NCBI GenBank assembly: GCA_964291285.2
Contig: OZ219785.1
Coordinates: 1,120,001 to 1,184,000, forward strand
DNA from: Alphaproteobacteria bacterium
GTDB lineage: Bacteria; Pseudomonadota; Alphaproteobacteria; Bin95
Reading direction: 5' to 3'
Length of the DNA: 64,000 bases
This document shows, piece by piece, positions 1 to 64,000 of this stretch. Below the pieces are notes generated by a model. It ran no database searches. It worked only from the letters and a program-made list of their open reading frames with translations, and had not been told where the DNA came from. The stretch's first letter is position 1. The number at the start of each line of letters is the position of its first letter. The position numbers were made by a program, and so were the translations under genes.

Positions 1-31
1 GAAGGGGCATTCGAACAGGGGGAGGACAGTC

Positions 32-811
32 ATGGATCTCGGAATCGCAGGTAAGCGGGCCATCGTCGGCGCCGCCAGCAAGGGGCTCGGCAAGGGCTGC
101 GCCATGGCGCTCGCCGAGGAGGGCGTGCATCTGGTCATCAATGCCCGCACGGCCTCGGAACTCGAGGCGACGGCCGAGGAAATCCGTTCGGCCACCGGCG
201 TCGAGGTGAAGGCCGTCACCGGCGACATCACGCGTCCCGAGATCCGGCAGGCGATCCTCGCCGCCTGCCCCGAGCCGGACATACTGGTCACCAATGCGGG
301 CGGGCCGGCGCCCGGCAATTTCCGCACCGACACGCGCGAGCGCTGGCTGGCGGCGCTGGAAGCCCAGCTTTTCGGACATGCGGAGATGATCACCGCGGTC
401 GTGGACGGCATGGCGGAGCGCGGCTTCGGGCGCATCGTCAACATCACCTCGCAATCGACCAAGATGCCGGTGCCCAATCTCGGCCTCTCGACGTCGGCGC
501 GCCTTGCGCTCCAAGGCTTTTGCAACACCATCTGCCGCGAGGTCGTGGACCGCAATGTCGTCATCAACAACCTGCTGCCGGGGCCGTTCGACACCGACCG
601 GCTGCAGAGCGGCATCGTCCACGCGGCGAACCAGGCCGGCATCGACGTGGACGCGGCGCGCAAGCAGCGCATGGCCGCCACGCCGGCCGGGCGCTTCGGC
701 ACCGCCGAGGAGTTCGGCAAGGTCTGCGCCTTCCTCTGCAGCGAGCATGTAGGCTTCATGACCGCCAACAGCGTGCTGATGGACGGCGGCCTGTATCCGG
801 GGACCTTCTGA
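32..811 (+). CDS. SDR family oxidoreductase (FabG-like)
   Basis: GAASKGLG nucleotide-binding motif, NAGG, GRIVNITS, C-terminal GRFG...DGG; GGAGG RBS upstream. Confidence 0.9.
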   Translation: MDLGIAGKRAIVGAASKGLGKGCAMALAEEGVHLVINARTASELEATAEEIRSATGVEVKAVTGDITRPEIRQAILAACPEPDILVTNAGGPAPGNFRTDTRERWLAALEAQLFGHAEMITAVVDGMAERGFGRIVNITSQSTKMPVPNLGLSTSARLALQGFCNTICREVVDRNVVINNLLPGPFDTDRLQSGIVHAANQAGIDVDAARKQRMAATPAGRFGTAEEFGKVCAFLCSEHVGFMTANSVLMDGGLYPGTF

Positions 812-873
812 GCCATGCACGACACGGTCATTCGCGGCGCAGGCGGCATGACGGCGCCGGGAAGGCTTCGGCG

Positions 874-1476
874 ATGATCAGAGCAGCCGATCTCGATCAT
901 TTCGTCCGTGCGCTCGGTCGCGCCGTGCGCGAGGCGGTGCCGCCGGGCGGACCCGAAGCCGCGCTCGCGGCACGCATATTCGACGCGCTGGAGACGCCGG
1001 GAGAGCTGCCGGCCGCCAGTCTGAAGCCGAGCCGCCCCGCCCCGGCCGACGCGCTGGACACCGCCTTCGCGCTCGCAGCGCAGGGGCCGGAGCCGGTGCA
1101 GCATGTGGCGGGCGCGCTCCGGGCGATGGATGCGCGGCTGGCCTGGGGACCGAGGCTCGGCAGCGAGACCGATCCGGCCTTCCGCAAGGCCCACGCCAAT
1201 GCCGTGCTGGCCGGCGCGGACGGCCTGGAGCGGCGCGAGGATGCGCGCATCGGCGTCAGCCTCGTGGCGCCGCACACCGACTATGTGAAGCACAATCACC
1301 CGCCGGAGGAGCTCTATTTCGTACTCGCGCCCGGCGACTGGTGGCGCGAGGACCTGGGCTGGCGGGCGCGGCCGGCGGGCAGCATCCAGCACAACCCGCC
1401 CCATGCCTGGCATGCCATGCGCACGGGCGAAACGCCGCTGCTCGCGGTCTGGTGCCTCTGGACGGCGGCCGCCTGA
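874..1476 (+). CDS. Cupin of the DMSP-lyase (DddL/DddQ-like) family
   Basis: Cupin motifs HNHPPEELYFVL and HNPPHAWHAMRT followed by PLLAVWCLW; ATG at 874 in the frame of ORF 520..1476. Confidence 0.7.
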   Translation: MIRAADLDHFVRALGRAVREAVPPGGPEAALAARIFDALETPGELPAASLKPSRPAPADALDTAFALAAQGPEPVQHVAGALRAMDARLAWGPRLGSETDPAFRKAHANAVLAGADGLERREDARIGVSLVAPHTDYVKHNHPPEELYFVLAPGDWWREDLGWRARPAGSIQHNPPHAWHAMRTGETPLLAVWCLWTAAA

Positions 1477-1540
1477 CCCCCGCGGCGAGAGGCGGGCACG
1501 GCGATCCCGGCCATAACCGCTCAGTGAAATCCGGGCTAGA

Positions 1541-2806
1541 ATGGCCGCAATGCAGCGCTATTCGATCTTTTCGCTTCTAAGGCACGCGGTCTCCGGGCAT
1601 CGGGACTGGGAGCCGGCCTGGCGCGCGCCGGAGCCGAAATCCTCCTACGATGTCGTCATCGTCGGCGGCGGCGGACACGGCCTCGCCGCGGCCTACTATC
1701 TCGCCCGCAACCACGGCATAACGAATGTCGCCGTGCTGGAGCGGGGCTGGATCGGCGGCGGCAATACCGGGCGCAACACCACCATCGTGCGGTCCAACTA
1801 CCTGCTGCCGGAGAACCAGCGCTTCTACGAGCACTCGCTCAAGCTCTGGGAGGGGCTGAGCCGCGACCTCAACTACAATGTGATGTTCTCGCAGCGCGGC
1901 GTCATCAACGTCTTCCACACCGACGCCCAGCGCGACTACTGGGTGCGCCGGCACAACGGCATGCGCTACGCCGGCATCGACGCGGAACTGCTGACGCGCG
2001 CGGACCTGGCGCGGCTGGTCCCGGCGCTCAACCTCTCGCCGGACATCCGCCACCCCATCGTCGGCGGCGTGATGCAGCCGCGCGGCGGCGTCGCCCGCCA
2101 CGACGCCGTCGCCTGGGGCTATGCGCGCGCCGCCGATGCGCTGGGGGTGGATATCATCCAGGACTGCGAGGTGACCGGCATCGACGTCCAGGCCGGCAGG
2201 GTCACGGGACTGCAGACGAGCCGGGGGCCCATCGGCGCCGGCCGCATCGGCCTCGCGGTCGCCGGCCACTCCTCGCGGCTGGCGGAAATGGCGGGCATCC
2301 GCCTGCCCATCGAGACGCACCTGCTCACGGCGACGGTGTCGGAGCCAGTCAAACCCTTCATGGACAAGGTCGTCTCGGTGGCGGCGGCGCATGTCTATGT
2401 CAGCCAGACGGACAAGGGCGAAGTGCTGATCGGCGGCGCCCTCGACGGCTACAATTCCTGGTCGCAGCGCGGCAGCCCCGCGCGGCTGGAGGACATATTG
2501 TCGGCGGCCTGCGAGTATTTCCCGCGCGTCTCGCGCCTGCGCCAGCTCCGCCATTGGGCCGGCGTCATGGACATGAGCATGGACGGCAGCCCGATCATCG
2601 CCAAACTGCCGGTCGAGGGCCTCGCCATGACCGGCGGCTGGTGCTACGGCGGCTTCAAGGCGACGCCCGCCTCCGGCTGGTGCCTGGCCTGGACGCTCGC
2701 CAACGATGCGCCGCACGCGCTGAACGCGCCCTTCTCGCTCGAACGCTTCCGCACCGGGGCCGTGCTGGACGAAAACGGCGCCGGGCCGGTGGCGTGGGGA
2801 CATTGA
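1541..2806 (+). CDS. soxB: Sarcosine oxidase subunit beta
   Basis: GGGGHGLA FAD motif, GGGNTGRNTTIVRSNY, ARHDAVAWGYAR; first gene of BDAG order; start may be 1550. Confidence 0.93.
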   Translation: MAAMQRYSIFSLLRHAVSGHRDWEPAWRAPEPKSSYDVVIVGGGGHGLAAAYYLARNHGITNVAVLERGWIGGGNTGRNTTIVRSNYLLPENQRFYEHSLKLWEGLSRDLNYNVMFSQRGVINVFHTDAQRDYWVRRHNGMRYAGIDAELLTRADLARLVPALNLSPDIRHPIVGGVMQPRGGVARHDAVAWGYARAADALGVDIIQDCEVTGIDVQAGRVTGLQTSRGPIGAGRIGLAVAGHSSRLAEMAGIRLPIETHLLTATVSEPVKPFMDKVVSVAAAHVYVSQTDKGEVLIGGALDGYNSWSQRGSPARLEDILSAACEYFPRVSRLRQLRHWAGVMDMSMDGSPIIAKLPVEGLAMTGGWCYGGFKATPASGWCLAWTLANDAPHALNAPFSLERFRTGAVLDENGAGPVAWGH

Positions 2807-2819
2807 GGGTACCGGACGC

Positions 2820-3080
2820 ATGCTGCTGATTCCCTGCCCCTTCTGCGGCGCGCGCGACGAGACGGAGTTCGTCTATGGCGGCGAAGCCGGGGTCGAACGC
2901 CCGGCCGACCCCGGGGCCGCGACCGACGAAGCCTGGACCGACTATCTCTGCTTCCACGACAACCCGAAGGGCCTGCATCGCGAACTCTGGTTCCACCGCG
3001 ACGGCTGCCGGCGCTGGCTGACGGTCGAGCGCGATACTTACACCCACGAGCTCCGCTCGGCGCGGTTGAGCCGGCCATGA
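2820..3080 (+). CDS. soxD: Sarcosine oxidase subunit delta
   Basis: MLLIPCPFCGARDETEF, NPKG, ELWFH..GCRRW zinc-binding pattern. Confidence 0.93.
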   Translation: MLLIPCPFCGARDETEFVYGGEAGVERPADPGAATDEAWTDYLCFHDNPKGLHRELWFHRDGCRRWLTVERDTYTHELRSARLSRP

Positions 3081-6025
3081 GGCGCCAGCCCTTCCGCACC
3101 GCAGAGGGCGGCCACCTGATCGACCGCTCGGAGCCGCTGCGCTTCGATTTCGACGGCCACCGCCATGAAGGATACCGCGGCGACAGCCTGGCCTCCGGGC
3201 TGCTGGCGGCCGGCGTGCGCATCGCGGCGCGAAGCTTCAAATACCACCGCCCGCGCGGCGTCTGGGGCTTCGGCTCCGAAGAGCCGAACGCCATGGTGAC
3301 GACGGGTGTGAGGGAGGAGGCCCGGCCGAACCTGAAGGCGACGGAGGTTCCGCTCTCGGACGGCCTCAGGGCCTCCGGGCAGAACGCCTGGCCCTCCGTC
3401 GCGTGGGACCTCGGCGGCGCGCTTGGCCTTGCCGGCAGCATCCTGCCTGCGGGGTTCTACTACAAGACCTTCATGTGGCCGCCGCGCTGGTGGCTCGCGC
3501 TCTACGAACCGCTGATCCGGCGCATGGCGGGCTTCGGCCCGGCCCCGCCTGTGCCCGACGACGCCTTCTACGCCAAGCGGCGCATCAATGCCGACGTGCT
3601 GGTGGCGGGCGGCGGGCCGGCGGGCGTGGCGGCGGCGCTGGCGGCCGCGCGCGCCGGGGCGCGGGTCGTGCTCGCCGACGAGAATGTCCGCTTCGGCGGC
3701 GACCTGCTGCGCGCGCCGGGCGAGATCGGCGACGGCGACGGGCTCGCCTGGATCGACGCCGCGACTGCCGAGCTCGAAGGGATGAGCAATGTCCGCCTGC
3801 TCCGCCGCGCCACCGTCGCCGGCTATTACGACCACAACCTGCTGACGGTCGCCGAGCGGGCCGGCGGGGACGCGCCGCCGGGCGCGCCGGAAACCCGCCT
3901 CTGGTTCGTGCGGGCGCGGGACGTGGTGATCGCCGCCGGCGCGCATGAGCGCCCGCTGCTCTTCGCCGGCAACGACCGGCCGGGCGTCATGTCGGCGTCC
4001 GCGGCCGGCGGCTACGCCCATGCCTACGGCGTGCTGGCCGGGCGGCGCGCCGTGGTCGCGGGCAACAATGACAGCATCTACCGGGTGGCCCGGCTGCTGC
4101 GGAGCGCGGGCGCCTCCATCGCCGCCGTAGCCGATACCCGCTCCGGCGGCGATGCGCGCGACCTGCCCTGCCGCGCGAACCGGGCCGTCGAACGGGTGCT
4201 CGGCAGCCGCCGGGTGCGCGGCGCGCTGCTCCAACGGGCGGATGGCCGGGCAGGCGGCCGGGGCGAACGCATCGCCTGCGACCTCGTCGCCGTCGCCGGC
4301 GGCTGGAGCCCGGCGGTGCATCTGCACGCCCAGGCGCGCGGCAGCCTGCGCTACGACGAGGAGCGGGGGCTGATCCTGCCCGACAGGCCGGGCGGCGCGA
4401 ACCGGAGCGCGGGCGCGGCGGCCGGGCGCTTCGACCTCGACGGCTGCCTGGCGGAAGGCTGGGCCGCGGGGATTGCCGCGGCTGCATCCTCGGGGCACGA
4501 ACGGGCCGCCGGCGAGCCGCCGCGTTCGCCCGACCGCAGCGCCGGGGACGCGCCCGTCTTCTGGCAGCCGGGCGGCGGCAAGCGCTTCGTCGATCTGCAA
4601 TATGACGTGACCGCAGCGGATGTGGAGCTCGCCGCGCGCGAGGGCTACCGCTCGGTCGAGCATGTGAAGCGCTACACCGCGCTCGGCATGGGCACCGACC
4701 AGGGCAAGACCTCCGGCATGGCGGGCCTCGTCCTGCTGTCCGAGGCGCTCGGCCGGTCCGTCGCGCAGACGGGCACGACGACCTTCCGCCCGCCCTATAC
4801 GCCCGTGCCGATGGCGGCCATGGCCGCCGGCCTCACCGGCGAGGGCCGGGACGCGCTGCGCCGCACGGCGGCCGACGACTGGCACGAGGCGCGCGGCGCC
4901 CCCTTCACCGCCGCCGGCCACTGGCGCCGGCCCCGCTACTATCCGCGCGAGGGCATGAGCGAGGACGAGGCCATCGAGGCGGAAGTGCGCGAGACCCGCG
5001 CCGGGGTCGGCATCGTGGATGTCGGCACGCTCGGCAAGGTCGATATCCAGGGCCGCGACGCCGCGGCCTTCCTCGACCTCGTCTACGCCAACCGGATGTC
5101 CAGCCTGAAGACCGGACGCGGGCGCTACGGGCTGATGCTGCGCGAGGACGGGCGCGTGTTCGACGACGGCGTCGTCATGCGGCTTGGCGAAAACCACTTC
5201 TACCTGACCACCACGACCGCGCACCAGCACGCCGCGATGGAGCACATGGAATACCTGCTCCAGACCGTCTGGCCGGAGCTTGAGGTCTATGCGACCGACG
5301 TCACCGAGCACTGGTTCGCCGCCGCGCTGGCCGGCCCCGGCTCGCGGGCGCTGCTGGGCGAGGCCGCGCCCGGACTCGACCTGTCGGACGACGCCTTCCC
5401 GATGATGGCGGTGCACGCGGCCGCGGTCGCCGACCTGCCCGCGCTCGTCTTCCGCATGAGCTATTCAGGCGAGCTTTCCTACGAGGTCGCCGTGCCCGCC
5501 GATTGCGGCCTGGCGCTCTGGACGCGGCTGCTGACGGCCGGGCGCGAGCACGGCCTGACGCCTTACGGCACCGAGGCGATGGGCGTCATGCGCATCGAGA
5601 AGGGGCATGTCACCCACGCCGAGGCGGACGGGCGCACGACCCCGGACGATCTGGGGCTCGGGCGCATGGTCAGGGCGGATGCGCGCAGCGTCGGCGTGCG
5701 CTCGCTGGACCTGCCGGCGCTCCGCCGGAAGGGCCGCCAGCAGCTTGTCGGGCTCTCCGTCATCGACGCGCAGGCTCGGATCCCGCCCGGCTGCCAGGTG
5801 GCGGAGAGCGGCGACATGCGCCCCGCCCCGCCGCTCGGCCACGTCACCTCCTTCTGCTACAGCCCGACGCTCGGCCGCGCGCTCGCGCTCGCGCTGGTCG
5901 AGAACGGGCGGGCGCGGACCGGCCAGACGGTCCATGTCGCCTCGCCGGTCACCGGCTTCTCCACGGCGGCGGAGGTCGTGTCGCCGGTGTTCTACGACCC
6001 GGAAGGGGTGCGCCTCCGTGGTTGA
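3077..6025 (+). CDS. soxA: Sarcosine oxidase subunit alpha
   Basis: RSFKYHRPRG, GFYYKTFMWP, KRYTALGMGTDQGK, C-terminal GcvT-like folate-binding domain. Confidence 0.93.
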   Translation: MRRQPFRTAEGGHLIDRSEPLRFDFDGHRHEGYRGDSLASGLLAAGVRIAARSFKYHRPRGVWGFGSEEPNAMVTTGVREEARPNLKATEVPLSDGLRASGQNAWPSVAWDLGGALGLAGSILPAGFYYKTFMWPPRWWLALYEPLIRRMAGFGPAPPVPDDAFYAKRRINADVLVAGGGPAGVAAALAAARAGARVVLADENVRFGGDLLRAPGEIGDGDGLAWIDAATAELEGMSNVRLLRRATVAGYYDHNLLTVAERAGGDAPPGAPETRLWFVRARDVVIAAGAHERPLLFAGNDRPGVMSASAAGGYAHAYGVLAGRRAVVAGNNDSIYRVARLLRSAGASIAAVADTRSGGDARDLPCRANRAVERVLGSRRVRGALLQRADGRAGGRGERIACDLVAVAGGWSPAVHLHAQARGSLRYDEERGLILPDRPGGANRSAGAAAGRFDLDGCLAEGWAAGIAAAASSGHERAAGEPPRSPDRSAGDAPVFWQPGGGKRFVDLQYDVTAADVELAAREGYRSVEHVKRYTALGMGTDQGKTSGMAGLVLLSEALGRSVAQTGTTTFRPPYTPVPMAAMAAGLTGEGRDALRRTAADDWHEARGAPFTAAGHWRRPRYYPREGMSEDEAIEAEVRETRAGVGIVDVGTLGKVDIQGRDAAAFLDLVYANRMSSLKTGRGRYGLMLREDGRVFDDGVVMRLGENHFYLTTTTAHQHAAMEHMEYLLQTVWPELEVYATDVTEHWFAAALAGPGSRALLGEAAPGLDLSDDAFPMMAVHAAAVADLPALVFRMSYSGELSYEVAVPADCGLALWTRLLTAGREHGLTPYGTEAMGVMRIEKGHVTHAEADGRTTPDDLGLGRMVRADARSVGVRSLDLPALRRKGRQQLVGLSVIDAQARIPPGCQVAESGDMRPAPPLGHVTSFCYSPTLGRALALALVENGRARTGQTVHVASPVTGFSTAAEVVSPVFYDPEGVRLRG

Positions 6026-6623
6026 CGACGCAACCGACGCGCGGCGCAGCGCGCTCGCCGGGCTGGACCTCGGCTCGCGCGCCGGCGGGGCGGGCGGCGT
6101 CCTGCTGGGCGAGGGGCCGGCGCGGGAGAGCTTCGTCCTGCGCGGCCCGGCGGACGACCCGGCCTTCGCGCAGGCGGTCGAAGCGGCGCTGGGCGCGGGC
6201 CTGCCGCCGGAGCCCGGCGAGGCGCGGGAATGCAGGGAGGAGGCGCTGCTCATCCGCCTCGGCCCCGACGAATGGCGCCTCATCGCGCCTTTGTCGGACG
6301 ACGGCCGGCTCGCCGCCCGCCTCGCCTCGGAACTCGCCGGCGGGCGGGGCGCGCTCGTCAACGTCTCCTCCGCCTCGACCGTGATTACCGTCGCGGGCGA
6401 ACACGCGGCGGACCTGCTGGCGACCGGCACCGGCATCGACCTCGACCCGGCGGCCTTTCCTCCGGGCCGGGCGGTGCGCACCCGCATCGGCAACGCCCAG
6501 GCGCTCGTCCACCGCAGGGCCGAGGACGTCTTCGATCTCCACGTCCCGCGCAGCTATGTCCGCTCCTTCTGGGAATGGCTGGAAGAGCGCGGCCGCGAGT
6601 TCGACGCCGCCGTCGCGCTCTGA
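6018..6623 (+). CDS. soxG: Sarcosine oxidase subunit gamma
   Basis: LGPDEW, IDLDPAAF, RSYVRSFWEWL; GTG start overlapping the soxA stop. Confidence 0.85.
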   Translation: MVDDATDARRSALAGLDLGSRAGGAGGVLLGEGPARESFVLRGPADDPAFAQAVEAALGAGLPPEPGEARECREEALLIRLGPDEWRLIAPLSDDGRLAARLASELAGGRGALVNVSSASTVITVAGEHAADLLATGTGIDLDPAAFPPGRAVRTRIGNAQALVHRRAEDVFDLHVPRSYVRSFWEWLEERGREFDAAVAL

Positions 6624-6641
6624 GGCGGAGGACAGCAGCTT

Positions 6642-7052
6642 ATGGGCGAACTCGTAGCTATCGCGAGGCTTGAGAACACTTTCGACAGAGGCATCGTCGA
6701 ACAGGGCTACGGCGATGCAGGCGCTATTCGTGCAACCAGTGTTGAAGTCGTCGTGAACACTGCCACCGCGATGTTGATGTTGCCCGAAACCGTGGTTGAA
6801 CGCCTCGGACTTGAGGCCCGGCGGCGCGCGATAGTCGTCGATGCAGACGGCAGCAGGGAAATACGGCCGGTTGCCGGTCCCGTCACCGTAGAGATCTGCG
6901 GACGATCGGCATGCACCTCCTGCATCGTTGGTCCGCCGATGAGCGTGGCATCGGTCGGCCGTTCCGTGCTTCTGGAGCTCGACCTGATTTCCGGCGGGCT
7001 TGGGCCCGGCCTTTATCCACGACATCCCGATTACCCGATTCTGAGGCTCTGA
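6642..7052 (+). CDS. Clan AA (retropepsin-like) aspartic protease homologue with degenerate active site
   Basis: [23 protein letters not shown] resembles the VDTGA..L.LP..V.E.LGL signature; ADG flap-like motif; GGAGG RBS. Confidence 0.65.
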
Positions 7053-7579
7053 TGGGCACAGTCCTCCCGGTCGAGCCGCTGACCCGCGCCGCCTTCGCGC
7101 CCTTCGGCGATGTGATCGAGACGGAGGGCGCGCGGCACTTCGAGATCAATGACGGCCGGGCGACCCGCTTCCACGACCTCGCCCGCATCGATGTGGAGGC
7201 GGAAGGCGGACATGCGGTGGTCAACATCTTCCGCGCCCGCCCGCTGCCCATGCCGCTGACAATCGCGATGGTGGAGAAGCACCCGCTCGGCTCGCAGGCC
7301 TTCGTCCCACTCGACGCCGCGCCCTTCCTGGTCGTCGTCGCGCCGCCCGGAGAGACGGTCGCGCCGGACGGCCTCCGCGCCTTCCTCGCGCGCGGCGGCC
7401 AGGGCGTCAACTACGCCCCCGGCGTCTGGCACCACCCCGTCATCGCGCTCGGCCGCGAGACCGATTTCCTCGTCATCGACCGCGGCGGCCCCGGCGACAA
7501 TCTCGCGGAGTTCTTCTTCGACGCGGGCGAGCGCCGTGTCGTCGAGGTCAGTCGGCCGGCGGAGACGGCAGCGCCCTGA
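7052..7579 (+). CDS. allA: Ureidoglycolate lyase
   Basis: [43 protein letters not shown]. Confidence 0.92.
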
Positions 7580-9365
7580 GCGCCTCCAGGAACGCCTCGC
7601 CGTAGCGCCGCAGCTTCGTCGCGCCGACGCCGGGGACTTCGGCCATCTCGGCCAGGGTGGCGGGGCGGCGGTCGAGCATGGCGTGGAGGGCGCTGTCGGG
7701 GAACACGACGTAGGGCGGGACGTTCTGCTCCTGAGCCAGCCTGCGGCGGAGCGCGCGGAGCGCCTCGAAGCCTTCCCGGTCGGGGGAGGCCGTCGGCGCG
7801 CCCCGCTCCTTGCGCTCCCTCGGCTGCCGGGCCGGGCGGGCCTCCCGCTTCTCCAGCCGCAACTGCACCTGCCGCTCGCCGCGCAGCACGGCGCGGGCGT
7901 CCGGGCCGAGGCGGAGCACGGTGAAGCTCTCCAGGCTCTCCTCCGCGACCAGTTCCGCCGCCAACAACTGGCGCAGGATCGAGCGCCATTCGCCAACGCC
8001 CCGGGCCTTGCCGACGCCGAAAGTCGGCAGCCGGTCGTGCCGGAGCCTGAGGACGCGCTCGGTCTCCCGCCCGCGCAGCACGTCGATAATGTGCCCGCGG
8101 CCGAAGCGCTGGCCCGTGCGGTAGATCGCGGAGAGCGCCATCTGCGCCGCCTCCATGCCGTCGAACATCTCGGGCGGGTCCAGACAGACATCGCAATTGC
8201 CGCAGGGCTCGCAGTCGTCGCCGAAATAGCCGAGCAGGATGCGCCGCCGGCATGTCGCCGCCTCGGCATAGCCGACCAGCGCCTCCAGCTTGCCCCGCTC
8301 GACGCGCTTCTGCTCGTCGGAGGCTTCGGACTCGTCGATGAAGCGTCCCAATTGGGTCAAGTCTCCCGGCCCGTAGAGCATCCAGGCTTCCGCCGGCAGG
8401 CCGTCGCGCCCGGCCCGGCCGGTCTCCTGGTAGTAGGCTTCGAGGCTCTTCGGCAGGTCGAGATGGGCGACGAAGCGCACGTCCGGCTTGTCGATGCCCA
8501 TGCCGAAGGCGACCGTCGCCACCATCACCGCATCGTCCGAGGCGACGAACCGCGCCTGGGCGTCGGCCCGCTCCTCCGCCTCCATGCCGGCATGGTAGGC
8601 GAGCGCGCGCACGCCGGCCCCGTTCAGCGCGTCCGCCACTTGCTCGACCCGCTTGCGCGTCATGCAATAGACGATGCCGGCCTCGCCCCGCCGCCCGGCG
8701 AGGAAGGCCAGCAGCTGGTCCACGCGCTTCCCGCGCGGCCGGACCGTGTAGCGGATGTTCGGCCGGTCGAAGCCGGAGACGAAGCGCTCCGCCCCCTCCA
8801 GCCGGAGTTCGCGCAGTATGTCGGCGCGGGTCGCCTCGTCGGCGGTCGCGGTCAGCGCGATCCGGGGCACGGCCGGGAACCGCTCGGCCAGCACCGCAAG
8901 CTGGCGGTAGTCCGGGCGGAAGTCGTGGCCCCACTGGCTGACGCAGTGCGCCTCGTCGATGGCGAACAGCGCGAGCGGCGCCCGCGCCAGCAGCTCCAGG
9001 AAGCCCGGCGCGGCGAAGCGCTCCGGCGAGACATAGACGAGGTCGAGCCGGCCCTCGCGCACCGCCCGCTCGACGCCTGCCCGCTCCCGCCCGTCGAGCG
9101 CCGAGTTGAGCGCGGCCGCCACCACCCCGTTCTGGGCGAGCGCCGCCACCTGGTCCTGCATCAGCGCGATCAACGGCGAGACGACGACCGCCACGCCCGG
9201 CCGGACCAGCGCCGGCACCTGGTAGCAGAGCGACTTGCCCGCGCCCGTCGGCATCAGCACCAGCGCGTCCCGGCCCGCCACCACCGCGTCGATGGCCGCG
9301 CGCTGGTGGCCGCGGAACGCCTCGTGGCCGAAGACCCGCCGCAGGACCTCCAGCGGGTCCGGCAC
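7548..9365 (-). CDS. recQ: ATP-dependent DNA helicase RecQ
   Basis: [33 protein letters not shown], Zn/RQC region and C-terminal HRDC domain. Confidence 0.97.
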
Positions 9366-9391
9366 GGTCCGGGAGCCGTCCGGTGGGGGCG

Positions 9392-10096
9392 TCAGCCTCT
9401 CAGCGCCCGCTCGAACAGCGCCGCCGTGCGCCCGTTGGCGAGCGCGGCGTTCTCCTCGTCATAGGGCTTGCCGCCGATGCGCGCGAAGGCGTGGTCCATG
9501 CCCGGATAGGAGTGGACCTGGGCATGGGCGTTGCCGGCGAGCCCGTCGCGGACCGCCGCCTGCGCCTCCTTCGGCACGAAGCCGTCCTCTTCCGCGATAT
9601 GCAGCATGAGCGGGGCGGAGATGTTCGCCGCCTCGTCCAGCATCTCCTCGATGCCGACGCCGTAATAACCGACATTGGCGTCGAGGTCCGCCCGGCAGGC
9701 CAGCATGTAGGCGAGCTTGCCGCCGAGGCAGAAGCCGACCGTGCCGACCCTGCCGCTGCAGCCCGCCATGGCGCGCATGTGCGCGGCGGTCGCCTTCAGG
9801 TCGTCGATGCCCTTGTCCACGTCGAAGCCCTGGTAGAGCTCGAAGGCCTTGGCCCACTCCTCGTCGGTCCGGTCGGTGATATCGACGCCCGGCTCCTGCC
9901 GCCAGAAGAGGTCCGGCGCGACGGCGACATAGCCCTGGCCCGCCCAGTATTCGGCGATGTCGCGCATGGCGTGGTTGACGCCGAAGATCTCCTGAATGCA
10001 GAGCACGCCCGGCCCCGAGCCCGAAGCCGGCATGGCGCAATAGGCCGTAAACTCTCCCGAGCCGTCGCTTGCCCGGATGGTGATGGTCTCGGCCAT
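9392..10096 (-). CDS. Dienelactone hydrolase family protein
   Basis: QEIFGVN, GFCLGG nucleophile motif, HAF; ATG at 10096 with GGAGG RBS. Confidence 0.9.
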   Translation of the reverse strand: MAETITIRASDGSGEFTAYCAMPASGSGPGVLCIQEIFGVNHAMRDIAEYWAGQGYVAVAPDLFWRQEPGVDITDRTDEEWAKAFELYQGFDVDKGIDDLKATAAHMRAMAGCSGRVGTVGFCLGGKLAYMLACRADLDANVGYYGVGIEEMLDEAANISAPLMLHIAEEDGFVPKEAQAAVRDGLAGNAHAQVHSYPGMDHAFARIGGKPYDEENAALANGRTAALFERALRG

Positions 10097-10239
10097 GTCC
10101 GGCCTCCCTCTCGAACTGCCGGGCCCGCCCGCCGGGCCCATGAACCGCGCCGGGCCAGCGCTTCCGCGAAGGGCAGCCGGCCCGCACCCTCCCTGCCACC
10201 ATAACCGCGCGCTGCGCCGCCGCACAAGCGGACCGGCGG

Positions 10240-11244
10240 CTAACCGCTGCTGCGCTCGCGCATCCTCTGCCTTGCTTCACTTAGAAGCGCACCGGCGCCC
10301 CAGCCTGCCGGGCCGCACCGCTCCAGCGCTTCCAGGATCCCGATCAGGTTGTCGTCGCGGACCCGCTCCAGCTCCCGGGTGGATCGCCCTGCGGCCTGGC
10401 GGTCGGACTGTTCGGCGATGGTGTCGACCAGGGCGTCGTCGAGCTCGGGAACGTCGGTCAGCTTCGTCCAGGGCCAGGCGAGGCACGGCCCGAACTGCTC
10501 CATGAAGTGCCGCATGCCGGCCTCGCCGCCGGCCAGCCGGTAGGTCTGGAAGATGCCCATCTGCGCCCAGCGCAGGCCGAAGGAATAGCGCATGGCGTCG
10601 TCGATTTCCCCGACCGTCGCAACCCCGTCATGCACCAGCCACAGCGCCTCGCGCCAAAGCGCTTCCTGCAACCGGTCGGCAATGAAGGCGTCGATTTCCT
10701 TTCGGACCGCCAGCGGCTTCATGCCGAGCGACCCGTAGAACCTGCCGGCGCGTTCGACCGCCTCCGGCGCGGTGTCCCGCCCGGCCACGACCTCGACCAG
10801 CGGCAGCAGGTAGACGGGATTGAACGGATGGCCGACCAGCAGTCGCTCTGGATGCTTCAGGCCGGTCTGCAGGTCGCTGGGCAGGAGCCCCGAGGTGGAC
10901 GACGCGATGACGGTGTCGCCGTTGGCCGTGGAGTCGATCTCCTGGAGAACGCTCTGCTTGAGGTCTAGCCGCTCGGGCACGCTTTCCTGAATGAAGCCGG
11001 CGCCGTCGACGGCCTCGGCGAGCGACCCCGCGATGCCGAGCGCGCCGGCGGCCGGGCGCGCATTGCCGAACAGGCGGTTGAAGGCGCGCTCGGCATTGAC
11101 CATCGCAGCCTGCACTACGGAACCGGCATCCGGGTCCGGATCGTAGAGCGACACGTCAATGCCGTTCAGCACGAAGCGGGCCGACCAGCCGCTGCCGATG
11201 ACGCCGCCGCCGACGCAGGCTACGCGCTCGATGCCGCCGGTCAC
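10240..11244 (-). CDS. lcdH: L-carnitine dehydrogenase (3-hydroxyacyl-CoA dehydrogenase family)
   Basis: GGGVIGSGW, SSTSGL, GHPFNPVYLLPLVE, FIADRLQEALWRE, QFGPCLAWPWTKL; adjacent to a cleavage-enzyme gene. Confidence 0.85.
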   Translation of the reverse strand: MTGGIERVACVGGGVIGSGWSARFVLNGIDVSLYDPDPDAGSVVQAAMVNAERAFNRLFGNARPAAGALGIAGSLAEAVDGAGFIQESVPERLDLKQSVLQEIDSTANGDTVIASSTSGLLPSDLQTGLKHPERLLVGHPFNPVYLLPLVEVVAGRDTAPEAVERAGRFYGSLGMKPLAVRKEIDAFIADRLQEALWREALWLVHDGVATVGEIDDAMRYSFGLRWAQMGIFQTYRLAGGEAGMRHFMEQFGPCLAWPWTKLTDVPELDDALVDTIAEQSDRQAAGRSTRELERVRDDNLIGILEALERCGPAGWGAGALLSEARQRMRERSSG

Positions 11245-11273
11245 GGCGCCCTCACGTCCGCGCCGCGTCGCCC

Positions 11274-12176
11274 TCAGCGCCTCCTTAACGCCAGCTTGTC
11301 GCGCACCGCTTCCGGCCCGAGCACCCGCACGCCCATGTTCTCCACGACGGCGACCGCCCGGCGGACCAGGTCTGCATTGGTCGCAAGCACGCCCCGGTCG
11401 AGCCAAATATTGTCTTCCAGCCCGACCCGGACATTGCCGCCGGCCAGCACGGCGAGCGCAGCGTAGGGAAGCTGGTTGCGGCCGAGCGAGAAGGCCGAGA
11501 AGGTCCAGCCGGCCGGCAGGTTGTTCACGAGCGACATCAGCGTGCCGATATCGTCCGGCGCGCCCCACGGCACGCCCATGCAGAACTGCACCATCACCGG
11601 CTCGTCGATCAGGCCCTGGTCGGCCAGCCGCTTGGCGAAGACGAGATGGCCTGTGTCGAAGACCTCGATTTCGGGCCTGACGCCGAGCGCCTGGACGCGT
11701 CCGGCCATGTCCGCCAGCATGGCCGGCGTGTTGGTCATGATGTAATCGCCCTCGCCGAAATTCATCGTGCCGCAGTCGAGGGTGCAGATTTCCGGCAGGA
11801 GTTCCGCGACATGGACGAGCCGTTCCCCGGCGCCCGCCATGTCGGTTCCGGCCTGCGAGGGCGGCAGCGGCCGGTCCGTGGGTCCGAGCGTGAGGTCGCC
11901 GCCCATGCCAGCGGTCAGGTTCAGCACGACATCGACGTCCGACGCCCGCACCCGTTCCACGACCTCGCGATAGAGCGCCGGGTCGCGCGCCGGTTGGCCG
12001 GTCTCCGGGTCGCGGACATGAACGTGGATGACCGCCGCGCCGGCACGGGCCGCCTCGATGCCGGCCTCGGCGATCTCCGCCGGCGTCACCGGCACCCTGT
12101 CGGAGCGGCCGGTCGTGTCGCCGGCCCCGGTCAGCGCACAGGTGATGAAGGCTTCGCGGCTGGGATTGAGCGCCAT
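11274..12176 (-). CDS. Beta-keto acid cleavage enzyme (3-keto-5-aminohexanoate cleavage family; probably acts on 3-dehydrocarnitine)
   Basis: FITCALTG, HVHVRDP, LDCGTMNF, NVRVGLEDN; next to carnitine dehydrogenase. Confidence 0.88.
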   Translation of the reverse strand: MALNPSREAFITCALTGAGDTTGRSDRVPVTPAEIAEAGIEAARAGAAVIHVHVRDPETGQPARDPALYREVVERVRASDVDVVLNLTAGMGGDLTLGPTDRPLPPSQAGTDMAGAGERLVHVAELLPEICTLDCGTMNFGEGDYIMTNTPAMLADMAGRVQALGVRPEIEVFDTGHLVFAKRLADQGLIDEPVMVQFCMGVPWGAPDDIGTLMSLVNNLPAGWTFSAFSLGRNQLPYAALAVLAGGNVRVGLEDNIWLDRGVLATNADLVRRAVAVVENMGVRVLGPEAVRDKLALRRR

Positions 12177-12248
12177 GGTCGGATCCTCGCTGTCCGTCTT
12201 GCGTGCATCCCTTCGGGGTTGCAGCGCTGCAGGAAGTCCGTAACCGTT

Positions 12249-12383
12249 CTATGAGGCTGTGAAACGCCGGGCTGCGTCATCGAGGCGCACGAATTCCGCA
12301 CCGAGGCCGCGAAGGCCCTGGATCAGCCGTTCAAGGAACAGCATCCGGTGGCCCCGGCCGATGACCAGCGGGTGGAAGGTGTA
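12249..12383 (-). pseudogene. 3' fragment of the split polysaccharide deacetylase gene
   Basis: Reverse strand reads YTFHPLVIGRGHRMLFLERLIQGLRGLGAEFVRLDDAARRFTAS*, the missing C-terminus of the ORF starting at 51822. Confidence 0.95.
12373..12383 (+). repeat. Left 11-bp direct repeat TGGAAGGTGTA (att core or target duplication)
   Basis: Identical to 51131-51141; flanking bases differ on both sides. Confidence 0.95.
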
Positions 12384-12766
12384 AATCTCGAACGTGATTT
12401 ATCGAGTTAGGGCACTATCTGACAGAGGGTCGCATTCCTCCCATGAAGGGGTCCTGAATACAGGATATTTTCGGGCATGACAAGAGGCAATGGCAGGAAA
12501 TCGGGATTGACCTACAGGGAGGTCGTGAAGGCGATAGTGGCACTGGGGGAAGCAGAATGGGGACAATGCGTTGTGCTCAGGGGGGCATGGAGGATAGCTC
12601 CATGCATGAGTGCCCTCCTGATGTAAAGACAGTCAGGATCATGGCGGTGATGCACCGAATCACCTTGTGAGAGGACAAATACCATAATTGATACAGGAGA
12701 AACACAAGCGTGTTGGCCGATGGAAATCGGAATGGTGGCGGCTGCGGCGGTTCCAGAGGCGTCGTC

Positions 12767-13150
12767 ATGAGCCGGCCGCCGGGGGGCCGCCGCACCCGGC
12801 ATGCGGTGATGGCGACGGCGAACGAGTGGGCGCGCATCAGGGAGCTTGCCGACGAGGCGGGCATGGAAATATCGCGCTACATCGTTCACCGGGCCATCAT
12901 GGCGGAGGCGGTGCCGGCCGTCGTCATGCGGCGCGCGGTGCGCGAACTGCTGGTGCTGGTGAAGGTAGAGCAGGAGCGCATGGAGGACCTCGACCTGGGG
13001 GACCGCTGGGCCGCTCTCGGCGATGCCGTCGATGCCTGGCTCTCGCGGGAGGGCGACCTGGACCGTCTGACCGACCCGGGCGCGGTAGCGCGCTGGCAGG
13101 CGGTTTCGGCCAGTGCTGATCCGGAAGGCGGCCCCGCGCCGCAGCCCTGA
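12767..13150 (+). CDS. Putative ribbon-helix-helix (MobC-like) DNA-binding protein
   Basis: AVMATANEWARIRELADEAGMEISRYIVHRA fits the RHH/MobC pattern; GAGG upstream. Confidence 0.5.
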   Translation: MSRPPGGRRTRHAVMATANEWARIRELADEAGMEISRYIVHRAIMAEAVPAVVMRRAVRELLVLVKVEQERMEDLDLGDRWAALGDAVDAWLSREGDLDRLTDPGAVARWQAVSASADPEGGPAPQP

Positions 13151-13178
13151 GGCGGTCATGGCAAGGCTGGTTTGCCGT

Positions 13179-14010
13179 ACAGGTGGCATATCCGCCCGCT
13201 GATCGACACGCGCCTGATGTGGCGGGTCGAGAAGAAGGAGCCGGGCCATGACCCGGCCCGGCCGATCACGCGACCGCTGTTCCCCGGGCGCGCCGACGTC
13301 ATCGTTCATGACGAACGCGGCCGGGTGTCCTGCGTGTGCCCGCAGACCGGCGAGGTCCGCGCCATGGCCTTCCAGGGGTTCGAGGCCGGGCGCGGCGTCT
13401 GCGGCACGCTCAAATACCGCTGCCCCGCAGCCGCCTTCGGCTTCGAGTGCAAGGGACGCCGGGCCTGCCATCGGGCGGGTGGGGTGAAGTCCGGCGAATA
13501 CGGCCGCATCCTGCGCGTCGATCCCGACAGCCATGACCGGCGCCTCTTCACGCCCACGCCCTGGGGCAGCCCGTCATGGCGGCGCGGATACAACCGGCGC
13601 ACGGCCATGGAGCGGATCAACGCCCGCCTCGACCGCAGCTTCAACTTCGAGACCCATTACATCCGCGGACGCGCGAAGATTGAAGACCCGCATCGGGCTG
13701 GCCCTGGCGGTCATGATGGCCATGGCGCTTGCACAGGCCCGCGCCGGACGCGTCGCACGCATGCGCTCCCTGGTCGGCCCGGCGCCATACCTCGATACCG
13801 GCTGACCCCTCAGCCGACTGCCGACAACGCTGACCCAACCCGCCGGACCCCGGCATACGGACAAACGCGACCGAAGGCCGGCGATGCTGCCGGGCTGGGC
13901 CGCTCAAGTTCGAAAAGCAACCGCGGCGACCGCCTCGAACGCCGGAACAAACAACATCACCACCCGGACCCAACGTCCCATCCGACCGGAAAAACACCAC
14001 AGCGCAAATT
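13179..14010 (+). pseudogene. DDE transposase remnant (5'-truncated, frameshifted) with its 3' non-coding end
   Basis: Near-identical inverted copy at about 25124-25954; +1 frameshift near 13680 (GCGAAGATTGAAGACC vs GCCAGGATGAAGACC). Confidence 0.85.
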
Positions 14011-14017
14011 TTCTATG

Positions 14018-14046
14018 TTGACTTCGCCGCCCCCCCCCCGTATTTA
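14018..14046 (+). promoter_or_regulatory. Putative sigma70 promoter with a C10 tract in the spacer
   Basis: TTGACT-17 bp-TATTTA, about 40 bp upstream of the RTX gene start; homopolymer at 14030-14039. Confidence 0.45.
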
Positions 14047-14085
14047 GGGACGACATTGTTGATCTGACGAGCGGAGGTATCCGGG

Positions 14086-16296
14086 ATGGCGACGAAACCC
14101 ATGGAGTATTTTGTTGACAGCGAGGAGACGCTGGATCTGTCCCGCACTACCGGGGTGAACCACATCTCGCGCGCGGAGGGGCACTACGGCTCGATGCACG
14201 TCCTGGGCGGACAGGGCCACGATGTCTTCCAGGGGAACTGGGGCGACGACTACTTCAAGGATGCCGGCGGCGGCAGCCTCGCGAAAGGCGGCGAGGGGCA
14301 GGACTATCTCGAAGGCGGCTACGGCATGAATGTCCTCCATGGCGGCCGGGGCAGCGACACCCTGGTCGGGAACCAGGAGGACGCGTTCTCCGACCGTCTC
14401 TACGGCGGCGCCGACGGCGACTATCTGATTGCAGGCCGGGTCAAGGACAGCAGCCGGGTGGACGACGGCACCGGCGCGCTCACCGGCACGACGAGGGGCA
14501 GGGGTCCGCAGAGCGACCAGGAGGTCGAAAACCCGCGGGGGAACATCCTCAACGGCGGCACGGGGTTGGACAAATTCATCCTGAACCCCGACAGCTACGT
14601 CTACATTGAGGACTACGAGCGTCCGTGGGGATCGAACAACACCAGGGACTCCATCATTGTGACCGGTCTCGGGGACGGACCGAGGCCCACGATCGTTCAC
14701 CACCCCGATGGCGTCTACGGGAACGCCCACTTCCGGATCATGCTGGGCGACAAGGTGCTCGCCGAGCTCAACTACGGGAAGGCTGTCTCCGGGGAGGGTG
14801 TCGATTTCGCGATCGACTGGATCGGCCAGAGCCTCTCGACGCAGCGCGGGGAGTGGGTCCAGGGTACGCAGGCGGGCGATAACCTTTCGGGCAGCGCCTT
14901 CGAAGACAAGATCTATGGCCATGGCGGCAATGACCGGCTCGACGGCGGCGCGGGCGGTGATGAAATTCATGGCGGCCACGGCAACGACATCCTTCGCGGC
15001 GGGGACGGTTACGACACGATGCTTGGTGGTCAGGGCAATGACACGCTTTACGGCGGTGCGGACAGCGACGCGATTGTTGGCGGTGGCGGCAACGACCTGC
15101 TCTACGGCGGCGCCGGCGAGGATGAGCTAATCGGCGGCTACGGCCACGACCGGCTTGACGGCGGTGCGGGCCAGGACAAGCTCTTTGGCGACAGTGGCCG
15201 GGACATCTTCGTCATCAGCACGACCGACGAGGCTCCCGACATCATCGCGGACTTCAATGTGGCTGAGGACTATGTCCGGCTGCCGTTCGGTCTCGCATGG
15301 GACGATGTGCGGTTCGAGGCGGGCACCCTCGACGCCCCGCGGTGGGGCATCGAAGGCGAGAAGGTGCATTTCCTCGTCACCGGTACAGGGGAGGCGAAGA
15401 AACAGCTTGCCGCGTTCCAGGGTCTCGACGCGAAAGACCTGTCGAAGGTCGAGTTCATCTGGGACTTCGATCCGACCGAGGAGCAGCCGGATCCGGATGC
15501 CGGGAAGACGCTCAAGGGCACGAACAGGAAGGACCTGCTCGTCGGCGGGAACAACGACGACACCATTGACGGCAAGGGCGCGGCGGACGTGCTCTACGGG
15601 CGCGGCGGTGACGACAGGCTCTTCGGCGGCAATGGCAAGGACACGCTGTATGGCGGCAGCGGCGACGACCTCCTGTTCGGGGATGACAACAACGACATCC
15701 TCCACGGCGGCGCCGGCGAAGACACGCTGAACGGCGGGAAGAGCGCCGACCGTCTGTATGGCGAAGACGGCGATGACACGCTCAATGGCGGCAATGGCGA
15801 CGACATGCTGTATGGCGGCGCCGGCAGCGACAAGCTGGACGGCGGGGACGGCAATGACCGGCTGGAAGGCGGCGAGGGGGATCTCGATGTGCTGGCCGGC
15901 GGCGCGGGCGAAGACCGGCTGTTCGGCGACGGTGGCAACGACCGTCTGGAGGGCGGCGAGGGCTCTGACCGTTTGCGTGGCGGCGAGGGCGCCGACGAGT
16001 TCCTCTTCCGCGCGGGCGACGGCGTCGATGTCATCACCGACTTCTCGGTCGAGGATAATGACACGATCATCTTCCTGGCGCAGACCGAGGCGCAGGCGAT
16101 AGCCGGAAACGGTGAGAAGTTCCTGGATGCTTCCGGCCTGAAGATCGTCGACGACTACGAGGCGGGCGGCGTCAGGATCACGTCGAACAAGCTCGACAAC
16201 GAGATCATCCTCAAGGGCGTGACGTTCGAGCAGCTGTCGATCGACAGCTTCAGCTTCGTGACGATGGATGAGTACACGGATCTCGTGAACGGCTGA
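14086..16296 (+). CDS. RTX-type calcium-binding secreted protein
   Basis: Many GGxGxDxLx nonapeptides in several blocks, very acidic, no signal peptide; GGAGG RBS. Confidence 0.92.
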   Translation: MATKPMEYFVDSEETLDLSRTTGVNHISRAEGHYGSMHVLGGQGHDVFQGNWGDDYFKDAGGGSLAKGGEGQDYLEGGYGMNVLHGGRGSDTLVGNQEDAFSDRLYGGADGDYLIAGRVKDSSRVDDGTGALTGTTRGRGPQSDQEVENPRGNILNGGTGLDKFILNPDSYVYIEDYERPWGSNNTRDSIIVTGLGDGPRPTIVHHPDGVYGNAHFRIMLGDKVLAELNYGKAVSGEGVDFAIDWIGQSLSTQRGEWVQGTQAGDNLSGSAFEDKIYGHGGNDRLDGGAGGDEIHGGHGNDILRGGDGYDTMLGGQGNDTLYGGADSDAIVGGGGNDLLYGGAGEDELIGGYGHDRLDGGAGQDKLFGDSGRDIFVISTTDEAPDIIADFNVAEDYVRLPFGLAWDDVRFEAGTLDAPRWGIEGEKVHFLVTGTGEAKKQLAAFQGLDAKDLSKVEFIWDFDPTEEQPDPDAGKTLKGTNRKDLLVGGNNDDTIDGKGAADVLYGRGGDDRLFGGNGKDTLYGGSGDDLLFGDDNNDILHGGAGEDTLNGGKSADRLYGEDGDDTLNGGNGDDMLYGGAGSDKLDGGDGNDRLEGGEGDLDVLAGGAGEDRLFGDGGNDRLEGGEGSDRLRGGEGADEFLFRAGDGVDVITDFSVEDNDTIIFLAQTEAQAIAGNGEKFLDASGLKIVDDYEAGGVRITSNKLDNEIILKGVTFEQLSIDSFSFVTMDEYTDLVNG

Positions 16297-16317
16297 GCCG
16301 ACCGGCCAGCCGGAAGA

Positions 16318-16350
16318 CTGCGGCCGCTCCTCGGCGAGGGGCGGCCGCAG
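16318..16350 (+). terminator. Strong stem-loop between the RTX gene and the T1SS genes
   Basis: CTGCGGCCGCTCCTC-GGC-GAGGGGCGGCCGCAG; no U-tract, so it may be a stability or pause hairpin. Confidence 0.5.
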
Positions 16351-16557
16351 CCGCGATTACCGCAATCAGGGCAGGGGGCGCCAACCTGTTTGCGGCAGAC
16401 CGTAAGCCCGGTGGACAGGGCTATGCGGGAGCGAACGGTTTCGTGCGGGCCATGTCGCGGGAACCGGTTCCGTTTCATCTGATTGCACGGGGCGCGCCGG
16501 ATGCCGGCGCGGGCGGTGACACGTCGGGCGACGGTGCAGGGGACGACTTTCATTATC

Positions 16558-18348
16558 ATGCATGCCGGACGCCCTGAGCCCTCCTCGCGGTCGGGATTGC
16601 AGCCCCGGGCGGCGCTTTTCCGTTATCGCGGCGCTCTGCTTGTGGTGGTGATGCTGAGCGCGGTGGTGAACCTGCTGATGCTCACCGGTCCGCTTTTCAT
16701 GCTGCAGATCTACGACCGCGTCCTGACCAGCCGGTCGGAGGCGACGCTTGTGATGCTGCTTGCGATCGTGGTGTATCTGTATGGGTTGAAGGGCCTTCTC
16801 GACGGTCTTCGCGGGCGCATTCTGTCGCGGGTCGGGGCGGGGTTTCAGGACGCGCTTGACGAGCGGGTGTTCGATGCCGCCGGGCGGTCGGCGCGCGACC
16901 CGTCCCGGCGCGGCGATTCGGGGCAGGCGCTCCAGCATCTGGAGACGGTGCGCGCGTTTCTGGCGTCTCCGGCGCCCGGGGCGGTCATGGACCTGCCGTG
17001 GACACCGTTCTTTGTAGCGGTCATCTTTATCTTCCACCCGCTTCTGGGCTGGCTTTCGGTTGCGGGCGGTGTGATTCTGGTGGCGCTTGCGCTGGCGAAC
17101 CGTTGGGCGACGCGCAAGCCGCAGGACCAGGCAGCCGCGCTCTCTGCGGAGGCTGCCCGGCGGGCCGAGGATGTCCGGCGCGAGCTGGAGACGGTGACGG
17201 GCCTTGGCATGGCGGGACCGCTTCGGTCGCGCTGGAAGGAGTTGCGCGGGGCGGCGCTGGACCGGTCGATGCGGGCGTCGGACGCGGGCGGCGGGTATAC
17301 GGCGGCGAGCCGGGCGTTCCGTCTTCTGCTGCAGTCGGGGATGCTGGGTCTCGGCGCCTGGCTGGTTCTGGGGGGCGAGTTGACGGCGGGGGCGATGATT
17401 GCGGCGTCGATTTTGCTGGGCCGGGCGTTGCAGCCTCTGGAGCAGACGATCGCGCAGTCGGCGCTGATCCAGCGGGCGCGGGCTGGCTGGCTGTCGGTGT
17501 CGCGGCTTCTGGCGGAGGTTCCGCCGGAGGTTTCGCCGATGGCGCTGCCGCGTCCTGCGGCGCGTCTTCTGGTGCGCGACCTGACGGTGCTGTCCCCGGC
17601 GCGCCGGGATGTTCTGCTGCGGGGCGTGGCCTTCGACGTCATGCCGGGCGAGGCGGTGGCGGTTGTGGGTCCGAGCGGTGCGGGCAAGTCGACGCTTGCG
17701 AAGGCGGTTGCCGGTCTGTGGCCGCCGGCGCAGGGCGAGGTCCGGCTTGGCGGGGCGAAACTGTCGGCCTGGGGAGAGGCGCTGTGGCGGGAGCATCTGG
17801 GCTACCTGCCTCAGGATGTGGTCCTGTTTGCGGGCAGCGTGGCGGAGAACATATCGCGTTTCGCCCCCGGTGGGGGCGAGGAGGCGGTGGTGCGGGCGGC
17901 GAAGGCGGCCGGGGCGCATGAGATGATCCTGTCGCTGCCCGACGCATACGACACGATGCTCACGGGCGGCGGCGGCGGTGTGTCGGGCGGGCAGCGCCAG
18001 CGCATCGGGCTTGCGCGGGCGCTTTACGGCGATCCTGTGCTTCTGGTGCTGGACGAGCCGGACGCGGGCCTGGACGACGCCGGCACGCAGGCGCTGAACC
18101 ATGCGATTGCCGGGGCGAAGGCGTCGGGGTGTGCGGTCGTAGTGGTGGCGCACCGCCGCGCGATGCTTGCCGAGTGCGCCCGGATCGCGGTGCTGGAGGA
18201 CGGGCGGCTGCAGATGTTCGGTCCGGTCGCGGCGGTTATGGCGCGCCTTTCGGGGCCGCAGCCGCGGTTGGCCGTGGAGCGGGGGGAGGGGCCGCCGCGG
18301 GCGATCGAGGACGGCGGCAACCGGGAAGAGGCGGCGGGCGGTGACTGA
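16558..18348 (+). CDS. Type I secretion ABC permease/ATPase (PrtD/AprD-like)
   Basis: LFMLQIYDRVLTSRS, GPSGAGKST Walker A, SGGQRQRIGLARA, LVLDEP; start uncertain. Confidence 0.93.
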   Translation: MHAGRPEPSSRSGLQPRAALFRYRGALLVVVMLSAVVNLLMLTGPLFMLQIYDRVLTSRSEATLVMLLAIVVYLYGLKGLLDGLRGRILSRVGAGFQDALDERVFDAAGRSARDPSRRGDSGQALQHLETVRAFLASPAPGAVMDLPWTPFFVAVIFIFHPLLGWLSVAGGVILVALALANRWATRKPQDQAAALSAEAARRAEDVRRELETVTGLGMAGPLRSRWKELRGAALDRSMRASDAGGGYTAASRAFRLLLQSGMLGLGAWLVLGGELTAGAMIAASILLGRALQPLEQTIAQSALIQRARAGWLSVSRLLAEVPPEVSPMALPRPAARLLVRDLTVLSPARRDVLLRGVAFDVMPGEAVAVVGPSGAGKSTLAKAVAGLWPPAQGEVRLGGAKLSAWGEALWREHLGYLPQDVVLFAGSVAENISRFAPGGGEEAVVRAAKAAGAHEMILSLPDAYDTMLTGGGGGVSGGQRQRIGLARALYGDPVLLVLDEPDAGLDDAGTQALNHAIAGAKASGCAVVVVAHRRAMLAECARIAVLEDGRLQMFGPVAAVMARLSGPQPRLAVERGEGPPRAIEDGGNREEAAGGD

Positions 18349-19642
18349 GGCGGGGCGCCGGGCCTGGCCGGTGGGCGGTCCGGTTCGGTTTGGGCTGGTA
18401 ATGCTTGGCGCGGGGTTTGCGGGCGCGCTGGCGTGGGCCTCGGTGGCGGAGATTCACGGTGCGGTGATCGCGTCGGGCAGCATGGAGCTGGAATCGCGGC
18501 GCCAGGCGATCCAGCATCCGGACGGAGGGGTTGTGGCGGCGTTGCCGGTGCGCGACGGGTCGCGTGTCGAGGCGGGGGCGGCGATCCTGGAGCTCGACGC
18601 CACCGGGCTTGCGGCGGAGCGGGCGATTCTGGTGCGTCAGTTGCAGGAGGCGCGGGCGCGCATCGACCGTCTTGCCTCGGAGGCCCGGTCCGGTGACGGG
18701 GTCTCGTTCCGGGACGCGGCGGCGGCCGAAGGGAACCCGGTGCTGGCGGCTCTGCTGGCCGGCGAGCGGCGGCTGTTCGAGAACGGGCGCGAGTCGCTGA
18801 TGCAGACGGTTGCGCAGATCGGCGAGCGCAAGGCGCAGACCGCGGCCTTCATCGAAGCGCTGCGGCTGCAGACGGAGGCCGTGCGGGACCAGCTGGCCCT
18901 GGTCAGGGCGGAGGTCCGCGACAAGCAGGGGCTGCTCGAGAAGGACCTGGTTCGCAAGCCGGAAGTATCGCGGCTGCTCCGGGAGGAGGCGCGTCTAAGG
19001 GGCGTGCTCGGCGAACTGGAGGCGGAGACCGCGCGGGGCCGGAGCGCGCTGGCCTCCTACGAGATCGAGCGGCTGCGCTTGCTGGCGGAGCGCCGCGAGC
19101 AGGCACAGGGCGAGATGCGCACGCTGCAGCCGCGCGAGGCCGAACTCGCCGAGCGCCTCCGGGTGGTGGAGACCCGCCTGTCGCGGCTCGTGCTGCGGGC
19201 GCCGATGGCGGGCGTGGTGCACGGGCTTCGGGTGTTCACCGTGGGCGGGGTGATCCCGGCGGGGACGGAAGTGGCGGCAATCGTGCCGGAAGGGGTGCCG
19301 CTGGCGCCCAGGGTCCGGGTCGAGGCGGCCCGGATCGACGAGGTCCGGGCCGGGCAGGAGGTGACGGTGGTCTTCCCCGCCTTCAATCTCCGCAGCGCGC
19401 CGGAGTTCACCGGGCGGGTGCGCACGGTGTCGGCCGACGCGCTGGTCGACGAGGCCAGCGGCGCCCGCTACTACACTGCGGAGATCGTGTTGGACGAGGA
19501 CTCCGAAGCCGCGGCCCGGGCGCGCGGCATCGTGCCCGGCATGCCGGTCGAGGCCTTCATCCGGACCCGCGCCCGCACGCCCCTCGCCTTCCTGCTCGAC
19601 CCCTTCATCGACTATGTCCGGCACGCCTTCCGCGAGGAGTGA
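18341..19642 (+). CDS. HlyD family type I secretion membrane-fusion protein (PrtE-like)
   Basis: N-terminal TM segment, IQHPDGGVV..L.VRDG, long coiled coil, LRAP..GVV, PGMPVEAFI; GTG overlaps the ABC stop. Confidence 0.93.
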   Translation: MTEAGRRAWPVGGPVRFGLVMLGAGFAGALAWASVAEIHGAVIASGSMELESRRQAIQHPDGGVVAALPVRDGSRVEAGAAILELDATGLAAERAILVRQLQEARARIDRLASEARSGDGVSFRDAAAAEGNPVLAALLAGERRLFENGRESLMQTVAQIGERKAQTAAFIEALRLQTEAVRDQLALVRAEVRDKQGLLEKDLVRKPEVSRLLREEARLRGVLGELEAETARGRSALASYEIERLRLLAERREQAQGEMRTLQPREAELAERLRVVETRLSRLVLRAPMAGVVHGLRVFTVGGVIPAGTEVAAIVPEGVPLAPRVRVEAARIDEVRAGQEVTVVFPAFNLRSAPEFTGRVRTVSADALVDEASGARYYTAEIVLDEDSEAAARARGIVPGMPVEAFIRTRARTPLAFLLDPFIDYVRHAFREE

Positions 19643-20136
19643 AGCGCCCGGGAGAAGGGGGGCAATGCACGCCGGGCCGGGGACGGCGCCGTCAGGCCGC
19701 GCACCGCCTTGCGGGCAGGAGACCGCCGCACGCCGTTCATGACGGCCTGGCCGGCCATGATACGGCGGACACCACCGGGGCCGGCCTCGCGGCGCACCCG
19801 ATACCGGAGCGGGAGGCCCGGAACGCGTGGCTTCGGGCGAATGCGGGAACAGGCCGGCTCTCGAGCATGCAGGATGCGGAACGCTGTTCCGGCAGCTTGC
19901 CGCGATGAAAGTCGCGGCCATGTCCTTCACCCGTTTGATGACGCCCCATGGGGCGGATCTTTGGCCGGTCCGTTGCAGGCAATGGCCCGGCCGGATACTC
20001 ATACTCACATCCTTGTGACCGCCGGAGCATTGCCCCGGCCGCGGTTATGGGAGAGGATTGCTGCACTTAACACCATCGACGCCTCCAAGCGAATATCGAG
20101 ACGGACGGAAAATCACACTTCAATCTTACTGGCGCG

Positions 20137-22521
20137 TCAGCCGACGAAGTCGAAATCGGCCTCGGTCAGTTGCGACGCCTGGATCCCCACCACGGTAACA
20201 GTCCCCAGGGACCAGGTGATGACCGCGCCGCTGTCGGACTGCCGGATCACGAGGTCGTCGAAGTCGAGCTCCGAGTCTTCCGTGTAGAAGTCGATGCGGT
20301 CTATTCCGTCCTCAAAGCCGACGATCTTGTCGTCGCCGCCCTTCGTGAATCCGAACGAGTCGTAGCCCGGGCGGCCCCGGAGCGTGTCGTCGCCCTTGCT
20401 GTCGTCGAGTGCCCAGTCGGGCAGGCCGACGAAGTGAAAATCGGCCTCGGTCAGTTGCGAAGTCTGGATCCCCTCCAGGGTGATGGTCCCCAGGGACCAG
20501 TTGATGGCAGCGCCGCTGTCGGACTGCCAGATCTCAAGGTCCTCGAAGCCGAGTTCCCCGTCGATCGAGTGGAAGTCGAGGCGGTCCGTTCCGTCCTCGA
20601 AGTCAAGGATCGTATCGTCGCTGCCATCGTTGAATCCCCACTGGCTCCAGTAGCCCTTCTCGAAGAAACCGAATCGGTCGGCGCCCTCCCCGCCCCGGAG
20701 CGTGTCAACCCCCAAACCACCCGAGAGGAAATCGTTGCCCTTGCCGCCTTCCAGCGTGTCGTCGCCGTTACGACCGGTCAGAAAGTCGTGGCCGTCCCCA
20801 CCCCAGAGCTCATCATCGCCCGAATTGCCGCGGAGGAGGTCGTTACCCCCGCCGCCATAGATTATGTCATCGCCTTTTCGACCGTAGAGCTTGTCGTCAC
20901 CCGAGTTGCCGTAGATCGTGTCGTCGCACGCGGTGCCAAAGAGCCAATCGCGGTCCGCGCTGCCACGAATGGTCACGCCGCAGGCCTCAACGTCGAGCGT
21001 CCCATCGCCCGAAGTGCCCGGGATCGTGTCTTTGTCCTCGCCGCCGTCGTTGTCATCGTCGAGGGGGTTGCCGCCGTCGTTGTCGTTATCGAGGGGGTTG
21101 CCGCCGTCGTTGTCGTTATCGAGGGGGTTGCCGCCGTCGTTGTCGTTATCGAGGGGGTTGCCGCCGTCGTTGTCGTTATCGAGGGGATTGCCGCCGTCGT
21201 TGTCGTCGTCGCTCGTACTGGCGCCGTAAGCGGCCTTTTCGTCGCCGCCACCGCCAGCAGGCAGGATGAAGTCGTTCGCATCCAGACTGTCTGCCGACAC
21301 GCCCGACAGCCTGATCGTGTCGCCGCCGCCGCCGTAGCGAATGACGGTATCGGCGCCGTCCTGCTCGATGACCAGTGCCGTGAACCCGCCGGATACGCCG
21401 TCGAGGCGAATCCGGTCGCCGGCTCCGAAGTCGGTAATGATGTCGGCGCCGTCTCCCGCCTCGAACACGAAGGTGTCGGCGCCCTTGCCGCCCCCCAGCG
21501 TGTCATCGCCCGCGCCGCCGCGCAGCGTGTCGGCACCCCTGGCGCCGCGCAGCGTGTCGTCGCCCGCGCCGCCGTCCAGCGTGTCGTTGCCCTTGCCGCC
21601 CCCCAGCGTATCGTCGCCAGCCCCGCCGGTCAGCGTGTCGGCGCCCAGGCCGCCATAGAGGAGGTCGTCGCCGGCCCCGCCGATCAGCGTGTCGGCGCCC
21701 CCGTAGCCACGCAGGGTGTCGGCGCCATCACCACCGGTGAGCGTGTCCGCGTCCTTGCTACCCTTCAGCACCTCCCCGCCAGAAGGCCCGCCGCTCGAGG
21801 CATCATCGTCGCCGTCATCGTTGCCGTCCGGCGGCGCACCCTGTGCAGGAGCGTCCTCGCCGCCGCCCTCCGGCGAGGCTGCCTCGACGGGAAGAAACCG
21901 GAAGTCGTCCGCGCCAAGGGAGGCCGCCGTCACGCCCTCCAGCTTGATCGTGTCGCCGTCGCCGTAGCGGATGACGGTATGGAAGCCCTTCTGCTCGATC
22001 ACCAGATCCCCGAAACCGCCGGACACCCCGGCGATCTCGATGATGTCGCCAGCCTCGAAATCGCCGATGTAATCGGCCCCGTCGCCGACCGCGAACGCAA
22101 AGACGTCATGGCCACTGCCGCCATAGAGCGAGTCCGCGCCCCGGCCGCCGGTCAGCCTGTCGGCGCCCCGGCCGCCTTCCAGACGGTCGTTGCCCGCACC
22201 GCCATAGAGCGTGTCGTCCCCGTCGCCGCCATAGAGCGTGTCGTTGTCCGTGCCGCCGTCCAGCGTGTCGTCGCCCGCGCCGCCGTCCAGCACATCGTTG
22301 CCAGCGCCGCCGTCCAGCGTGTCATCGTCCGAGCTGCCGGGGTTCATGAGGAGAAAGTCCGCGTCGGCTCCCGGGCTTGCGGTTCCGCCCGTCAGCGTGT
22401 CGTCGCCGTCGCCGCCCGTCAGGATGTCGTCGCCGAGGCCGCCCGTCAGGATGTCATTGCCGAGGCCACCCGTCAGGGTGTCGTCGGCAGCGCCGCCGGT
22501 CCGGGAAATATCCTGTGTCAT
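20137..22521 (-). CDS. Second RTX-type calcium-binding secreted protein, modular
   Basis: GGxGxDxL repeats, two pairs of duplicated non-repeat domains, acidic linker; GAGGAG RBS. Confidence 0.92.
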   Translation of the reverse strand: MTQDISRTGGAADDTLTGGLGNDILTGGLGDDILTGGDGDDTLTGGTASPGADADFLLMNPGSSDDDTLDGGAGNDVLDGGAGDDTLDGGTDNDTLYGGDGDDTLYGGAGNDRLEGGRGADRLTGGRGADSLYGGSGHDVFAFAVGDGADYIGDFEAGDIIEIAGVSGGFGDLVIEQKGFHTVIRYGDGDTIKLEGVTAASLGADDFRFLPVEAASPEGGGEDAPAQGAPPDGNDDGDDDASSGGPSGGEVLKGSKDADTLTGGDGADTLRGYGGADTLIGGAGDDLLYGGLGADTLTGGAGDDTLGGGKGNDTLDGGAGDDTLRGARGADTLRGGAGDDTLGGGKGADTFVFEAGDGADIITDFGAGDRIRLDGVSGGFTALVIEQDGADTVIRYGGGGDTIRLSGVSADSLDANDFILPAGGGGDEKAAYGASTSDDDNDGGNPLDNDNDGGNPLDNDNDGGNPLDNDNDGGNPLDNDNDGGNPLDDDNDGGEDKDTIPGTSGDGTLDVEACGVTIRGSADRDWLFGTACDDTIYGNSGDDKLYGRKGDDIIYGGGGNDLLRGNSGDDELWGGDGHDFLTGRNGDDTLEGGKGNDFLSGGLGVDTLRGGEGADRFGFFEKGYWSQWGFNDGSDDTILDFEDGTDRLDFHSIDGELGFEDLEIWQSDSGAAINWSLGTITLEGIQTSQLTEADFHFVGLPDWALDDSKGDDTLRGRPGYDSFGFTKGGDDKIVGFEDGIDRIDFYTEDSELDFDDLVIRQSDSGAVITWSLGTVTVVGIQASQLTEADFDFVG
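21040..21210 (-). repeat. In-frame 30-bp tandem repeat (about 5.7 copies) encoding DNDNDGGNPL
   Basis: GAGGGGGTTGCCGCCGTCGTTGTCGTTATC repeated at 21061, 21091, 21121, 21151 and (variant) 21181, plus a partial copy. Confidence 0.95.
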
Positions 22522-22676
22522 CGCGCTCTCTCCTCAACGCATGGGTCCATGGCAGGGCATGAAGGCATCCCGAGCCGAAAGTCTATTCCGTGCCGGCAGC
22601 CGCGGCAAGCGCCCAGGGAAAATTTTTAGTCGAACCGCGGGCTTTGTCTGAGTGATGTCGGTCTGGCTGCCGGTGT

Positions 22677-23080
22677 TTGCCGTGAAAATTGTTGGGGATC
22701 GGGCGCAAAAAAAACCTCCCCGCCAAAGCACTGCTCCCGAGGCGTCCGATACTCGCCATCTGCGGCGCCCGTCTTGCGGACCCTGACCGGTAGGCAACCC
22801 CGTAAAAGCCCGAAGTCCCGCCCGCGCGGCCGGCACCTGTTTTCATGATACGGGGTGGCCGACCCGCCCGACAATGAAGGTTTTGCCGTGAAAATTGTTG
22901 GGGATCGGGCGCACAAAACCCCTCCCCGCCAAAGCACTGCTCCCGAGGCGTCCGATACTCGCCATCTGCGGCGCCCGTCTTGCGGACCGTGACCGGTAGG
23001 CAACCCCGTAAAAGCCCGAAGTCCCGCCCGCGCGGCCGGCACCTGTTTTCATGATACGGGGTGGCCGACCCGCCCGACAA
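22677..23080 (+). repeat. Two tandem copies (206-bp period) of a 198-bp non-coding element
   Basis: 22677-22874 and 22883-23080 nearly identical; third inverted copy at 31905-32102. Confidence 0.93.
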
Positions 23081-23228
23081 TGAAGGTTTTGGGGAACCCC
23101 AGACGTTTCTGGCCGCCGTCATGGTGGTTTCTTGATGCCGCGGTCCAGTGTTTTCGTCCTCGACGGGCGCAGTTGTTTTGCTGCGCCGTTCTTCGGCCCG
23201 AGCCTGTATTGCGGTGGGGGGTGGGGTA

Positions 23229-25025
23229 TCAGCCTCTGGGCGCGATCATAATCGCGTCGAGGGCCTCTTGGGCGCGGGCGGCGTAGTGCCGGTTGGCCTC
23301 GGGTACATATCGGAAGCGTCCGTCGCAGCGCACGATAGCGATGGCCGCGTTGCTCAAGCAGGCCAGATTTCCGGGCAGGTGGCGCACATATGCCCGGCAA
23401 CGGTCTTCGTCATAGGTGAAGTCACGCACATAGTGCACACGGTTCTCAATGTGCCAGTGGTTGCGCACCAGATCGAGAAGCTCCTTGGGGCCGGCTCGCT
23501 CTGCGCCAAGCGACGTCAGGCTCCAGGTGACCTCGATGCTGCGCTTGCCGGTTTTGAGCATCTTGCGCTCGCGTTCCATGCGCATTGCCTGGCGGCGCCC
23601 GTGAAGGTGGGCGTAGCCGTCCCACTCGGCAGCGCAGAGGTCGACGACGGCGCAGCGTCGGCGCTCAATGCGACCATGGCCCTTGTCGACGGTTTCGTGC
23701 CAGGGCGCATCGCTGAAGTCGATCGCCTTGAGGTCTTCGAGGATGGTCTGCTGGTTGCCCTTCACCGCGCTGACCACGTAGTCGGCACGGCGTTCGAGCA
23801 GGCAACGCGCGGTCTCGTGCTGGGCGTGCATCGCATCGATGGTGACGATCCGGCCTGTGAGGTCGAGACCGCTGGAGAGTTCGCGCACGGCCGGGATTTC
23901 GTTGCTTTTGGAGCTGACTTCGACCTGCCCGAGGACCACGCCGGTGTCATGCGCCACCGCAGCGACCATCCTCCTGCGCCGGTCTTCGCTCTGCTTCGAG
24001 GCACCGCGCAAATCCTTTCCGTCCATGGCCACAGGCGCGTGCGCACTGCTGTGCTGTCCGGCCCACTGGCCGATGGCATTGTCCAGGGTCTGTGGCGGCA
24101 GGGCGGCGAGGATGTTGTGGAAGGTGGTGACCGCCGGCGGCGTGTAGCACTGCCTGGATGGGCTCCAGAAGGCGCCCACCGCCTTGAGTTGCTTCTGGGA
24201 GAGCAGGGCGGCGAACTGGGCGAAGGCGTTCACACCCCGGTATCCGGCAAGCCGGGCGGCAACGGCCAGCGTCAGAATGGTGGTGAGCGCATAGCGCTTG
24301 CCCCGGGCATGGCGGTATTCGGGCACCTCGCCCAAACACTCGAACAGGCTGCGCAGCCGGGGCGCCGCCATCGGCTCGGTGTGCTGCTCAGCGTTCCAGT
24401 CTGCCGGTATCTCGGGATGGCTCAGCGCCTCGGGGGCGCCGTGTGTCAGTTCGAACACGAAGACCTCCTTGGGCTGGCCGTGGTGACGCCAGCGCGCCAC
24501 CCCTCCGGGCTCGCGGGCAAAGCCGCGCGTCAGACCCAAAGAGCGCCAGTTGGCCGCGCGGTAGCAGGTGCCGGCGAAGCGCGAGACGTCCACAAACGTC
24601 TCCGCCACAACAGCCGGATAGCCATGCGCCGCCCGCAGGTCCTGCGACAGCCGCCGCACGCTCAGCCCCAGCACCCGCGAGGCAAGGTTGGGAACCCGCT
24701 CAGGCGTCAGGATGACAAAGCGCGAGTTGTTGGCAACCAGATGCAGGCGACGGAACTGCTGCTCCGCCGACCACCCGATCCAGCGGTCCCGCGCTCCCAC
24801 CTTGAACGCTCCAGGCTGCCAGCCAACCAGGGCAAGCCAGGCCTCGCCATGAACCGCGACATGGCGCAGACCCTTGCCGATGATGCCGTGGAACCGCAGA
24901 TAGTGGTGCGCCGCTACCAAATCGTCCCAGCGCCGGTGCTCCCGTGCCCCCCAGGTCGGGCGCACCGTGACCGCGCGAAGATCAACCCAAACACCCGCAA
25001 ACAGAAACCTCGCCATGACCGGCAC
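23229..25025 (-). CDS. ISAs1-family transposase with N-terminal DUF4338 (DruA-like) domain
   Basis: N-terminal HHYL, NNSRF, NLAS, ETFVD..RF.GTCYRAANW; C-terminal AMDGKDLRG, KSNEIPA, TIDAMHAQ, VRNHWHIEN; start 25025 or 25016. Confidence 0.88.
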   Translation of the reverse strand: MPVMARFLFAGVWVDLRAVTVRPTWGAREHRRWDDLVAAHHYLRFHGIIGKGLRHVAVHGEAWLALVGWQPGAFKVGARDRWIGWSAEQQFRRLHLVANNSRFVILTPERVPNLASRVLGLSVRRLSQDLRAAHGYPAVVAETFVDVSRFAGTCYRAANWRSLGLTRGFAREPGGVARWRHHGQPKEVFVFELTHGAPEALSHPEIPADWNAEQHTEPMAAPRLRSLFECLGEVPEYRHARGKRYALTTILTLAVAARLAGYRGVNAFAQFAALLSQKQLKAVGAFWSPSRQCYTPPAVTTFHNILAALPPQTLDNAIGQWAGQHSSAHAPVAMDGKDLRGASKQSEDRRRRMVAAVAHDTGVVLGQVEVSSKSNEIPAVRELSSGLDLTGRIVTIDAMHAQHETARCLLERRADYVVSAVKGNQQTILEDLKAIDFSDAPWHETVDKGHGRIERRRCAVVDLCAAEWDGYAHLHGRRQAMRMERERKMLKTGKRSIEVTWSLTSLGAERAGPKELLDLVRNHWHIENRVHYVRDFTYDEDRCRAYVRHLPGNLACLSNAAIAIVRCDGRFRYVPEANRHYAARAQEALDAIMIAPRG

Positions 25026-25123
25026 ACTGCCATATCAAGAAAAAAATAGCCACCCCGGACCCCACCTCAACATGGCCCAAAGGCAGACAATTAATTCGCC
25101 CTGGAGGAAAGCACCGCTTCGAG

Positions 25124-26193
25124 AAATTTGCGCTGTGGGGTTTTTTCGGTCGGATGGGACGTTGGGTCCGGGTGTTGATGTTGTTTGTTCCGGCGTTCGA
25201 GGCGGTCGCCGCGGTTGCTTTTCGAACTTGAGCGGCCCAGCCCGGCAGCATCGCCGGCCTTCGGTCGCGTTTGTCCGTATGCCGGGGTCCGGCGGGTTGG
25301 ATCAGCGTTGTCGGCAGCCGGCTGAGGGGTCAGCCGGTATCGAGGTATGGCGCCGGGCCGACCAGGGAGCGCATGCGTGCGACGCGTCTGGCGCGGGCCT
25401 GTGCAAGCGCCATGGCCATCATGACCGCCAGGGCCAGGCCGATGCGGGTCTTCATCCTGGCGCGACCGCGGATGTAGTGGGTCTCGAAGTTGAAGCTGCG
25501 GTCGAGGCGGGCGTTGATCCGCTCCATGGCGGTGCGCCGGTTGTATCCGCGTCGCCATGACGGGCTGCCCCAGGGCGTGGGCGTGAAGAGGCGCCGGTCA
25601 TGGCTGTCGAGATCGACGCGCAGGATGCGGCCGTATTCGCCGGACTTCACCCCACCCGCCCGATGGCAGGCCCGGCGTCCCTTGCACTCGAAGCCGAAGG
25701 CGGCTGCGGGGCAGCGGTATTTGAGCGTGCCGCAGACGCCGCGCCCGGCCTCGAACCCCTGGAAGGCCATGGCGCGGACCTCGCCGGTCTGCGGGCACAC
25801 GCAGGACACCCGGCCGCGTTCGTCATGAACGATGACGTCGGCGCGCCCGGGGAACAGCGGTCGCGTGATCGGCCGGGCCGGGTCATGGCCCGGCTCCTTC
25901 TTCTCGACCCGCCACATCGGGCGCGTGTCGATCAGCGGGCGGATATGCCACCTGTCCCACAGCCGCGCCTTCAGGCGGGCGTTGTCGAGACCGCGGTCGG
26001 CGCTGAAATCGGCGCAGCGCCCGGCCATCTCCGGCGCCCCGGCGAACAACTCCTCCAGCATCCCGGACAGCACCCCGGGTTCCGATGCCGACGCCCGCGT
26101 CACCTCGAAGGCCACAGGAACCTCGTAGTCCGTGTCGGCGATCAGGTGAAGCCCGTAGCCGAACCACGACTTCACCTTCTTCCACACCGCGCC
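25124..26193 (-). pseudogene. DDE transposase remnant, 5'-truncated at the recombinase-pair end motif (open frame 25330-26187)
   Basis: KSWFGYGLHLIAD, SADRGLD, YNRRTAMERINARLD; N-terminal part absent. Confidence 0.85.
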
Positions 26194-26243
26194 CGCACCG
26201 GTGGGTGCTAACTATCTGACGCAGCGTCGTTTTTTCTCCCGAA
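26194..26243 (+). repeat. Conserved 50-bp element end, internal copy
   Basis: CGCACCggTGGGTGCTAACTATCTGACgcAGCGTCGTTTTTTCTCCCGAA, 46/50 identical to the reverse complement of 51080-51129. Confidence 0.93.
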
Positions 26244-26312
26244 GTGTAGCGGTCGGGCAAGCGGGTCGCAAGGGCCCGTTCCCCGCCTGCAACTGGAGCC
26301 GGGAGAAACGCA

Positions 26313-27437
26313 ATGGCGAAGACTACCCTCACCGAGGCGCGCGTGAAGGCGCTCAAGCCCCGCAGGTCCGTCCGCGAGGTCCGCGACGGCAGGCTCAGGG
26401 GGTTCGGCGTCCGGGTGTCGCCCTCGGGCCGCAAGCAGTTCTTCATCCACTGCCAGCATCGCGGCGCGCGTATCTGGAAGATCGTCGGCGACGCCGGGTC
26501 GATGAGCGTCACGGACGCGCGGGCTGCGGCTGCGGACATGCTCACCGCCATCAGGCGCGGCGGGGAAGCGCCGCCTGCGCCGGACGAGACGGTCTTCGAG
26601 GCTGTCGCCGAAACCGTGTTCGAGCGCCATGAGCGCCTCTGGAAGGCCGGAACGCTCCATGTGAACCGGGGCTACCTTCGCAATCAGCTGCTGCCGCATT
26701 TCGCCGGGCGTCCGGTTGCCGCCATCGACCGGCAGGAGGTAAGGAACTGGTTCGCCCGCCTGCGCGCGGTGCCGGTGGCGGCCGACAGGTCGATGCCGGT
26801 GCTGTCCGTCATCATGAGGGAAGCGGAGGCCATGAGCCTGCGCCCGGAGGGTTCCAACCCCTGCCGGGGCATCCGCCGCTACCGCCGCAAGGGCCGCGAG
26901 CGGTTCCTCCCGGACGAGGAAATCCGTCGCCTGTCCGGAAGACTCAAGGCGCATGAGGCCTGCTGGCCGCAGCATGTCGCCGTCATCCGCCTGCTGCTGC
27001 TGACCGGCTGCCGCAAGGGCGAGATCCTCACCCTGCAATGGTCCGATTACCGCGAAGGCCGCCTGTTTCTCCGCGATTCCAAGACGGGGCCGAGAACCGT
27101 CTGGCTGTCGGAGCCGGCCCGGACGGTGCTTGATCGTCTCGAGCGTAAGGGGCGATGGATATTCCCCGCATCTCGGGGCGACCGGCCCCGGAGCGGGTGC
27201 TGGCTGGACCACTTCTGGCGCAGGGTCCGCGCCGAGGCGGACCTGGAGGACGCCCGCCTTCACGATTTGCGCCATACGCATGCGAGCCTTGCCCTCAGGC
27301 AGGGCGAGACGGTGCTCGCCATCGGCAAGCTGCTGGGCCACCGCAGGCCGGAAACCACGCTGAAATATACCCATGTCGCCGACGCCATGGTGCAAGACGC
27401 AGCCGAGACGGTCGGCGCCGTGCTGGAGGCAGACTGA
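26313..27437 (+). CDS. Tyrosine recombinase A of pair 1 (N-terminal arm-binding domain)
   Basis: GFGVRVSPSGRK arm domain; TGCR, SKTG, HDLRH, LLGH, TLKY catalytic set intact. Confidence 0.95.
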   Translation: MAKTTLTEARVKALKPRRSVREVRDGRLRGFGVRVSPSGRKQFFIHCQHRGARIWKIVGDAGSMSVTDARAAAADMLTAIRRGGEAPPAPDETVFEAVAETVFERHERLWKAGTLHVNRGYLRNQLLPHFAGRPVAAIDRQEVRNWFARLRAVPVAADRSMPVLSVIMREAEAMSLRPEGSNPCRGIRRYRRKGRERFLPDEEIRRLSGRLKAHEACWPQHVAVIRLLLLTGCRKGEILTLQWSDYREGRLFLRDSKTGPRTVWLSEPARTVLDRLERKGRWIFPASRGDRPRSGCWLDHFWRRVRAEADLEDARLHDLRHTHASLALRQGETVLAIGKLLGHRRPETTLKYTHVADAMVQDAAETVGAVLEAD

Positions 27438-28582
27438 TGGCGGGCCGGGAACGGATGAAACTCACCGACGCCGCCGTCGCCCGTCTCCGCCCCCGCGGGC
27501 GGGAATATACGGTCCGGGACACGCGCATCGCCGGCCTTGGCGTCCGGGTGCGGCCCACCGGCGGGCGCAGCTGGGTGCTGCTGCTCGACAGCGGCGGGCG
27601 CACCAGGCGCGTCTCGCTCGGCCCGGTTGGCGTGAAGAGCGCCGCCGAAGCCCGCCGGGAGGCTCTCGAGCGCCAGGCGGCCCCGCAGCCGGAGGAGACA
27701 GCCGCGCCGCCCGGCGCGGCCCCGCTGTTCCGGGATTTCGTCGCGGGTTCGTGGAAGCAGGCACACTTCGACCGCTACAAGCCGTCGGGCCAGCAAACCG
27801 CGTCCGGGATACTCCGGCGACAATTGCTTCCCGCATTCGGCCCGAAGCCGCTCGACCGCATTGTGCCGGGCCATGTCCGGCAGTGGTTCGACCGCTACAG
27901 CCGGACCGCACCCGGCGGCGCCAACCGCGCTTTCACCCTCCTTCACCAGATCATGAACTTCGCCCTCGCCTGCGGTCATGTCGAGGTCAATCCGGCCAGG
28001 CACATGAGAAGGAACCGCCGCCCGGCACTCACACGGTTCCTGTCCCGGGAGGAACTCGCACGTCTCCATGCCGCCCTGGACGCGCAGACCCGGAAGAGCG
28101 CGCGGCAGCAGGCCGACATTGTCCGGCTGCTGCTGCTGACCGGCTGCCGCAGAAGCGAGATCACGGGCCTCGGCTGGTCGGAAGTCCGCGAGGACGGGCT
28201 GGCGCTCACCGATGCCAAGACCGGACCGAGGACCGTTCCGCTCGGCAGCGGCGCGCGGGCCATTCTCGACCGGCAGCCGCGCACGGGCAGCGCGTTCGTG
28301 TTTCCCTCGCCGCGCGACCCCGCCCGCCCGCGCAGCCCCGACCTGCCGCTCTGGTACCGCGTCAGACGCGAAGCCGGCATCGGGGATGTCCGCCTCCACG
28401 ACCTGCGCCATACCATGGCCAGCCATGCCGTCATGAACGGCGTGCCCGTTCCGGTGGTCTCCCGCCTGCTCGGACATTCCGATGTGCGCATGACGCTGCG
28501 CTATGCCCATCTCGCCGACCGCGACATCGAAGCCGCCGCGGAACGCGTCGGGCAGGCCATGAACGCCATCATGGAGACATAG
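27437..28582 (+). CDS. Tyrosine recombinase B of pair 1 (N-terminal arm-binding domain)
   Basis: TGATG coupling to A; GLGVRVRPTGGRSW; TGCR, AKTG, HDLRH, LLGH, TLRY intact. Confidence 0.95.
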   Translation: MAGRERMKLTDAAVARLRPRGREYTVRDTRIAGLGVRVRPTGGRSWVLLLDSGGRTRRVSLGPVGVKSAAEARREALERQAAPQPEETAAPPGAAPLFRDFVAGSWKQAHFDRYKPSGQQTASGILRRQLLPAFGPKPLDRIVPGHVRQWFDRYSRTAPGGANRAFTLLHQIMNFALACGHVEVNPARHMRRNRRPALTRFLSREELARLHAALDAQTRKSARQQADIVRLLLLTGCRRSEITGLGWSEVREDGLALTDAKTGPRTVPLGSGARAILDRQPRTGSAFVFPSPRDPARPRSPDLPLWYRVRREAGIGDVRLHDLRHTMASHAVMNGVPVPVVSRLLGHSDVRMTLRYAHLADRDIEAAAERVGQAMNAIMET

Positions 28583-28856
28583 CCAAGGCTGAGGCGATCA
28601 ATCTGCTCCTTCATGACCAGACAGCACGATATCCGATGGTGCGGCGCCCGTGCGGGTGCTGCGCCGCATGGCCCGAAGCTGTGACAGCGGTCCCGGGCGT
28701 TTGCAATTAGGCTGCTGCCTGTGCTATCAGGCCGTGGAGAGAGGGGAAGAGTCGTGGCGGAGATGCCGGGCGAGTTAGCGATGCGCAGGCTGCTGCGGCT
28801 GTTGGGCCGGGGCGCGACCGCCTCGCGCGCGCGTGACCTTTTCGTACCCCCCCCCC

Positions 28857-29275
28857 CATAAGCGTTATCTTGTTTAGCGATTGAGGCTCGTTTAGCATTG
28901 TGCCGGTGGGCGAAGCTTGGGAACTGTGTTGATGGATAATGATTGGGAGCTTTTGGCGACGTTCTTGCCGTCTGACTGGCGAGAGTTGGCGTCGGAGCGC
29001 GGCGCGCTGAAGGGTTTGCGCAAGGAGAAGTCGGTCGAGAATCTGTTGCGCATGCTGTTGCTGCATGTCGGGTGCGGGCATTCGCTGCGTGAGACGGTGG
29101 TTCGGGCGAAGAAGGCGGGGCTGGGTGATTATTCGGCGGTATCGCTGATGAAGCGGCTGAGGAAGTCGAGGGACTGGCTTCAGGCGCTGTGCGTTGCACT
29201 TTTCCGGGAACGGGGGCTTGCGCTTGCGGCAGATGGCGGGTTTCAGGTTCGGGCTTTTGATGCGACGACGGTGAA
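28857..29275 (+). pseudogene. IS4-like transposase N-terminal remnant
   Basis: WRELASERGAL...LLRMLLLHVGCGHSLRETV...SAVSLMKRLRKS.DWL...RAFDATTV, then an abrupt break. Confidence 0.7.
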
Positions 29276-29406
29276 GCGGCTCCGCTCCACGTATCGCAGG
29301 GCGCTACGCGGAGCCGCGCGGGGCCCTCCTGTTGACTACCGGGACAACCTACAGAGGGGTCAATCTTCCGCGCCGATCCGGGGTCAACTTTGAACACCGA
29401 TTGACA
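29276..29406 (-). mobile_element. Isolated IS21-family end
   Basis: Minus strand begins TGTCAATCGGTGTTCAAAGTTGACCCC...AAGATTGACCCC (TG terminus and repeated binding boxes). Confidence 0.7.
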
Positions 29407-29865
29407 GGCGGAGTCGTTGTCATCCATTCTGTCCCTATATTCTTGCAGAATGTCTTCGTTCGGTATCAAAATTCCCCTTTCATTGGGAACATAGTGTTTC
29501 GCCCAAGCCCCACCTTCCCAATGTGTAATCGCGACAAGACGAGGTGTGCTGTCAGACAAGCTATCGACAACCTCGTCAACCAGAGCCGAGGTTCTCTTGT
29601 CTCTTACCGCAGCCATAAACGGAAATGCATCCGACTCAACCGGACGAGAACCATAGCGCCTTAAGGTGCGGTAAAGCTGGGGATGGACAGGGCCTAAATC
29701 CCATGCCTCAAAATGGCCGGACACAAGAGGTACAAGAGGTGCACCGTGCCGCCCCAGATGGATCATGTGGGCGATATACACGAGCTTTTGAAGCGCTAGA
29801 TGGGTAAGCTGCCAGTCTGACCGCTCACCCATACGCTTCGCCACGGCAAGCGCCGATGTTGTCAA
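29407..29865 (-). CDS. Panacea (SocA/DUF4065, GepA-like) antitoxin domain; stop codon lost to the IS21 end
   Basis: LQKLVYIAH, FEAWDLGPV.P.LY, LVAITH...AW; TTG start after GGAGG. Confidence 0.85.
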
Positions 29866-29909
29866 GATGACCTCCGCTGCCAAAGCAGAATAGCATGATC
29901 TGTCAAGCC

Positions 29910-30101
29910 CTAATAGGGCGAAACGCCGCGCCGCTCGTCGGGCGGCTGCCACTGGCCGGTCAGGAGGCCGTTCCGCTTCGCGTCCTCATAACTCTCGATG
30001 TCCTCATGCCCGACGCGCGGGGAGCGCCAGTGCGCGTCCATGCCGGTCCATCCGACCTTGAACACCTGCCCGCATACGGGGCAGACCTTGTTGCCGCTCA
30101 T
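29910..30101 (-). CDS. 63-aa C2H2-like zinc-finger microprotein
   Basis: CPVCGQVF-x6-MDAH-x7-H; GGGAG RBS. Confidence 0.6.
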   Translation of the reverse strand: MSGNKVCPVCGQVFKVGWTGMDAHWRSPRVGHEDIESYEDAKRNGLLTGQWQPPDERRGVSPY

Positions 30102-30119
30102 GGTGCCGCTCCCGCGTCT

Positions 30120-30443
30120 CTACTCAATGTCGAACACCTCGACCACCTGTAGCTTGAACGCGATCATCTTCCCCCGATTCGCCGCGCCATAGAGAAGCTC
30201 GTTGTCGCCGCTCAGGAACAGGCAGTGAAGCGCGCTTTCCGTCGCCCGGAAGGTGTGCGCCGGAATGGCGAGACGGGGCGACATGAAGCCGGAAAGCGGC
30301 TCTCCTTTGGTGGCGACGGCCCGTGCGAGAAGCGCGAGGCACATGCGGCGGCTGTTACCGTCTTCAGCGGCCAGATAGCCAGGGACGGCCGCTGACAGCA
30401 TGACGGTAATGCAGGCGAGCGCCGCGAAGGTGCCGGGTCTCAT
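30120..30443 (-). CDS. Hypothetical protein with probable signal peptide
   Basis: MRPGTFAALACITVMLSAAVPGYLAA hydrophobic N-terminus; GGAGGG RBS. Confidence 0.5.
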   Translation of the reverse strand: MRPGTFAALACITVMLSAAVPGYLAAEDGNSRRMCLALLARAVATKGEPLSGFMSPRLAIPAHTFRATESALHCLFLSGDNELLYGAANRGKMIAFKLQVVEVFDIE

Positions 30444-30541
30444 GGGCTTCCCCTCCCGGTGTGGAGAGGCTACGCTAGGGAATGCGAGCCATTCTGGCAA
30501 GTATATAATTCCCTTTCCAAGCGGTAAAACAGGGCACTATC

Positions 30542-31147
30542 ATGCACAGAGCGTTCGTCGCCATCTCCACCATTTTTGTACTCGTCTGTTGCGGAGGTAG
30601 TAATGGTAGCGGGCCCTCCTCACCGTCCTCCATGGGACAGCAGTCGGCCACCGAACGCCTTACCGTCGAATACCCCGGCACGCGTTTATGGACCGTGACC
30701 TGCGGCCTTCCGCAGGCGGATAACCCATTTGCCAAGGCCGTGATGTCCGCTCTCGAAAGAGATATTCCTTGGCCTGAAAGCGCGTATGCCGTTGGCCATC
30801 TTCAGGCGAAAATGATCCAGAACCCTCATCCCGAAGGTGGCCTGAGTACTGAACTATGGTTGCTATCGCGCGGCGTCGGCTGGTGGAAGTTGAAGTCGAT
30901 CCGGGTTCATCCGGAGGATATTACAAAGGTGGAGAAGCTTGCGGACAAGATGGACATGCCAATGTCCGATGGTAATGTGAAAGATTTCATGTTCGGAAAT
31001 AGGATTCGGCAGATCATCGAGTCCCCGTTCCTGGCACGACCCGCCATTATAGTAGGCGGAACCGGCGAGGATTCGGTGAATGCGGAGATACTGGCTTTAC
31101 TACCGAATGCCCATCAACTTCGGTGTGTTCCGCAACCCAACGATTAG
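30542..31147 (+). CDS. Hypothetical putative lipoprotein
   Basis: Signal peptide ending LVCC followed by a Gly/Ser linker; lower GC than the host genes. Confidence 0.55.
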   Translation: MHRAFVAISTIFVLVCCGGSNGSGPSSPSSMGQQSATERLTVEYPGTRLWTVTCGLPQADNPFAKAVMSALERDIPWPESAYAVGHLQAKMIQNPHPEGGLSTELWLLSRGVGWWKLKSIRVHPEDITKVEKLADKMDMPMSDGNVKDFMFGNRIRQIIESPFLARPAIIVGGTGEDSVNAEILALLPNAHQLRCVPQPND

Positions 31148-31716
31148 ATTCCATAAAATTCTATATTATCCATGGAAACCTTATAGGGTTGAATTGTCAC
31201 ATTTATCACAAGCCTAACTGCATCCTCCAATCGCTCTATTTCCGGGACAGGTTCCAGCAACATATCGGAGCTGACCGCTACGCCAGTTATCAAACTGTCA
31301 TCTTGTAACAAAACATAAAATGGGTTTGGTATAAGCTTTGATTTGTTTCCCTTCAACTCATTTGAATTCGCCATACGCAAAGCATCAAAAAGCGTCTTGA
31401 GACGATTGTCGATATCCGTCCGGATTTTCCCTGGCCGCCCATTGCGGAGCATCAGGATATCCAATGAACAAATCAACCCGTTGCATTCAGTAGCAATTGG
31501 TTTCCAATTATATCCATTGCAGGAAATGACTTCCCCCCATGTCGTCTCAGGAATCGGAATGGTTGGCGCCGAGGAGTGGCCACGACTCAAGAGTGGGTGT
31601 TCTTCCCAAAGCTTTTCAAGCTGCTTATGGAACTGCCATCGAATGTCATGCACATGTTCTGAGCGCCCTCCCTTGTGTGCGAGCAGTTTTCCCGCGTACG
31701 TCAGTCGGAATTTCAT
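31144..31716 (-). CDS. RusA-like endonuclease-fold protein, AT-rich
   Basis: DIDNRLKTLFDAL...LQDDSLI matches the RusA D.DN..K...DAL / DD pattern. Confidence 0.6.
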   Translation of the reverse strand: MKFRLTYAGKLLAHKGGRSEHVHDIRWQFHKQLEKLWEEHPLLSRGHSSAPTIPIPETTWGEVISCNGYNWKPIATECNGLICSLDILMLRNGRPGKIRTDIDNRLKTLFDALRMANSNELKGNKSKLIPNPFYVLLQDDSLITGVAVSSDMLLEPVPEIERLEDAVRLVINVTIQPYKVSMDNIEFYGI

Positions 31717-31904
31717 CTTACCACCTAACCGTGATTCGTGACTTCGGTATCCTGATATTGCCAATTCGATGCAATCATTCAAGAGTCTGCCGACACTTGG
31801 TTATTTTGAACACAGGGCTTGACGTGGATTGACCAGCTGGTCCCGTGGCTCCTGACACCCTGGCCGGTAACCCTGTTGCGAACGTATGGACGGCCCAACG
31901 TCCA

Positions 31905-32102
31905 TTGCCGGGCGGGTCGGCCACCCCGTATCATGAAAACAGGTGCCGGCCGCGCGGGCGGGACTTCGGGCTTTTATGGGGTTGCCTACCGGTCACGATC
32001 CGCAAGGCGGGCGCCGCAGATGGCGAGTATCGGACGCCTCGGAAGCAGTGCTCTGGTGGGGAAGGTTTTTTTGCGCCAGATCCCCAACCATTTTCACGGC
32101 AA
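31905..32102 (-). repeat. Third, diverged, inverted copy of the 198-bp element
   Basis: Colinear with 22677-22874; 6-bp terminal inverted repeat TTGCCG...CGGCAA. Confidence 0.9.
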
Positions 32103-32122
32103 GGCGGACCAGCGTCTGCTCC

Positions 32123-32150
32123 TTGCATTTCCGGCCAAATTGGCCAGAAT
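32123..32150 (+). promoter_or_regulatory. Putative promoter with overlapping palindromic operator for the phd-hsd operon
   Basis: TTGCAT-16 bp-CAGAAT with palindrome TTCCGGCCAAATTGGCCAGAA (32129-32149). Confidence 0.55.
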
Positions 32151-32175
32151 GAGGAGGGTATCAACAGGATGGCCC

Positions 32176-32361
32176 ATGCAGACCCTGAGCGCCAAGGATG
32201 CGAAGTACGGCTTTGGCCGGTTGATCGATCTGGCCCGCGCTGCACCCGTCGCCGTGGCCAAGCACGGACGGCCTGTCGTTGTCGTGCTCTCCGTTGAAGA
32301 GTACCAGCGGCTGAAGTCGCTGGATGCGCCCGAGGCACCCCCTGCACGGGAGGAACGATGA
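32176..32361 (+). CDS. Phd/YefM family antitoxin-like protein (no cognate toxin adjacent)
   Basis: MQTLSAKDAKYGFGRLIDLAR..PVAVAKHGRPVVVVLSVEEY. Confidence 0.88.
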   Translation: MQTLSAKDAKYGFGRLIDLARAAPVAVAKHGRPVVVVLSVEEYQRLKSLDAPEAPPAREER

Positions 32362-32395
32362 TGAGCGCCATCGGGCTGGCGGGCCGGTGACCGCC

Positions 32396-34801
32396 ATGGA
32401 CAAGCGCGGCCTCTCCGAACGCGATATCTGCACCAAGTTCATTACCCCCGCCCTGCGCCGGGCAGGGTGGGACGAGATGCTCCAGATCCGCGAGGAGGTG
32501 AGCTTCACCAGGGGCCGCATCATCGTTCGGGGAAAACTGGTCACACGGGGGCAGGCGAAGCGCGCCGACTATGTGCTCCATGTCAAGCCCAACATCCCGT
32601 TGGCTGTCATCGAGGCCAAGGACAACACTCACAGCGTCGGCGACGGCATGCAGCAGGCCCTCGACTACGCTGAAACGCTGAACGTTCCCTTCGCCTTCTC
32701 CTCCAACGGCGACGGCTTCGTGTTCCACGACCGTACGGGCGCGAGCACACCGCGCGAAGCGGATCTTGCCCTGGACGGGTTTCCGCCGCCTGCCGACCTT
32801 TGGGCTCGCTACCGGGCCTGGAAAGGGCTTGCCCCGGAGGTCGAGGACATCGTCCTTCAAGACTATCACGACGACGGCAGCGGCAAGACCCCGCACTACT
32901 ACCAGACCAGCGCCGTGAACGCCGCTGTCGAGGCCATCGCCAGGGGGCAGTCGCGCATTCTTCTCGTCATGGCCACCGGCACCGGCAAGACCTACACCGC
33001 CTTCCAGATCATCTGGCGGCTGTGGAAGGCGGGACACAGGAAGCGCATCCTGTTCCTTGCCGACCGCAATGTGCTGGTCGACCAGACGAGGGTGAACGAT
33101 TTTCGCCCGTTCGGCGCCGCGATGGCCAAACTGTCCTCCCAGGCCAAGACCATGCAGCGCGACGCCGGAGGCGCCTTGCGCATTGATACCGCCTACGAGA
33201 TCTACCTCAGCCTCTATCAGGCGATCACCGGCCCCGATGAATACCAGAAGGCTTACCGCGAGTTCTCTCCCGGTTTCTTCGACCTGATCGTCGTCGACGA
33301 ATGCCATCGCGGCAGCGCCGCCGATGATTCGGCCTGGCGCGAGATTCTCGAGTACTTCTCTTCCGCCACCCAGATCGGCCTCACCGCCACGCCGATAGAA
33401 ACAAAATACGCATCCAACATCGCCTGGTTCGGTGAGCCGGTGTTCTCCTACTCGTTGAAGCAGGGCATTCGCGACGGCTTTCTCGCACCCTACAAGGTGG
33501 TCAAGGTTCATATCGACCGCGATGTGGAGGGCTACCGTCCGGAAAAGGGTCAGCTCGACCGCTGCGGCGAGCCGGTCGCGGACCGCATCTATAGCGGCAG
33601 GGACTTCGACCGCACGCTGGTCATCGACGGGCGCACGAAACGGGTGGCGCAGAAGGTCACGCAGTTCCTCAAGGAAAGCGGCGACCGCTTTCAGAAGACC
33701 ATCGTCTTTTGCGTCGATCGGGAACACGCCGCGCGCATGCGTCAGGCCCTTATCAACGAAAACGCCGACATGCTGGACGGCCATCCGCACTATGTCGTGC
33801 GTATCACGGGCGGCGACGCCGAGGGACTGGCCGAACTCGACCGCTTCACCGACCCGGAATCGAAGCATCCCGTGCTCGTCACCACCTCACGACTGCTCTC
33901 CACGGGCGTCGATGTGCAGACCTGCCGGCTGATCGTTCTCGACCGCAATGTCGGTTCGATGACCGAGTTCAAGCAGATTGTCGGCCGTGGCACCCGCGTA
34001 CATGAGGACACGGGCAAGTTCTATTTCACGCTGATCGACTTCCGCGGCGCCACCGGCCATTTTGCCGATCCGGAGTTCGACGGCGAGCCCGTGCAGATCC
34101 ATGAACCCGGGGCGAACGATCCCATCGATCCGCCCGACGCGCCGCCGGGCGATGATGACGGGGATCCGCTTTCCGGCGACGACGAGACGGTCGGCCCCGG
34201 TCCCGGCTTTCCGTCCCCGCCGGGGGGCGGGCCGATAAAGAAGGTCTATGTCGATGGTATCGACGCGACCGTCGTGGCCAAGCGTGTGGAGTATCTCGAC
34301 GAGCACGGCAGGCTCGTGACCGAGTCGTTGCGCGATTTCACCAGAAAGGCCCTGCGCAGGCGTTTTGCGAGCCTCGACAATTTCCTGAGGCGCTGGAATG
34401 CCGCCGAGCGGAAGCAGGCGGTCATCGAGGAGATGGCGGCCGAGGGGCTGCCGATGGATGTGCTGGTCGACGAGTTGGGCAAGGACCTCGATCCCTTCGA
34501 CCTCATCTGCCACATTGCCTTCGGTGCCAAACCGCTGACGCGCCGCGAGCGGGCCGACAAGGTCCGGAAGCGCGATGTGTTCTCGAAATACGGGGAGCGC
34601 GCCCGCGCCGTGCTTGATGCGCTGCTCGACAAATACGCCGACGAGGGCATTCTCAACCTGGACGACGCCAATGTGCTGAGGATTCCGCCTATCGACAGGC
34701 TGGGCACTCCGCTCGAACTGGTCCGGGCATTCGGCGGAAGGTCCGGTTTCGAGCGGGCCGTTCACGACCTTCAGTCCTCTCTCTACAGGGAAGCCGCCTG
34801 A
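32396..34801 (+). CDS. hsdR: Type I restriction enzyme R subunit (EcoAI/EcoEI-like)
   Basis: ADY...VIEAK nuclease motif, ATGTGKT, DECHRG, QIVGRGTR. Confidence 0.95.
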   Translation: MDKRGLSERDICTKFITPALRRAGWDEMLQIREEVSFTRGRIIVRGKLVTRGQAKRADYVLHVKPNIPLAVIEAKDNTHSVGDGMQQALDYAETLNVPFAFSSNGDGFVFHDRTGASTPREADLALDGFPPPADLWARYRAWKGLAPEVEDIVLQDYHDDGSGKTPHYYQTSAVNAAVEAIARGQSRILLVMATGTGKTYTAFQIIWRLWKAGHRKRILFLADRNVLVDQTRVNDFRPFGAAMAKLSSQAKTMQRDAGGALRIDTAYEIYLSLYQAITGPDEYQKAYREFSPGFFDLIVVDECHRGSAADDSAWREILEYFSSATQIGLTATPIETKYASNIAWFGEPVFSYSLKQGIRDGFLAPYKVVKVHIDRDVEGYRPEKGQLDRCGEPVADRIYSGRDFDRTLVIDGRTKRVAQKVTQFLKESGDRFQKTIVFCVDREHAARMRQALINENADMLDGHPHYVVRITGGDAEGLAELDRFTDPESKHPVLVTTSRLLSTGVDVQTCRLIVLDRNVGSMTEFKQIVGRGTRVHEDTGKFYFTLIDFRGATGHFADPEFDGEPVQIHEPGANDPIDPPDAPPGDDDGDPLSGDDETVGPGPGFPSPPGGGPIKKVYVDGIDATVVAKRVEYLDEHGRLVTESLRDFTRKALRRRFASLDNFLRRWNAAERKQAVIEEMAAEGLPMDVLVDELGKDLDPFDLICHIAFGAKPLTRRERADKVRKRDVFSKYGERARAVLDALLDKYADEGILNLDDANVLRIPPIDRLGTPLELVRAFGGRSGFERAVHDLQSSLYREAA

Positions 34802-34803
34802 AC

Positions 34804-36255
34804 ATGGCTGTCAGCCCCCTCGTGAAGTCCATCCAGGACGTCATGCGCCAGGATGTGGGCGTGGATGGCGACGCCCAGCGCATCGGCCAACTCTGCTGGA
34901 TGTTCTTCCTCAAGATCATCGACGATCAGGACCAGGAACTCGAAGAGCTCAGGGAAGGCTATCGCTCGCCCATACCCGCCAACCTGCAATGGCGCGCCTG
35001 GGCCGCCAACCCGGAGGGTGTTACCGGCGAGGAACTCCTCGACTTCGTCAACGGGAAGCTCTTTCCGGCCCTGAAGAATCTCCCGCCGGGGAATGGTCCC
35101 CGCGCCCATGTTGTTCGTGCCGTGTTCGAGGATGCCTGGAACTACATGAAGTCGGGCCAGTTGATGCGTCAGGTCGTCAACAGGATCAACGGCATCGACT
35201 TCAACGATCTGGCCGAACGCCAGCATTTCGGCGACATCTACGAGCAGGTCCTCAACGACCTGCAGTCAGCCGGCAATGCGGGCGAATACTACACGCCGCG
35301 TGCCGTGACCTCCTTCATGACCCGGATGATCGACCCGAAGCCTGGCGAGACGCTGTTCGACCCGGCCTGCGGTACCGGCGGATTCCTCAGCTGCGCGATC
35401 CGCCACATGCGCGAGCGCCATGTCAAGCGCCCCGAGGACGAGGCCCGCATGCAGGCTTCGTTGCGCGCCGTGGAAAAGAAGCCGCTTCCCCACATGCTGG
35501 CGACTACCAACATGCTGTTGCACGGCGTCGAGGATCCGTCCTTCCTGCGCCATGACAACGCACTGGCGCGTCCCTGGATTTCGTGGGGACGGGACGAGCG
35601 TGTGGACATCGTTCTGACCAATCCACCCTTCGGCGGCAAGGAGGAGGACGGCATCGAGTCCAATTTCCCGAAGCACTTCCGGACGCGCGAGACCGCGGAC
35701 CTTTTTCTGGCCCTCATCATCCGGCTGTTGAAACCCGGCGGCCGGGCGGCCGTGGTCCTGCCCGACGGCTCGCTGTTCGGCGAAGGCGTCAAGACCCGGC
35801 TCAAGGAGAACCTGATGAAGGAATGCAACCTGCACACCATCGTCCGGCTGCCGAACTCGGTCTTCCGCCCCTACGCCTCGATCGGGACCAACCTGCTGTT
35901 TTTCGAGAAGGGCGAGCCGACGCAGGAGGTCTGGTTCCGGGAGCATCTTGTGCCCGAGGGGCAGAGAGCCTATTCGATGACGCGTCCCATCCGGCTGGAG
36001 CATCTCGACGATTGCGCCGCCTGGTGGGGCGGACAGGAACGCAAGGGCCGCACCGAGGGTGGGCACGCCTGGAAGGTGAGCGCCGGGGACATTGAGGCGC
36101 GCGGCTACAATCTCGACATCAGGAACCCGCACACGGAGAGTGCCGACCTCGGCGACCCGGAGACGCTGCTCGCAGAGTTGAATGCCGCCGAGGCCGAAGT
36201 CGCATCGTTGCGCGACCGGCTGAAGGACGCCTTGTCGGAAGCGTTGCTGCGATGA
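34804..36255 (+). CDS. hsdM: Type I RM N6-adenine methyltransferase M subunit
   Basis: GEYYTPR, DPACGTGGF motif I, NPPF motif IV. Confidence 0.96.
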   Translation: MAVSPLVKSIQDVMRQDVGVDGDAQRIGQLCWMFFLKIIDDQDQELEELREGYRSPIPANLQWRAWAANPEGVTGEELLDFVNGKLFPALKNLPPGNGPRAHVVRAVFEDAWNYMKSGQLMRQVVNRINGIDFNDLAERQHFGDIYEQVLNDLQSAGNAGEYYTPRAVTSFMTRMIDPKPGETLFDPACGTGGFLSCAIRHMRERHVKRPEDEARMQASLRAVEKKPLPHMLATTNMLLHGVEDPSFLRHDNALARPWISWGRDERVDIVLTNPPFGGKEEDGIESNFPKHFRTRETADLFLALIIRLLKPGGRAAVVLPDGSLFGEGVKTRLKENLMKECNLHTIVRLPNSVFRPYASIGTNLLFFEKGEPTQEVWFREHLVPEGQRAYSMTRPIRLEHLDDCAAWWGGQERKGRTEGGHAWKVSAGDIEARGYNLDIRNPHTESADLGDPETLLAELNAAEAEVASLRDRLKDALSEALLR

Positions 36256-36300
36256 CGCCGGGCAAGGGTATTGTTTGCCGCCTGCGCAGGAGGACTGGCC

Positions 36301-36612
36301 ATGCACGCCGCCATTGCTGACAAGAAAGACAAGTTGGCGGAACTGTGCCGCCGCTACGATGTTGTGCGTCTGGAAGTGTTCGGCTCGGCAGCGCGGGGCG
36401 CGGATTTCGATCCCGCCACAAGCGATGCCGACTTTCTGGTCGAATTCGATCCCGTCAGCAACCTGCGGCCGTTCCACCGGCGTTTCGATCTCGCCGAGGC
36501 ATTGCGGGAGGCGCTTGGCTGTCCTGTCGATCTGCTCGAAACCCGCGCGATCGGCAACCCCTATCTGCGCGCGGCCATCGACAAGTCCCGCGAGCTCGTC
36601 TATGCGCCGTGA
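36301..36612 (+). CDS. MNT minimal nucleotidyltransferase (antitoxin)
   Basis: FGSAARG...SDADFLVEF, VDL, NPYL. Confidence 0.9.
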   Translation: MHAAIADKKDKLAELCRRYDVVRLEVFGSAARGADFDPATSDADFLVEFDPVSNLRPFHRRFDLAEALREALGCPVDLLETRAIGNPYLRAAIDKSRELVYAP

Positions 36613-36958
36613 CCCTCGCGTCCCGCTGTGGGATGTCGAGCAGGCGGGCGCCGATATAGAGCGCTTCATCGAGGACATGGATCGCGATGTCTGGCTTCAG
36701 GATCGGCGGACCCAGGCTGCGGTCGAGCGCAAGTTCGAGATCATCGGCGAAGCGTTGAACCGCTTGCACAAAAGCCATCCCGAACATGCCGAGCAAATCC
36801 CCGACCTGCCCAGAATTATCGGTTTCCGGAACGTCCTGGCCCACGGCTACGACAGCATCGTGCCCGAAGATGTCTGGGACTATGCCCGGAACGATCTGCC
36901 GGCCCTGCGTGTCGTGGTGCAGGCCATGCTGAACGAGCTGGGACCGACGGAGACATGA
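36602..36958 (+). CDS. HEPN (DUF86) RNase toxin
   Basis: AVERKFEIIGEA and RNVLAH (R-x4-H); overlaps both MNT and hsdS. Confidence 0.9.
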   Translation: MRRDPRVPLWDVEQAGADIERFIEDMDRDVWLQDRRTQAAVERKFEIIGEALNRLHKSHPEHAEQIPDLPRIIGFRNVLAHGYDSIVPEDVWDYARNDLPALRVVVQAMLNELGPTET

Positions 36959-37803
36959 ATTCCGCCGAACGTTTGCTTGCTCTCTACGACCGCGTGGCCG
37001 AAGCACCCGAAGCCGTTCCCCGCCTGCGCCGCTTCGTGCTCGATCTCGCAGTGCGAGGGAAGCTTGTGGAGCAAGATCCGGCGGACGAACCAGCATCGGA
37101 ACTGCTGAAGCGGATCGCAGCGGAAAAGGCGCGGCTGGTGAAGGCGGGGGCGATGAGAAAGAAAGCTGCAAATGACCCCGATATTGTTGAAACCCCGTTC
37201 GATCTACCGAAAAGCTGGGTGTGGGTCTCCATCGGCACAGCGTTTCTCTATGACGCAGGCATCAAGCGAGAACCCAAGGCTCTCAATCCGTCCCTCTGGC
37301 TCCTCGAACTCGAAGACATTGAGAAAGATACAGGTCGACTCGTATCGAGGGTGAGAAGCGCGGAGCGTGCCTCGAAAAGCACGAAGTCCGAATTTCAGCC
37401 CGGTGACATCTTGTACGGAAAGCTACGCCCGTACCTGAACAAGGCGCTCGTCGCTGATGAGTTGGGCTACTCCACGACTGAAATCGTTGCGATCCGCCCA
37501 TATCTGCCTCTCTGCTCCGAATACTGCGCTCTTGCTCTGCGCCGTCCCGACTTCGTGGAGTATGTCACGGCGCTTGGACAGGGAACGAAGATGCCGCGGC
37601 TACGTACCAAAGACGCCATTGTTGCGCCATTTCCTCTCCCACCCCTCGCCGAGCAACGTCGCATCGCCGCCAAGGTCGATGAACTCATGGCGCTTTGCGA
37701 CCGGCTTGAAACCAATCTGGAAATCAAGAGAAAAAGCCATCTGCGATACCTCGAGGCACTTGTTCGCGACATGCTGACGGCGAGGTCCAGTTGCGAAACC
37801 TAG
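36955..37803 (+). CDS. hsdS: Type I RM specificity subunit, half-length (one TRD)
   Basis: LDLAVRGKLVEQDP.DEPASELL, PFDLPKSWVW, GDILYGKLRPYLNK, PLPPLAEQRRI; only 282 aa. Confidence 0.9.
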   Translation: MNSAERLLALYDRVAEAPEAVPRLRRFVLDLAVRGKLVEQDPADEPASELLKRIAAEKARLVKAGAMRKKAANDPDIVETPFDLPKSWVWVSIGTAFLYDAGIKREPKALNPSLWLLELEDIEKDTGRLVSRVRSAERASKSTKSEFQPGDILYGKLRPYLNKALVADELGYSTTEIVAIRPYLPLCSEYCALALRRPDFVEYVTALGQGTKMPRLRTKDAIVAPFPLPPLAEQRRIAAKVDELMALCDRLETNLEIKRKSHLRYLEALVRDMLTARSSCET

Positions 37804-37920
37804 ATAAAGATAAAAAACAGCTCAGTAAACAGGATATTGTAGATTGGCTTTGACTCTTTGCGTACCTAGCGACTGAATGTTCTTTCAGGCTTGCCGTTCC
37901 ATCTGATATCCCAATTCTGA

Positions 37921-38851
37921 GAGCCTGACCCAAAAAGAGTTGAGCGGTTTCAAGGGATTGTGATTCAGTTCGGTTATGCATCTGAACGGAGCCACGAATG
38001 CCCTGGACCGAAACCGCTCGCCGGGAGTATCGGCGGGACTGCCCACGATATGCAAGCGATCTGACCGACGCTGAGTGGTCTCTGATCGAGCCCTTCATGC
38101 CGTTGCCCTGCCGTATCGGTCGCCCGCGCCAGACCGATCTGCGCGAGGTCGTAAATGCGGTGCTGTATATGGCCACGACCGGTTGTCAGTGGCGCCAGCT
38201 GCCGAAGGACTTTCCGCCGGTCTCGACGGTGCAGCGCTATTTCTACGAGTGGCGCGACAACAGGCTGTGGCAGACGATCCGGTTCCACCTGGCCGTGCAG
38301 GCGCGCGAACGCGAGGGGCGCGAGGCCCAGCCGAGCGCGGGCGTGATCGACAGCCAGACGGTGAAAACCACGGAGGCAGGCGGGGTTAGCGGCTATGACG
38401 CCGGCAAGAAGGTCAAAGGGCGCAAGCGCCACGCTGTCGTCGACACCATCGGCATGCTCTTCGGCCTCGTCGTACATGCCGCCGACGTTCAGGACCGCGA
38501 CGGCGCCCCGGCCGTGCTGAAATCCATCCGCCACGCCTGCCCCTGGCTGCGTCATCTGTTCGCCGATGGCGGATATGCCGGGCCGAAACTGCGCGGCGCC
38601 CTCGACAGGATCGGCAAGTGGACGCTCGAAATCGTCAAACGCTCCGACACCGCCAACGGCTTCGAAGTCCTCCCCGGACGATGGGTCGTCGAACGCACCT
38701 TCGCATGGCTCGGGCGCTGCCGCAGGCTGGCAAAAGACTGGGAAAAATCCATCGCCTCAAGCGAAGCATGGATCAACATCGCCCATATCCGGCTCACAAC
38801 ACGCCGACTCGCAAGGCCTTGAAAAACTTCAGCGAGTTTCGAGTCAGGCTC
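37921..38851 (+). mobile_element. IS5-family (IS1031-like) element
   Basis: IRs GAGCCTGACCCAAAA / GAGCCTGACTCGAAA; TGA target duplication at 37918-20 and 38852-54. Confidence 0.93.
37998..38822 (+). CDS. IS5-family transposase
   Basis: YASDLTDAEW, CQWRQLPKDFP, IDSQTVK, GYDAGKKVKGRKRH, RWVVERTFAW. Confidence 0.95.
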   Translation: MPWTETARREYRRDCPRYASDLTDAEWSLIEPFMPLPCRIGRPRQTDLREVVNAVLYMATTGCQWRQLPKDFPPVSTVQRYFYEWRDNRLWQTIRFHLAVQAREREGREAQPSAGVIDSQTVKTTEAGGVSGYDAGKKVKGRKRHAVVDTIGMLFGLVVHAADVQDRDGAPAVLKSIRHACPWLRHLFADGGYAGPKLRGALDRIGKWTLEIVKRSDTANGFEVLPGRWVVERTFAWLGRCRRLAKDWEKSIASSEAWINIAHIRLTTRRLARP

Positions 38852-39010
38852 TGAGAAGTGCTTTTTTAGGCCGTGTACCCATAAGGGGTTTCTTCTTCAG
38901 CGAAGCTGTGATTCAAGCTCCCAACTTCAGGGAGCGAGGACATGGGCCGCTACGATTCTGACCCAACTTCAACAGTGACGATTAAAAGTATTCGATAGAA
39001 CAGGGAGTTA

Positions 39011-39142
39011 TACCAACGGTCGTTGATTGGAACCTATAGCAGAGCCGCCCTCCGCAGCTCGCCTCCTGAGCCGAGGCCTCCTACTGCAAGAGGTAATCTC
39101 CGCCGAGAGAGGCTAATCGGTTCTTATCTGTGGCCGGTGGTA
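39011..39142. mobile_element. 132-bp MITE, copy 1 (inside IS1634)
   Basis: TACCAACGGTC...GGCCGGTGGTA terminal IRs, TTA duplication; near-identical to 43630-43761. Confidence 0.88.
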
Positions 39143-39195
39143 TTACACCGGCATCGCCGGGTGTACCCACTACATTTCGTTGATTTTGGGGACGG

Positions 39196-40830
39196 TCAGG
39201 CTTTGTGTTCGCGCCAGTTCGGCGGCAGCGCGATGCCGACGGCCTGGAAGACCTTTCCGACCTGGCCCTCGACATGGGTGCGGGTGGTGATGCGCTTGCC
39301 GTCCTTCTCGATGGTGGCCTCTTGCAGGCGGTCGAGATCGCGGATCAGGTCGTCCCATTCGACGTTGACGTTGGCGGCGGCGCAGCGGTCGGCCAGTTCC
39401 TTCTGGAGGACGAGCGCGAGGAAGGAGCAGAAGACGTGGCCGCGGATCGCGGCGTCGCAGGAGTGGTAGATCGGGCGGGTGCGCAACTGGGCCTTCGCCC
39501 GGCGGAACAGGTCTTCCACCGTGAGCAGCTCCCGGTAGCGGAGCACGGCATTGAGCGGCGTCATGCCGGCGTTGGTGCGCAGCACGAAGATGCCGTCGAA
39601 GCCGGCCTCCTCGGCGAGCTTGCCGGCGTCGATCTCGAACGCCTTGCCCGCGCCCGTGCGGCGCAGATAACGCCGGTAGGCGCTGTTGCCGATCAGCGCT
39701 TTCTCGCCGTCCGCAAGGCGGCGCTGGAGGCCGTCCACCACGGCCTGCCGGTCGGCGCGGTCCTTCTGTGCCTCCGCCTCGTTGCGGCACACGATGTAGC
39801 GCGCGCCGCCCACCGTGACTTCCTTCACGAACAGCTGCGTCTCGCCGCGCGGACGCTTGAGGAGCAGCGGCACAAAGGGCTTCGTGTCCTTCAGCACCAC
39901 CTCGCGGACCACCTTCGTGCGCCGCTCGCGCGCGCCCAGGATGTAGTCCAGCCCCCGCTCTTCCAGCGCCGCTATCGTCGCCGCCGAGATCATCCCCCGG
40001 TCCGCCACCACGCACACACGACCGATCCCGAAGCGTGACCGAAGACGGTCCACGATCGGCAGCAGCACCCTGGTGTCGGCCGTGTTGCCCGGCAGCATCT
40101 CCGTGCACACAGGCCGGCCCTCGCCGTCCAGCACCACCGCCAGAACCATCTGGCGCAAGTCCGGGCGATGGTCCTTCGAGTAGCCGTGCGCGCCCAGCGT
40201 CTCGCCGCCCGCGCCGTGGAACGACAGCGTCGTGGTGTCCATGAACACCACAGACAGGTCGGTGAACAGGTCCCGCCTGTGCTCGAACAGACGCTCCTCG
40301 ATCCCGTCCTTCACGCAGCGCGGCGCAAGCGCGCCTTCCGCCGGCGCCTCCAGCTCCTCCCCGAGCCAGGCCATCGCCCGATACAGCTGATGAAGCCGCA
40401 ACCCCTCGATCCCCTCGATCGCGTAGTCGGCCATCCACTTCTCGCAGGACCGGTCCGAACCCGACACGAACAGACGGTGCAGAACGCTCACAAACACCGC
40501 CCGCTCGACGGCGAACCCGAAGCCGCGACCGTCCAGAAGCTCCTTCACGACAGCGCCCACGCCCAGCCGATCCCACAGCCGACCGAACAGCAGCGGACCG
40601 CCGACCCGCACGCAGGCCAGCGCGCCCGCCTCCATGTCCTCCAGCACCACGGACCGCTCCGAATGGCGCGCCAGGGACGCGATCAGACGGTCCAGCTCCC
40701 CGCTCGCCTGCAACACGTCCTTGCGGCCGAGCGCGCGGATCGTGCGCTGGCGCACCCGCTTGCCCTCGCGCACGCTCTCCACGAGGTAGAGATAGCGGTG
40801 GCCCCGGGCGGTCGTTTCGCGCACGAACAT
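39196..40830 (-). CDS. IS1634-family transposase
   Basis: YLYLVES.REG, FMDTTTL.F.G, GYSKDHRPD..Q, VVADRGM, RPIYH...IRGHVFCSFLA. Confidence 0.92.
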   Translation of the reverse strand: MFVRETTARGHRYLYLVESVREGKRVRQRTIRALGRKDVLQASGELDRLIASLARHSERSVVLEDMEAGALACVRVGGPLLFGRLWDRLGVGAVVKELLDGRGFGFAVERAVFVSVLHRLFVSGSDRSCEKWMADYAIEGIEGLRLHQLYRAMAWLGEELEAPAEGALAPRCVKDGIEERLFEHRRDLFTDLSVVFMDTTTLSFHGAGGETLGAHGYSKDHRPDLRQMVLAVVLDGEGRPVCTEMLPGNTADTRVLLPIVDRLRSRFGIGRVCVVADRGMISAATIAALEERGLDYILGARERRTKVVREVVLKDTKPFVPLLLKRPRGETQLFVKEVTVGGARYIVCRNEAEAQKDRADRQAVVDGLQRRLADGEKALIGNSAYRRYLRRTGAGKAFEIDAGKLAEEAGFDGIFVLRTNAGMTPLNAVLRYRELLTVEDLFRRAKAQLRTRPIYHSCDAAIRGHVFCSFLALVLQKELADRCAAANVNVEWDDLIRDLDRLQEATIEKDGKRITTRTHVEGQVGKVFQAVGIALPPNWREHKA

Positions 40831-41162
40831 GACCGCGTTGTATGTCTTCGATATCGACCAATCAAGAAAACAAGGCCAAATCAGCAAAAATGTTTCACTA
40901 CATTTTTCTCAACCCGCGCCAATCATCACCTCACTATCCAATCATTTCAACAACTTGGCGAAACCGCGCCCGGCAAAAATCGACACCGACTGTTCAAGTT
41001 GGGTCTGACGGACTTCGAATGGCGAGTGATCGAGCCGTTGCTGCCGAACAAGCCGCGGGGCGTGCCGCGGGTGGTATGCGTCCGCCGAAGACCGCAGGGG
41101 TAGGTAGGCCCTTCTTTGCGGCGAGTGCGTGCGGAGCGGGGTGGTTTTGAGCGTGAGCCGGC

Positions 41163-42809
41163 TTATGCGGCTTGATCGAGCATCTTCTCCGGAACCCAAT
41201 TCCAGGGAAGAAGTTCGTCGAGCCGGTTCTGCGGGGTTCCCGCGATCCGGCCGAGAACGTCGGCGAGCCAGGCGTGGGGATCGACATCGTTGAGCTTGGC
41301 GGTGCCGATCAGGGTGTACATGGCTGCGGCGCGCCTGCCGCCGCGGTCGGAGCCGGCGAACAGCCATGACTTCCGACCCAGGGCAATACCTCTGAGCGCC
41401 CTCTCAGCGGCATTATTTGACAGGCAGATGCGCCCATCGTCGAGGAAGCGGGCGAAGCGGTCCCATCGCCTGAGCATGTAGTCCATGGCCTTGGCCACGG
41501 GGGAATGGCGGGAGAGCTTTGCGCGCTCGGCCTTCATCCAGGTCTCGAGTTCGGCCAGGACCGGCGCGCTCAGTTCCTGGCGCACCGCGAGGCGGCGCTC
41601 GGCGATCTCGCCGTTGATCCCGCGCTCGATGTCAAACAGCGCATCGATCCGCTTCACGGCTTCCATCGCCAGCGGCGAGATCGGCGGCGCGTTCCTGCCG
41701 CGCCTCTTGCCGGCCGCGATGTCGGCGAGCTCGTGGAACTTGCGCCTCGCATGGGCGAAGCAGGCAGCTTCGGTCACGGGCCCCGGCGATCGGGCGGGCT
41801 CGTAGAGCCGGTTATATCCGGCAAAGGCGTCGGCCTGCAGGATGCCGGCGTAGCTCCGCAAATGCTCGACCGGATGATCGCCCGAGCGGTTCCGCGAGTA
41901 GTGGAACAGGGCCGCCGGCGGGTCCGGACCGCCGAACGGTCTGTCGTCGCGGACATAGACCCAGGCCCGCCCGGTGTCGGTCTTGCCCCTGGCCAGAACC
42001 GGCACCGGCGTGTCGTCGCCATGCAGACGCTCGGCCGCCAGCACATGGTCTGCGATCAGGTCGTGCAGCGGCCTCAGCGCCACCGTGCAGGCGCCCACCT
42101 GGTCGGCCAGGGTCGACAGGCTGAGATCGACGCCCTCGCGCGCATAGCGGTCGCGCTGGCGGTTCAGAGGCTGGTGCGTCCCATACTTCTCGAACAGGAT
42201 CATCGCCAACAGGTTGGGGCCCGCCCAGCCGCGCGGCGTCGGGTGGAACGGCGCCGGCGGCTGGCTGATCTTCTCGCAGTCCCGGCATGTGAACTTCTCG
42301 CGCACCGTCTGGATCACCTTCCACTGGCGCGGAATGACCTCCAGCGTCTCGGTGATGTCCTCGCCGATCTTCGAGAGCCTCTGCGAGCCGCAGCACTCAC
42401 AGGCACTCGGCGCCGGCACCACCACGCGCTCGCGCGGCAGATGTTCGGGGAACGGCTTGCGCCCGGACCGGCGGCGGCGGGTGAACGCCTTGACCTGCGT
42501 CGTGCCGGTAGCCGCCTGTTCGGCCGCCAACTCGTCCTCGGTAGCGCTCGCCTCGAGCTCGTCGAGCTGGAGCTCCATCTGGTCGAGAAGGCGCTGCTTG
42601 CGCTCCGATCGTTGGCCGAAGAGCGCGTGACGGAGCTTCTCGATCATCAGCTTCAGGGAGGCGATCTGCGCCTCCGCGTCCGACACCTTCGCCACGGCGT
42701 TGGAAGCCTCGGCCTCCGCAACTGCGGCCCGCTCCTCGGCCTCGGTCGCCTTGACTTCCGCCGCAGCCAGCGCCGCCTTCAGAGCATCGATGTCCGATCC
42801 GTCCGGCAT
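41163..42809 (-). CDS. tnpC: IS66 transposase TnpC
   Basis: Leucine zipper, C4 zinc finger, HGDDTPV, LQADAFAGY, C.AHARRKF, NNAAERALR, ELLPWNW. Confidence 0.95.
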   Translation of the reverse strand: MPDGSDIDALKAALAAAEVKATEAEERAAVAEAEASNAVAKVSDAEAQIASLKLMIEKLRHALFGQRSERKQRLLDQMELQLDELEASATEDELAAEQAATGTTQVKAFTRRRRSGRKPFPEHLPRERVVVPAPSACECCGSQRLSKIGEDITETLEVIPRQWKVIQTVREKFTCRDCEKISQPPAPFHPTPRGWAGPNLLAMILFEKYGTHQPLNRQRDRYAREGVDLSLSTLADQVGACTVALRPLHDLIADHVLAAERLHGDDTPVPVLARGKTDTGRAWVYVRDDRPFGGPDPPAALFHYSRNRSGDHPVEHLRSYAGILQADAFAGYNRLYEPARSPGPVTEAACFAHARRKFHELADIAAGKRRGRNAPPISPLAMEAVKRIDALFDIERGINGEIAERRLAVRQELSAPVLAELETWMKAERAKLSRHSPVAKAMDYMLRRWDRFARFLDDGRICLSNNAAERALRGIALGRKSWLFAGSDRGGRRAAAMYTLIGTAKLNDVDPHAWLADVLGRIAGTPQNRLDELLPWNWVPEKMLDQAA

Positions 42810-43194
42810 GCCCTGTAGGTGACGGTCGTAAAAGGCGCTTATTTGCTGGCGTTGCGCGTTTTTGCGGGGCGTGATGATCGCAGTGATTGTGGTGCGGCGG
42901 TGTTTGTGACGGGGGCCTGGGACGGAAGGAGGGCGTAGCCCGACTGGAGTCGCCGGCCCCCGTCGCGTTGATATTTTCGCCTGCCGAGGGGAGGGTGTCC
43001 TGGCGCTGTCGGCGGGGGTCGCCGGGCTGCGCGAGGGGGTAGACTGGGGCTGCTGAGAACGATGCGGCGCCGGCCCCGTTTGCTAGGTGGCAACGACCGG
43101 CGCCGCACCCCCCGAGCCATGCAAGGCACGGCCCGTATGCGCAGTATCGTAGGCGTTCGGGCGTGGGTCCACCCCGTTCTCATCGGTCTTTGCG

Positions 43195-43629
43195 ATGAGG
43201 AACGCCGCCCGCCTGTTCACCTGCGCTTCGTGCCATCGCCAGGTTGTGCTGTGCCGGCGGTGCGACCACGGCAACATCTACTGCTCGCGTCCGTGCAGCG
43301 GCCGGGCGCGGCGGCGCTCGCTGCGCCTTGCCGGGCGTCGCTACCAGAACAGCCGGCGGGGCCGTCACAAGCATGCCGAACGCCAGCGGCGCTACCGCGA
43401 GCGCCGTCGCGTCCGTGCGCCTGAGGAGGGGCGCCGTGCGCAGAAAGTGACGCATCACCCTTTGACCCGTTCACCGCGCCGTCCTGTTGTGGCGGGCATG
43501 CCGGCGGGGCGCTCGGGAAGGAGGCCCTTCGGACCCGACCGTCCCGCCGGAGTGTTCCGCTGCGATCACTGCGGGCGGTTCTGCGCCCGGGCGGTCTATC
43601 CGGGCCTGCGCCCGGCGCGAAGGGAGTGA
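43195..43629 (+). CDS. Cys/Arg-rich putative zinc-binding protein upstream of istA
   Basis: CASC...CRRCD.G..YCS..C, basic helix, C-terminal CDHC; start uncertain. Confidence 0.6.
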   Translation: MRNAARLFTCASCHRQVVLCRRCDHGNIYCSRPCSGRARRRSLRLAGRRYQNSRRGRHKHAERQRRYRERRRVRAPEEGRRAQKVTHHPLTRSPRRPVVAGMPAGRSGRRPFGPDRPAGVFRCDHCGRFCARAVYPGLRPARRE

Positions 43630-43761
43630 TACCAACGGTCGTTGATTGGAACCTATAGCAGAGCCTCCCTCCGCAGCTCGCCCCCTGAGCCGAGGCCTCC
43701 TACTGCAAGAGGTAATCTCCGCCGAGAGAGGCTAATCGGTTCTTATCTGTGGCCGGTGGTA
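43630..43761. mobile_element. 132-bp MITE, copy 2 (inside IS21, between RBS and istA start)
   Basis: Same ends as copy 1; TGA duplication at 43627-29 and 43762-64. Confidence 0.88.
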
Positions 43762-43765
43762 TGAG

Positions 43766-45271
43766 ATGGCGATCGACCAGCAGACCCGGGCCGAGATCCT
43801 GCGGCTGTATTTTGCCGAGAAGTGGCGGATCGGCACGATCGCGCGCCAGCTCGGCGTCCACCACGGCACGGTCGAGCGCGCGGTGGCGGCCGCCGGGGCG
43901 CCCACGCCTGAGAAGCGGCGCAGATCTTCGATGATCGATCCGTTCCTGCCCTTCGTCCGCCAGACCCTGGCGGTCTGGCCGAAGTTGCCCTCCAGCCGGC
44001 TCTACCGGATGGCGGTCGAGCGCGGTTACCGGGGGTGCGAGAGCCACTTCCGGCGCATGATCGCGCCCGAGCGTCCGCGGCCGGTGGCCGAGGCCTATCT
44101 GCGCCTCAAGGCCCTGCCCGGCGAGCAGGCCCAGGTCGACTGGGCCCACTTCGGCAAGGTGAGGATCGGGCGTGCGGAGCGCCCGCTGATGGCCTTCGTG
44201 ATGGTGCTCGGCCACTCGCGCCGCCTCTTCCTGCGCTTCTACCTCAACGCCGGGATGGACAACTTCCTGCGCGGCCATGTCGAGGCCTTCGAGGCTTGGC
44301 AGGGCGTGCCCCGCGAGCTCTGGTACGACAATCTGAAGAGCGTCGTGCTGGAGCGGCGCGGCGACGCCATCCGCTTCAATCCCCGGCTTCTCGACTTCGC
44401 AGGCGCCTACCGCTTCCTGCCGAAGCCGGTCGCGGTCGCCCGAGGCAACGAGAAGGGCCGCGTCGAGCGGGCCATACGCTATGTGCGCGACAGCTTCTTC
44501 GCCGCCCGCGCCTGGCGTGACCTCGACGATCTCAACGCCCAGGCCCGGGAGTGGTGCGAGGGCGTCGCCGCCGACCGCCCCTGGCCGGACGACCGCTCCC
44601 TCACCGTGAGCGAGGCCTTCGAGCGCGAGCGCGGCTCCCTGATGGCGCTGCCCGACGACCGTCCCCCCGTCGACGAGAGGGTCGAGGTCAGGATCGCCAA
44701 GACCCCCTATGCCAGGTTCGACCTCAATGACTACAGCGTCCCGCATACCCATGTCCGGCGCACCCTCACCGTGGCCGCGACGCTGGAAGAGGTGCGCATC
44801 CTCGACGGCATGGAGGTCATCGCCCGCCATCCGCGCAGCTTCGACAAGGCGGCCCGCATCGAGAACCCCGAACACATTGAGGAGCTGGTCAGGCGCAAGC
44901 GTCACGCCCGCAGCCTGCGCGGGCAGAGCCGGCTGCTCCAGGCCGCGCCCAACAGCGAGCGCCTGATCGCCGAGGCCGCCCCCCGCGGCGCTTATATCGG
45001 CGCCACCGTCGCCGCCCTGCTGCGCCTGCTCGACCAATACGGCGCCGCCGAGCTCGAAGCCGCCATCGACGAGGCCCTCGAACGCGGCGTCCCCCATCCC
45101 AATGCCGTGCGCCTCAGCCTCACACGGCGGCGCGAACTGCAGGACAGGCCGCCGCCGATCCCCATCGACCTGCCCAGGGACCCGCGCGTGCGCGACATCG
45201 CCGTGCGCGATCACGATCTCGGCGGATACGACGGGCTGGCCGGCTACCATGAAAAGGACAGCGAAGAATGA
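43766..45271 (+). CDS. istA: IS21 transposase IstA
   Basis: N-terminal HTH, PGEQAQVDW, YDNLKS, EKGRVER. Confidence 0.95.
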   Translation: MAIDQQTRAEILRLYFAEKWRIGTIARQLGVHHGTVERAVAAAGAPTPEKRRRSSMIDPFLPFVRQTLAVWPKLPSSRLYRMAVERGYRGCESHFRRMIAPERPRPVAEAYLRLKALPGEQAQVDWAHFGKVRIGRAERPLMAFVMVLGHSRRLFLRFYLNAGMDNFLRGHVEAFEAWQGVPRELWYDNLKSVVLERRGDAIRFNPRLLDFAGAYRFLPKPVAVARGNEKGRVERAIRYVRDSFFAARAWRDLDDLNAQAREWCEGVAADRPWPDDRSLTVSEAFERERGSLMALPDDRPPVDERVEVRIAKTPYARFDLNDYSVPHTHVRRTLTVAATLEEVRILDGMEVIARHPRSFDKAARIENPEHIEELVRRKRHARSLRGQSRLLQAAPNSERLIAEAAPRGAYIGATVAALLRLLDQYGAAELEAAIDEALERGVPHPNAVRLSLTRRRELQDRPPPIPIDLPRDPRVRDIAVRDHDLGGYDGLAGYHEKDSEE

Positions 45272-46062
45272 CCGACACCCTCATGAACCGCGCCCGCGCG
45301 CTGGGCCTGCACGGCCTCCTCGCCCATTGGGGCGAAGTCGCGGAGCGCGACTGGCTCGCCTCCCTGATCGCGTGGGAAGAAGATGAGAAGCGCGCCCGAA
45401 GCCTCAAACGCCGCCTCGCCGACGCCCGCCTCGGACAGTTCAAGCCGCTCGCAGACTTCGACTGGGACTGGCCAAGGCGCTGCGACCGCATGGCCGTCGA
45501 GGACCTCATGACCCTCGACTTCCTCAAGGAGGCCGCAAACCTCGTACTGGTCGGACCCAACGGCGTCGGAAAGTCCACCATCGCCGCCAATATCGCCCAC
45601 CGCGCCGTCCTCGAAGGCCACATCGTGCGCTTCGCAACCGCCGCCAGCCTGCTCGGCGAACTCGCCGCCATCGACTCCGACACCCTGCTCCAGCGCAGGC
45701 TGCGCTTCTACGCCCGACAGCACCTGCTGGTCATCGACGAAGTCGGATATCTCTCCTACTCCAACCGCCACGCCGACCTGCTGTTCAACATCGTCTCAAG
45801 CCGCAGCCAGCAGAACTCAACCATAATCACCACGAACCGCCCCTTCGCCGAGTGGAGCGAGGCCTTCCCAAACGCCGCCTGCCTGGTCGCCCTCGTCGAC
45901 CGGCTCGTCCACAACGCCGAGATCGTCGCCATCGACGGCGACTCCTGGCGCCGCAAGGAAGCCGAGGAACGTCAGAAGCAGCGCAGCGCCGAACGCCGCC
46001 GCCGGCGCGGACCGAAAGCCGGGCAAAGCACTGGAAAGGCGAACCCGGTCCCGTCGCCATAG
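45268..46062 (+). CDS. istB: IS21 helper ATPase IstB
   Basis: GPNGVGKS, LLVIDEVGY, ITTN.PF.EW, DRLVH. Confidence 0.95.
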   Translation: MTDTLMNRARALGLHGLLAHWGEVAERDWLASLIAWEEDEKRARSLKRRLADARLGQFKPLADFDWDWPRRCDRMAVEDLMTLDFLKEAANLVLVGPNGVGKSTIAANIAHRAVLEGHIVRFATAASLLGELAAIDSDTLLQRRLRFYARQHLLVIDEVGYLSYSNRHADLLFNIVSSRSQQNSTIITTNRPFAEWSEAFPNAACLVALVDRLVHNAEIVAIDGDSWRRKEAEERQKQRSAERRRRRGPKAGQSTGKANPVPSP

Positions 46063-46064
46063 CC

Positions 46065-46937
46065 ATGCATCCCTCCCGCCCCCGCGAGCGGCGGGTGCGG
46101 GCCGAGAGCCTGCGGGGCTATCCCCTCGAACCCGTCGCCCGAGCCCTCGGCTACCGCAGCGATCCCGACAATGCCGTGCGCTGGAGACGGCCAGGATCGG
46201 TCCTCTCCATCAACCGCTTCATGTTCTACGACCATCTGCGCGCAGAGGAGGGAGCCGGGGCTATCGAACTGGCGGTCCATGCGCTCGGATGCACCCCGCC
46301 GGACGCCATCGACTTCCTCGCCGAACTGTCCGACCTCTCAATGCCCCCAGGCGGCCGCCGGCAGGCGCCGGCCAAGGACCCCCGCTGGCCCAACCTCCGG
46401 CGATACCTCGTCGAGCGGCGCGGCCTCGCGGACGCGCTCGTCACCCTGTGCCGCGACCTCGGCCTGGTCCATGCCGACCCTCACGGCAACCCCGTGTTCG
46501 TCCGCCGAAACGCCGCCGGCGAGGCTACCGGCATCGAAACCGTCACCGCTGACCGCAAAACGACCGCGGGCGGCGGCTTCTGGATGTCCTGGGAGACCGA
46601 ATGGCCACACGCCGTCATCCTGGACGGCAACGCCCTCGACGCACTCTCCATCCTCTCCCTCCACCTCGGCCCGGTAAAACGCACCGAATGCGCCACCGTC
46701 TCCACCGGCGCCGTCGCCACCAAAGTCCCCAAATGGATCGAGGCATGGAACCCGCGCCTCATCTTCTGTGCATACGACGCCACCACAAACGGCGATCACG
46801 CCGCAAGGCGCCTCGCCCGCAACGACACCAGAATCGTCCGGCTGCGACCCGCACTCGACAACCGGGACTGGAACGACATGCTCATCCGCGACCGAGCCGG
46901 CGAACCAATCGAAACCGATGACCAACAGATCAACTGA
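46065..46937 (+). CDS. DUF3991/Toprim-like (primase-related) protein inside IS21
   Basis: G.GAI.L..H, RRYLVERRGL, ALDALS, CAYD...GD, DWND; 2 bp after the istB stop. Confidence 0.7.
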   Translation: MHPSRPRERRVRAESLRGYPLEPVARALGYRSDPDNAVRWRRPGSVLSINRFMFYDHLRAEEGAGAIELAVHALGCTPPDAIDFLAELSDLSMPPGGRRQAPAKDPRWPNLRRYLVERRGLADALVTLCRDLGLVHADPHGNPVFVRRNAAGEATGIETVTADRKTTAGGGFWMSWETEWPHAVILDGNALDALSILSLHLGPVKRTECATVSTGAVATKVPKWIEAWNPRLIFCAYDATTNGDHAARRLARNDTRIVRLRPALDNRDWNDMLIRDRAGEPIETDDQQIN

Positions 46938-47069
46938 AAAACCGCAACCGGCCGAAAAATGTCAGCGAATAGGCGCGCTCTGTAACCGTCGCTAACATGC
47001 CCGGAAGCGAATCACAACAACCGCCCCGCCGCCATGACAATCCTGTCGGATGAGTCCATTTGCCGCCCG

Positions 47070-47417
47070 TCAGCCGGCCCGCGACGGCCGCCAGGTCCGG
47101 ACCGGGTTCCGCCAGTCGATCCCTTCCAGCAAATAGCCAAGCTGCGCCGCGCTGATCGACACCGCCTCGCCCGAAGCAGCCGGCCAGGGGAACCGGCCAC
47201 GCTCCAGACGCTTGGCGTAGAGCGAGGTCCCGATCCCGTCAGTCCAGAGGATCTTCACGAGATCGCCTTTGCGTCCGCGGAATATGAAGAGATCGCCCGC
47301 ATGCGGATCGCGGCCGAGACCTTGCTGGACCTGCAGCGCCAGCGTGTTCATCCCGCGACGCATGTCCGTCACGCCCGTCGCAAGCCAGACCCGCGCCCCG
47401 CTCGGAACCGGGATCAT
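47070..47417 (-). CDS. tnpB: IS66 accessory protein TnpB
   Basis: VWLATGVTDMRRG, FIFRGRKG.LVKILW.DG.G..L.AKRLERGRF.WP. Confidence 0.95.
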   Translation of the reverse strand: MIPVPSGARVWLATGVTDMRRGMNTLALQVQQGLGRDPHAGDLFIFRGRKGDLVKILWTDGIGTSLYAKRLERGRFPWPAASGEAVSISAAQLGYLLEGIDWRNPVRTWRPSRAG

Positions 47418-47833
47418 CGCCGCCCCAGAACCCCGAGAACCCGCGACAGCGCCGCCGCGTCCACATCCCGGTCGACCGTCACGCGCGAGCCGTCCGCCAG
47501 CGCAATCTCGATCCGTCCGGAGGAAGACGGTTCGGCCTCCGGCGCCGGCAGCAGCTTCGCCGGCTCCGCCCCTTCCGTCGAAGAGACAACCACCGGGACG
47601 AAGCCGCCCACCACGCGCGCCAGCTCCCGATACTGGCCCCGCCACTTGAAGACCAGGTTCGCGTTCACGTCATGTCGGCGCGCCACCACCGAAACCGAAA
47701 CCCCGGGCTGGTAGCTCTCCGCAACGATCAGGCGCTTGCGCGCCTCGCTCCACCGACGGCGAAGGCGGCGCCCCCGACCGTCGACCCCGGAGCCTGCATG
47801 CTCGGCTGCGTCCCACATCCGCATAGTGTCCAC
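47414..47833 (-). CDS. tnpA: IS66 accessory protein TnpA
   Basis: RRRWS...K..IVAES, VSVVARRHDVNANLVFKWR, IEI. Confidence 0.9.
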   Translation of the reverse strand: MDTMRMWDAAEHAGSGVDGRGRRLRRRWSEARKRLIVAESYQPGVSVSVVARRHDVNANLVFKWRGQYRELARVVGGFVPVVVSSTEGAEPAKLLPAPEAEPSSSGRIEIALADGSRVTVDRDVDAAALSRVLGVLGRR

Positions 47834-47939
47834 TTATCCTTGGTGGGCACCTGCGACGCGCGCCCACATCCGAGCGCATACCCTCCCAGATCCCGGAGAA
47901 AGGCGACAGGCGGTCTACGCCGAAGGCTTACCGCGGGTG

Positions 47940-58013: not shown

Positions 58014-59069
58014 GTGTACCATCTGTGGCCGCCCAGCAGGGTGCTTCACCTGCTGCCGCCTGAAAAAGCGCACAATGCAGCGCTTCGGCTCCTCCAATTT
58101 TCCCCTCTCCGCCTGCGGCCTCCGGCGCTGCCCGTGCGCAGCGCGGGCATCGAAGCCGCCAACCCGGTCGGCCTGGCTGCCGGCTTCGACCGGCATGGAG
58201 AGGTCGTCCGGGGTGCGCTCGGTCTCGGGTTCGGCTTCGTCGAGATCGGAGGCGTCACCCCGAAACCGCAGCCGGGCAATCCGCAGCCCCGCCTGTTCCG
58301 GCTTGCCGCTGACCGGGCCGTCATCAACCGCATGGGCTTCTACAGCCACGGCGCGGCCGCCGTCGCCCGGCGGCTGGAACGCTACCGGGACCGGGGCGGC
58401 AGGGGCACGGTCGGCGTCAATCTCGCCATGAACAAGACCAGCGGGGACGCCGCCGGGGATTATGCCGCGGTGGCGCGCGCGGTGGCGGGCCTCGCCGACT
58501 TCGTCACCGTCAACGTGTCGTCTCCCAATACGCCGGGCCTGCGCGCGCTGCAGACGGAAGGCGAGCTTCGCCGCATCGTCGAGCGCGTGCGCAAGGCCGC
58601 GCCGTCGGGCACGGCGCTCTGGGTCAAGCTCTGCCCGGATCTGGACAGGGCGCACCGCATGGCGCTGGGGCAGGCGCTGGCGACGATGCCCGTCGATGGC
58701 GTCGTCGTCTCCAATACGACCGTCTCCAGGCCCGCCGGGCTCCGCTCGCCGGAATGCGGGGAGGAGGGCGGCCTCAGCGGTCCGCCGCTGAAGGCGCTCG
58801 CCACGGAGGCCCTGCGCGATATCCGGGCCGCGACCGACGGCAGGATCGACCTGATCGGGGTCGGCGGCATCGGGAATGCGGAAGATGCGCTGGAGAGGAT
58901 CGAAGCCGGCGCGTCGCTGGTGCAGTTCAACACCGCGCTCATCTACGGCGGCAGCCTGCTGCCATACCGGATCGCGCGCGATCTCGCTCGCAGCCTGGAA
59001 CCCGCCCGCCAAACCAGGCCGGAAGCCGGGGCGCCGGTGCCGGCCTACCCCTCCGTCGCGCCGCAATAG
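58014..59069 (+). CDS. pyrD: Quinone-dependent dihydroorotate dehydrogenase
   Basis: NPVGLAAGFD, QPGNPQPRLFRL, INRMGF, NVSSPNTPGLR, GGLSG. Confidence 0.93.
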   Translation: MYHLWPPSRVLHLLPPEKAHNAALRLLQFSPLRLRPPALPVRSAGIEAANPVGLAAGFDRHGEVVRGALGLGFGFVEIGGVTPKPQPGNPQPRLFRLAADRAVINRMGFYSHGAAAVARRLERYRDRGGRGTVGVNLAMNKTSGDAAGDYAAVARAVAGLADFVTVNVSSPNTPGLRALQTEGELRRIVERVRKAAPSGTALWVKLCPDLDRAHRMALGQALATMPVDGVVVSNTTVSRPAGLRSPECGEEGGLSGPPLKALATEALRDIRAATDGRIDLIGVGGIGNAEDALERIEAGASLVQFNTALIYGGSLLPYRIARDLARSLEPARQTRPEAGAPVPAYPSVAPQ

Positions 59070-59084
59070 CGCCGGACACAGGCC

Positions 59085-59951
59085 GTGAGCGCCACCGGAA
59101 TCGTGCCCGGCCTTGCGCCGCTGGCAGACCGCTACGACGCCTATCTCGTCGACCTCTGGGGCTGCCTGCATGACGGCGTCCAGCCCTTCCCGGCGGCGCT
59201 CGATGCGCTGGAACGGCTGCGCGCCGGCGGCGGCAGGCGGGTCTGCTTCCTCTCCAACGGCCCGCGCCGGATCGCCTCGCTCATCCGCCGCCTCGACGAT
59301 ATGGGCGTACCGCGCGGCCTCTACGATGCGGTCATGTCGTCCGGCGAGTCTGCCTGGGCCGCGCTGAAGCACCGCAGCGACCCCTGGCATGCGCGCCTCG
59401 GCCCGCGCTGCCTGCATATCGGGCCGGAGCGCGACAACGATGTGCGCGAGGGCAACGGCCTCGACATCGTGGACCGGGTCGAGGACGCCGACTTCATCCT
59501 CTGCACCGGCATAGACGGCTGGGACGAGACCGTGGAGGACTACGAGCCGCTGCTGGCGGCGGGCGCGGCGCGCTCCCTCCCGATGGTCTGCGCCAATCCG
59601 GACCTCGTGGTGCATATCGGCGACAGGCTCTCGCTCTGCGCGGGCTCGCTGGCCGTCCGCTATGTCGAGCTCGGCGGCGACGTCGCCTGGCACGGCAAGC
59701 CGGACGGGGCGGTGTTCGCCCGCGCGATGGCTGCTCTCGGCGATCCCGACAAGGGGCGCACGCTGATGATCGGCGACGGGCTCAGGACGGATGTCGCCGG
59801 CGGCAACGCCTTCGGCATCGACACGCTCTTCCTCTCCGGCGGCATCCACGAGGAGGAGGTGGGCGCGTCGCCCGACCCGGCGCGCTTGGAAGCCCGCTCA
59901 GCCGAACTCGGCGTCCGCCCGACCTGGGCGACGGCGGCGCTCCGCTGGTAG
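59085..59951 (+). CDS. HAD-IIA hydrolase (TIGR01459-like)
   Basis: DLWGCLHDG, LSN.PR, CANPD, GKP, IGDGLRTD. Confidence 0.9.
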   Translation: MSATGIVPGLAPLADRYDAYLVDLWGCLHDGVQPFPAALDALERLRAGGGRRVCFLSNGPRRIASLIRRLDDMGVPRGLYDAVMSSGESAWAALKHRSDPWHARLGPRCLHIGPERDNDVREGNGLDIVDRVEDADFILCTGIDGWDETVEDYEPLLAAGAARSLPMVCANPDLVVHIGDRLSLCAGSLAVRYVELGGDVAWHGKPDGAVFARAMAALGDPDKGRTLMIGDGLRTDVAGGNAFGIDTLFLSGGIHEEEVGASPDPARLEARSAELGVRPTWATAALRW

Positions 59952-59963
59952 GAGGATTCCGTC

Positions 59964-60335
59964 CTACTCGTCGGCGCGGAAATTGAGCTCGATCAGGACT
60001 TCGTTCGGGTCGCGGACGAAGATCTGGCGGAGCTTGCCGCCCGGCACCACGCGGGTCTCGTGCTCGTAGCCCTTGTCGCCGAGGAAGGCGGTGTAGCGGT
60101 CGAAGCCTTCCGCCGCGAAGGCCACATGGTCGATGCAGCCCGAGCCGGACTTCTCCTGCTCGTCCACGCCGATCAGGTGGATGACCGCCTCCGGGCCGCA
60201 ATAGAGCCACGCGCCGGGGAAATCGAAATTCGGCCGGTCGCCATTCTCGAAGCCCAGAATGTCCTCGTAGAAGGCGACCGTCTCGTCGAGCTTGTCCGTC
60301 ATGATGTTGACGTGCTGGAGCATGGTGAGCGTCAT
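59964..60335 (-). CDS. VOC/glyoxalase family protein
   Basis: HVNI, FYEDILG, RPNFDFPGAWL, DHVAF, QIFVRDPN..IELN. Confidence 0.9.
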   Translation of the reverse strand: MTLTMLQHVNIMTDKLDETVAFYEDILGFENGDRPNFDFPGAWLYCGPEAVIHLIGVDEQEKSGSGCIDHVAFAAEGFDRYTAFLGDKGYEHETRVVPGGKLRQIFVRDPNEVLIELNFRADE

Positions 60336-60349
60336 GGATGCTGCCTCCT

Positions 60350-61864
60350 TCAGGCTTGGCTCGGCAGGTTTGAGGGGATGTCGGGGTCGAGAGGATAGAT
60401 CGGGCGGCGCAGCTTCTTCCAGGGGAACAGGCTGTAGTCCGACGTCGTCGTTCCCGGTCCGGCAAGCATCACGATCTCGCGCGCCATCGGCTCGAACCCG
60501 GCGCGGAAATGCTGGCGCGACTTGATGAGCACATAGCGCTTGGCGGCCGGGTCGATGCCGCAATGGGTGAAGCAGCCGGTATCGAACGGCTCGTAGCGGT
60601 CTTCGGAGACGACGATCTCGGCCGCGCCCGTGTCCAGCACGACGGTGCGCCCGAGGGAGAGGCGCACGCCGGTGAACATCGGCCCGGTGACGGTGAACTC
60701 GCCGTCGGTGATCCGGCGCACCCGGCCGCGAAGGCGGAGCGGCTCGCCCTTTAGCTCCATGGCCGGCATGTCGGTCTTGCCGCCGATCTCGACCTCGACC
60801 TCGGCCCCGACGCCGGCGGCGATCAGCTCCGCCACCGCCTCCGGGTCCGCGAAGGGTCCCGCGACCATGTCCGTCAGGCCCTGCCGCAGGCATTCCCGGA
60901 GGGCGGCCATCACATCCTGGTTGCCGCCGGACCCGGTATTGTCGCCGTGATCGACCAGCAGCACGGGGCCGTCTCCATCGGACATGGCGGCGGCGCGCGC
61001 GATCGAGTCCGGCATGTCCTCGATCTCGAACAGGAAATCGGCGCGCTTCTCCCAGGCCTCGCCCATCAGGTCGAGCACCAGGCGTTCCGCCCTGTCCGCC
61101 GGCCCCTGCACCACGGCGGAGATGCCCACATGTTCGATATCGGCGAGCGGGAAGCACCCGAACACCGAGGCCAGCAGCACTTCGCCCCCGTCTTCGGCGG
61201 CGCTGGCGCGGTCCATGATCGCCTGCATGGGCGGGCGCGAGGGCGAATGCACGTTCATGTGCGGCAGCAGCGGCAGGGAATGCCAGGCGGTCGCCGCAGC
61301 CGCGCCGTTCATGGCCTTGAGCAGCGCCTCGCCGGCCCGCATGCCGGTCTCGTGCATGTCGATATGCGGATAGGTGCGGTAGCCGGCGAGCACCGTCGGC
61401 AGCAGCGCAAGGTCGCGCGTCAGGTTGGTGTGGAAGTCGAGCGCGACCGCAACCGGCAGGTCCGGCGCCTCGGCCCGGATGCGGCGCAGCAGTTCGCCCT
61501 CGCCGTCGTCGAAGCCCTCCGTCACCATCGCGCCGTGCAGGTCGAGGAAGAGCGCGTCGCAGCCCTCCCGGACCGCTTCCAGCACGGCGTCGGCGACGAG
61601 GTCGAGAATGTCGTCCGGCGCCGGGGCGCTCGGGTGCGCGTTCGCGGCAACCGGCACGGCGAGCGCCGCGCCCTCGCGCTCGGCAATGTCGATATAGGCG
61701 GCGAGCGGGTTGTTGGTGCCCCGATAGACGCGCACCGCCTCCCCGCCCCGCGCCGGCCCGTCGGTCGATCCCACCCGCCCGAAGGCTGCGACGGGCGTGG
61801 GAACCGGCGAGAAGCTGTTGGTCTCATGGCGCATCAGCGCCGCGACGAAGCGTTTGCGGCTCAT
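60350..61864 (-). CDS. MlrC-like M81 family metallopeptidase
   Basis: HETNSFS, LDLHGAM, LDFHTN, YRTYPHID, DNTGSGG, KSRQHFRA.F. Confidence 0.9.
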   Translation of the reverse strand: MSRKRFVAALMRHETNSFSPVPTPVAAFGRVGSTDGPARGGEAVRVYRGTNNPLAAYIDIAEREGAALAVPVAANAHPSAPAPDDILDLVADAVLEAVREGCDALFLDLHGAMVTEGFDDGEGELLRRIRAEAPDLPVAVALDFHTNLTRDLALLPTVLAGYRTYPHIDMHETGMRAGEALLKAMNGAAAATAWHSLPLLPHMNVHSPSRPPMQAIMDRASAAEDGGEVLLASVFGCFPLADIEHVGISAVVQGPADRAERLVLDLMGEAWEKRADFLFEIEDMPDSIARAAAMSDGDGPVLLVDHGDNTGSGGNQDVMAALRECLRQGLTDMVAGPFADPEAVAELIAAGVGAEVEVEIGGKTDMPAMELKGEPLRLRGRVRRITDGEFTVTGPMFTGVRLSLGRTVVLDTGAAEIVVSEDRYEPFDTGCFTHCGIDPAAKRYVLIKSRQHFRAGFEPMAREIVMLAGPGTTTSDYSLFPWKKLRRPIYPLDPDIPSNLPSQA

Positions 61865-61938
61865 GGCGCGCCATTCTGTCGGAAGGGGTCAGGCATGGCA
61901 AAGCGGGCGGCGCAGCTCCCGGCTTTCTCCGTCCGCTC

Positions 61939-63988
<2,050 letters not shown>

Positions 63989-64000
63989 GGGCCGGTCTCC

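What the first reader, a model, noticed from the sequence alone, without database searches (positions are those of the whole stretch)
26194..28582. Paired arm-domain tyrosine recombinase module with a conserved end: candidate undescribed transposon family
Seen: a 50-bp end motif, then recombinase A, then recombinase B, twice (26194-28582 plus; 48715-51129 minus). A matches A' and B matches B' far better than A matches B, and all four keep R-K-HxxR-H-Y. In both cases similarity stops at CGCACCnnTGGGTGC and the adjoining gene is cut there (a transposase; the deacetylase). Both targets have ACACC 5-6 bp outside CGCACC. Known multi-recombinase elements differ: RIT has three, Tn554 has TnpA/B/C, and SE elements have extra conserved genes with intA/intB. 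Inference: a two-subunit recombinase that moves large cargo into protein-coding genes.
Basis: partly seen in the sequence, partly recalled or inferred. Interest (0 to 1): 0.9.

Follow-up and report, generated by a model that had tools for sequence, protein, structure and literature searches.

The report
Two-recombinase transposon carrying its own address
This is a multi-copy mobile element that moves 8 to 39 kb of cargo using two adjacent tyrosine recombinases, and it appears to choose insertion sites by matching a 10-base sequence that it carries at one end.

Summary
Both modules have a conserved left end followed by recombinases A and B. All four proteins have arm-binding, core-binding and catalytic domains, with R-K-HxxR-H-Y intact.

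The A'B' copy belongs to a complete 38.7-kb element (window 12383-51130) that splits a polysaccharide deacetylase gene. Six of nine same-genus orthologues examined carry the uninterrupted site. The A-B copy is a second element nested inside the first. It sits in an IS and has no right end in the window.

The genome holds 17 left ends and 14 right ends of this family, and 37 tandem recombinase pairs in all. Only about 2.4 kb at the left (end + A + B) and about 0.3-0.8 kb at the right are conserved; cargo varies.

Every junction shows ACACC+N5, which looks like a 10-bp duplication. It is not one. In two mismatched elements, the empty sites in relatives (7 of 7 and 9 of 9) match the left copy. 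The right copy is therefore carried by the element.

I read this as conservative recombination at an ACACC half-site plus a short overlap, guided by overlap homology. The logic resembles Tn554 and SE elements, but the recombinase set differs. Nine literature searches found no description of it.

The parts
12249..12372 (-). C-terminal remainder of the split polysaccharide deacetylase gene (target flank y of element 2), ending at stop TAG 12251-12249
   Evidence: Read. It continues the reading frame of the 51131+ fragment. Orthologues in 6 of 9 same-genus loci read straight through.
12373..12382 (-). Right-junction (attR) 10-mer ACACCTTCCA of element 2. Under the model this is the element-borne core: ACACC is the right-terminal half-site and TTCCA the overlap.
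   Evidence: The carried status is inferred from the tests of E_C3a and E_C3b.
12383..12715 (-). Right end of element 2: about 330 nt of conserved non-coding sequence ending ...GTCAGATAGTGCCCTAAC-N23-GAGATTT. The subterminal inverted repeat is at 12415-12442.
   Evidence: alignment of 17 right ends, three of them from G003; the only right end in the window; alignment with the left end.
12767..13150 (+). Small ribbon-helix-helix ORF (NikA-like) reading inward from the right end. It is an accessory gene, present in 5 of 8 complete elements.
   Evidence: ORF conserved in 5 of 8. (PF21983, E 7.5e-6, 26.4 bits against a cutoff of 27, so just below threshold).
25121..26183 (+). Left part of a 1.94-kb IS (positions 722-1784 of the query copy). 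This IS is the target of element 1 and is truncated by the insertion.
   Evidence: Intact copies read ...TTCCACACCGCGCC|GGTCTTCGCG.
26184..26193 (+). Left-junction (attL) 10-mer ACACCGCGCC of element 1, which is native IS sequence
26194..26312 (+). Left end of element 1: CGCACC, palindrome GCACC-GGTG-GGTGC at 26195-26208, subterminal inverted repeat at 26212-26240
   Evidence: (I17).
26313..27437 (+). Recombinase A (374 aa): Arm-DNA-bind_3 + Phage_int_M + Phage_integrase
   Evidence: A is the 'first-gene' clade.
27437..28582 (+). Recombinase B (381 aa), same domain set. Its start overlaps the stop codon of A (TGATG).
   Evidence: B is the 'second-gene' clade.
48715..49881 (-). Recombinase B' (388 aa) of element 2
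49885..51009 (-). Recombinase A' (374 aa, counted from the ATG at 51009) of element 2
51010..51130 (-). Left end of element 2: G+CGCACC (51130-51124), palindrome at 51115-51128, subterminal inverted repeat at 51083-51111
   Evidence: (I17).
51131..51140 (-). Left-junction (attL) 10-mer ACACCTTCCA of element 2, which is native target sequence
   Evidence: present once in the empty sites of relatives.
51141..51900 (-). N-terminal part of the split polysaccharide deacetylase gene (target flank x of element 2)
   Evidence: (PF01522, E 4.7e-20).

Best explanation
The two modules are the left ends of two copies of one family of transposon-like integrative elements.

Architecture of an element:
- Left end of about 120 bp. 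It begins (G/A)CGCACC, continues with the palindrome GCACC-N3/4-GGTGC, then has a roughly 29-bp subterminal inverted repeat.
- Two translationally coupled tyrosine recombinases of the arm-domain (P4/SXT) type, A then B.
- Variable cargo of 5-36 kb.
- Right end of about 330 bp of non-coding sequence, ending ...GAGATTT-ACACC-N5.

Proposed mechanism (inferred). The excised form joins right end to left end. This creates a core site made of a left half-site TTTACACC, a 5-6-bp overlap (N5), and a right half-site CGCACC. A and B, probably as a heteromeric complex in the manner of XerC/XerD, recombine this core with a target that needs only ACACC plus an overlap that matches, or nearly matches, the overlap the element carries.

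After insertion the left junction keeps the target's own ACACC+N5, and the right junction keeps the element's carried copy. When the two agree they look like a 10-bp target duplication. When they differ, the difference sits at the right junction.

Target choice is therefore set partly by protein (ACACC) and partly by DNA homology to a 5-bp sequence that the element carries. That sequence can change after a mismatched insertion. This would explain repeated hits on the same position of multi-copy insertion sequences.

In the window, element 2 (12383-51130, 38.7 kb) split a deacetylase gene. Element 1 later landed in an IS inside element 2 and has since lost its right end.
For: SHOWN

(a) Multi-copy with sharp ends.
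- The genome has 17 left ends and 14 right ends.
- Similarity between copies is limited to about 2.37-2.39 kb at the left and about 0.29-0.8 kb at the right.

(b) Empty sites for 8 distinct targets.
- IS, x1, x2, x4 and x7 from paralogous copies in the same genome.
- The deacetylase site, uninterrupted in 6 of 9 orthologous loci.
- The E_C3a site in 7 of 7 orthologous loci.
- The E_C3b site in 9 of 9.

(c) Which junction is native.
- The left-junction 10-mer equals the native target in 8 of 8 sites.
- The right-junction 10-mer differs from native in 5 of 12 junctions: E_C3a 7/10, E_C3b 9/10, C1:61498 8/10, C4:508024 9/10, C1:802219 9/10.
- For E_C3a the right copy, ACACCCCTGA, is exactly the native 10-mer of another target (x4) used by a sister element.

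(d) Agreement of carried and target overlaps. They agree at 4.55 of 5 positions on average over 11 complete elements. Random ACACC-adjacent pentamers in this genome agree at 1.42 of 5, and the chance of 5/5 is 0.003.

(e) Same 10-mer at unrelated sites. Two copies that are 99.96% identical over 13,584 nt sit behind unrelated left flanks. Their similarity starts exactly at ACACCACGGC.

(f) Repeated hits on one position. Four insertions lie at one position of the 1.94-kb IS, three of them with unrelated sequence after B and the fourth (C5) matching only to position 28561. Three more lie at one position of an IS5-like element.

(g) Conservation beyond this genome.
- The A-B tandem occurs in 80 of 80 related loci.
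- The palindrome occurs in 64 of 80.
- ACACC occurs in otherwise unrelated flanks.

(h) Both recombinases keep all catalytic residues. First genes and second genes form separate old clades: 4 label changes against 31.9 in shuffles.

ESTABLISHED KNOWLEDGE. Tyrosine recombinases exchange strands conservatively across a 6-8-bp overlap, and most require overlap identity (abstract start of PMC2817482, seen in the listing). Tn554 and SE elements leave a 6-bp 'fingerprint/footprint' with the same left-new, right-old polarity (PMC10214605, Background).
Against: - No excised circle, no joined right-left junction and no tandem copy was seen in any assembly. The one attempt to look at reads failed.
- Only two elements (E_C3a, E_C3b) have both junctions informative together with an independent empty site. 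The right-junction-only asymmetry rests on 4-5 cases, one of them judged against a paralogue only 90% identical.
- The perfect 10-mers at unique sites (deacetylase; G003) require the element to have carried exactly that pentamer beforehand. No donor site is identified for them.
- E_C3b's right copy (AGAGA) matches no known native site, so a point mutation would explain it equally well.
- That A and B act together, which half-site each binds, and where the cuts fall are untested.
- The role of the second palindrome arm and of the 330-nt right end is unknown.
- Several copies lack a partner end (element 1; the two 13.6-kb twins). Rearrangement therefore confuses some pairings.
Confidence: 0.7

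Rival explanations
1. True target-site duplication. The recombinases, or a host factor, make cuts staggered by 10 bp in the target and repair synthesis duplicates ACACC+N5. Imperfect repeats would then be later point mutations.
For: - 6 of 11 complete elements have perfect 10-bp repeats, including at unique sites.
- Four more differ at a single base, which mutation could explain.
Against: - E_C3a differs at 3 of 10 positions, although its flank is 98% identical to the nearest orthologue. Its right copy equals another target's native 10-mer.
- The differences fall only at right junctions, never at left junctions (5 against 0 of 8 sites).
- Unrelated sites share the same 10-mer.
- Tyrosine-recombinase chemistry is conservative and leaves no primer for fill-in (established knowledge).
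- No DDE, HUH or Cas1 gene is conserved in the 8-kb elements.
Confidence: 0.08
2. Only one of the two recombinases moves the element. The other has a separate job, for example resolving multimers, controlling direction, or excising but not integrating.
For: - Single P4-type integrases suffice for most islands (general knowledge).
- A is as similar to single plasmid integrases of Shewanella (39%) as it is to B (43%).
Against: - The A-B tandem is present in 80 of 80 loci and in 45 pairs examined.
- The genes are coupled (TGATG overlap).
- Both keep every catalytic residue across old paralogy.
- The core is asymmetric, with ACACC on one side and CGCACC on the other, which fits two different subunits.
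Confidence: 0.17
3. The pairs are not self-mobile. Their copy number comes from hitch-hiking on insertion sequences, segmental duplication and homologous recombination.
For: - Many copies lie inside multi-copy repeats, and much of element 2's interior is repeated elsewhere.
- An IS carrying an insert could be mobilised in trans.
Against: - Boundaries are exact to the base at left and right ends in unrelated flanks.
- Unique chromosomal genes are split, with empty sites in relatives.
- The contexts outside the IS differ between the four IS insertions.
Confidence: 0.03
4. It is simply a member of an already described multi-recombinase family (Tn554-related, SE, GInt or RIT).
For: - It shares their left-new, right-old junction logic and the recombinase genes at the left end.
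- There are weak partial hits to the NCBIfam GmtZ model (E 9e-6 and 1.8e-5).
Against: - No long (over 600 aa) recombinase, no tfp/srap/TnpC/ginC/ginD-like conserved gene and no third recombinase.
- Both proteins carry the Arm-DNA-bind_3 domain of the IntSXT subgroup.
- The hosts here are Alphaproteobacteria, whereas the SE core-gene synteny was reported only in Gammaproteobacteria (abstract).
Confidence: 0.05

Closest known systems
Tn554 and Tn554-related transposons (TnpA, TnpB, TnpC)
   Same: - Two adjacent tyrosine recombinases at one end.
- Orientation-specific insertion.
- A short core sequence that travels with the element, so that one junction reflects the previous site (as described in PMC10214605, Background, and in passages of PMC3414803).
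   Different: - Tn554-type pairs have one ordinary recombinase and one long one (611-828 aa), plus TnpC. Here both are 374-388 aa with an arm-binding domain, and no third gene is conserved next to them.
- The core here is ACACC+N5 rather than 6 bp.
- There are many target sites and a high copy number.
Strand-biased circularizing integrative elements (SE; intA-tfp-intB-srap)
   Same: - Recombinase genes at the left end, imperfect inverted repeats at the ends, variable cargo (median 15.7 kb).
- Target bases are kept at attL and the old spacer at attR, the 'fingerprint/footprint' pattern.
   Different: - The SE core needs tfp and srap, and its core-gene synteny was found only in Gammaproteobacteria, at 1-2 copies per replicon (abstract).
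- Here there is no tfp or srap, the hosts are Alphaproteobacteria, and one genome has up to 21 left-end motifs.
- Strand bias and copy-out are untested here.
GInt (ginA-D) and RIT (ritA-C) elements
   Same: Several tyrosine recombinases encoded together at one end of a putative mobile island.
   Different: - GInt has four core genes and RIT has three overlapping recombinases.
- Here there are exactly two: no gene had a recombinase neighbour on both sides among the 101 recombinase genes examined.
P4/SXT-type integrases (IntSXT subgroup, DUF4102 arm domain)
   Same: - Domain architecture: Arm-DNA-bind_3 scores 35.5-41.5 bits against a cutoff of 27. This domain is the subgroup's hallmark (passage of PMC8138268).
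- A common core is shared by element and target.
   Different: - Those integrases act singly and at one fixed site, often a tRNA gene (my recollection).
- Here there are two paralogues in tandem and a core whose last five bases differ from copy to copy.
XerC/XerD
   Same: Two paralogous tyrosine recombinases acting on an asymmetric core. This is an analogy for how A and B may share the work.
   Different: NCBIfam XerC/XerD scores are 38-76 bits against cutoffs of about 330. Xer proteins have no arm domain, they are chromosomal housekeeping enzymes, and they are not encoded in tandem on a mobile element.
BIM (bipartite module) elements of Cupriavidus
   Same: A two-gene module containing a tyrosine recombinase.
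   Different: The second BIM gene is not a recombinase. It is a conserved protein of unknown function, listed as an SMC-domain protein in the description of the supplementary table (passages of PMC3414803).
Fungal Starship elements ('Captain' recombinase).
   Same: A tyrosine recombinase at the 5' end, very large variable cargo, and short direct repeats that reflect homology between element and target.
   Different: They are eukaryotic, have a single DUF3435 recombinase, and are unrelated in sequence as far as I know.

Membership tests
Tn554 family | One ordinary recombinase plus one long (over 600 aa) recombinase | tested here: not met
   A is 374 aa, B 381 aa, A' 374 aa and B' 388 aa.
Tn554 family | Small TnpC-like gene next to the recombinases | tested here: not met
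   Similarity between copies ends at or just after the stop codon of B. The genes after B differ between elements.
Tn554 family / SE | Junction polarity: target bases at the left junction, carried bases at the right junction | tested here: met
   For E_C3a and E_C3b the empty sites in relatives equal the left copy (7 of 7 and 9 of 9). Right copies deviate from native in 5 of 12 junctions; left copies deviate in 0 of 8 sites.
SE | Core genes intA-tfp-intB-srap | tested here: not met
   A and B are directly adjacent (1-nt overlap or 3-nt gap). No conserved fourth gene follows.
SE | [quoted passage not shown] | not testable with these tools
RIT | Three overlapping recombinase genes ritA-ritB-ritC | tested here: not met
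   Of the 101 recombinase genes examined, 45 were first genes, 45 second genes and 11 solo. None lay in the middle of a trio.
GInt | Four core genes ginA-D | tested here: not met
   Only two genes are conserved at the left end.
IntSXT / P4-type integrases (protein level) | N-terminal DUF4102 / Arm-DNA-bind_3 domain plus catalytic R-K-HxxR-H-Y | tested here: met
   PF13356 scores above its cutoff in all four proteins. The catalytic residues are invariant.
IntSXT / P4-type integrases (element level) | A single integrase acting at one fixed attachment site | tested here: not met
   The integrases are in tandem pairs. This genome alone has at least 12 distinct target contexts.
XerC/XerD | Score above the NCBIfam equivalog cutoff | tested here: not met
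   Scores are 37.8-76.4 bits against cutoffs of 329.6-335.15.
Integrative mobilizable or conjugative element | Relaxase, oriT or mating-pore genes within the element | tested here: inconclusive
   Only a NikA-like RHH ORF was found, just under the Pfam cutoff and present in 5 of 8 elements. The 8.2-kb elements have no relaxase among their called ORFs, but those ORFs were not scanned against family libraries.

The most novel reading that the evidence does not exclude
This would be a naturally re-addressable integrase system. The A/B enzyme reads only ACACC, and the remaining five bases of a 10-bp address are read by base-pairing with an overlap the element carries at its right end. That overlap would be rewritten from the left junction after each hop. 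The element would spread replicatively, by strand-biased copy-out as in SE elements, which would explain the 17-21 copies per genome. If so, changing five bases in a donor would retarget insertion of cargo of 39 kb or more to chosen ACACC+N5 sites.
Probability: 0.35. Interest if true: 0.85.

Novelty: new variant of a known kind. Interest (0 to 1): 0.72.

Why it matters
Transposon-like elements driven by several tyrosine recombinases (Tn554, SE, GInt, RIT) are few, poorly understood and mostly known from single model cases. This family adds a fourth recombinase solution: two paralogous arm-domain integrases.

It also comes with unusually rich natural data. There are dozens of copies, many with both junctions and with empty sites, either in the same genome or in relatives. 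The junction rule could therefore be read from sequence alone: the left junction is the target's own sequence and the right junction is the element's carried copy.

If target choice really depends on homology to a carried pentamer, three things follow:
- It explains how an integrase-type element can behave like a transposon.
- It explains why such elements pile into insertion sequences.
- It offers a simple handle for retargeting large-cargo insertion.

The element also shapes these genomes. In the window it carries secretion (RTX/ABC) and defence (type I restriction-modification, HepT) genes.

Tried and rejected
1. True 10-bp target duplication was my working reading. I rejected it after the empty-site tests.

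2. The hypervariable 3-4-nt spacer of the left-end palindrome as the crossover point. I rejected this because the IS empty site places the junction outside CGCACC, and because the spacer shows no consistent relation to target flanks.

3. A structured RNA in the conserved 330-nt right end. The consensus fold is weak, -18.6 and -25.1 kcal/mol on the two strands with a covariance term of about 2. The only Rfam match has E = 0.79.

4. BIM elements, which I recalled as a possible prior description. The passages show that the second BIM gene is not a recombinase.

5. Search for right ends with the window's 178-nt right end in five other genomes. Only G003 matched (3 places); G001, G002, G004 and G005 gave nothing, presumably because of divergence. 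A fuzzy motif search of the 80 related loci gave 2 hits, both unconvincing.

7. The look-up of sequencing runs. Three runs labelled 'organism A' hold 49-61% of the sampled words. Nine metagenome runs hold 5-7%. None was laid, so I draw nothing about habitat.

8. Complex prediction for A+B was not run. A pass would rest on likeness to solved recombinase tetramers and would not separate hetero- from homo-oligomers.

Tables S2-S5 of PMC3414803 and the supplements of PMC10214605 list recombinase families and elements. They could contain tandem pairs of this type that I could not see.

11. Nine literature searches found no description of a tandem pair of arm-domain integrases acting as a transposon. 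PMC4502571 and PMC9229058 were checked by passages and are irrelevant.


Full report
WHAT IS AT THE COORDINATES

Module 1:
- It starts at 26194 with CGCACC and the palindrome GCACC-GGTG-GGTGC.
- It continues with recombinase A (26313-27437) and recombinase B (27437-28582). The stop of A overlaps the start of B.

Module 2:
- On the minus strand it starts at 51129-51130.
- It continues with A' (51009-49885) and B' (49881-48715).

Shared features:
- The first 50 nt of the two modules are 92% alike, and the genes about 75% alike at the DNA level.
- All four proteins carry Arm-DNA-bind_3, a core-binding domain and the Phage_integrase catalytic domain.
- They score far below the NCBIfam cutoffs for XerC, XerD, XerA and integron integrases.
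- They keep R, K, HxxR, H and Y.
- A-A' is 72% identical, A-B 43% and A-B' 39%.

THE MODULE IS THE LEFT END OF A MULTI-COPY ELEMENT

A tblastn of the four proteins against the window's own genome (6.1 Mb, 5 contigs) returned dozens of tandem pairs. When all recombinase genes with at least 300 aligned residues were collected from the genome and eight other loci, there were 45 first genes, 45 second genes and 11 solo genes. Of the pairs, 37 are in this genome.

For the family of the finding, DNA similarity between copies runs only from position 26184/26194 to about 28561-28616. That is the left end plus A plus B.

The left neighbour of module 1 is a 1.94-kb IS cut at its position 1794. More than twenty intact copies of this IS read ...TTCCACACCGCGCC|GGTCTTCGCG at that point.

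Two other copies of the element sit at the same IS position and also have the right half of the IS 10-11 kb downstream. This gave the right end...GTCAGATAGTGCCCTAAC-N23-GAGATTT, followed by ACACCGCGCC.

Searching with both ends found 17 left ends and 14 right ends in the genome.

ELEMENT 2 IS COMPLETE IN THE WINDOW; ELEMENT 1 IS NESTED IN IT

One right end lies in the window in minus orientation, with its terminus at 12383. It is followed by ACACCTTCCA, the same ten bases that precede the left end at 51131-51140.

The sequence beyond 12373 continues the reading frame of the deacetylase that is cut at 51131. I searched same-genus genomes with the flank alone and inspected nine orthologous loci:
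- Six read straight through, ...ATGACCTA(C/T)AC(C/G)TTCCACCCGCTGGT..., with a single copy of the 10-mer.
- One (G010) has the same junction with the same element end.
- One (G012) breaks at the same base but continues differently.
- One gave no anchor.

Element 2 is therefore a 38.7-kb insertion (12383-51130), and its interior G+C is lower than that of the flanks. Its cargo includes:
- a NikA-like RHH ORF next to the right end;
- two RTX-repeat proteins and an ABC exporter;
- type I restriction-modification genes and a HepT-like gene;
- many insertion sequences.

Element 1 lies inside element 2, inserted in one of those insertion sequences. It has no right end in the window. An orphan right end joined to the right half of that IS lies on another contig.

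WHAT IS CONSERVED

Eight complete elements of this genome (8.2, 8.2, 10.1, 10.1, 11.0, 21.6, 36.3 and 38.7 kb) share only two regions:
- about 2.37-2.39 kb at the left;
- about 290-800 nt at the right.

About 330 nt of the right end are conserved, even against three elements of another genome, G003. I found no convincing RNA structure there and no Rfam family.

The two ends share a subterminal inverted repeat of about 29 bp, CTATCTGACAnAGnGTCG..CTCCC. It lies 18 nt inside the left terminus and 32 nt inside the right terminus.

A 127-aa RHH ORF reads inward from the right end in 5 of 8 elements. Its NikA-like Pfam hit is just below the cutoff.

Cargo differs between elements. It includes outer-membrane proteins, a 2273-aa surface protein and other genes.

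OTHER GENOMES

A scan of one genome per species with an alignment of six A-type proteins gave 336 loci, of which the best 80 were kept.
- The 80 loci come from alphaproteobacterial MAG records (Defluviicoccus, Rhodospirillales, unclassified), plus two loci on a contig labelled Dehalococcoidia. Several loci often come from one genome.
- 80 of 80 have a B homologue directly downstream. A few of these matches are short or cut by contig ends.
- 64 of 80 have the palindrome GCACC-N3-5-GGTGC about 120 nt upstream of A.
- In those 64, the flanks are unrelated except for ACACC at -12..-8 (consensus base in 44-58 of 64 per position), a purine at -2 (53 of 64) and C at -1 (64 of 64).

The left-end pattern was also searched more widely:
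- In an even draw across the class it occurs in 2 of 401 genomes: the window's genome with 21 hits and G328 with 11. The control pattern gave 0.
- Within the family it occurs in 13 of 16 other genomes of the same genus (1-9 hits each) and in 0 of 20 genomes of two sister genera.

The family is therefore rare overall but abundant where it occurs.

THE '10-bp DUPLICATION' IS A CARRIED CORE

All junctions have the same form: x-ACACC-N5-(G/A)CGCACC... on the left and ...GAGATTT-ACACC-N5-y on the right.

Among 11 complete elements:
- the two 10-mers are identical in 6;
- they differ at one base in 4;
- they differ at three bases in 1.

I first read this as a target duplication, which would be odd for conservative tyrosine-recombinase chemistry. 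The flank analysis changed that reading. Most targets in this genome lie in multi-copy repeats, so native sequences are available.
- The left 10-mer always equals the native one (8 of 8 sites, counting).
- The right 10-mer deviates in 5 of 12 junctions.

The model 'left = target, right = carried' made a prediction for E_C3a, whose left copy is AGACCGCCGA and right copy ACACCCCTGA. The empty site should read x-AGACCGCCGA-y. Seven of seven same-genus orthologues do read this way, allowing for their own polymorphisms at two positions. The right copy equals the native 10-mer of a 26-copy repeat that hosts a sister element.

For E_C3b (left ACACCAGCGA, right ACACCAGAGA), nine of nine orthologues are uninterrupted. 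Four of them carry exactly the left version and none carries the right version.

The right-hand ACACC+N5 therefore belongs to the element.

HOMOLOGY-GUIDED TARGET CHOICE (INFERENCE)

Four observations point this way.
- Carried and target pentamers agree at 4.55 of 5 positions on average. Random ACACC-adjacent pentamers of this genome agree at 1.42 of 5.
- The same 10-mer occurs natively at unrelated sites used by near-identical elements. Two copies that are 99.96% identical over 13.6 kb lie behind unrelated left flanks, and their similarity begins exactly at ACACCACGGC.
- ACACCGGTG(A/C) recurs at three or four different contexts.
- Four insertions occupy one position of the 1.94-kb IS, three of them with unrelated sequence after B and the fourth (C5) matching only to position 28561. 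Three more occupy one position of an IS5-like element.

This fits the general rule that tyrosine recombinases need identity in the overlap (abstract start of PMC2817482).

The geometry I propose for the joined ends is canonical: a half-site TTTACACC, an overlap of 5-6 bp, and a half-site CGCACC. The target offers ACACC and a matching overlap. Its far half-site is not conserved, and arm-type binding may compensate for that. The subterminal repeats are candidate arm sites.

Because sister elements carry different pentamers, the carried copy must sometimes be renewed from the left junction. SE elements are reported to do this (PMC10214605, Background).

The following all remain untested: where the cuts fall, whether there is strand bias, whether movement is cut-out or copy-out, and how work is divided between A and B.

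A AND B AS A PAIR

In a quick maximum-likelihood tree of 101 recombinases (SH-aLRT support only, careful search unfinished), first genes and second genes each cluster: 4 label changes against about 32 in shuffles.

The first-gene group (support 92) includes:
- the 60% and 41% identity families of this genome;
- the first genes of tandem pairs on plasmids of Aurantiacibacter atlanticus and Photobacterium damselae. These sit on long branches, so their placement is unsure.

One further family forms its own first/second sister clades.

The 41% family (11 copies) has the same layout, and its boundary reads flank|(C)ACACCCGACG-CATCC-TTGATGC. The tandem architecture and the ACACC motif are therefore older than the family in the window.

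COMPARISON WITH WHAT IS KNOWN

- Tn554-related elements pair an ordinary recombinase with a long one, plus TnpC.
- SE elements need intA, tfp, intB and srap, and their core-gene synteny was found only in Gammaproteobacteria.
- GInts have four core genes.
- RITs have three recombinases.
- BIMs have one recombinase and a non-recombinase partner.

None of these definitions is met here (see the membership table). At the protein level, A and B belong with the DUF4102 (IntSXT/P4-type) integrases, which normally act singly at a fixed site.

In function, the family works like Tn554 and SE in its junction polarity. In chemistry, it works like a classical integrase whose common core drifts.

Nine full-text searches found no description of it. 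The library lacks most subscription journals, and supplements were closed.

VERDICT

This is a real and well-delimited mobile element family. I class it as a new variant of a known kind (multi-tyrosine-recombinase transposons) and rate its interest at 0.72.

Noticed in passing
window 23229-25025 (-): A 598-aa ORF joins a DruA-like N-terminal domain (PF14236, E 2.1e-19) to DDE_Tnp_1_assoc and DDE_Tnp_1 transposase domains. A defence-system domain fused to an IS transposase is unusual.
   Followed up: no
window 14086-22521: The cargo of element 2 includes two large RTX-repeat proteins (14086-16296 +, 20137-22521 -) and an ABC exporter (16483-18348 +), which looks like part of a type I secretion set. 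Much of 12378-28580 is repeated elsewhere in the genome at 90% identity or more.
   Followed up: partly
window 32324-36958: Type I restriction-modification genes (hsdR 32324-34801, hsdM 34804-36255) and a HepT-like toxin-domain ORF (36275-36958) lie in the only part of element 2's interior that is unique in the genome.
   Followed up: no
G000 whole genome: One 6.1-Mb genome holds 37 tandem tyrosine-recombinase pairs in at least five families. Relative to A, these are about 90%, 72-80%, about 60%, about 41% and about 37% identical.
   Followed up: partly
G000:C1:792225 and 10 other copies (L005): The 41%-identity pair family has a 2.55-kb conserved module. Its left boundary also carries ACACC+N5 (mostly ACACCCGACG, with variants ACACCAGACG and ACACCCCACG), followed by a palindrome GCATC-CTT-GATGC.
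   Followed up: partly
L095 (G010) and L101 (G012): G010 has the same element junction at the same base of the deacetylase gene as the window, so the insertion is either old or recurrent. G012 breaks at the same base but continues with unrelated sequence.
   Followed up: no
G000:C1:201958 and G000:C2:434361: Two element copies are 99.96% identical over 13,584 nt from the 10-mer inward, behind unrelated left flanks. They then diverge, and neither has a right-end motif within 45 kb. The matching right flank for the second copy lies on another contig (C4:278699).
   Followed up: partly
L102 (NC_014653.1 49487-52104) and L103 (NZ_CP015441.1 30609-32911): Distant tandem integrase pairs (34-38% identity to A) occur on plasmids of cultured Photobacterium damselae (373 + 511 aa, overlapping genes) and Aurantiacibacter atlanticus (354 + 413 aa). 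They are annotated only as site-specific integrases.
   Followed up: partly
window 22676-23087 and 31890-32102: A 206-nt unit is tandemly duplicated (98% identical). An inverted copy at 92-93% identity lies 9 kb away (D8, I6, I7). These may be ends of another mobile element.
   Followed up: no
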